Below, piece after piece: positions 1 through 37,589 of a DNA stretch of 37,589 nt. The notes under the pieces were generated by a model. The model saw nothing but the letters and a program-made list of their open reading frames with translations, was not told the DNA's origin and made no database searches. Position numbers and translations under genes: made by a program. Position 1 is the stretch's first letter. Each line of letters starts with the position of its first letter. Source of the DNA: Nitrosomonas sp. (GTDB lineage Bacteria; Pseudomonadota; Gammaproteobacteria; Burkholderiales; Nitrosomonadaceae). Where the stretch lies: assembly GCA_021774205.1 (NCBI GenBank), contig JAJFJI010000152.1, positions 1 to 37,589 on the forward strand, given 5' to 3'.

Positions 1-764
1 AAGAAAATAGCAATGACTGCAAGTCCACCAAAAAACCAATGTTCACGTATAATTTCAATAATTATTTTTGGGTGTGCACCATATCTTGACCAAAATGTAG
101 CGTCTGTTTTTAATTTATTTTTTAAAGATAATTCCGCAACATATGAGATAAAATCAACTTTTTTCTGAGTAGATTGATATAGTTTCATATACTCGCCTCT
201 TTCGAAGGCGTCGGCCTCATCGGCTCCGGGTAGAAAAAGTTCGGATTTAATTTCATTTAGATTGCAAAGTGTTGCAAGAACTGGCTTTTTAGCATATTCA
301 ACCCCATAAATATCTTGTAATGTTGATGCTAAATCTACTTTTCTGCTTTCAGGTAGTACTTTTGGTTCCCCACCCAAAACTTGAAATCTATGCTCCAATG
401 CTTGAAATCCGTAATTAATATTTCGCATGTTCCAGTGAGCCCAGTAATAGCTATAGTGGTCTGCTACGAATTTGAAATAATCTTTGAGTAACTCTAATTC
501 TATTTTTTCATATTCATTATCTAATTCTGATGAAGCGACATTGAGTTTCTCAGCATAATGATGTATTGAGAATGAACGAATTTCTCCACTATGGAGATAT
601 CTAATTGCTATTGATGCAATGCGGGGTGACTTACCATCATCTCGTTTAAAAAAACTTTCACAAGAATAGTGGATAATAAGTGATAAATCAGATCTATCAA
701 ACAAATGTTCTAGCTTTTGTTTAGCAGCTTTTTGTTTTTTGAGTCTGTATATTTCTGAGCCCAT
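1..764 (-). CDS. Hypothetical protein, runs off the window edge; possible degenerate DnaQ/RNase H-like fold with a hydrophobic C-terminal segment
   Basis: Not in the ORF track. Manual translation from ATG at 764 gives MGSEIYRLKK...IIHYSCESFF...WAHWNMRNINYGFQALEHRF...EHWFFGGLAVIAIF, open to the window edge. ATG directly abuts the stop of ORF 765-1226. The fold call is a weak inference. Confidence 0.75.
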   Translation of the reverse strand, partial: MGSEIYRLKKQKAAKQKLEHLFDRSDLSLIIHYSCESFFKRDDGKSPRIASIAIRYLHSGEIRSFSIHHYAEKLNVASSELDNEYEKIELELLKDYFKFVADHYSYYWAHWNMRNINYGFQALEHRFQVLGGEPKVLPESRKVDLASTLQDIYGVEYAKKPVLATLCNLNEIKSELFLPGADEADAFERGEYMKLYQSTQKKVDFISYVAELSLKNKLKTDATFWSRYGAHPKIIIEIIREHWFFGGLAVIAIF

Positions 765-1226
765 TTAGGAGTCTATTTGCTTTGTTGTTGATTTCCTAAT
801 TTGCATATTAATCAATATTTTATGCGCTTTCAAAACTTCCCCTTCTAAACTCTCTCTTTCTTCACTATCATTTAGGCGTTCGTTCAAAACAAAAGATAAA
901 GCCGATGCATAGTCACGTTTAAAATCTTTATTTATTTTGTTCCAATTAATATCCTTAAGTATCGATAATTTAGTAAATTCTAAGGGCACCATTTTCTTAT
1001 CTAATAATATTGCAATAATTGGATACCCTAGGGTGTTCTGCCATTTTGATGCATTATCATCTGAATAAAACGTAGTAAACGAATCGTTCCACGCAAGGCT
1101 ATAGAACTTACTTTTATCAGAAGAATATACCTTTGCAGAGTTACTTCCAGTATGCTCTATACGTAAATCAGCCAATACACTAATGGCTTCATAAAGCTTT
1201 TCAATCTTAGGTTTCTTAAAAATCAT
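765..1226 (-). CDS. Hypothetical protein (153 aa), first gene of a two-gene operon
   Basis: Clean ORF with conserved-looking motifs (KLYEAI..LAD.RI, KVYSSD.SKFY, SDDNASKW...LGYPIIA), abutting the downstream ORF. Confidence 0.7.
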   Translation of the reverse strand: MIFKKPKIEKLYEAISVLADLRIEHTGSNSAKVYSSDKSKFYSLAWNDSFTTFYSDDNASKWQNTLGYPIIAILLDKKMVPLEFTKLSILKDINWNKINKDFKRDYASALSFVLNERLNDSEERESLEGEVLKAHKILINMQIRKSTTKQIDS

Positions 1227-1402
1227 AATATTAGTTTATCTTGACAATACCATTATGAGTAATTATTTTCTTTTTCCATTGTAGTCAGTATCTTATCTTA
1301 ACATATTGGTATCTATTTCAATATTATATCTCTTCCGGTAATTTTTCCCTCCTCCTCACCAAACCTTTTTTAAGAATATAGACAAAGATTTATTGATAAG
1401 CA

Positions 1403-1527
1403 CTACGCAGCTTGTTTGCCTAAGTCATTACCAGACGACCTTTTGTCATGTATTAGTTTAAAAATTTCTTTACTCTCTACCCTTGACACCTTTTTCAAAG
1501 TTCGAGATCTGTATCGGTATGGCTCAC
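1403..1527 (-). repeat. att-like core copy C (1499-1527) plus an orphan in-frame copy of the LSR1 C-terminus (1403-1498)
   Basis: AGTTCGAGATCTGTATCGGTATGGCTCAC is identical to 6457-6485. The minus strand reads EPYRYRSRT-LKKVSRVESKEIFKLIHDKRSSGNDLGKQAA*. Confidence 0.9.
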
Positions 1528-1808
1528 ATAAGGAGAAATGCTTTTTTTGGTAACATCTCCACTCATACATCATTAATATAAGCCATATTTTGGCAGTCAA
1601 AAGAGCAAATTTTCACTCAAAATTTTGCACCTTAAGGGGACTCGAACTGATCAAATAGCTTTAATTCAGGCTTAAATGTAGTGGTGATGGTAAAGGTAGT
1701 GACGTTTCTTTGTGTTAGGGCTGGAATTGTGTCTTCACGTACTGATATTCCCCGGTAATGATGGCAGGCGACAGTGTATCTTCTTCGCTCCGGTACAGCC
1801 TAAATATG

Positions 1809-1840
1809 CACACTTGAAAAGTGTGTAGATTTGATATACT
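1809..1840 (+). promoter_or_regulatory. Putative gajA promoter (extended -10 TGaTATACT) with an upstream palindrome CACACTT-gaa-AAGTGTG
   Basis: TG-n-TATACT at 1832-1840, 9 nt before the ATG. A 7-bp inverted repeat at 1809-1825 covers a TTGAAA hexamer. Confidence 0.4.
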
Positions 1841-1849
1841 GCTTCTAAT

Positions 1850-3622
1850 ATGAGTGAGATAGTTAATATAAAAAGTATTGAAATACAAAGATTTAGAGGT
1901 TTAGAGAATGTTATTTGGAATCCTGATCCAGGCATGAACATAATCCTAGGAGGCGGTGATTCTGGAAAAACCACAATTCTTGAGGCGATTGGTTTGCTTT
2001 TTAGTCCAGTTAACTCGTTAACCCTTTCGGAAACTGATTTTTGGCAACGAATAAGTGAAGATGAGTTTTGTATTGTTGCCACCATCAGCGTTTCCGATGA
2101 TTTCGAATTTTCATCTGGAACCAAGACATATTGGCCTTGGGAATGGAATGGTCAAAAAGCAGTTCTACCTACAAGTGATTCAGATGAACCAAGTGAGCAA
2201 CAAACTCCAGTCTTCAAGGTTTCTTTAACAGCTAATTCTGATTTTGAACTGTTATGGGAAATCATTCAACCTAACGATGAACGAGAGCATTTTCCAGTAG
2301 GTTTGCGTAGAAAGATTGGAGTTGTAAAACTCACTAGCGAAGATAAAAATGACAGAGATTTACGATTGGTTTACGGGTCTGCACTCGATCGACTACTTTC
2401 TGACAATACTCTTCGGTCTAAGATAGCGCATATAATTTCTCAGTACCCGTTGACGAAATCGCTATCTGAAGATGCAATGAAGTCGCTTAATGACTTGGAT
2501 CAAAAACAAAAAGAGAGAGCTCTTCCTTCGGGTCTCGATCTAGGAATTACTGGCAGCCAAGGAATATCTGTGGGTGCATTAATCTCGTTATTTGCAACAA
2601 AGGACAGTGTAAAACTCCCCTTAACTAACTGGGGTGCTGGTACGCGGCGAATGTCATCATTTGCTATAACTTCTTCTAACGCTGACAATGACGAAATCAT
2701 CTTAATTGACGAGATTGAGCGGGGACTTGAACCATATAGGTTACGTCAATTTATAAACTCTCTCATAGATGAACCAAGGCAATCATTCATAACAACACAT
2801 AGCCCGGTTGCAATTAGTAGTTCGCATAATGCGCAACTTTGGTACCTTGATGCTACTTCGAATATAGGTGCATTAGATAAAAAGACCATCAGACTTCAGC
2901 AGGAACGTGACCCGGAGACGTTCTTGTCAAAGATTCCAATTATTGTTGAAGGACAAACTGAGCAAGGGTTTGTATCAAAAATTTTATGCACCGTGTTTAA
3001 AACTAATCCACAATATTATGGCATTCGTGTATGTTTGGGTCAGGGTGATGATCAGATGTTACCTGTATTGGAGGCACTTTCCAGGACGGGACTGACATTT
3101 GCAGCCTTTGCTGATAATGATGAAAAAAGCTCTGGTAGGTGGGAGAAGGTAAAAGAAGCGATGAATGATAGGCTTTTTCGTTGGGAAAGTGGATGTACTG
3201 AAGCCAACATCATTTCTCTTTTACCAGAAAACTATCTCCCAAAACTTTTTATCGATCCTGATGGAGATTATGATGGATACCGATTACGTACGATTGCCGA
3301 TCGACTTGGAAATACAGAACAAAATATAACAATCGAATCTATTCAAGCTAATATAAATGAACAGAAAAAAAATCTCAGAAAGTTAATCATAGATGCTGCT
3401 ACTGGCAACACGGAAGGTGTCGAAGACAAGTCTACAAAAAAGAGTTGGAAGAAACACTCTCAAAGTTGGTTTAAGAAAGCTGATGGTAGTGGGGGTGCTG
3501 AATTAGTTGATCATCTCTTGTATTCTAGTAGTTGGACCGAGATCGAGCCAAAAATCAGACCATTTTTCAATAATATACTAACACTTGCCGGGCTCAGTCC
3601 AGTCGAAAAAATCAAAATATGA
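1850..3622 (+). CDS. gajA: OLD-family ATP-dependent endonuclease (ABC ATPase + TOPRIM), Gabija GajA-like
   Basis: N-terminal IQRFRGL, Walker A GGGDSGKTT, Walker B ILIDEIE, TTHSP H-loop, TOPRIM IIVEGQTE and DxD (FADND). Coupled to a UvrD-like gene. Confidence 0.85.
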   Translation: MSEIVNIKSIEIQRFRGLENVIWNPDPGMNIILGGGDSGKTTILEAIGLLFSPVNSLTLSETDFWQRISEDEFCIVATISVSDDFEFSSGTKTYWPWEWNGQKAVLPTSDSDEPSEQQTPVFKVSLTANSDFELLWEIIQPNDEREHFPVGLRRKIGVVKLTSEDKNDRDLRLVYGSALDRLLSDNTLRSKIAHIISQYPLTKSLSEDAMKSLNDLDQKQKERALPSGLDLGITGSQGISVGALISLFATKDSVKLPLTNWGAGTRRMSSFAITSSNADNDEIILIDEIERGLEPYRLRQFINSLIDEPRQSFITTHSPVAISSSHNAQLWYLDATSNIGALDKKTIRLQQERDPETFLSKIPIIVEGQTEQGFVSKILCTVFKTNPQYYGIRVCLGQGDDQMLPVLEALSRTGLTFAAFADNDEKSSGRWEKVKEAMNDRLFRWESGCTEANIISLLPENYLPKLFIDPDGDYDGYRLRTIADRLGNTEQNITIESIQANINEQKKNLRKLIIDAATGNTEGVEDKSTKKSWKKHSQSWFKKADGSGGAELVDHLLYSSSWTEIEPKIRPFFNNILTLAGLSPVEKIKI

Positions 3623-5142
3623 CTGATGCCGAGGTAGAGGAATTGCTTCGTTCTGATGCACCAATAGTTGTAATCGAAGCGCCAGCTGGTTGTGGCAAAA
3701 CTTATCAAGCTGCCAATTACGCGGAGCATGCGGCCAAACAGCTAAATATAGGTCAAGTATTAGTTTTAACGCACACACATGCTGCTTGTTCAGTGATTGC
3801 TGAACGCACAAAAGAAATCAAGAAAAAAGTACGAATTCAAACTCTTGACAGCCTGATTAATCAAATTGCATCAATGTATCGAAAAACACTCGGATTACCA
3901 GAGGATGTGGCTGACTGGGCTCGTCATAACGGATACGAAACATTAGCTGAGAAAGTTTCTCTTCTTATGTGCGTAAATCCAATGTTATGCAAACATGTCA
4001 CCAAACTCTATCCAATCATTATTTGTGATGAACACCAAGATTCTAGTGAACATCAAGATAAGATTGTCAGAGCTATAAGTAAACAAGGAGCATTTCTTCG
4101 TATTTTCGGAGACCCAATACAAATTATTGGAGGAGGATCAAATCAAAAAAAGTTAGCTGGTGAAGCTTTGGCTAGATGGCGCAAGTTACTAACAACAAGT
4201 AAATTCGGTCATCTCGAAACTCCACACCGCTGGCTAAATTCGTCACCAGAACTAGGGTTGTGGATACAACAAGCAAGAATATCACTCGAAAAGAATGGGT
4301 TCATTGATCTTGAAAGCCAAAGACCATTAGGTTTAAACATTACAATGGCTGAAAATGTATCTCCATCTGCTCAACGTTATTTATTACGCCCTAATAATAG
4401 TAAGGAGCTTTCATCCTCGATAGAGAATGGACAAACAGCCCTTTATATAGCAGGAAAGAAAGCAACAGTAGAACATATTCATAGCTATTTTGGAAGACGA
4501 TTTCCAATCTGGGAAGGACATACACGACCCGCTCTTGAAAGTTTTATTGACCTTGTTACCTGTGATATTGAACTACATAAAAAGGTTAATGGGTATTTGG
4601 ATTTTCTCAATAAAATTTTGACGGGATTTACTCGTTCCAAGTATGGAAAACGCTTAGATGAAGAGGTTAAGTCTTTGCATTTTAATCCTAGAGGAGATAT
4701 ACCCCCTGAGTTGCACTACATGGCCATTATGATTATAAAAAACCCTAACCATATCGGTTTTGCTCAAGCAACATCACATCTCAAAACATTGATAATAAAT
4801 AAAGCCAAAGGTTTTGATGCTATACATATTAAGTATCCAACAGAACTTACCGATTTAATCAAACTAAAGTCATTCAGTGATGCTAAACAAGGTTATGCGG
4901 ATTTAAGTCAGCGACGATCACGTGCGCACCCAAAGCCGCCATCAAAAGCCGCTAGTACCATACACAAATCAAAAGGACTTGAAGCTGAAAGTGTTGTCAT
5001 TTTTGGATGTGATGCAAATCATTTTGGAAATTCTCAAACAAAGAAGAATCTTCTGTATGTAGCTTTAAGTAGACCTACTCATACTCTTACCTTGGTTCTC
5101 TCACGAGACAATCCTTCTCCACTTATCAAATATAATGGTTGA
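3619..5142 (+). CDS. gajB: UvrD/Rep-like SF1 helicase, Gabija GajB-like
   Basis: APAGCGKT, LTHT, CDEHQD, FGDPIQ, STIHKSKGLE and LYVALSR motifs. Short (507 aa). ATGA overlap with the OLD nuclease gene. Confidence 0.85.
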   Translation: MTDAEVEELLRSDAPIVVIEAPAGCGKTYQAANYAEHAAKQLNIGQVLVLTHTHAACSVIAERTKEIKKKVRIQTLDSLINQIASMYRKTLGLPEDVADWARHNGYETLAEKVSLLMCVNPMLCKHVTKLYPIIICDEHQDSSEHQDKIVRAISKQGAFLRIFGDPIQIIGGGSNQKKLAGEALARWRKLLTTSKFGHLETPHRWLNSSPELGLWIQQARISLEKNGFIDLESQRPLGLNITMAENVSPSAQRYLLRPNNSKELSSSIENGQTALYIAGKKATVEHIHSYFGRRFPIWEGHTRPALESFIDLVTCDIELHKKVNGYLDFLNKILTGFTRSKYGKRLDEEVKSLHFNPRGDIPPELHYMAIMIIKNPNHIGFAQATSHLKTLIINKAKGFDAIHIKYPTELTDLIKLKSFSDAKQGYADLSQRRSRAHPKPPSKAASTIHKSKGLEAESVVIFGCDANHFGNSQTKKNLLYVALSRPTHTLTLVLSRDNPSPLIKYNG

Positions 5143-5304
5143 CAATTAACTTATTAGAAAATAGAAGAAAATTAAACAGGACAAAGAGGTAATTTTTAGA
5201 CTGTTGCCCTCAATTCAACAGATTCTATCAATCAATTTAGAAAATTATCGATCCTTGAGAGATTTCAATTTTTTGAGAGTATATTTAAAGACTAACAAAC
5301 AATA

Positions 5305-5429
5305 TTACGCAACTTTTTTACTTGAAGGATCGCTGCTTGGTTCTTTGTCATGTATCAATCTAAATATTTTTTTCGAATTGTTACCGGGTTTAGCGTCAAA
5401 AGTTCGAGATCTGTATCGGTATGGTTCAC
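5305..5429 (-). repeat. att-like core copy B (5401-5429) plus an orphan in-frame copy of the LSR1 C-terminus (5305-5400)
   Basis: AGTTCGAGATCTGTATCGGTATGGTTCAC matches the other copies at 28/29. The minus strand reads EPYRYRSRT-FDAKPGNNSKKIFRLIHDKEPSSDPSSKKVA*. Confidence 0.9.
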
Positions 5430-5496
5430 AACGGACAGATAATTTGCCACCAGTGCAAATTTTCACTCCACCAATTACCAAGGCACAAAAATAACC

Positions 5497-5524
5497 TTGA
5501 CATAACAGGGATCTATATTAAAGT
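5497..5524 (+). promoter_or_regulatory. Putative sigma70 promoter for ORF 5608
   Basis: TTGACA (5497-5502), 16-bp spacer, TAAAGT (5519-5524). Confidence 0.55.
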
Positions 5525-5537
5525 TGCATGTAGATAT

Positions 5538-5608
5538 TGTTGATTTTCCTCTATGTCCACAGCTGATTGAATGTTCGATCAACTGCATTATGTAGAGGAG
5601 AGTTAATA
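5538..5608 (+). promoter_or_regulatory. 5'-UTR hairpin occluding the RBS and start of ORF 5608
   Basis: 5538-5556 pairs with 5590-5608 over 19 contiguous pairs, 6 of them G-U, covering GAGGAG and the A of ATG. An inner stem CAGCTGATTGAA/TTCGATCAACTG is also present. Confidence 0.65.
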
Positions 5609-6237
5609 TGGAGTACGAAATAAAACTGGTTCCTTTAGAAATTACCCCACCATCGATTGAATCGCTCGATCCTGATCGTAGAAAAGACTTTTATGCTCGA
5701 CGACTCGGTATTGAATCATATAAAGCTACTTTCCCTTTGGTAATTAACAACATTCCAGAAGATGAGATGTTTCATAATACAGAAAGCTTTACTATGAGGT
5801 TAATGCGGAGGTCTATTTTTGATAAAAGTTACATTGCACAAAATGTAGCGATGGACGAGGTTGATAATCTTGAGAGTTTTATTTGGCAAGCATTCACAGA
5901 TGAAATCATTACTCAGGATAAATTCTATAGATATCTAAAACAGATTCCCTATCAAGTACTTGAACATTGTGATACTGCTAACAACACTGGAGTATTTACA
6001 ACCTTCGAAATCTGGCGAAATAGAGAGTATGATTTTTGGTTTCTTGTCGGCTGCATTGGTTTTAAAGATTATGTTATCGCCGAGTGGCAGTCAACTAAGA
6101 ATAATCCTCTTATTAATTTTGATTCAGTAATTGCTTGGGTTGAGGAAGGTAAATATCCAACTGACTGTATAATTGATAGTGGTGTGTTTTTTTATAAACA
6201 TATCGCAAATTCCTTAAAGAATAAGCGGAAGAAGTAA
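5608..6237 (+). CDS. Hypothetical protein (209 aa), sole cargo of the LSR1-proximal unit
   Basis: ORF with a strong RBS (AGAGGAG), its own promoter and a terminator. No recognised domain. Confidence 0.8.
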   Translation: MEYEIKLVPLEITPPSIESLDPDRRKDFYARRLGIESYKATFPLVINNIPEDEMFHNTESFTMRLMRRSIFDKSYIAQNVAMDEVDNLESFIWQAFTDEIITQDKFYRYLKQIPYQVLEHCDTANNTGVFTTFEIWRNREYDFWFLVGCIGFKDYVIAEWQSTKNNPLINFDSVIAWVEEGKYPTDCIIDSGVFFYKHIANSLKNKRKK

Positions 6238-6246
6238 TTCTTTACA

Positions 6247-6280
6247 AAAAAGCCATCACCTAAGCAAATGATGGCTTTTC
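6247..6280. terminator. Probable bidirectional intrinsic terminator between ORF 5608 and LSR1
   Basis: AAAAGCCATCA-N10-TGATGGCTTTT between convergent genes. Confidence 0.7.
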
Positions 6281-6360
6281 ATTTATCTACATAGTTTGGC
6301 AATATCTCCCCCTTACTAATTCCCTGCCTACTTTGTGAGAACATGGATATATACACTAAC

Positions 6361-7914
6361 TTACGCAGCTCGTTTACCCAGAACGTCGTCTGAGGGTTCT
6401 TTATCGTGTATGAGATCAAATAATTTTGCTAAAGAATTCTTTGGTTTCCTGTTATCAGTTCGAGATCTGTATCGGTATGGCTCACCATAACGTAATTTGT
6501 CGTCATTTGCGACTGCCTGAAATGGTTTTTTCAGAGTAAACACAAGCTTTTTTCCATCAACACAGAAGTTCGAGGTAACTGATTTCACCAATTCCCTATT
6601 TTCATTCCGATTGGCCAAAATACTGTTGCTAGATATAGCTTTTACCAGTTCGAGGAATTTTTGTGTCTTTTGGTCGTTTTCGGCAACTTGAGACTGTATT
6701 TCTTCCATTGATTCTTTGGCTTGTAGTCGTTCGTGGAGTAATTTCTGTTTCCGAGTGTCGAAAGTTTCTTTATCTATCATGCGATCAATGTATGCATCAG
6801 TAAGGCGGGTTATTCTGGCATCGATATTGGTAAGGTTAAGCTCGGCTGCTTTTAGTAACTCATCGTGGCGTTTAAATCTTTCTGATTGAAGATAAGATAA
6901 TTCGGCTTCCAGTATTTTAATTTCGTCACTAGACAGTAATAGTTTATCCAGCACCGCTTGCATCTGAGCATCAATCACGTCTTCTCGAACACAGGCTCTG
7001 GGGCAGTCTCTTGTTTGGCAACGATAATAGACAATTCCCTTTTGACGTTCGGCGATGAGGTTATAGTGGCAGTGCAGGCACCGCAGTGTCTTGCGATACC
7101 GAAATTCGTGCTTTAGTCCAGTATTTTTCGTTCTGCCGCGCAGAATATCCTGCACACGATCAAACTGCTCTTTTTTGATGAGTGGCTCATGGATACCCTG
7201 GTAACGTTCACCTGTCGATACTATATGCATTATGCCAATATAGAATTCATTTCCGAGCATTGTCGAAAGACCATTTCGTGAGACTCGATTCCCACGACGA
7301 TTACGTAACCCCGCTTGGTGCATTTCTTCACCCAGGGTATACAGGTTGTATTGGCTAGTGGCATATAATTGAAAAGCTTTTTGTACCAGTGGGGCCATGA
7401 TTGGATCAGGTAGCTTGGGCAATCCCCGGCCTTGATCGATATACCCGAGTGGTGCACGCAGAGGATAAAGTCCTTGCCTCAGTCTACCCAGAAAACCTTT
7501 TTTAACTTCGTCACGGAGGTTACGGATAAAATCAGCTGCCACTACTGCTTGTATATCAGCGGCCAAACGTCCGCCACGCGATTGCAAATCTAGGCTCTCG
7601 TGCGCAAAGTGAATTTCGATTCCTTTGTCAATTAATGAGCCGAGATCAGCCCAGTCTTTAAGATTTCTGGCTCCCCGATCAATTTTATGAATTATTACCC
7701 CATCCGCTTTACCTTTAACCAGCAACCTAAGCATAGTAGTAAAAATAGTGCGACCCCGTTTAGCTGCCGTCTCCTTTTCTTCAAACCATTCCCTGATGCA
7801 TAAATTATGACGTTTGGCGTAGTTTTCTATGGCGAAACGTTGCTCTGTTAATGATGAACCATGTTCACCTTGTTTGATTGTAGATACTCTGATGTATGCA
7901 TAAACATATTTCAT
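6361..7914 (-). CDS. Large serine recombinase LSR1 (resolvase + recombinase + Zn ribbon + coiled coil)
   Basis: YIRVST catalytic Ser motif, KIDRGARN, APLGY, HEPLI, CxxC...YYRC...C Zn ribbon, coiled coil. Confidence 0.95.
   Translation of the reverse strand: MKYVYAYIRVSTIKQGEHGSSLTEQRFAIENYAKRHNLCIREWFEEKETAAKRGRTIFTTMLRLLVKGKADGVIIHKIDRGARNLKDWADLGSLIDKGIEIHFAHESLDLQSRGGRLAADIQAVVAADFIRNLRDEVKKGFLGRLRQGLYPLRAPLGYIDQGRGLPKLPDPIMAPLVQKAFQLYATSQYNLYTLGEEMHQAGLRNRRGNRVSRNGLSTMLGNEFYIGIMHIVSTGERYQGIHEPLIKKEQFDRVQDILRGRTKNTGLKHEFRYRKTLRCLHCHYNLIAERQKGIVYYRCQTRDCPRACVREDVIDAQMQAVLDKLLLSSDEIKILEAELSYLQSERFKRHDELLKAAELNLTNIDARITRLTDAYIDRMIDKETFDTRKQKLLHERLQAKESMEEIQSQVAENDQKTQKFLELVKAISSNSILANRNENRELVKSVTSNFCVDGKKLVFTLKKPFQAVANDDKLRYGEPYRYRSRTDNRKPKNSLAKLFDLIHDKEPSDDVLGKRAA
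6457..6492. repeat. att-like core copy A, inside the LSR1 coding sequence
   Basis: 29-bp core at 6457-6485. The dyad CGGTATGG-ctca-CCATAACG (7/8 symmetric) is centred at 6482/6483, at the edge of the identity shared between copies. Confidence 0.8.
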
Positions 7915-8135
7915 AATGGGTCTTTATTAGACTCATTAACTCTATCATTTATTACAGGAATGTCACATATCTCGTCCAGTCTATTTTCTGCTTCCAGACG
8001 GAGAAATATTCGATAAATCACACCTAAATACTCACGAAAGTTAACTGTCGCTTCTTTCAGTTCTTCCTCGCTGGCATCAGGCATCCAGTGCCGTACAATC
8101 TCAGCGATTTCTGGGATGTTTTTGTTTTCTTTCAT
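7911..8135 (-). CDS. Small hypothetical protein coupled to LSR1 (candidate directionality or accessory factor)
   Basis: 74 aa with an ATGA overlap onto the LSR1 start. Function inferred from position only. Confidence 0.65.
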   Translation of the reverse strand: MKENKNIPEIAEIVRHWMPDASEEELKEATVNFREYLGVIYRIFLRLEAENRLDEICDIPVINDRVNESNKDPL

Positions 8136-8242
8136 CTGTTTAGTTTGGTAGAAGCTTGTTTTCTTTGGTAGGTATTGAAGTATGTCATGGCGGAAAACAA
8201 TCTATCCTCCTCGAAAAGCAAACGGGGCGATATTCTTTATAA

Positions 8243-9559
8243 ATGAAAAACAAAGCGACTAAATTGAAAAAAGTGGTATCCGAATGCTTAGCTGATAGAA
8301 CAATTATTGAAACCGTCTACGATATACAAACAAAACAAACAGCCCTGGCTTATTTGAAGGAAGGCAATATTTCAATTAATTCCTCATACGAATCTTCAGA
8401 GGAAGAGAGACTAGAGCCAATTCCCGCCAGCAATAATCTCATCAAGCATGGAGTCGTAGTTTTTGCAGAAAATCCTGAATTCTATGAGTCGGTCGAACAG
8501 CTCATAAACGACATCCAGTCATACATTTATAGATATGTAGATGTGTCAGACCACTTTCGCAAGATCGCCAGCTACTACATCCTCCTGACCTGGATATACG
8601 ATGCTTTCAATGAACTTCCCTATCTTCGGCTGCGTGGTGATTTTGGTTCTGGAAAGACACGAGCACTTTTTGTGATTGGCTCTCTTTGCAATAAGGCATT
8701 CTTTGCCAGTGGGGCTTCAACGGTATCCCCGATCTTCCATACCCTTGATACTTTTAGAGGGACACTCATCTTCGACGAAGCAGACTTCCGCTTCAGTGAC
8801 GAAAAGAGCGAGTTAGTGAAAATTTTCAACAATGGTAACGTCAAAGGATTCCCTGTCCTGCGTACCGCAATGACAATCAAACGAGAGTTTAATCCGCAGG
8901 CATTCAATGTCTATGGCCCCAAGATCGTTGCCATGCGTAAGGCCTTTGAAGACTCGGCACTAGAAAGCCGGTTTCTGACGGAAGAAATGGGTCAAAGCAG
9001 CTTGAGACCTGATATTCCTATTAACCTCCCTGATGTCCAGAAGGATGAGGCAATAGCGCTCAGGAATCAGCTTCTCATGTATCGATTTAAGATGCTTCCT
9101 GCCATCAAGATCGATGAATCATTAATTGATCCTTCACTTTCTCCACGTCTTAATCAAATACTTATTCCGCTACTATCAATTATTGATGATGAAAGACTAA
9201 GAAATGGCATTCGCGAAGCGGTACGTTCGTTTGATCAGAAGCTTTACGCTGAGCGGTCGGCGTCAATGGAGGCAGGGGTGCTTGAAATAATTCAGGAGCT
9301 GTATAAACAAGGCCGAGAAGGTTCTATTGCGGTTTCAGAAATTACTGCTAATTTTATCGGTCGATTTGCCACCGAGTATCAGCGTCCAATAACGACGAGA
9401 ATTATTGGTGGTGTTCTGCGAAAGCGGTTGCGTCTTCTCACATACAAAAGCCACGGAGTGTATGTATTGCCTATCACTGAAAAATCAAAAATTGCAGAGC
9501 TTTCTATCAGATATGGTGTGGTTGATCGTATAGACGAAGAAAAACCGACGTCCGGGTAG
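8243..9559 (+). CDS. P-loop NTPase, probable replication helicase-like protein of a mobile element
   Basis: Walker A GDFGSGKT, Walker B LIFDEAD, ALESRF Arg-finger-like motif, C-terminal wHTH-like region. Followed by ori-like repeats. Confidence 0.7.
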   Translation: MKNKATKLKKVVSECLADRTIIETVYDIQTKQTALAYLKEGNISINSSYESSEEERLEPIPASNNLIKHGVVVFAENPEFYESVEQLINDIQSYIYRYVDVSDHFRKIASYYILLTWIYDAFNELPYLRLRGDFGSGKTRALFVIGSLCNKAFFASGASTVSPIFHTLDTFRGTLIFDEADFRFSDEKSELVKIFNNGNVKGFPVLRTAMTIKREFNPQAFNVYGPKIVAMRKAFEDSALESRFLTEEMGQSSLRPDIPINLPDVQKDEAIALRNQLLMYRFKMLPAIKIDESLIDPSLSPRLNQILIPLLSIIDDERLRNGIREAVRSFDQKLYAERSASMEAGVLEIIQELYKQGREGSIAVSEITANFIGRFATEYQRPITTRIIGGVLRKRLRLLTYKSHGVYVLPITEKSKIAELSIRYGVVDRIDEEKPTSG

Positions 9560-9690
9560 ACTTGGGGACTTGGGGACGTAAATAACGGATATCAGGAAAC
9601 TGGTATCCGTTATTTCCATGGCTTTGCTAATTAATGATTATATTAATCTCTACATTCTCTGCTTCGTCCCCACGTCCCCAAGTCTACCCG
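9553..9690. repeat. Nested inverted repeats, putative replication origin
   Basis: 26-bp IR at 9553-9578 and 9665-9690 (25/26 match, each arm with two TGGGGAC units), enclosing a hairpin at 9580-9615 (GAAA loop) and an AT-rich stretch. Confidence 0.7.
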
Positions 9691-9789
9691 CGTTATCCCC
9701 AGCGGAAACTTTTCACCACTACTCCAATATGCTAGCACGCGTGACAATGGTAATGCTTCTGCTTAATAACCACAGAAGCAATATATTCC

Positions 9790-10161
9790 ATGAGAAAGAA
9801 TAAAGATAAACCCGCCTTGTGCTACTTGCGCACGCACAGGCGCAATTGGGGTCTTACCCAAAAAGAACTTGCCAAGTTGGTCGGTACGGCAAGTAGTGTG
9901 CAGATTAGCCGCTATGAAAACGGCAAACGCGCCCCCAAAATTGAGGTCGCGCTTGCTTGCCAGGTCATTTTCGGGGTTCCCCCGTCGATCATGTTTCCAG
10001 ACACCTACGCCTTGGCCGAGGAAGAGGTCATGCGGAATATGTATCGAATGGACGAGGCGCTCAGCAACACTATCAGTCTTTCGGGATTACGCAAACGTGA
10101 GTTGTTCACAATCGCATTGAAACGTGCTTTAGACGTATCCCATTCATGCAAAAAAGTATGA
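9790..10161 (+). CDS. Xre/Cro-family HTH transcriptional regulator
   Basis: LRTHRRNWGLTQKELAKLVG...QISRYENGKRAP HTH_3 signature. Confidence 0.9.
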   Translation: MRKNKDKPALCYLRTHRRNWGLTQKELAKLVGTASSVQISRYENGKRAPKIEVALACQVIFGVPPSIMFPDTYALAEEEVMRNMYRMDEALSNTISLSGLRKRELFTIALKRALDVSHSCKKV

Positions 10162-10691
10162 GTGTTGTTTCTCAAGAGAACTTGATTCTCGCAATCTATC
10201 CTTTCAGTCGTGGCTTTGCATTTGTTTTGTTTGAAGGCCCAGAAAGCCCATTTGACTGGGGTGTGAAAGAAATCAAAGAAAAACACCGGAATATTAAAAC
10301 ACTCGAAGCGATTAAGGAATTGATTGATCGCTATTGCCCGGAAGCAATTGTCATTGAGGATACTAGTGATCGTTCTTGTAGGAGATCTTCTCGTATAAAG
10401 AAGCTCTACCGCATGCTCACTCACTTAGCTACAGCCGAACATGTTGATCTATATCGTTTTCCTAATACGTCCGTTAAACAGTACTTTGCTGTTGTCGGCG
10501 CAGTTACCAAGTATGAAATCGCTCAAGCTATTGGATTGCAGATACCTGCCTTTAGTCACAGACTGCCAAGAGTACGTAAACCTTGGATGAGTGCTGATCC
10601 GCGGCAAAGTTTGTTTGATGCAGCTGCGCTTGGTCTTGTTTTCTATGGGAGTAGGGGGATACCAAGTCCTTTTGATGCTGACTCAGCATAG
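10146..10691 (+). CDS. RuvC/RNase H-fold-like protein, first catalytic Asp apparently replaced
   Basis: ILAIYP..RGFAFVLFE, PEAIVIE, KYEIAQAI and FDAAALGL parallel the RuvC pattern ILGIDP..G, P..AIE, K..V...V, DALAIA. The true start may be ATG 10158. Confidence 0.6.
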   Translation: MQKSMSVVSQENLILAIYPFSRGFAFVLFEGPESPFDWGVKEIKEKHRNIKTLEAIKELIDRYCPEAIVIEDTSDRSCRRSSRIKKLYRMLTHLATAEHVDLYRFPNTSVKQYFAVVGAVTKYEIAQAIGLQIPAFSHRLPRVRKPWMSADPRQSLFDAAALGLVFYGSRGIPSPFDADSA

Positions 10692-10759
10692 TTAAAAATT
10701 TTCCTTGTCATCGAGGAGTACCGAATTTCCGGTATTCCTCACGTGACAAGGAGGAAATT

Positions 10760-11677
10760 ATGCGTAACAAAGCATTAGGTAGTATCAAGGCAGATATTTA
10801 CACCAAGATCACCAACGAAATTATTAGTGCCATTGAAGCTGGTACGGCTGATTTTGAAATGCCCTGGCATAAACAGGCGCATGCTGGTGTGCCACGCAAT
10901 CCGGTAACGAAAAAGTTATATCGTGGAATTAACACATTGACACTGTGGATTGCTGGTCGGAAAGAAGGATACGCCAGCTCACGTTGGGCATCGTACTTGC
11001 AGTGGAAATCGCTGGGAGCGCAGGTGCGACAAGGAGAGAAAGGTTCAACCATTATCTTCTATAAGCGGGAGGAGGAAGATGAAAATTCTGAAGAGGAGGA
11101 GACACAGAATCAGGCGAGAGCAGTGATTCGCTATTCCCATGTTTTTAATGGGGATCAGGTGGAGGGATGGTCGGCAGATGAATCATCTGGTACGGTAAAT
11201 CATACCAAATTCGCCAAGGCTGTTTGCTTTATTAATTCGCTTGGAAGTGATATTCGACACGGAAGCGACACTGCTTATTATAGTCCAGCCTTGGATCGTA
11301 TTTTTATGCCGGACCAATCGGTTTTTCGCGATACAAATTCAGGGTCAGCTACTGAAAGCTATTTTTCCGTGCTTTTCCATGAGCATATTCATTGGTCTGG
11401 CCATTCTGCACGGCTCAGTCGTGATTTATCTGGAAGATTCGGATCAAGCAGCTATGCCATGGAGGAATTAGTGGCCGAGCTTGGTGCTTCATTTCTTTGC
11501 GCTGCGCTTGATATCAACACGTATCCGAGACCAGACCATGCTGCGTACATTGCCAGCTGGCTTAAAGTGCTCAAAGAGCACAAATCAGCGATCTTTGTGG
11601 CTGCTAGTGCGGCCTCAGTGGCAAGTCAGTTCTTGGAGTCCTTGGTTACGCAAAGCAGTATTGAAAAGACTGCATGA
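10760..11677 (+). CDS. ardC: ArdC-family antirestriction / ssDNA-binding protein with a zincin-like domain
   Basis: MPW, YRGIN, W..Y.QW...GAQVR.GEKG, VFN..Q, HE.IHWSGH..RL.R, YA.EELVAELGA.FL, HAAYIASWL. Confidence 0.92.
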   Translation: MRNKALGSIKADIYTKITNEIISAIEAGTADFEMPWHKQAHAGVPRNPVTKKLYRGINTLTLWIAGRKEGYASSRWASYLQWKSLGAQVRQGEKGSTIIFYKREEEDENSEEEETQNQARAVIRYSHVFNGDQVEGWSADESSGTVNHTKFAKAVCFINSLGSDIRHGSDTAYYSPALDRIFMPDQSVFRDTNSGSATESYFSVLFHEHIHWSGHSARLSRDLSGRFGSSSYAMEELVAELGASFLCAALDINTYPRPDHAAYIASWLKVLKEHKSAIFVAASAASVASQFLESLVTQSSIEKTA

Positions 11678-11691
11678 CGAATAGTTCTTTT

Positions 11692-11718
11692 AAACCCGGC
11701 GAGATAGCCGGGTTTTTT
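11692..11718 (+). terminator. Intrinsic terminator after ardC
   Basis: AAACCCGGC-gagata-GCCGGGTTT followed by a T tract. Confidence 0.85.
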
Positions 11719-11854
11719 ATATACAATTTTTTACCTTACACCATCAGACTCCTGACCTGAAGATAAGCACGACATAGTGACATACTTTAAGTCGCAAATA
11801 GTAATAAAAATAGGGATGTTTCTTTTAGATAATCAGCTTTAGAAGGTGGTACAT

Positions 11855-11882
11855 TTGCAATTTATGTGCAGTATCATATACT
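11855..11882 (+). promoter_or_regulatory. Putative promoter of the RM operon (probably leaderless)
   Basis: TTGCAA-16 bp-TATACT ends 7 nt before ATG 11890, with no SD. Confidence 0.45.
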
Positions 11883-11889
11883 CATGTAT

Positions 11890-12474
11890 ATGAAATTAAA
11901 AGAAATTGCCACTGTTATCGCCGGATACACCTTCCGAGGTGCTATTAATCCGGACAAAAGTGGCAACCTTTTTGTATTTCAAGCCAAGGATCTGGTTCAA
12001 GGCGAATTCGTGACTGATGTGACCGCTCTTACACCAATTACTCTGGACACCGTTGGCTATAATGGTTATCTCAAGACGGACGATGTGCTTATTGTTGCGC
12101 GAGGAATGAAAGCGAGAGCATTTCGATCGACGATATTCAAATCTGATGCATCGAACGTTATTACATCATCATCGGTGCATATTATCCGCATCACTGCTCC
12201 TGGCGTATTGCCCGAGTACGTTTCGCATTACTTTAATTCAAAAAAAGGACAAAGCTCGCTGTCGGAGATTGTCACAGGCTCATACATAGGGGTGCTTCCC
12301 CGTCGGGCGTTTGAACAGTTGGAAATACCGGCACCCGATATACGGGAGCAAAAAATAATCACTGACCTTTATCGCAATATGCAAACGCAACAGAAAATAT
12401 TGAATCGGAGGAATGAATTGAAGCAACAAATACTCGACGCAACCTTTACAAACATAACAAGACACCATGACTAA
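11890..12474 (+). CDS. Half-size (single-TRD) type I RM specificity-subunit-like protein
   Basis: MKLKEIATVIAG start, DDVLIVARG, VLPEYVSHYFNS, LEIPAPDIREQ conserved-region motifs. Overlaps the hsdM start. Confidence 0.75.
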   Translation: MKLKEIATVIAGYTFRGAINPDKSGNLFVFQAKDLVQGEFVTDVTALTPITLDTVGYNGYLKTDDVLIVARGMKARAFRSTIFKSDASNVITSSSVHIIRITAPGVLPEYVSHYFNSKKGQSSLSEIVTGSYIGVLPRRAFEQLEIPAPDIREQKIITDLYRNMQTQQKILNRRNELKQQILDATFTNITRHHD

Positions 12475-13975
12475 AAAATTCACTCAGGAAGAACTCAATA
12501 AAATCCTCTGGGCTGCTGCCGATTCGTCTCGCAGTCAGTTGGCGGCTGAAACGTACAAGGACTACGTTTTGCCGATGTTGTTTTTTAAGTACCTGAGTGA
12601 TCAGAATAAGAAAAAGTATAACGAGTACAAGGAGCGCTTTGGAAACAATGAAAAGCGTATCGAGGAGAAGATGAAACTCGATCGCTTCTATCTCCCCCCA
12701 AAATCATCATTCGATTATATCTACAGCAAAATTGAAGAGGACAACATAGGAGATGAAATAAACAAAGCGCTGCGTCGCATTGAAGATGCAAACGGTGAAA
12801 AACTCGAAGGTGTCTTTAGTGTTGATTTCAACTCTGAGTCGGTGCTTGGTAAGTTGACACAGCGTAACAAAATGCTTCGCCACCTTATTCAGGACTTTGC
12901 AAAGATTGACCTTTCGGATGTGGGTGACGACATCATCGGTAACTCATACATGTACATGATTGAACGCTTTGGTGCTGATGCTGGCAAAAAAGCCGGTGAA
13001 TTTTTCACGGTTCGTTCGGTGGCTCAGCTGGTTGCTATGCTTGCTGAACCAAAGAAGGGTGATCGTATCTGTGATCCAGCCTGTGGCTCGGGGGGTCTCC
13101 TCCTCTTGGCAGGTGAAGAAGTGGAAAAGAAAGGCTCAAACAACTATGCGCTCTACGGCCAAGAATCGACAGGCTCTACATTTCAGCTTGCTCGTATGAA
13201 TATGTTTCTGCACGGAAAGGATTCGGCACGTCTTGAATGGGGTGATTCGCTCAATAATCCACTCCTCGTTGAGAGTGACCAGCTGATGCGCTTTGACGTC
13301 GTCGTAGCTAATCCCCCATTCTCGCTTAAGAAATGGGGCGCAGAACACGCGGAATCAGACACATACAATCGCTTTTGGCGAGGAGTTCCACCAAAAGACA
13401 AAGGAGACTTTGCTTTTATTACGCACATGATCGAAACCGCAAAGCCAAAAACTGGACGTGTGGCAGTCATCGTTCCGCATGGCGTACTCTTCCGCGGTGG
13501 AGTTGAAGGCAAGATTCGTGAACAATTGATCAAGGAAAATATCGTTGAGGCAGTAATCGGCCTACCGGCAGGGCTCTTTCAAACCACAGGTATTCCCGTT
13601 GCAATCCTTGTTCTTGACCGCTCCCGAGAAAAAGGCGGTGTCAATGAAAAGAAAAAAGACATCTTCTTTATTGAAGCGTCGAAGGAGTTCAAGTCAGCCA
13701 AAGCGCAAAACATTCTCACCGATGAGTATATCGAAAAGATTCACGCTACCTACCTGAAGCGAAAGGATGTAGAGAAATTTGCTCGCAAGGTAGATCCTGC
13801 TGAGATTGAAGAGAATGACTACAATCTCAACATCACACGGTATGTTGATACGTTTGAGGAAGAGACACCAGTCGATATCAGTGCGAATCTCAAGGAACTT
13901 GCTGAACTCGATCCAGAACTACAGAAGCTTGAGAAGCAGATGGCCGAATACTTAAAAGAGCTAGGGATCAAATAA
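12467..13975 (+). CDS. hsdM: Type I RM methyltransferase subunit M
   Basis: GEFFT, DPACGSGG SAM-binding motif, NPPF catalytic motif, PHGVLFRGG, YNLNITRYV. Confidence 0.97.
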   Translation: MTKKFTQEELNKILWAAADSSRSQLAAETYKDYVLPMLFFKYLSDQNKKKYNEYKERFGNNEKRIEEKMKLDRFYLPPKSSFDYIYSKIEEDNIGDEINKALRRIEDANGEKLEGVFSVDFNSESVLGKLTQRNKMLRHLIQDFAKIDLSDVGDDIIGNSYMYMIERFGADAGKKAGEFFTVRSVAQLVAMLAEPKKGDRICDPACGSGGLLLLAGEEVEKKGSNNYALYGQESTGSTFQLARMNMFLHGKDSARLEWGDSLNNPLLVESDQLMRFDVVVANPPFSLKKWGAEHAESDTYNRFWRGVPPKDKGDFAFITHMIETAKPKTGRVAVIVPHGVLFRGGVEGKIREQLIKENIVEAVIGLPAGLFQTTGIPVAILVLDRSREKGGVNEKKKDIFFIEASKEFKSAKAQNILTDEYIEKIHATYLKRKDVEKFARKVDPAEIEENDYNLNITRYVDTFEEETPVDISANLKELAELDPELQKLEKQMAEYLKELGIK

Positions 13976-13981
13976 TTAATT

Positions 13982-14854
13982 ATGAGTGTTTCCACAAAAT
14001 TTCAAAATTTTTGTTCAAATATTCGCATTAAATCTAATGTGGCTGGTGATATTTCGTATAGATATAAAAGAATGACGAAGCAGCTGAACAAAGATTTTTG
14101 GGATACGGAATCTGATACGAGTCACAGCTTGTATGTTGGTTCATACGGGCGTGACACAGAGGTAGGTGTGAGCGATATCGATATGTTGTTTCAATTACCT
14201 TACTCAAAGTACCAACAATACAATGGTTACGCAGGAAATGGACAATCCGCTCTTCTGCAGGAGGTAAAAAAGTCGATTGAGAAAACTTACTCAGTTACAA
14301 AGCTTGGCGCTGATGGACAAGTTATCGTCGTGCCATTTACCGACGGAATAGTGTTTGAAGTTGTCCCAGCATTTGTAAATAAAGACGGGAGCTTCACTTA
14401 TCCTGATACGAATGATGGGGGGAAATGGCGCTCAACGAACCCAAAACCAGAAATTGAGGCTATACGTAAAGTCAATTCTGAAACGAATGATAATCTGAAG
14501 AACCTTTGCAGAATGATGCGCGTATGGAGAGATAAATGGGATGTGCCAATGGGAGGTTTGCTGATTGATACACTAGCATATCAGTTTATAAAGGGATGGG
14601 AGTATCGAACAAGTTCATACACCTATTATGATTGGATGACACGTGACTTTTTTGATTACTTAAAGAATCAGGACTCAACCAAAAGTTATTGGTTGGCTCC
14701 TGGTAGTGGTCAGTACGTTTGGCGAAAAGGTAATTTTGAATACAAAGCAACACGTTGTTGTAACATCGCTAAAGAAGCTATCGATTATGAGGTACAGAAG
14801 ATGTCCTATTCGGCCGACAGTAAGTGGAGGGAAATTTATGGGTCAAAATTTTAA
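13982..14854 (+). CDS. SMODS / cGAS-DncV-like nucleotidyltransferase (CD-NTase-like)
   Basis: VGSYGRDT...SDIDML Pol-beta motif, third acidic residue in FEVVPAF, W..TNP, LCRMMRVWRD. Adjacent to a SLATT gene. Confidence 0.9.
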   Translation: MSVSTKFQNFCSNIRIKSNVAGDISYRYKRMTKQLNKDFWDTESDTSHSLYVGSYGRDTEVGVSDIDMLFQLPYSKYQQYNGYAGNGQSALLQEVKKSIEKTYSVTKLGADGQVIVVPFTDGIVFEVVPAFVNKDGSFTYPDTNDGGKWRSTNPKPEIEAIRKVNSETNDNLKNLCRMMRVWRDKWDVPMGGLLIDTLAYQFIKGWEYRTSSYTYYDWMTRDFFDYLKNQDSTKSYWLAPGSGQYVWRKGNFEYKATRCCNIAKEAIDYEVQKMSYSADSKWREIYGSKF

Positions 14855-14857
14855 TAT

Positions 14858-15429
14858 ATGGATATAAAGAATCTTTCAATAATTAGACAATCATTCGCAA
14901 GTACAGTGTTTACACACAAGGTTCAAGAAATTGCAGCTGAAAATCAAGAAAGCAAAGTCTTTATTGTAAAAATCATGAACGTACTACTTGTTTCAACTGT
15001 GCTAATACTTCTAGTTATTCAGGTATCTCATCCAGAAAATCTTATATTTACCTATATTGGTGCAGGTATTACGGTTGCAGAAATTATCTTCCTCATAATT
15101 CAGCTATCTTTTAACTTCGAGCAACGAGTGGTTGCTCACAAAAATTCTGCATTAAAGTACATGGGGTTACGAGATGCTTACAGGTCTTTGATTGCCGATG
15201 TAATGAATGAGAATATCTCTGGTGCTGAAATTGATACACGAAGAGATCTTTTGCAGCGAGAGTATCAAATTATTAGTGATCTTGCTCCTCAAACAAGCAG
15301 TAAAGAATACACAGAAGCACAAATGAGGCTTAATAAGCGAGGCGCTGTGTTTGAGAAGAATTTACTTGGTCAGATGAAGAGATAGACAGATTCCTACCAG
15401 AAGCTCTAAGAATAAAAAATGAAAAATAG
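14858..15429 (+). CDS. SLATT-family 2TM effector, apparently frameshifted near 15350-15354
   Basis: FTHKVQE, two TM helices, HK.SA.KY..LRD.Y.SLIAD, APQT. The typical tail EEFTWSDEEIDRFLPEALR lies in the -1 frame (stop 15427-15429); the annotated frame stops at 15385. Confidence 0.8.
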
Positions 15430-16648
15430 AATAACACAACAGAATATTCCTAGTGGGTGGAAGTTAGTTACACTTGGCGACCTTTTTGAATTTAAAAATG
15501 GACTCAATTCTGAAAAGGAAAATTTTGGTCATGGGATTCGCTTTATTAATATCATGGAAATACTAAAACATGATTTCCTGGTGGCTGAAAATATTCCAGG
15601 ACGCATCAATGTTAATCCAAAAAGAAATGAGGAAAACTTAGTTGAGTATGGAGATGTTTTGTTTAATCGAACATCTGAAACTCCCAAGGAGGTTGGGATG
15701 ACTTCTGTTTATCTTGATACCGAACCAGTTGTATTTGGGGGGTTTGTCATACGTGCTAAATCAAAGTCAAATGAATTAAATGATCTTTTTAAGAAATACT
15801 GCTTTTCGTCAACAAATTTTAGAAAGGAAGTTATTAAAAACAGTCAGGGTGTCGTAAGGGGAAATATTGGACAGAATAATCTTAGAAAAATTTCGTTTTT
15901 ACTACCGCCCAGAAAAGAGCAGGACAACATTGTATCAATACTTGAAACATGGAGTCAGGCGATTGAGAAACTGAAGCGGAAAATTGAAATCAAGGAAGAA
16001 GTTAAGAAAGGTTTGATGCAAAAATTACTTATTGGCAAGATCCGGTTGCCTGGATTTAAAGGAACGTTGAAAGAAATACAGTTCGGAGATCTTTTTGACG
16101 AGCGATCAGAGAGGGGTGCCTTGGGTCTTCCTCTTCTATCAATTACATCAGATAAGGGTGTAATCTATCAATCTGATTCAAATAAGAAAGATACTTCTAA
16201 TTCAGATAAATCAAAATACCTTCGTATACGTCCAGGTGATATAGGGTACAACACCATGAGGATGTGGCAAGGGCGTAGTGCAATTTCTAGTATGGATGGA
16301 CTTGTTAGTCCTGCATATACAATACTTACCCCGAAAGAAAATGTTGATTCTCGATATTTTGCGTATTTATTTAAGATGCCACGAATAGTCAATTTCTTTT
16401 TCCAAAAATCACAAGGCTTGGTAAGCGATACATTGCAATGTCGGTACAGAGATTTCTCGATAGTAAAATATCCTGTTCCTGATTTCGATGAGCAGACCGC
16501 GGTTGCAGATCTGCTCACTTCTGCAGATAGAGAAATTATTGGACTTGAACAAAAACTTGCCATTCTCACAGATCAAAAGAAATATCTCCTCAACAATCTA
16601 ATCACTGGAGCTATTCGGCCCTCTGAATCATTGCCAATTCTTAAATAA
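15419..16648 (+). CDS. hsdS: Type I RM specificity subunit S (two TRDs)
   Basis: IPSGWKLVTLGD, PPRKEQ..I, KKGLMQKLL.GKIRL, P...EQTAVAD, KKYLLNNLITG. Confidence 0.95.
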   Translation: MKNRITQQNIPSGWKLVTLGDLFEFKNGLNSEKENFGHGIRFINIMEILKHDFLVAENIPGRINVNPKRNEENLVEYGDVLFNRTSETPKEVGMTSVYLDTEPVVFGGFVIRAKSKSNELNDLFKKYCFSSTNFRKEVIKNSQGVVRGNIGQNNLRKISFLLPPRKEQDNIVSILETWSQAIEKLKRKIEIKEEVKKGLMQKLLIGKIRLPGFKGTLKEIQFGDLFDERSERGALGLPLLSITSDKGVIYQSDSNKKDTSNSDKSKYLRIRPGDIGYNTMRMWQGRSAISSMDGLVSPAYTILTPKENVDSRYFAYLFKMPRIVNFFFQKSQGLVSDTLQCRYRDFSIVKYPVPDFDEQTAVADLLTSADREIIGLEQKLAILTDQKKYLLNNLITGAIRPSESLPILK

Positions 16649-16654
16649 ACTATC

Positions 16655-19600
16655 ATGTTAGAAAAAGTACACTTCGACGAAGCCAAACAATCACAGCTCA
16701 CTACACTCGAGCTGCTTTTGGCAATGGGATATCAATACATTTCCGCTGAAGAGGCTCTGCTTGATCGTGGTAGTGACACAAGCAACTTTATCTTGGCGAA
16801 TATCGCCAGTGAGAAACTCATGGAAATCAATGTGTATGAGGTTAATGGTAAGAGCTACAAGTTTAGCGAGAAAGATGTAAAAGACGTCGTGGATGAACTA
16901 GAGTACATTCAGTACGAGGGACTCATTGATACGGCTCAAAAAATATATAACATAATCATGCCCACATCTGGTGGTAAGACTATTCGTGTACGTGCGGGTG
17001 GAAAAACCGTTTCGAAGAACTTTCGATTTATTGATTTCGAGCATCCAGAAAACAACGCATTTCATGTGACTGCTGAGTTTGTGGCAAGTGGCAAGCAGAA
17101 TATCCGCCCAGATATTGTGTGCTTCGTAAACGGAATACCGTTTGCGGTGATTGAGAATAAAAAATCAAGTGTGGCAGTCACTGAGGCTATCAACCAAATG
17201 AACAGGAATCAGGGGCCTGAGTTCTGTCCAAAACTTTTTACTTTTACCCAGCTCCTTGTGGGTACAAATGGTAAGGAGCTGCAATACGGTACTACCGGTA
17301 CTCCGAACAAGTTTTACGCGGTTTGGAAAGAGAAAGGAATGACTGCAGAAGAAATAAATACACAAGCAAAAGAACTGATTGCTCAAAAGATTGATGATGA
17401 GGTGTATGAGGCGGTACTGAAAGACCTCAATGGATACATTGACGGACACAAGCAAAAGACTAAGAGACTGCCTACTGAGCAGGATCGTGGCATCTTGGCT
17501 TTGTTTGAACCTGCTCGGCTTTTAGATCTCACCAAGAACTACATCCTTTTTGATGCCGGGGTGAAGAAGCTTTCACGCTACCAGCAATACTTTGCGATTC
17601 ACAAGATGCTGCAGCGGGTTGATGAAACTGAGATTTCAGAATCTGGTATCACTCGTCGCAAAGGAGGGCTTGTATGGCACACCCAAGGATCGGGTAAATC
17701 ACTCACGATGGTTATGTTTGTGAAAGCTCTTATCGAGAATCCGCACATAAGTAACCCGCGAGTCATTATTGTGACTGATCGTAAGGATCTTGATAAGCAA
17801 ATCAAAGACACCTTTAAAAACTGTAATCTTAAGAAGGAGGTTATTCAGGCAACTAGCGGTCAGAATCTTCTTGATCTCATTAAAGATCGAAACCTTGGTG
17901 TTATTACGACAATCATTGATAAGTTTGAATCAGCTGCAAAAAAGAAGGCGGGATTTGTAGATACTGATCAAAATATTTTTGTACTCATTGATGAAGCTCA
18001 CCGAAGTCAAAGTGGTATCGCAAGTCTTGAGATGAATCGCATCATTCCGAATGCTTGCTACATCGGCTTTACAGGTACGCCACTCATGAAGAAGGATAAG
18101 GAGAGTTGGAAGAAGTTTGGCGGCTATATTGATAAATACACGATTGATGATGCTTTAGCAGATAATATCATTCTCCCACTCATCTACGAGGGAAGGTATG
18201 TGGATTTGGTTCAAAATGAGGAGCAGATTGACCGCCATATCGAACGTATTACCGAAGGCTTGAATGAAAAGCAGAAAAAAGAACTACAAAAATATATTGG
18301 TTCAAAAGTCATTAAGGATAACCCGCAAAGAATCGTCGAGATTGGCTACGATATTGAAAAACACTTCACTAATCATTTTCAAGATACTGGCCTTAAGGCG
18401 CAGATTGTAGCCCCGTCTAAATTCTCGGCTGTTTTGTTTCAAAAATTCTTTCAAGAGCGTGGGAATATGCGTACTGCCGTTGTGGTTTCTGATGAACATG
18501 ATGACGGTGATGAGGCGAACACGCATAAAGCCGAGGTAGTGAAATACCTTGATGGAATCAGAAAGAACCACAGCAGTGTGGCGAAGTATGAAAAGGATGT
18601 TATTGATAGTTTCAAATACAACGATGACGGTATTGAAATGATTATTGTGGTAGATAAACTACTTACTGGTTTTGATGCGCCACGTAATACGGTTCTATAC
18701 CTCGCTAAGGATCTGAAAGATCACAATCTGCTGCAAGCGATTGCTCGAGTAAATCGTCTGCACGAAAATAAGAAATTACCAAAGACGGCGGGATACATCA
18801 TTGATTACTCTGAGAATGCCAAAAATATCGACACAGCGATGAAGCTCTTTGGTAATTACGATGAAGCTGATGTTCAAGGAACCCTTATTGATGTTGCCGA
18901 CAAGATAGAAGAGCTTGAACAAAGCTACAGTCTATTGCATGACATTTTTAAAACCATTAAGGGATCATCTGATGATGAGGCATTTCTACAACTCCTTGAT
19001 GATGCTCCAACTCGTGAAGTATTTTATAAAACCCTCAACGCATTTATTAAAAGCTTGAATGAGTGTTTTGTATTGCAGGACTTTGTTCATGAGTTTGATA
19101 ACCTTGATATGTATACCCGTGAACTCAAGAAGTTTATGGAACTTCGCAAGACAGCGAGCTTGAAGTATGCAGATCGGGTTGACCTTGCTGAGTACAAGCA
19201 GTCACTCGTGAATATCTTGGATAAATACGTTGATGCAAAGGGCGTCGAATTACTTACCAAGCAAATTAACATCACAGACCGCAAACAGTTTGAGGAGGCG
19301 GTTGAAACGCTTGGTTCTGATAAATCAAAAGCTGAGGCGATTGCAGCCCAAACCCAAAAGACAATTTCTGAGAAATTGGATTCTGACCCTGAATTCTATG
19401 AGCGATTTTCTAAAAAGATTTCAGAGATATTGAAGAAGATGCGTGACGGCAAACTTGCTGATGTAGCTGCGCTAAAACAACTCAAACTTATCAAAGAGGA
19501 TGTAGTAAATAAGAAGGACGATACTCTACCAGACGCTGTTGATGCAGTAAAAGGATCAGATGTTTTTTACCGTAACCTCAGAGAAGATTTCAAGAAATTT

Positions 19601-19843
19601 GGCATTGTTGAGGATGAGTTTATTGTTATTACTCTCGATATATTCGGTATTGTGAAAGCTGAGGCAATTGTTGATTTTTATAAAAATCTTGATGTAAAAC
19701 GTCATATTATGAACATGCTGGATGATTATCTATATGACGTTGTAAAGAAAGAGAAAGGGGTAGATTTGTCTGATGCGGATATGCGGTCGATTATAAACAG
19801 CACGCTCACGCTTGCAGAAAATAATTATGAAATCTTCTCCTAA
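16655..19843 (+). CDS. hsdR: Type I RM restriction subunit R
   Basis: RPDIV.FVNGIP...IENK nuclease motif, WHTQGSGKS, DEAHRS, GFTGTP, LLTGFDAP, QAIARVNR. Confidence 0.97.
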   Translation: MLEKVHFDEAKQSQLTTLELLLAMGYQYISAEEALLDRGSDTSNFILANIASEKLMEINVYEVNGKSYKFSEKDVKDVVDELEYIQYEGLIDTAQKIYNIIMPTSGGKTIRVRAGGKTVSKNFRFIDFEHPENNAFHVTAEFVASGKQNIRPDIVCFVNGIPFAVIENKKSSVAVTEAINQMNRNQGPEFCPKLFTFTQLLVGTNGKELQYGTTGTPNKFYAVWKEKGMTAEEINTQAKELIAQKIDDEVYEAVLKDLNGYIDGHKQKTKRLPTEQDRGILALFEPARLLDLTKNYILFDAGVKKLSRYQQYFAIHKMLQRVDETEISESGITRRKGGLVWHTQGSGKSLTMVMFVKALIENPHISNPRVIIVTDRKDLDKQIKDTFKNCNLKKEVIQATSGQNLLDLIKDRNLGVITTIIDKFESAAKKKAGFVDTDQNIFVLIDEAHRSQSGIASLEMNRIIPNACYIGFTGTPLMKKDKESWKKFGGYIDKYTIDDALADNIILPLIYEGRYVDLVQNEEQIDRHIERITEGLNEKQKKELQKYIGSKVIKDNPQRIVEIGYDIEKHFTNHFQDTGLKAQIVAPSKFSAVLFQKFFQERGNMRTAVVVSDEHDDGDEANTHKAEVVKYLDGIRKNHSSVAKYEKDVIDSFKYNDDGIEMIIVVDKLLTGFDAPRNTVLYLAKDLKDHNLLQAIARVNRLHENKKLPKTAGYIIDYSENAKNIDTAMKLFGNYDEADVQGTLIDVADKIEELEQSYSLLHDIFKTIKGSSDDEAFLQLLDDAPTREVFYKTLNAFIKSLNECFVLQDFVHEFDNLDMYTRELKKFMELRKTASLKYADRVDLAEYKQSLVNILDKYVDAKGVELLTKQINITDRKQFEEAVETLGSDKSKAEAIAAQTQKTISEKLDSDPEFYERFSKKISEILKKMRDGKLADVAALKQLKLIKEDVVNKKDDTLPDAVDAVKGSDVFYRNLREDFKKFGIVEDEFIVITLDIFGIVKAEAIVDFYKNLDVKRHIMNMLDDYLYDVVKKEKGVDLSDADMRSIINSTLTLAENNYEIFS

Positions 19844-20555
19844 AAATCAAAAAGAATTTATTTTTGGCTCATTCGTCTACTGCTACGATCTCATTTGCCA
19901 AGACAGAAAAACACTTAACCTGACCGTCACGCCTGACATGCGTATTTGTGTAAAGTGCCCACACGATACTGCTCCCGATAGAATAGAACAGTTTCTCAAA
20001 CGTAAGTGGTACTGGCTACAAAAGCAACTGCATTTCTTTGGAAAGCATCAACGAAGGACCTATACAAAAGAATATGTGTCGGGAGAAAGTTTTCACTATT
20101 TGGGTCGTCAACACCAGCTACTTGTTAAGCAAGGTTCTGATGACAAGGTAGCGTTATTACGTGGCGTACTATTGGTGCAAACAACTAAATCCGTCACAAA
20201 TAGTACATATACTAAAAAGTTGCTAACCAACTGGTTTAATAAAAAAAGAAACAAAGTCTTCGCTGATCGTTTTGATGTGATGAAGGAGAGGTTTGACTAT
20301 AAACAAATGCCGACACTGTCAATAAGAGACATGAAGAAACGTTGGGGTAGTTTTATTAGTAAAGAAAAAATTGTCTTACATCCTAAACTAATTCACGTTT
20401 CAAAAGACTGTATTGACTATGTAATTGTTCATGAACTATGTCATATGCGGTATAAAAACCACGATAAAAAATTTTTTGCTTTTCTAAATGAGAAGTATCC
20501 TGGGTGGGAGAATAAAAAAGAAAAACTTGAGTTGCTCGGTGTTCATGTTCTTTAA
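19827..20555 (+). CDS. YgjP/M48-like (DUF45) metal-dependent hydrolase, commonly found after hsdR
   Basis: GESFHYLGR, MKKRWGS, IDYVIVHELCH (HExxH), NH...F. ATG 19827 chosen over TTG 19812. Confidence 0.9.
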   Translation: MKSSPKNQKEFIFGSFVYCYDLICQDRKTLNLTVTPDMRICVKCPHDTAPDRIEQFLKRKWYWLQKQLHFFGKHQRRTYTKEYVSGESFHYLGRQHQLLVKQGSDDKVALLRGVLLVQTTKSVTNSTYTKKLLTNWFNKKRNKVFADRFDVMKERFDYKQMPTLSIRDMKKRWGSFISKEKIVLHPKLIHVSKDCIDYVIVHELCHMRYKNHDKKFFAFLNEKYPGWENKKEKLELLGVHVL

Positions 20556-20746
20556 AACAAAATACCGTGCCTTCCATGGCAAACGGTATGTTTCTTACTT
20601 CCCTTTTTGTATTCATTGAAGGTTCAAGTGAAAAATGCTGCATTCCTGACAATAAGAAAGGCGAGGAATTGAATAATACAAAACTCACATCCGACTAAAC
20701 AGGTTGGCAGAATATTTGCTTTGGCATTAATTATTCATCAATTAAG

Positions 20747-22074
20747 CACGCGTGTCCGGTTTAAAACCATTGTAAATCAAGCCTCTCTTGCCCACCCTTG
20801 ACATCAAACTGTATCTCAACCTCAGAAAACAGTGATTTTAAAGGCTTTTTGTCAAAAAGAGACACTGATGTAATCTGTAACATTCTGTAGAGATCAAGCT
20901 CAATATTCAGTTTCTTTTTAACTAAAGCCATGAGTAAATAAGCACACAACGCAATACAAATTTGTGTCTTCACCGCATTTTCACTAGTTCCCCAAAAGGT
21001 TTTAATCTTTAAATGTTGTTTAATCCATCTAAAAAACAATTCCACCTGCCACCTGTTTTTATAGAGAACAGCAATGGTTAATGCCGTACTATTGAAATCA
21101 TTAGTGAGAAAGATATAAACAATTTTAGTTTCTTCATCTCGATATTTTATTCTTCTCATCTTGTCTGGGTACTTAACTCTGCTTTTCCTGTCATTCAAAG
21201 TAATAATTTGGTCACATAAGATACCTAAATTTTTATCAACAGCACTTGAATACAACCGACTGAATCTCATATTGCTTCTAGCCCTAGTAACAAAGAAAGC
21301 TCCAGCTTTATGTATTTTGTACCAACGTTCATAACCAAGGTAACCTTTATCCATCACATAATAAGCTTTAGCTTCATAAGTGATGTCATCAAGGAAATTC
21401 ACGTCGTTAACTTTCCCATCGGTAATGGTGAAAAAAGCAGGAATAGCACCATTTAAATCAAGTTGCATATTTAGCTTGATGGCTGAGTGTCGTCTATCGA
21501 ACTTAGCCCAACTAAATACACTTAAACATAAATCGATTACCGTTGAGTCTAAAAGATATACGGTGGCATCTAAATCAAGTTCCTCCATTTCACGGGAGAC
21601 AGGTTCCATTGGTCTGACTTTGGCTATCAAGGTTAGTGCTAAATCTCGGTAGATTCGCCAATCTCGATTTTTATTAGCGTCAGCTAAGGTACTTCTTTTA
21701 ATTTCTGAGTAAAAACCTAAGTGATATAATTTTTCATTATGTGCACCTAGGCAAGTTATAATGTCGCGCAAACTTTCTCGGTATGAAAGCTGTCCGAAGA
21801 GCATTGACCGCAATTGAAGCTGGCAAGAAAGAGACCTTACTCGGTGAGTTCCTCCATATTCCTTTATACATTTTTTAAATTCATAATCATCAACAAACTC
21901 TAGTATTTGTGAAAAAACATATTTTCCTTGATTCATAACAATAATTGATTAGAGGTAATATCCTCTGTCAATTATCACAGACCTGAATTCAAATCGAAAA
22001 ATCGATATTATTAAAATACCCCTTTAGTTGCAAGGGGTATTTGAGGTTTTGAAAAGTTAAACCGGACACGCGTG
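20747..22074 (-). mobile_element. Complete IS4-family insertion sequence
   Basis: Perfect 18-bp terminal IRs CACGCGTGTCCGGTTTAA (20747-20764 and 22057-22074), flanked by the 10-bp target duplication ATCAATTAAG (20737-20746 and 22075-22084). Confidence 0.96.
20761..21936 (-). CDS. IS4-family DDE transposase
   Basis: LLDST, MDKGY, FLTN, YKNRWQVELFFRWIKQ (YREK-like motif). The stop codon lies inside the left IR. Confidence 0.96.
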   Translation of the reverse strand: MNQGKYVFSQILEFVDDYEFKKCIKEYGGTHRVRSLSCQLQLRSMLFGQLSYRESLRDIITCLGAHNEKLYHLGFYSEIKRSTLADANKNRDWRIYRDLALTLIAKVRPMEPVSREMEELDLDATVYLLDSTVIDLCLSVFSWAKFDRRHSAIKLNMQLDLNGAIPAFFTITDGKVNDVNFLDDITYEAKAYYVMDKGYLGYERWYKIHKAGAFFVTRARSNMRFSRLYSSAVDKNLGILCDQIITLNDRKSRVKYPDKMRRIKYRDEETKIVYIFLTNDFNSTALTIAVLYKNRWQVELFFRWIKQHLKIKTFWGTSENAVKTQICIALCAYLLMALVKKKLNIELDLYRMLQITSVSLFDKKPLKSLFSEVEIQFDVKGGQERLDLQWF

Positions 22075-22959
22075 ATCAATTAAGCTATTCTCAAGCCTTG
22101 AAAGCTCAGTTTTTAGGTTTTCAAGCGTAGTTTCAAGTTTCTTTATTTCAGTTTTTAATGCTTCTATGTTTCTGATTATATCAGGATCAATGCCGTCATT
22201 ATCGTCATGACCCCAAGCTAATACTACTAATTCAGGGTGATCTATGTACGGATTTCGGTTGCCTTGCCTTTCTTCAATGTGGTTATTTCTCTCTTTTTCA
22301 GCCGCATCTACCGGGTCATCTTGATGCCACTGAAACAATACTTCTTTTTTGGCTATATTGGAAATATCACCGGCAACATCTGGATACATGGTATAGAAAT
22401 AATATACGGCTCTAGCCAGGTTCCCCTTATGATCTTCACGTGGTTCAAATGCTTCATTGCCAATTACCTCACTGAATGAATCTATTTCATCTGTTGGGAT
22501 ACTGTTTCTTATTATTCTTAGCCCGGGATCACCAGCGGTAATCCATTTTTCAGTTAAATTATCGTCTATCTCGTCAAAAGGTGAGTCACTTCTAGTTGAA
22601 TTGACGTTTTTATGGGTTGGAAATAAATGATGGAGATCTGACCTCATCGGTGATTTTTCATTAAACCAGGATTGCGGTATGGTATGTTCTGCATTGATTG
22701 GGTTGAGGAAGGTTGTATCCCTGGCTCTTTGTTTAAATCCTGAATAGACACCCGTGACCATATTATCGGTATCTTTATCTATGAAACTATACATGGCCCG
22801 TCTGGCTTCGTTGTAGCCAAGGTCATTGTGTTTGCCTTCATGCCAATTTTCTTTCAGCCACACTTTCAGGGTTTGGCCAGATAAATTATCTGGTGGTAGC
22901 GGCCCGGCATAACTAAAAAAGCTGAATAGGATTAATACGATACCTACATAAACTTTCAT
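22057..22959 (-). CDS. Secreted endonuclease I-family (His-Me finger) nuclease with a C-terminal coiled coil
   Basis: Signal peptide MKVYVGIVLILFSFFSYA after RBS AAGGGG; NAEHTIPQSW, DLHHLFP..VNSTRS, KGNLARAVYYF, WH..DPVD..E..RN, QGNRNPYIDHPE. The last 5 residues come from the IS end. Confidence 0.9.
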   Translation of the reverse strand: MKVYVGIVLILFSFFSYAGPLPPDNLSGQTLKVWLKENWHEGKHNDLGYNEARRAMYSFIDKDTDNMVTGVYSGFKQRARDTTFLNPINAEHTIPQSWFNEKSPMRSDLHHLFPTHKNVNSTRSDSPFDEIDDNLTEKWITAGDPGLRIIRNSIPTDEIDSFSEVIGNEAFEPREDHKGNLARAVYYFYTMYPDVAGDISNIAKKEVLFQWHQDDPVDAAEKERNNHIEERQGNRNPYIDHPELVVLAWGHDDNDGIDPDIIRNIEALKTEIKKLETTLENLKTELSRLENSLIDHACPV

Positions 22960-23212
22960 GATATCCCCTTTTAATATTAGCGATAAATCGAGTGTGACAG
23001 GCATTAATGCAGATTGCACAAAATCAAGAATACTATAATTCAGGTCTTAGTTTATTACTCATTTATTAAGGATCTGCTATTGAAAAGATTTCGGAATTTT
23101 GTTCTAAATGTGACGCTGGAAGTAGATTCATGTCGAGTTAGAACAATTAGGTCGATAAAGGTTTATAATAACCAATAATTCAATATCTTAGTTTATGCTA
23201 GATGAGGTATAA

Positions 23213-24991
23213 ATGAATACAAGAAACGAACCAAAACGTGTTGGCATCTGGATTCGCGTCTCCACCGAAGACCAGGTACGTGGTGAAAGCCCAGAAACCC
23301 ACGAACGGCGTGCTCGTCTTTATGCGGAAGCGAAGGGCTGGAATGTGGTTGAAGTGTATCGTCTGGATGCTGTTTCTGGCAAGACAGTAAAAGACACGCC
23401 AGAAGCCAAACAAATGCTTTCTGACGTACGTGACGGTCATATCACAGGGCTTATCTTCTCAAAATTGGCCCGTCTGGCGCGTAACACCAAGGAACTGTTG
23501 GATTTCTCTGAAATCTTCAGAAATCACGGTGCTGACCTGATCTCCTTGGCAGAATCTATCGATACCTCAACTCCTGCTGGTCGCCTTTTCTACACCATGA
23601 TCGCTGCCATGGCGCAATGGGAACGTGAAGAGATATCAGAGCGGGTAGCGGCATCAGTACCTATCCGAGCTAGGGCAGGAAAACAAACCGGAGGTCAGGC
23701 TCCTTATGGCTATCAATGGAAAGACAAAGAACTTCTCATTGATCCTGTTGAATCACCGGTTCGCAAGCTCATGTATGAGCTTTTCCGAGAGCATAAGCGG
23801 AAAAAGACCGTGGCTCGCCTTCTCAATGAACAAGGCTACCGAACCAGGAATGGCGGCAAATTTACTGATACCACTATTGATCGTCTACTGCGAGATCCCA
23901 TTGCTAAAGGTATCCGCCGGGCAAACTACACCCGCAATCAAGACGGCAAAGGTTCATGGGTACTTAAACCTGAATCTGAATGGGTATATTTAGAGGTTGA
24001 GCCGATAATTTCTGAAGAATTATGGGAAGAGTGCAACAATTGCCTTGATACGCAAAGAAACAAGCTTAAACGCGTTACTAAGCCTGTAGTACACCTCTTT
24101 TCTGGTCTGGTGTACTGCATCTGTGGACCCAAGATGTATGTGCCCTCAAACAGTCCTAAATACACCTGCCAGAAGTGTCGGAACAAAATGCCTATTGATG
24201 ATCTGGAAGCAGTATTTCATGAGCAGATCAAGAATTTTCTTGTCTCAGATCAGGAGATCAACGCTCATCTTGAACAAGGTAATGAAGTAGTAAGGGAAAA
24301 AACTGAACTTCTTTCAGTTCTTGAAAAAGAAATCGTTAAGCTCGCTCATGAGATTGATAAACTCTATGATCTTTATCAGGCAGACATGATCGATAAGTCT
24401 GGTTTTGGCACAAAATACAAACCACTAGCTGAGCGTCGTGACCAGCTAGAAGAACAAATTCCTGAACTTCAAGCCCAGATAGATATCCTTAAAATTTCAC
24501 AACTTTCCCAAGAAACTGCAATTGAAGAAGCTCGTGATGTTCATAGTCGTTGGCCAACTCTTACCTATGAAGAAAAACGCCGAATTGTGGAAGCGATAGT
24601 AGAGCGGATTACGATTGGTAATGGTGAGGTTGAAATCACTTTGTATTACACCCCACCGTCTTCCCTTCCAAGTTCAGACGGTGGGCCATTATCAAATCAA
24701 GGAGGAAGTAATCCTCCTTGTACCTCCTTCGGAAACCGTGGCAAAAAGGCAACGTTTGAACAAGGATTCATTGCGGCAATCAATTGGAACTTGGCCGGAA
24801 ATTCTGCCTGTCGTGCGGCACGAGATATCGTAATATATCCAGATTCTAAAGGCTCACGTAACACTTCCAGGACTCTGCGATCAAATTCTGGCAACTCGTC
24901 AAGAAATAGTACGCCATGCATTGCCAGGGAGATTTCGCCGGGGCGTGGATTACTGCCACCGCCAACCAGTGCAACTCCAGAAGCGGTATGA
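23213..24991 (+). CDS. Large serine recombinase LSR2, comM-targeting integrase
   Basis: [30 protein letters not shown], Zn-ribbon Cys, coiled coil. Reads through the att junction into antisense comM. Confidence 0.95.
24745..24775. other. Island/comM junction (att site)
   Basis: The comM frame reads LIAAMNPC, then diverges to SNVAFLPRF instead of the usual NPCPCG. The junction is near 24759/24760. Confidence 0.8.
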
Positions 24992-25812
24992 TGCGGTGAA
25001 CGGTAAGGGCGACGTTTCCAGTTGGCAACATTAAAACTGCCGCTGCTTAGTGACTGTATTGCGGCAGATTCCAGCGCTTCTTTTTCCGTCATGGCCGGTA
25101 ATATGCCAGGAAAGCGTGCGGCCAGCATGGATTTTCCGGTACCTGGCGGGCCGATCAATAATACGCTATGTTCACCAGCTGCAGCGATTTCAAGTGCACG
25201 CTTGACATGCTTCTGACCTTTTACTTCATCTAGGCCAGGATAGCTGGATAACGTGGGTCCTGGCCCCTTTTCTGGAATAATAATGTGATGCTGAAGTCGT
25301 TTTTGTCCGGTTAAGTGAGCGCAGATCTGTAATAATGATTGTGCGGGATAAACTATTGATTCTTTTACCAACGCCGCTTCTGCTGCATTTTGTTGGGGTA
25401 AAACAAAACTTCGGCCTGAGCGTGATGCGCCATAAGTCATCGCCAGCGCACCGCGTATTGGGCGTAACTCCCCGGTCAAAGCAAGCTCACCCGCCCACTC
25501 ATATTGATCTAGTTCATCAGCAGGAATTTGTCCAGTTGCGGCGAGAATGCCCAGTGCAACTGGCAGGTCAAATCGTCCGCTTTCCTTGGGTAGATCGGCG
25601 GGCGCAAGGTTAACGGTAATACGTTGCGCAGGGATCTTGAATTTTGCGTTTTGTAGTGCTGCACGAACGCGATCCTTGCTTTCCTTTACTTCTGTTTCAG
25701 GCAGACCCACAATGGTGAAACTTGGCAGGCCATTGGCGATATGGACTTCCACAGTAACCAGGGGCGCTTCCATCCCTGAAAGTGCGCGGCTATAAAGGAC
25801 AGCAAGTGACAT
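24760..25812 (-). pseudogene. comM: 5' part of comM/yifB (Mg-chelatase-like AAA+ competence helicase), interrupted by the island
   Basis: [59 protein letters not shown]. Cut after AAMNPC, followed by 20 junction-derived residues (stop at 24697). Confidence 0.93.
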
Positions 25813-25919
25813 TAAGGGAAACGTTACGCAAAGATAAGCACTATTTCCATGGTTTCATGGCCGGTGGGTTGTAACACTTGAATTGTGCATGCTGTTTGCG
25901 TTGTTTTTTTGTCTTCAGC

Positions 25920-26213
25920 TTATTCGTCTTTGGGCTGCATTGTTGGTTGCTCAGTTGCGATTTTTTCAGGTGTTTCTGGTTCTAGCTGGTTTGCCAGCGT
26001 TGCTACTTTTGCTTCCAAGATAATTAATTTTTCTCGAGTGCGTTGTAGTACTTCTTGTTGCACATCAAACTCATCTCGTGTCACCAGGTCCATTCGATTA
26101 AATACGCCCATTAACAATACCCGAAGATTTTTTTCAATATCTTTTGCCGGACTTTGCGCTACTATTTCACTGACTTTAGAGCCAATCTCATCGAGTACTT
26201 TTTTATTCAACAT
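25920..26213 (-). CDS. ubiK: UbiK/BMFP-family accessory factor
   Basis: MDLVTRDEFDVQQEVLQRTREKL...LE signature; typical neighbour of comM. Confidence 0.9.
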   Translation of the reverse strand: MLNKKVLDEIGSKVSEIVAQSPAKDIEKNLRVLLMGVFNRMDLVTRDEFDVQQEVLQRTREKLIILEAKVATLANQLEPETPEKIATEQPTMQPKDE

Positions 26214-26408
26214 AATCTATTCTCCTGTTATTTACGCTGTTATTTAATTAACCGCAGCATGTTAAAATCTCATACTTTTAATTAATAGGCAATCAGAGGA
26301 TTGATTCAGCTATTATAATAATGATGCCCATTGATTCTTTATTACGCTCTATTTCTGATAAAAATTCAATGACGTTTTTGCATTCAAGTAGGTTGTTGGA
26401 GGTGAACT

Positions 26409-27416
26409 ATGGAGCGTTTGCAGTTGCTGGAAGGCTGGGTCAAAACACAATTTCCCGACAAATCTTTTACGTTAACCCCTGCTTCTGCTGACGCAAGTTT
26501 TCGCCGTTACTTTCGTATTACCTTCGATGAAAGAGAGACATTGATCGCAATGGATGCACCGCCACAACAAGAGGACTGCACGCCTTTTTTGCATGTAGCT
26601 GGCCTGTTTACGTCAGCGGCAGTGCATGTGCCCACAATTTTAACGCAAGATGCAACACAGGGCTTTTTGTTGCTTTCTGATCTGGGTAATACAACCTATT
26701 TGCAGGCGCTTAATACTAATGCTGATGATGCAGACAGTTTATACAGTGATGCGGTTGATGCGCTGATTAAAATCCAGCTGGCAAGTTGCGCCGGTGTGCT
26801 GCCAAATTATGATCAAGCATTACTGCTTGGTGAATTAAGTTTGTTTCCAGATTGGTATATTGCTAGACATCTGAAAACTGAATTAGCGGTCGGTCAGACA
26901 GCTGTCATTCAAGCCGTTTTTGACCAGATCCTGAAAAATAATCTTGCGCAGCCACGTGTGTTTGTTCATCGTGACTACCATTCACGGAATTTAATGGTAA
27001 CGACACCTAATCCGGGTATTATTGACTTCCAGGATGCAGTTTACGGCCCGATCACTTATGATCTTGTTTCGCTGTTTAAAGATGCCTATATCCATTGGGA
27101 AGAAGAGCGGTTGCTAGATTGGGCAATACGCTACTGGGAAAAAGCGCGGAAAGCCGGTTTGCCAGTAGCAGTGGATTTTGCTGATTTTTATCGTGACTTT
27201 GAATGGATGGGTGTGCAACGTCATCTCAAAGTGTTGGGGATTTTTGCCCGTTTATACTATCGTGACGGCAAAGATGCCTACCTTAAGGATATGCCACTGG
27301 TGATGAATTACTTGCGAAAAGCCTGTAAACGTTATCGCGAGCTCCATTTGTTATTGAAACTACTTGACGAACTAGTGTGTGATAAACCGGAATCAAAAAT
27401 TGGTTACACCTTCTGA
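26409..27416 (+). CDS. amgK: Anomeric MurNAc/GlcNAc kinase (APH-like phosphotransferase)
   Basis: DASFRRYFR, MDAPP, HRDYHSRNL, IDFQDA, QRHLKVLGIFARL. Upstream of murU. Confidence 0.92.
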   Translation: MERLQLLEGWVKTQFPDKSFTLTPASADASFRRYFRITFDERETLIAMDAPPQQEDCTPFLHVAGLFTSAAVHVPTILTQDATQGFLLLSDLGNTTYLQALNTNADDADSLYSDAVDALIKIQLASCAGVLPNYDQALLLGELSLFPDWYIARHLKTELAVGQTAVIQAVFDQILKNNLAQPRVFVHRDYHSRNLMVTTPNPGIIDFQDAVYGPITYDLVSLFKDAYIHWEEERLLDWAIRYWEKARKAGLPVAVDFADFYRDFEWMGVQRHLKVLGIFARLYYRDGKDAYLKDMPLVMNYLRKACKRYRELHLLLKLLDELVCDKPESKIGYTF

Positions 27417-28140
27417 ATCAGCTCCGTTCAAGGTGATGATTTTGGCTGCTGGACGCGGTGAACGGATGCGCCCTTTGACCGATACCATACCCAAACCACT
27501 GCTGCAGGCTGGTGGAAAAGCGCTCATTGAATATCACCTGGAGAATTTGGCGCGTGCAGGTTTTACTGACATTGTGATTAATCATGCGTATCTTGGCGAA
27601 ATAATCGAAAGTACTTTGGGAGACGGTGAACGCTATGGTGTTAATATCAGTTATTCACATGAACCACTGGTACTGGAGACGGCAGGGGGTATTGCCAACG
27701 CAATGCCGTTATTGACCAATCAATCAGAACAACAGCCGTTTCTGGTAGTCAATGGCGATGTTTATTGCGAGTTAGATTTTACTTTATTGTTGCCAGTTCT
27801 GCAGCGTATGCAAGCAGACCCTGCATCGTATCTTGCCCATCTGGTTCAAGTCGATAATCCAACTCATCATCCTGAAGGTGATTTTTCTTTGGATAATAAT
27901 CAGATCAAGTTAAATGGAAGTAAAAGGCTTACTTTCAGTGGAATCGGCATCTATCAGCCTAAGTTGTTTAGTGATGTTAAGCAAAATACCCCAACAAAAC
28001 TTGCGCCATTATTATGCCAGGCAATCAATGAAGAAAAGGTTAGCGGCGAGTATTTTAGTGAAATTTGGATTGATGTAGGAACCTCTGAGCGGTTAAATTA
28101 TCTGAATAGGTTATTAAATAATCGGAAGATTGATGTCTAA
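27379..28140 (+). CDS. murU: MurNAc-alpha-1-phosphate uridylyltransferase
   Basis: MILAAGRGERMRPLTD..PKPLL, LETAGGI, VNGD, W.DVGT.ERL. Exact start uncertain. Confidence 0.92.
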   Translation: MINRNQKLVTPSESAPFKVMILAAGRGERMRPLTDTIPKPLLQAGGKALIEYHLENLARAGFTDIVINHAYLGEIIESTLGDGERYGVNISYSHEPLVLETAGGIANAMPLLTNQSEQQPFLVVNGDVYCELDFTLLLPVLQRMQADPASYLAHLVQVDNPTHHPEGDFSLDNNQIKLNGSKRLTFSGIGIYQPKLFSDVKQNTPTKLAPLLCQAINEEKVSGEYFSEIWIDVGTSERLNYLNRLLNNRKIDV

Positions 28141-28160
28141 AGAGTGGCAAAATTAAGCTA

Positions 28161-29468
28161 ATGAACCCTATGGAATCGTACAGAACGCGCCGTCAGCATT
28201 TAACATCAAAAATGCAAAGTGGTGTTGCAATCATTCCAACTGCACCGGAGCGGATAAGAAATCGTGATGCGCATTATCCCTATCGCTTTGATAGTTATTT
28301 CTATTATCTGACGGGTTTTCGTGAGCCAGAAGCCGTTTTTGTGACCGTAGCAGAAACGGGTCAGTCTGAGTCAAAACATATTCTTTTCTGCCGTGATAAA
28401 GATGAAACGCGCGAAATCTGGGATGGTTTTCGTTATGGTCCGGAAGTTGCAAAAGAAACATTTTGTTTTGATGAAGCGTATTCCATTTCCCGGCTAGATG
28501 AAATGATACCGGAGATATTGGCGAATCAACCGACTTTGTATTATGCATTAGGGCAGGATGCTGCATGGGACATTCGTGTAACCGGGTGGATTAATCAGGT
28601 AAAAGAAGCGGTACGAAAAGGGGTGAGCGCACCTGCAAAAATCTATGACAGTTGCTCAATACTTGATGAAATGCGCATCATTAAAAGCGCGGAAGAAATT
28701 GACGTGATGAAAAACGCAGCGGTGATATCAACCGAAGCCCATCGACGGGCTATGCAATTGACGCGCCCGGATAAGCATGAATACGAGATAGAAGCAGAGT
28801 TGTTCTGTATTTTTCGTCAACGGGGTGCCCAGGCGCCTGCCTATACGCCGATTGTTGCGGGTGGCGCGAATGCTTGCATATTGCATTACATCGAAAACAA
28901 TGCGAAATTAAAAGATGGAGATCTTTTGTTAATAGATGCGGGTTGTGAGCTCGATGGTTATGCGGCTGATATTACCCGGACATTTCCGGTAAACGGAAAA
29001 TTTTCACCCGTTCAAAAGGACGTTTATGAGTTGGTATTATCCGCGCAGGTTGCTGCAATAGCCGCTGTGAGGCCCGGCAATACCTGGGATGATCCTCATC
29101 AAGCAGCGCTAAAGGTGCTTGTGCAAGGCTTAATCGATTTTGGTTTGTGCCAGGGAAGTGTGGATGCCGTGATTGAATCGGAAGACTATAAACGTTTTTA
29201 TATGCATCGAACTGGCCATTGGTTGGGGCTGGATGTACATGATGCCGGCGACTACAAATTGAATGGTTCATGGCGTTTATTGCAACCAGGAATGACTTTG
29301 ACGGTGGAACCTGGCTGCTATATTCGCCCATCGGAGAATGTGCCACCACATTTTTGGAATATCGGCATACGTATCGAAGATGATGTTGCAGTAACCGAGA
29401 CAGGGCATGACATATTGACGATTACCGCACCGAAAAGCGTTGCGGAAATAGAGGAGCTTATGCAATGA
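28161..29468 (+). CDS. pepP: Xaa-Pro aminopeptidase
   Basis: FYYLTGF.EP, LIDAGCE..GYAADITRTFP, HRTGHWLGLDVHD, TVEPG, GIRIEDD. Confidence 0.96.
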   Translation: MNPMESYRTRRQHLTSKMQSGVAIIPTAPERIRNRDAHYPYRFDSYFYYLTGFREPEAVFVTVAETGQSESKHILFCRDKDETREIWDGFRYGPEVAKETFCFDEAYSISRLDEMIPEILANQPTLYYALGQDAAWDIRVTGWINQVKEAVRKGVSAPAKIYDSCSILDEMRIIKSAEEIDVMKNAAVISTEAHRRAMQLTRPDKHEYEIEAELFCIFRQRGAQAPAYTPIVAGGANACILHYIENNAKLKDGDLLLIDAGCELDGYAADITRTFPVNGKFSPVQKDVYELVLSAQVAAIAAVRPGNTWDDPHQAALKVLVQGLIDFGLCQGSVDAVIESEDYKRFYMHRTGHWLGLDVHDAGDYKLNGSWRLLQPGMTLTVEPGCYIRPSENVPPHFWNIGIRIEDDVAVTETGHDILTITAPKSVAEIEELMQ

Positions 29469-29821
29469 AAGATGACGATAGAAAGATAATAATCAGTAAA
29501 ATTTCTGAATACAGGCAAACTGAATCACCATTTGATCAAGGCATGCTCGGTTCACCAGTTAATCGCTGGGTAGCCATTTTAGTATTCATTCCCGTTCTAA
29601 TCATTATGGCAGTATTAGGTGCTTTCTTTTTTGCGGCTTTTCTTGCCCTATTCGTTATGGCAGCGGGGGTATTCGGTATACGGCTTTGGTGGTGGCGTCG
29701 AAAATTACGCAAAACTACGCACACTCAGCCGGAAGAAGGAGAAAGAGAGGGGGATAGTGTGATTATTGAAGATGCTCAAATTATTGAGGAAACTAAAACA
29801 GGGCATAAAAAAAATATTTGA
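29465..29821 (+). CDS. Small hypothetical membrane protein
   Basis: Long hydrophobic stretch followed by WWWRRKLRK; ATGA overlap with pepP. Confidence 0.7.
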   Translation: MKDDDRKIIISKISEYRQTESPFDQGMLGSPVNRWVAILVFIPVLIIMAVLGAFFFAAFLALFVMAAGVFGIRLWWWRRKLRKTTHTQPEEGEREGDSVIIEDAQIIEETKTGHKKNI

Positions 29822-29840
29822 TTTGGCAAGGTTGCGTTGG

Positions 29841-30935
29841 TTATTCCTTAGCGCCCATTTCCAGCGCTAATTTTCGAGATCGTTCAGCTTCTTCTTTAGA
29901 TTGTTCTGGCTCCAGCCATCCCTGTAGATTATGGCGGGTGATTTCACAGAGCGCCTGTATCCAGTCATCCCGCTCATTAAGACAGGGAATGTAATGAAAT
30001 TCCTGGCCACCTGCACCAATAAAGGTGTTTTTAGCTTCTATAGCAATCTCTTCCAGTGTTTCAAGACAATCTGCAACAAAACCGGGACAAACAACATCCA
30101 CTCGCTGTGTTTTTTCCTTGCCCAATTGCTGCAGTGTGTCAGATGTATAGGGTGTCAGCCATTTTGCGCGACCAAACCTTGACTGGAAACAGACTTGATA
30201 TTGGTCCGCGTTTAGGGTAAGCGCCTCACCTAATAATCTTCCTGTTTTTTGGCATAAACAATGATAAGGGTCACCTTTATCCAGTGTTGCACGTGGTACG
30301 CCGTGGAAGCTTATAATCAGTTTATCTGGTTTGCCATATTGTTCCCAGTATTCACGGATATTTTTTGCGAGTGCAGCGATATAACCCGGGTCATCGTGGT
30401 ATTGCTTGACGGTACGGACTGCAGGCATGTTACGCATTTTACTTAGTACACCAAAGACATTATCCACAGCGGCAGCGGTGCTGCTGGCGGCATATTGTGG
30501 GAAGAGCGGCAAAACGAGAATGCGTTCGCAGCCCTGCTTCACCATTTGCTGCATGACGGTTGCAATCGATGGGCTGCCTATATTCATGGCGTATTCGACA
30601 ATTGGGTCAGGGCCTGTTTGTTTTTGCAGCATTTCGCGCAATAAGTCTGTTTGGCGTTCGGTATGGACTTTTAGTGGCGAACCTTCCGACATCCAAATTT
30701 GCGCATACTTTTCAGCTGATTTTTTGGGTCTGAAAGTAAGAATAATGCCGTGCAAAATTGGCCACCAAATCCATTTCGGGATTTCAATAATTCGTGCATT
30801 GCTTAGAAATTCTTTGAGATAAGGGCGCAACGCTTTTGCCGTTGGTGCATCCGGTGTGCCCAGATTGATGAGTAAAACGCCAGTTCTTTTTTGACTGCCG
30901 TGCTGATAAATTGGTTCGGATTGGTTTGATTTCAT
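29841..30935 (-). CDS. hemH: Ferrochelatase
   Basis: [50 protein letters not shown]. Confidence 0.97.
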
Positions 30936-30949
30936 GATTATTTAGTAAT

Positions 30950-31086
30950 TATTTAGTACGTCGCGATAACTGTTCAGATTGCTCCTGGAATTTGTTAGTT
31001 CAAGGCGCAAAAAGTGAGTTTACACGTGACAATGATCATTTTGTAGCACCGAAATGGCGGATGTTAGGGGTAAGCTGAATAGTTAT
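30950..31086. repeat. Dispersed intergenic repeat (MITE-like), copy 1
   Basis: Closely matches the reverse complement of 35366-35493; short terminal IR ATAACTGTTCAG/CTGAATAGTTAT. Confidence 0.8.
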
Positions 31087-31139
31087 GTTATTTATATATT
31101 TTTTTGTAAGTGAGCGTGATAAAGTAGGGACGTTGTATA

Positions 31140-32159
31140 TTATTGTTGTGATAGCCCGCTAGAAAGAAGCCTTGCTGTTACTTCCACAATTGGAATAATT
31201 CGTTCATAGGCCATACGCCGGGGCCCAATGACGCCGACCGTGCCTACCACTTTTCCTTCCATCTCATAGGGTGCAGTAATGACGCTAAATTCTTCCAGCG
31301 ATGCGATATCTGATTCGCCACCAATAAAAATTTTTACACCTTGTGCTTGTCGACAGAGCTCCATCAATTGTAATAGCATGGTCTTACGTTCGAATAGCTC
31401 AAAGAGTTTCTTCAGGCCGGTCAAATTCTCGGACAAGTCATTGACTTCAAGTAACCTTAGTTCGCCGGCAAGTACAACTGCTTCACTACTTTCGTTAATA
31501 ACATCGCCGCTAGCTTCAATGGCGGCATTCATGAGGCAGGTCATATCGTGGCGCAACTGTTTTAATTCGCCATGAAGACGACCCTGTATTTCATCTAATG
31601 TGCATCCTGCATAATGCAGGTTAATAAAATTACTCGCTTCAACTAAATCGGTTTGACTATAGTTGGCGTCGGTAAAAATAATACGATTCTGGACATCACC
31701 TTCTGGCGTGACAAGTATAAGGAGAATACGTTTTTCAGACAAAGCCATGAATTCAATATAGCGGAACACAGCACCGGTACGCTTGGGAGTTACCACTACA
31801 CCGGCAAATTTTGTCAGCTCAGACAGTAGCTGGGAAGCCGCGTTGATTAATCGCGATGGATTATCAGGATGTAATTGATTTTCCAAATGGTGAAGCGACA
31901 TGCTGTCAAGTTCCTTGACAACCAGCAATGAATCGACGAACAAACGGTAACCTTGGGGCGTTGGTATTCGTCCAGCTGATGTATGCGGGCTGGTGACCAG
32001 ACCCCTTTCTTCAAGGTCAGCCATTACATTTCGGATTGTAGCAGGGCTCAGATCCAGACCGGAAAACTTTGATAGTGTTCGAGAGCCAACTGGCTGACCT
32101 TCATGGATATAACATTCAACTAAGGTTTTCAGCAAGATCTGGGCGCGTTCATTTAACAT
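31140..32159 (-). CDS. hrcA: Heat-inducible transcription repressor
   Basis: [46 protein letters not shown]. Confidence 0.97.
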
Positions 32160-32424
32160 CGGGCGATTCTACACCAAATGGCTTGGCACCATGCGGGCTT
32201 ACAAGATTATATTTGTTTTTGGACTGCTTATTTCTTGTCTGCTTTCCCAAAGCATTAATTGGTATAAATTTTATAATAGGATTTCGTGACATAATAAAGA
32301 TGTTTTTTTTCATCTGACAAATGCTGAGGCAATATTTTAGTTAAATAGGTAATATGATTCTTAACGGCAATTTTTTGCGCTCCTTTTATTGAACTAATAT
32401 AGTTATTTTTTGTTTTATCAAGTG

Positions 32425-33297
32425 ATGATGTCACCTTTTAAAAAGATTGCATTGATTGGCAAGTACAAGAATACTGAAATTGCAGCGCCTTTATTAAGTC
32501 TTGCTGAATATCTTGTGCGTCGTAATTTCGATGTCGTTCTTGATGAGCTTAGTGCTTCGCAAATATCCAGTGATAAATATCAGGCTGTTACGTTAGAGGA
32601 AATTGGTCAAGAGGCTGATCTGGCCGTCGTTATTGGCGGTGATGGGACCATGCTGAATATTGCGCGTAGGCTCGTTTCTTACGATGTTCCACTCATTGGC
32701 GTAAATCAAGGACGTCTCGGTTTTCTTACCGATTTGTCAATTGATACTATGTTGGAAACGTTTGGCGCTATTTTGGAGGGCCAATATGTCACTGAGCGGC
32801 GTATGTTGCTATTTGCCGAAGTGGTACGGAATGAAAATAGTAGTTTTAATGCATTGGCATTTAATGATGTTGTAATTTATCGAGGCATCAGTAGTGGCAT
32901 GATCGAATTTGAGATTAGAATAAACGACGAGTATGTTTATTCGCTGCGTTCGGACGGCTTGATAGTTGCAACACCAACGGGTTCAACCGCGTACGCGCTA
33001 TCATCGGGTGGTCCTATCCTGCATCCCAGCCTTGATTTAATTGCATTGGTTCCGGTATGTCCTCATATACTGAGCAATCGCCCAATTGTCGTGGGACCAG
33101 AGGCAAGGGTGGAAATTCTGATGCATGGCATCGCCGATGTTCGCGTTAATTGTGATAGCCACTCTTCATTTGATTTGGAGCAGGCCGATAAAATTGTCGT
33201 GCAGCGTTTTCCAAGAACTGTCAGGTTGTTACATTCCACCAGTCATAGTTATTACCGAATGTTGCGTGAGAAACTAGGATGGAGTGAATTTCCCTGA
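32425..33297 (+). CDS. nadK: NAD+ kinase
   Basis: GGDGT, GVNQGRLGFLT, FNDVV, DGLIVATPTGSTAYALSSGGP. ATG start chosen. Confidence 0.96.
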   Translation: MMSPFKKIALIGKYKNTEIAAPLLSLAEYLVRRNFDVVLDELSASQISSDKYQAVTLEEIGQEADLAVVIGGDGTMLNIARRLVSYDVPLIGVNQGRLGFLTDLSIDTMLETFGAILEGQYVTERRMLLFAEVVRNENSSFNALAFNDVVIYRGISSGMIEFEIRINDEYVYSLRSDGLIVATPTGSTAYALSSGGPILHPSLDLIALVPVCPHILSNRPIVVGPEARVEILMHGIADVRVNCDSHSSFDLEQADKIVVQRFPRTVRLLHSTSHSYYRMLREKLGWSEFP

Positions 33298-33306
33298 TAA
33301 TCGTTA

Positions 33307-33543
33307 AACCTAAAATCCTCAGTTGACCGCGACAGTAAAAAGTAACCTCATAAAAAGAAGGCTAATATATTTCACTATGACATTCACCTTTAAGGGGAGG
33401 ACGCGATGATGCTTATAGCCCGCCGTTGTTTCTTTTTTACTGCGTTGCAATTCGTTGTAATAACGAGTTATACCGTCTCATGGCGCCTTGCCAAAAGAAA
33501 CAACAACGCACGTTAAACACCGTCCAACTGAGGATTTTAGGTT
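33307..33543. repeat. MITE-like element between nadK and recN
   Basis: Perfect 19-bp terminal IR AACCTAAAATCCTCAGTTG (33307-33325 and 33525-33543), internal palindromes, no ORF. Confidence 0.75.
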
Positions 33544-33554
33544 AAATAATATTT

Positions 33555-35234
33555 ATGCTAACGCATTTAAGCATCAGGGATTTTGTTATTGTCGATGAAA
33601 TCGACCTGGATTTCTCTCCTGGATTTACTGTATTGTCAGGAGAAACGGGTGCGGGTAAGTCTATTTTGATAGACGCGCTTTCTCTTGTGATGGGGGGTCG
33701 TGGTGATGTTAGTCAGGTACGCTATCATCGTGATCGTGCCGAGATCAGTGCCTTGTTTGATATCAGTTTGTTGCCGGAATTGGCCGAATGGTTGACAAAT
33801 AATACATTGCAAGGAGACCCTGGTGCCTGTTTATTACGGAGAACGATTGACGCAAATGGCCGCTCCCGTGGGTTTATTAATGGGCACACGGCAACTTTGC
33901 AGCAACTACGTAACGCAGGTGAATATCTGGTAGATATTCATGGCCAACATGCGCATCAGTCTTTATTGCGGTCAGCGGTGCAACGGGATATGCTTGATGC
34001 ATACGCTGACAACGGTGAATTGGCAAAAGCGGCGAAAAGTGCATATCAGCACTGGCAGCGGCTATATCAACAGCGGATTGCTTGGGAACAGAATTCGGCA
34101 AATTATCAGCAAGAACGAGAATTGCTAGAATGGCAACAGCATGAGCTCACGAATTTAAATTTTTCTCCCGAAGAATGGCAGACATTGCAAACAGATCATA
34201 GTCGACTATCTCATGTTGCAAGTTTGTTGGAAGCGGTGGAAAAGGGTCTGGACGTTTTGTCGGAAAACGAAACAGCAGCCATTTCACAAATTAATGCTGT
34301 CGTTGTTCAGCTGCATAATTTGTTGGATTACGATAGCAATTTAAAAACGGCGCTAGACTTATTAGCGTCAGCGCAAGTTGAATTGCAGGAAAGTGTCTAT
34401 GAATTAAAACATTATAAGCAGCACCTTGATCTAGATCCACATTGTTTACAAGAAATAGAAGAGCGGTTGGCGACTGTTCATGCAGCTGCCAGAAAATATC
34501 GTGTCATTCCCGATGAATTGCCGGGTTTGTTGATAAAAATCACTAGTAGATTAGTAGAATTGAGTGCTGGCCAAGCGGATGATGCGTTTTTGGAGAACGA
34601 AATAGCAGCGAAGAATGCCTATTTCAAATTGGCCAAGAAATTGAGTAAAACGCGCGAAAAAGCGGGACAATTGTTGGCACAACAGGTTAGCTCTTCAATG
34701 CAAACATTAGCGATGGAGGGCGGGCAGTTTTCTGTTGCATTATTGCCACTGGAACAAGGTAACGCGGGTGGTTTGGAACAAGTTGAATTTCAGGTTTCTG
34801 CTCATAAGGGTCACCCACTAAAACCACTGGAAAAAGTGGCATCAGGTGGTGAGTTATCACGTATCAGTCTGGCGATACAGGTTATAACCAGCAAAACTGG
34901 GACAGCGCCCACGTTGATATTTGATGAAGTCGATGTTGGTATTGGCGGGCGTGTTGCGGAAATAGTCGGTAATCTGTTGAAAAAATTGGGTGAGGAGCGC
35001 CAAATATTGTGTATTACACACTTGGCTCAAGTTGCATCAACAGCAGATCAGCAATGGCAGGTGAGTAAATCAACGGATCAGTCAAATAGCAAACAAGTTT
35101 CAAGTCGTATCACTGTGCTTGGAAAGCAGGGGCGGATAGAGGAAATTGCACGCATGTTAGGTGGCATGAAAATTACCGAAACGACACGCAAACACGCGGC
35201 AGAGATGTTGCAAAATGGCCCCGTAAAAAAATAA
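33555..35234 (+). CDS. recN: DNA repair protein RecN
   Basis: GETGAGKS, IHGQH, ASGGELSR, IFDEVDVGIGG, CITHLAQVA, EIARMLGG. Confidence 0.97.
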   Translation: MLTHLSIRDFVIVDEIDLDFSPGFTVLSGETGAGKSILIDALSLVMGGRGDVSQVRYHRDRAEISALFDISLLPELAEWLTNNTLQGDPGACLLRRTIDANGRSRGFINGHTATLQQLRNAGEYLVDIHGQHAHQSLLRSAVQRDMLDAYADNGELAKAAKSAYQHWQRLYQQRIAWEQNSANYQQERELLEWQQHELTNLNFSPEEWQTLQTDHSRLSHVASLLEAVEKGLDVLSENETAAISQINAVVVQLHNLLDYDSNLKTALDLLASAQVELQESVYELKHYKQHLDLDPHCLQEIEERLATVHAAARKYRVIPDELPGLLIKITSRLVELSAGQADDAFLENEIAAKNAYFKLAKKLSKTREKAGQLLAQQVSSSMQTLAMEGGQFSVALLPLEQGNAGGLEQVEFQVSAHKGHPLKPLEKVASGGELSRISLAIQVITSKTGTAPTLIFDEVDVGIGGRVAEIVGNLLKKLGEERQILCITHLAQVASTADQQWQVSKSTDQSNSKQVSSRITVLGKQGRIEEIARMLGGMKITETTRKHAAEMLQNGPVKK

Positions 35235-35365
35235 AGCAACGTTTGCCTGCTGGTTGCGTACCGAAGCAAATCGTTGTTTAAATCCAAAAATTCCCGCGTT
35301 GGGTTCAACGACAGTTTTTAAATGTCGTCTTTTGCAATCCAAGGATCCACCCTTTATTATCTCGT

Positions 35366-35493
35366 AACTTGCCCCTAAAATCCGCCATTTCGGCGTTACA
35401 AAATGATCATTGTCACGTATAAACTCACATTTTGCACCTTGAACTCACAAATTAAATGGACAATCTGAACGGTTACTGCGATGTGCTGAATAG
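35366..35493. repeat. Dispersed intergenic repeat (MITE-like), copy 2, inverted relative to copy 1
   Basis: Shares GTGACAATGATCATTTTGTA..CCGAAATGGCGGAT and flanks with 30950-31076. Confidence 0.8.
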
Positions 35494-35526
35494 CTGCAAT
35501 ATTTCAATCATAAGAGGACAATACGC

Positions 35527-36525
35527 ATGACTAGAATGATGAAACTCATTGCCGTCATGTTAGCGATTTATATCGTGTCAATTGATGGGTTGGCAAGTGC
35601 CCCAGCAGACGGTACGTTAACAGCAACACAGTCTTGTGAAGCATTTATTTCAAAAAACAAACGCACCAATCCAGATCATGCGAAAATTGTTGTAGGTCAA
35701 AGTTATACTGTTGTTGAAGTCAATAAGGCAGATAATCCGTCCTGGTATCGGCTGAACATACCTAACGGAGATCCTCAGGTACGTTGGGTTGCTGATTATT
35801 GTGGCGTGGTCGATGTCCAAATAGGAAAAAATGGTAGGGGTCGCAATGAATGCAGCACACCGGGACTTGAAGACAGTTATGTGTTGGCGTTAAGTTGGCA
35901 ACCCTCGTTTTGTGAGACACATCGTGATAAACCTGAATGTCAAGTAGCGGACACAAAATCCTATCAAGCCCGAAATTTTACACTACATGGCTTATGGCCC
36001 AATAAGCGCGGATGCGGAATTAAATACGAATTTTGCGGTGAGGTGCGGTCAAAGCCCGGCGATTTTTGTGACTACCCGGCGTTAACACTTTTCGCGGAAG
36101 TTAGAAACAATCTTAAGCAAGTTATGCCGAGTGCGGCGGCGGGTTCTTGTCTTCAGCGTCATGAATGGTTTAAACATGGCACATGCCAGACACAATGGTC
36201 AATCGACGAATACTTTGACGTTGCAATTGAGTTAACGAAGCAATTTAATGAGTCTGATATGAGCTACTTTATGTCTCGTAGTATCGGTGAAATTGTTACT
36301 GAAGATGAATTTATCAAGCGAGTAGATTGTACGCATGGTCTAAATACGCATAAAGGGATTGAGCTAAAATGTAAGGATGGGAATCTGGTCGATGTATATA
36401 TTCATTTGACAGAAAACATTAATGAAAAAAAAGATTTGGGGGATTTGGTAAGAAATTCGGATCGTGAATTCAAATCTAATTGTGGTGGAAGTTTTAAGGT
36501 AGATCCAATAGGACTTATTAATTAA
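35527..36525 (+). CDS. Secreted ribonuclease T2 family protein with an N-terminal SH3-like extension
   Basis: Signal peptide, LALSWQPSFC, CAS I FTLHGLWP, CAS II HEWFKHGTC. Confidence 0.92.
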   Translation: MTRMMKLIAVMLAIYIVSIDGLASAPADGTLTATQSCEAFISKNKRTNPDHAKIVVGQSYTVVEVNKADNPSWYRLNIPNGDPQVRWVADYCGVVDVQIGKNGRGRNECSTPGLEDSYVLALSWQPSFCETHRDKPECQVADTKSYQARNFTLHGLWPNKRGCGIKYEFCGEVRSKPGDFCDYPALTLFAEVRNNLKQVMPSAAAGSCLQRHEWFKHGTCQTQWSIDEYFDVAIELTKQFNESDMSYFMSRSIGEIVTEDEFIKRVDCTHGLNTHKGIELKCKDGNLVDVYIHLTENINEKKDLGDLVRNSDREFKSNCGGSFKVDPIGLIN

Positions 36526-36603
36526 TGCATTATTCAGCTAAAAATGCTTCGATATAATTCATTTGTAATTATTCCAATATTCTAAAAATAAGGAAATCGT
36601 TTA

Positions 36604-37080
36604 ATGGGTAGTATTTGGTTTAAAGATTACAAAGTTGATTATCTGGAAGGGCTACGTAATGCTAACATGGGTGAGCATATCGGGATTAAATTTTTAGAAG
36701 TTGGTCCTGATTTTCTAAAAGGCTGGATGCCGGTCGATCAACGGACAACGCAGCCTTTTGGAATTCTGCATGGAGGCGCAAGTTGCGTTTTATCTGAAAC
36801 GTTGGGGAGTGTTGCGGGATGGATGACCATTGATCCTGAGAAATTCCGTGCTGTCGGTCTTGAAATTAATGTAAATCACATTCGTGCTGTAACACAGGGT
36901 GCGGTGATCGGAACCTGTGCACCGTTACACACAGGTCGTCGTACGCAGGTTTGGCAAACCGATATTGTTGAGGAAGCGACGGGCAAACGTGTGGCGATTT
37001 CTAGATTAACCCTTGCCATTATTGAACAAGGTACATTGAGCACGCAAAAAGCGCATATTCATGTGGAAAGAAAACAGTAA
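36604..37080 (+). CDS. Hotdog-fold acyl-CoA thioesterase (MenI/YdiI/PaaI family)
   Basis: MPVDQRTTQPFGILHGGASCVLSETLGS, GLEINVNHIR, H.GRRTQVW. Confidence 0.92.
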   Translation: MGSIWFKDYKVDYLEGLRNANMGEHIGIKFLEVGPDFLKGWMPVDQRTTQPFGILHGGASCVLSETLGSVAGWMTIDPEKFRAVGLEINVNHIRAVTQGAVIGTCAPLHTGRRTQVWQTDIVEEATGKRVAISRLTLAIIEQGTLSTQKAHIHVERKQ

Positions 37081-37195
37081 GTGGGTGAAGACTAAAAGCC
37101 GCCAGATTGATAGAGTGACGCTAAGGTACAAAGTGGTCGAGGGGATGAGAGAGGGGTGTGTGGTTCTAAAAAATTAATTGCAACCGAACAAGTGG

Positions 37196-37589
37196 TTATG
37201 AATCTTTATTATCACTTTTATCTAAATCGCCACTGTTATCTTTGTCGTCAATTTTATCTAAATCGTCACTGTTATCGTTGTCGTCACTGTTATCGTTGTC
37301 GTCAATTTTATCTAAATCGTCACTTTTTTTATTCCACATCGCATAAACTGCACCCAATACGATAATGACAAGCGGCATAACAACATTAAAGCTAAGCGCA
37401 TATTCGATACTTGTATTTTGGCCTTGTGGCGGTGGACTGTTAACGATGCTGTAGCCATGTGCGATAGCAAAAAGGAAAACGGGTACCAGCCCCGCTATGT
37501 AGCGGTTAGTAATCATGGGGCGAACAGTCATCAAGTTGATAACATATGCGCCATAATAGCCCATGAAATAAATGACAATATAGATGAAG
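37196..37589 (-). CDS. 3' part of a membrane protein with an acidic repetitive C-terminal tail (start probably outside window)
   Basis: The frame stays open past ATG 37564 to the window edge (FIYIVIYFM); several TM-like segments. Confidence 0.65.
   Translation of the reverse strand, partial: FIYIVIYFMGYYGAYVINLMTVRPMITNRYIAGLVPVFLFAIAHGYSIVNSPPPQGQNTSIEYALSFNVVMPLVIIVLGAVYAMWNKKSDDLDKIDDNDNSDDNDNSDDLDKIDDKDNSGDLDKSDNKDS
37199..37324 (-). repeat. 18-bp coding tandem repeat, 7 degenerate units
   Basis: Encodes SDDLDK-IDDNDN-SDDNDN-SDDLDK-IDDKDN-SGDLDK-SDNKDS. Confidence 0.85.

Follow-up and report, generated by a model that had tools for sequence, protein, structure and literature searches.

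The stretch of DNA analysed here (the window) is the entire contig JAJFJI010000152.1, 37,589 nt from the Nitrosomonas sp. assembly GCA_021774205.1, which totals 2.49 Mb and is fragmented into 374 contigs. It holds an array of cargo units beside a gene for a large serine recombinase (LSR1) and a 74-aa partner ORF, together with island backbone genes, type I restriction-modification genes, a second serine recombinase (LSR2) and part of the host comM gene (Table 1). The comM fragment covers positions 1–349 of the 499 in TIGR00368, and its likeness to a relative's comM stops at the boundary that LSR2 reads across. The comM C-terminal domain, sought as the island's other end, is absent from the assembly. 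Judging from these features, we conclude that the array sits on a comM island carrying a second LSR. The order of the backbone genes is identical in G041–G045, at 65–85% identity, and LSR1 is absent at E 1e-30 from 40/40 other genomes examined as close relatives.

Table 1. Features of the window, with positions on the contig.
Feature	Position	Strand	Remarks
Third unit's ORFs	3..1226	-	153 aa; 254 aa, open at contig end
Orphan tail C	1403..1498	-	40/41 residues equal C-terminus of homologue P0004
Core C	1499..1528	-	putative crossover 1526-1527
Unit B, 3902 bp	1528..5429	-	core arm, orphan tail B, Gabija pair, end module
Cassette end module, class X1	1528..1651	.	inverted tRNA-end mimic, motif 1642-1647
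GajA (ATPase + TOPRIM)	1850..3622	+	PADLOC GajA 3e-76; Pfam AAA_15, OLD-like TOPRIM
GajB (UvrD-like helicase)	3619..5142	+	PADLOC GajB 1.5e-47
Orphan tail B	5305-5400		part of unit B
Core B	5401..5430	-	putative crossover 5428-5429; bridged by contig of run X3
Unit A, 1056 bp	5430..6485	-	core arm, tail A 6361-6456, 209-aa ORF, end arm
209-aa ORF	5608..6237	+	family: none found
LSR1, large serine recombinase, 517 aa	6361..7914	-	codons 477-517 past putative crossover
Core A	6457..6486	-	intact attP-type site inside LSR1; putative crossover AC 6484-6485
Accessory copy of putative outer binding motif	6568..6573	-	87 bases before core A site
Second accessory copy of putative outer binding motif	6648-6653
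74-aa partner ORF	7911..8135	-	predicted recombination directionality factor
Island backbone	8243..11677	+	438-aa ORF, HTH, 181-aa RuvC-like ORF (weak), ArdC
Type I restriction-modification genes	11866..20555	+	with inserted cyclase/SLATT pair
LSR2, second serine recombinase	23213..24991	+	reads over junction into comM
Host comM (yifB), 5' part	24760..25812	-	island boundary near 24760

Three same-strand copies of a core bound the 1056- and 3902-bp units, as the initial annotation had described; we find the core to be 30 bp long. Pairwise, the copies share 28/30, 29/30 and 29/30 bases. On the tail side, the adjoining 96 bases are 50–55/96 identical and translate as LSR C-termini with a shared stop position, whereas the 40 bases on the opposite side are 9–12/40 identical. 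Each core is followed by a copy of LSR1's last 41 codons, which bears out the earlier claim that every unit is headed by the LSR1 3' end; the homologue that tail C resembles is 83% identical to LSR1 in its body. A search for the core through the 2.49-Mb assembly, allowing up to 6 mismatches and also using a family profile, found no copy outside the array. The comparisons support a recombination site inside the LSR 3' end, and units that are modules of core, tail and variable cargo.

The fragmented assembly and the depth of the four public runs over the stretch (contigs at about 2–4 only) speak for an assembly artefact or a chance repeat. Against it, tails and flanks are not the same from copy to copy, and junction B (5268-5647) is bridged by one contig from the separate public run X3. 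The layout also recurs across many unrelated assemblies: pattern hits in genome loci numbered 29 downstream, 4 upstream and 0 on the opposite strand, compared with 2 when 2.86 Mb of shuffled DNA was searched. We regard an artefact at this locus as highly improbable, and as a general explanation it is already refuted.

Gene content confirms that neither complete unit contains a recombinase gene, and neither contains a backbone gene. In unit B, GajA (ATPase-TOPRIM) adjoins GajB (UvrD), so that the pair previously called Gabija-like is, by sequence match, a predicted anti-phage system. The 209-aa ORF of unit A has no match in Pfam, PADLOC, PHROG, NCBIfam or atlas. This unit had been credited with its own promoter and terminator, neither of which is established: there is a TTGACA site at 5497, but promoter-like sites occur at chance level (18 found vs 19.0 expected), and the visible hairpin at 6248-6279 is not called by the terminator scan. 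The 254-aa ORF of the third unit matches phrog_8766, a family of unknown function. As the window is a whole contig, this unit's far end lies outside the assembly; and because the unit behind the last core in relatives continues into the island backbone, it may be no free cassette.

Unit B ends in a module whose class, X1, also precedes cores with other cargo in L003, L084, L097, L101, L102, L109, L115 and L146. The inverted motif is found at 25/74 non-LSR junctions, among which a few divergent LSR ends are still counted, vs 0/94 LSR-resident sites. Inversion at this tRNA mimic was considered and rejected: opposite-strand cores number 0 in genome and metagenome loci, 0/12 shared-cargo pairs are oppositely oriented, and the mimic's central dinucleotide is not conserved.

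LSR1 has the catalytic, recombinase and zinc-ribbon domains and the coiled coil of a large serine recombinase (Pfam: Resolvase 3e-23, Recombinase 3e-13, Zn ribbon 0.0024). The zinc ribbon falls under Pfam's cut-off, yet four Cys are invariant in 40 homologues, as is the catalytic Ser, S11. A member of the partner family lies directly upstream of 67/77 LSR genes, and a copy of the partner gene is found inside 13/53 units, often right before the junction. Structure prediction for the LSR1-partner complex gave a score of 0.69, with 0.02 for the best control; the mark set for this score was reached by 116/157 solved pairs and 2/215 mismatched pairs. The predicted complex shows 77% contact agreement, with partner pLDDT of at least 70, and places the interface at LSR1 residues 331-342 and 419-471, where the coiled coil meets the zinc domain. 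Verified directionality factors are described as predicted to bind at this same junction (PMC12286644). The 74-aa protein, whose model found no PDB match in a fold search, is thus a candidate directionality factor, predicted to bind where such factors bind.

The crossover had been placed at a dyad. Identity between the copies begins two bases from the dyad's centre, and the crossover most likely falls at the AC dinucleotides given in Table 1. Across sites the central GT is near-invariant, with position 1 a G in 94/94 LSR-resident and 74/75 other sites and position 0 variable. The accessory outer motif occurs in 86/94 LSR-resident sites; its Ser codon is TCG in 90/94 (vs ~21% of Ser codons elsewhere). 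The DNA motif of LSR1-type sites is kept at silent positions, with Arg encoded by CGA in 89/94. When spacers were folded as attC-type sites, that of the window gave z -1.4, and 13/23 folded spacers reached z <= -2.5 via a central hairpin that does not contain the crossover.

What the core resembles is apparent where it meets the chromosome. The LSR gene reads into an antisense tRNA in 6/77 usable genome loci (ARAGORN called 5), all six titled Patescibacteria and together representing every Patescibacteria locus, whereas the intact site is joined to a tRNA in 0/71 non-Patescibacteria loci. Joining of the site to a tRNA end replaces the LSR's last 41 codons by tRNA read-through, and in L021 and L073 a matching core and tail lie 7.8 and 4.3 kb upstream of the fusion. 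In the element arm, the outer motif TCGAAC lies farther out from the crossover than it does in the tRNA arm, by 6 bases; attP arms are reported to differ from attB arms by an outer motif shifted 4–5 bases (PMC11722253). The shift is seen on the right arm, the left arms being weakly defined. tmRNA genes were called in none of 83 loci, and tRNAs at 5 junctions. Taken together, these sequences indicate that the core is an attP-type arm imitating a tRNA 3' end and that the natural target of the LSR1 family is the 3' end of several kinds of tRNA. Absence of comM does not account for tRNA use in Patescibacteria, as full-length comM was present in 4/4 tested.

Recombinase-free units also abut tRNAs, in L087, L099, L118, L120, L142 and L143; in L118, L142 and L087 it is the end module that meets the tRNA, and in arrays this module meets the next core. 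In the Patescibacteria genome G041, the same two-LSR island is inserted whole at tRNA-Glu(ttc), not comM, and a two-unit recombinase-free stack sits at tRNA-Glu(ctc), 96 kb away, ending in a module class also present in the Nitrosomonas array. The mirrored motif has attB spacing in 6/75 cassette arms and attP spacing in 0/75; five of these six belong to one module class, and most left arms have no readable motif. Among 13 non-Patescibacteria genomes with pattern matches, cores lie inside the island only, apart from one stray 2-mismatch match. Empty attB modules borne by the element were also sought: 3 weak forward mimics were found vs 2 in shuffles, none as a module.

Among LSR1 homologues, which the initial annotation had proposed to check, the layout recurs with different cargo, downstream core copies being present in 17/71 genome loci with an intact site. 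Units have a median of 1.6 kb and carry ORFs on both strands. A PADLOC match at E 1e-15 or better was found in 14/52 scanned units, as a raw count, and toxin-antitoxin genes are the cargo of 5 more. The same unit sits behind the LSR in one locus and within an array in another. The end module is likewise found again next to unrelated cargo, and with LSRs that are about 50% identical to one another. Viral contigs gave 1 locus by protein and 0 by pattern, and we rejected a viral origin; plasmid records gave 1 match, at 44%.

The units could be remnants of whole elements that lost their LSR genes and are no longer substrates, with differences produced by homologous recombination between tails. The initial annotation would have counted decayed recombinases inside units against its own reading; in relatives, the LSR gene is missing from 51/53 units, but 2/53 contain a 340-aa shortened LSR. 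This and the partner gene in 13/53 units point to descent from mini-elements. In addition, the LSR 3' end's forward motif survives in 11/74 cassette arms, the G041 island begins on its left with a truncated LSR and then a core, with no clean host junction, and decay of this kind is described for CIMEs (PMC5704250) and ssrA islands (PMC3146451). In contrast, junctions are base-exact in 74/75 cases, replication-like or coupling genes were matched in 0/53 units and backbone transfer genes in none, and unit position differs between loci in 7 pairs. Orphan tails, moreover, are under coding constraint: 66/69 are open for at least 30 codons in frame vs 14 and 12 in the other frames, with silent:replacement changes of 669:614, similar to the 98:113 of attached tails. 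We therefore give the remnant account a poor chance; decay probably explains the units' origin rather than their present state.

Our data tip slightly towards a model in which the array is a recombinase-free cassette stack, likely moved by the LSR1 family through site-specific recombination and probably stacked and picked up at tRNA 3' ends before the island moves on. A cassette comprises the 30-bp site arm, a spare LSR tail and cargo. The intact site of an island circle (left arm P, right arm P') would recombine with a tRNA end bearing a unit (B.P'-cargo-X.B'). Later excision would use the outermost junction pair, the 74-aa partner likely serving as the directionality factor, so that the circle departs with the resident unit fused to the LSR gene. 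The tail of the picked-up unit would complete that gene and older units would shift outward; were an inner junction used instead, units would stay at the tRNA. If X, the end arm of the cassette, can be treated as attB-type, every step becomes a normal reaction of attP x attB or attL x attR, and the model needs no free cassette circles. In Nitrosomonas, LSR2 would afterwards have put the loaded island into comM, with the array thus carried as cargo, and units may be lost there via recombination between cores or tails. As tRNA joins were seen in no other hosts, loading would require passage through Patescibacteria. The mostly unreadable left arms and the truncated left end of the G041 island also weigh against the model.

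The decisive question is whether cassettes are exchanged directly or picked up at tRNAs. In a true serine integron, cassettes would excise as circles and insert directly at the LSR-resident site in an ordinary host, a possibility we rate as rather unlikely. Insertion at tRNAs in Patescibacteria would then be a side use, and a reaction between two sites sharing the attP-type arm would be licensed by the accessory motifs together with the partner gene that cassettes carry. Consistent with direct exchange, the LSR1-type site is never a chromosomal junction in 71/71 non-Patescibacteria loci, yet its DNA motif is conserved silently; end modules are dedicated, and partner genes travel in units. Ccr LSRs are also reported to excise tandem cassettes singly and in every combination (PMC11470126). 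The first array position is the variable one: in 16 pairs of near-identical LSR 3' ends (7 clusters) the first cargo is unrelated throughout, although identical sites were merged beforehand, which conceals same-cargo pairs such as L045/L050. Four Alphaproteobacteria islands with identical recombinase, 99–100% identical around the LSR, hold 0, 0, 1 and 3 units, the one-unit form retaining the distal unit and the switch falling within the core's first 14 bases. For these islands loading at tRNAs is unparsimonious unless the differences are losses. However, the series could reflect loss of proximal units just as well as gain, and its one mosaic tail is a sign of homologous exchange. Direct insertion would need two sites sharing an attP-type arm to react, a non-canonical pairing under the arm rules given in PMC11722253, and at 54/71 intact-site loci a second core is missing from the DNA examined. 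No circle junction was seen, the public runs being contigs at depth about 2–4. Of the serine-integron reading in the initial annotation, the variable first position and common defence cargo stand; it missed the tRNA 3' end target, the recombinase-free units at tRNAs and the comM island with its second LSR. A fuller version, which we also rate as rather unlikely, would be a serine integron on a widespread island family: LSR1 and its partner would insert and excise gene-sized defence cassettes directly inside LSR1's own gene, and the two-recombinase island would carry the cassettes back and forth between tRNA depots in Patescibacteria and the comM genes of free-living bacteria.

These loci suggest how a serine recombinase packages single defence genes, changes their order and carries them from one phylum to another. 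Because the repeat marks each one, the units can be read off directly as candidate anti-phage genes. A single island family appears to insert by one system in one host group and by an alternative system in another, which offers a tangible way to follow genes passing between Patescibacteria and other bacteria. An LSR that accepts tRNA ends of several kinds, and that comes with accessory sites and a candidate directionality factor, could be a tool. If cassettes are exchanged directly, every swap would rewrite LSR1's C-terminus.

Integrons use the tyrosine recombinase IntI, an attI site and attC sites that act as single-strand hairpins, and their co-oriented, promoterless cassettes are read from Pc. 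The arrays described here resemble them in their small variable cassettes, direct array beside a recombinase gene, variation mostly at the first position, and many defence and toxin-antitoxin genes. Unlike in integrons, the enzyme beside the array is a serine recombinase instead of a tyrosine integrase, what repeats is a double-strand LSR arm rather than an attC hairpin, and cargo faces both ways.

The archaeal SSV-type 'suicidal' tyrosine integrases, as described, likewise have attP within the integrase gene, tRNA targets and hybrid genes through tandem insertion (Badel et al., 2020; PMC7253208). Their split destroys the enzyme, whereas here 476/517 residues stay together. LSR2 and the outer island are of a common kind: of the site-specific integrases predicted by Durrant et al. 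(2022; PMC10083194), 12.4% are given as targeting comM (Mg-chelatase-like). In the main text of that paper 'tRNA' occurs 0 times; the extra tRNA-targeting LSR with its cassette stack sets this island apart. CIMEs, reviewed together with the accretion-mobilisation of ICE/IME tandems, are enzyme-less att-bearing units that an incoming element captures and takes along when it departs (PMC5704250). The units here likewise keep att sites and lack integration and transfer genes, but CIMEs are described mainly for decayed elements and tyrosine integrases, whereas here we find a serine enzyme, C-terminus exchange and a dedicated end structure. From G041 and the shared units we infer that units are mobilised in cis with a neighbouring element, and CIME-style capture and co-departure is, in our analysis, the best model.

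The initial annotation's statement that no such layout had been described was too strong, as two systems precede it. Ccr recombinases move tandem SCC or SCC-like defence cassettes (Hossain et al., 2024; PMC11470126), which are also recombinase-free, bounded by the LSR's att sites and rich in anti-phage systems. SCC cassettes are reported to be 17–48 kb and anchored at rlmH, with the site outside ccr. LSR1 stays far below the cut-offs for CcrA/B (59 bits for CcrB, where 900 are required), and the targets here are tRNA and comM. In Dehalococcoides, dsiB overlaps its att site and the next tandem island supplies its 3' end (McMurdie et al., 2011; PMC3146451). Its stop comes from the neighbouring island or RNA gene, and 15 of these ssrA islands are described without an integration module. 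Overlap of att by the LSR 3' end, completion by the next unit and targeting of a stable-RNA 3' end are thus shared. Unlike the islands described there, those here target several tRNA kinds rather than tmRNA (ssrA), their gene-sized units share a conserved end module and frequently include the partner gene, and the majority of arrays sit on an island placed elsewhere by another enzyme, with no terminal RNA gene; the dsiA-recF-parB-mom module belongs to the ssrA islands, and the backbone here carries other genes. Collectively, we view the stack as a variant of those known in staphylococci (SCC) and Dehalococcoides, and likely an integron-like gene store.

The initial annotation described a series of repeat-bounded units behind LSR1, a large serine recombinase, and we could confirm this. 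Three copies of the core, a site arm of about 30 bp, lie in the same orientation in the window, which spans an entire contig, and nowhere else in the assembly, and at each of them, read in the direction of LSR1, a 41-codon frame opens that resembles the LSR1 C-terminus (the tail). Compared in pairs, the copies match at 28-29 of 30 bases across the cores, at 50-55 of 96 across the tails and at 9-12 of 40 in the far flanks. Core, tail and cargo together make up a unit, or cassette.

Features of the window and, where an L-number is given, of related loci
Feature	Location	Strand	Description
Core copies	1499; 5401; 6457
Tail C	1403-1498		orphan tail
Unit A			1056 bp; cargo one 209-aa ORF matching no known family
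Unit B			3902 bp; cargo GajA + GajB
GCAAATTTTCACTC	5455-5468; 1605-1618		stretch found at the end of both unit A and unit B
LSR1	6361-7914	-	517 aa
Partner ORF	7911-8135	-	74 aa
438-aa ORF	8243-9559		P-loop-like
Inverted repeat	9553-9690		26 bp, with GGGGAC units, just past the 438-aa ORF
SMODS cyclase + SLATT gene	13982-15385		between hsdM and hsdS; cyclase PADLOC 2.5e-142; minimal CBASS-like pair
391-aa ORF	20740-22081		between 25-bp inverted repeats; presumably an IS4-type transposase
LSR2	23213-24991	+	second serine recombinase
comM cut	near 24760
Tandem repeat	37202-37345		18 bp, within the last ORF
340-aa serine recombinase	L003 11654-12673; L101 1818-2837		carried inside units; also in L115 and L144
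Doubled cores	L008 11429-11548; 14922-15041		every core present twice, 90 bp apart, within the tail
Damaged junctions	L109 4812; L125 11727; L101 5130		core cut short, or end module fused into tail without core
Paired junctions	L073 3566; 7087		same host-side flank at both; tRNA-like arm after one, element arm after the other

Such arrays recur across the LSR1 family. From 402 related loci in genomes, the best 80 were taken; mapping at the site succeeded for 77, and 71 of these carry it intact; none of the 71 is titled Patescibacteria, some record titles looking doubtful. A profile scan that included the window located additional cores, 29 of them downstream and 4 upstream, with none on the opposite strand; shuffled DNA gave 2. 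A second core is present in 17 of the 71 intact-site loci (14 of the 57 that have 5 kb or more on the downstream side), and the other 54 have none within the DNA covered. On a quick tree of the LSRs, arrays and tRNA-joined forms are scattered, and a pattern scan of metagenomes yielded 71 further loci. The 53 distinct complete units span 0.45-11.3 kb (median 1.6 kb); no backbone gene was matched among them, two contain a 340-aa LSR and 13 a homologue of the 74-aa ORF. The 340-aa recombinase is 52% identical to LSR1 across its first 319 residues and stops before the coiled coil. Cargo was scanned in 52 units, the 11-kb unit being left out and three having no called ORF. By raw count, 14 of the 52 gave PADLOC matches with E values of 1e-15 or lower, Gabija, SIR2-HerA, SoFic, PifA and PDC-M49 among them, and 5 more, also by raw count, carry ParDE- or MazF-like cargo.

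In six of the 77 mapped loci, all titled Patescibacteria, the LSR gene reads into an antisense tRNA (Glu in three, Arg, Leu, and a sixth, at a contig end, left uncalled), and in two of the six the missing core and tail were found 7.8 and 4.3 kb upstream. The motif TCGAAC, which forms the T-loop in the tRNA, begins at position 23 of the element arm and at position 17 of the tRNA arm; 86 of 94 LSR-resident sites, the intact attP-type sites inside LSR genes, have a second copy 87 bases upstream. Because position 1 is G in 94/94 LSR-resident sites and 74/75 other junctions while position 0 varies, the crossover would most likely fall at the GT of positions 1-2, the complement of the tRNA discriminator and first C. 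Silent positions of the site are conserved, with the Arg codon CGA in 89/94 versus about 15% elsewhere.

Some of the non-LSR junctions, at cassette ends, have a feature of their own. An inverted mimic of a tRNA end lies 114-140 bases before the core in 25 of 74 non-LSR junctions and in none of 94 LSR-resident sites (background 60/5461); 11 of the 74 have a forward motif instead, and unit B carries the inverted form. This end module abuts the tRNA in three recombinase-free loci (L118, L142, L087) and the next core in arrays. Judged from its sequence context, the module is part of the cassette, and its mimic is a putative accessory binding site. Inversion at the mimic was looked for in opposite-strand cores and in the orientation of shared cargo, and was not seen. 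A GGNGGAAATGTTGCC-like motif recurs 50-70 bases past many tail stops and in end modules, possibly as a site for another protein.

Units are shared between loci. Seven cross-locus pairs have a unit in common that stands behind the LSR in one locus and behind an internal junction in the other, with likeness beginning at the core. With identical sites collapsed, first cargo was unrelated in 16 pairs from 7 clusters whose LSR 3' ends are at least 85% identical. Tail C agrees with the C-terminus of P0004, an LSR1 homologue, at 40 of 41 residues, the bodies being 83% identical. Orphan tails contain no start. As they are open in 66/69 cases and show the same silent:replacement ratio as attached tails, they probably serve, or recently served, as the enzyme's end. 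That the units are immobile remnants shuffled by homologous recombination seems to us quite improbable.

Among four Alphaproteobacteria genomes whose LSR is identical, unit numbers are 0, 0, 1 and 3; flanks are syntenic in two. The one-unit form retains the distal unit; the empty form changes over to the variant of the last core in the space of 14 bases. One of the tails is a mosaic. Both gain and loss of units fit this series. The series and the fact that no tRNA joints were seen outside Patescibacteria speak for an exchange directly at the resident site, in the ordinary host, which would make the array a genuine serine-recombinase integron; we consider this a serious but rather unlikely account. 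We lean instead, with restrained confidence, towards a mechanism in which the island would insert at a tRNA end already occupied by a unit and, on later excision at the outermost junctions, would carry that unit away joined to the LSR gene, while excision at an inner junction would drop units off. Only ordinary reactions would be required if the cassette arm is of attB type, as it tentatively may be. The polarity put forward in the initial annotation, with older cassettes pushed outward from LSR1, would also follow from tRNA pick-up, by a different route from the one then envisaged.

G041, a 594-kb contig titled Saccharibacteria, carries the same island, its proteins 72-89% identical to those of the window and of the related genome G043. 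There the order is permuted, LSR2 is not joined to comM, LSR1 is joined to tRNA-Glu, and the left end consists of an LSR fragment and a core; a recombinase-free stack of two units occupies a second tRNA-Glu 96 kb away. In the non-Patescibacteria genomes searched, cores occur only in the island. The reading with two hosts rests on this one assembly. Small tRNA-joined elements without island backbone are present in G060 and G048. The G+C content of the G060 element (about 61%, versus 45% for the genome) and the placement of tRNA-joined LSRs among those of other phyla suggest uptake by Patescibacteria from other bacteria.

With the array, the island runs LSR1, 74-aa ORF, 438-aa ORF, HTH, RuvC-like ORF, ArdC and type I restriction genes that enclose the cyclase-SLATT pair. 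LSR2 follows, its frame extending into a comM gene; this gene shares 82% identity with a Nitrosomonas record, and the host is probably a Nitrosomonas-like betaproteobacterium. The same backbone lies inside comM in G042, G043, G044, G045, G046, G055 and G059; behind the array, G042, G043, G044 and G055 have coupling-protein-like ATPases and then the other part of comM. In G059, additional fragments of the C-terminal part of comM lie upstream of the island, which suggests serial insertion at this gene. The 438-aa ORF is conserved beside LSR1 across phyla (46-80% identity) and had no match in Pfam, PHROG or NCBIfam. The GGGGAC repeat is a possible origin or binding site; GTCCCC units likewise lie behind tails in the Alphaproteobacteria series.

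In 67 of 77 cases the LSR gene is preceded by a member of the 74-aa family. Modelling of this partner with LSR1 residues 140-490 gave a score of 0.69 (best control 0.02), the mark for such scores being attained by 116/157 solved versus 2/215 mismatched pairs; contacts agree at 77% between runs and partner pLDDT is at least 70. The model supports predicted binding, at LSR1 331-342 and 419-471, where the coiled coil meets the zinc domain; verified directionality factors are also predicted to bind there (PMC12286644). Likeness may contribute to the model, because integrase-factor structures exist.

In the mostly open-access literature covered, no paper turned up on the LSR1 family, on gene-sized tail-bearing cassettes or on a tRNA/comM island with two recombinases; relatives could be listed in the LSR tables of PMC10083194 and PMC12286644. 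The interpretation in the initial annotation is supported in part. In outcome the array resembles an integron, but in enzyme, attC and orientation it does not. In its workings, the array is like systems described elsewhere: dsiB, which overlaps its own att site and is completed by the next tandem island, the integration module being absent in 15 islands (PMC3146451); tandem defence cassettes excised by Ccr LSRs (PMC11470126); CIME accretion (PMC5704250); split archaeal integrases (PMC7253208); and LSRs that target comM (PMC10083194).
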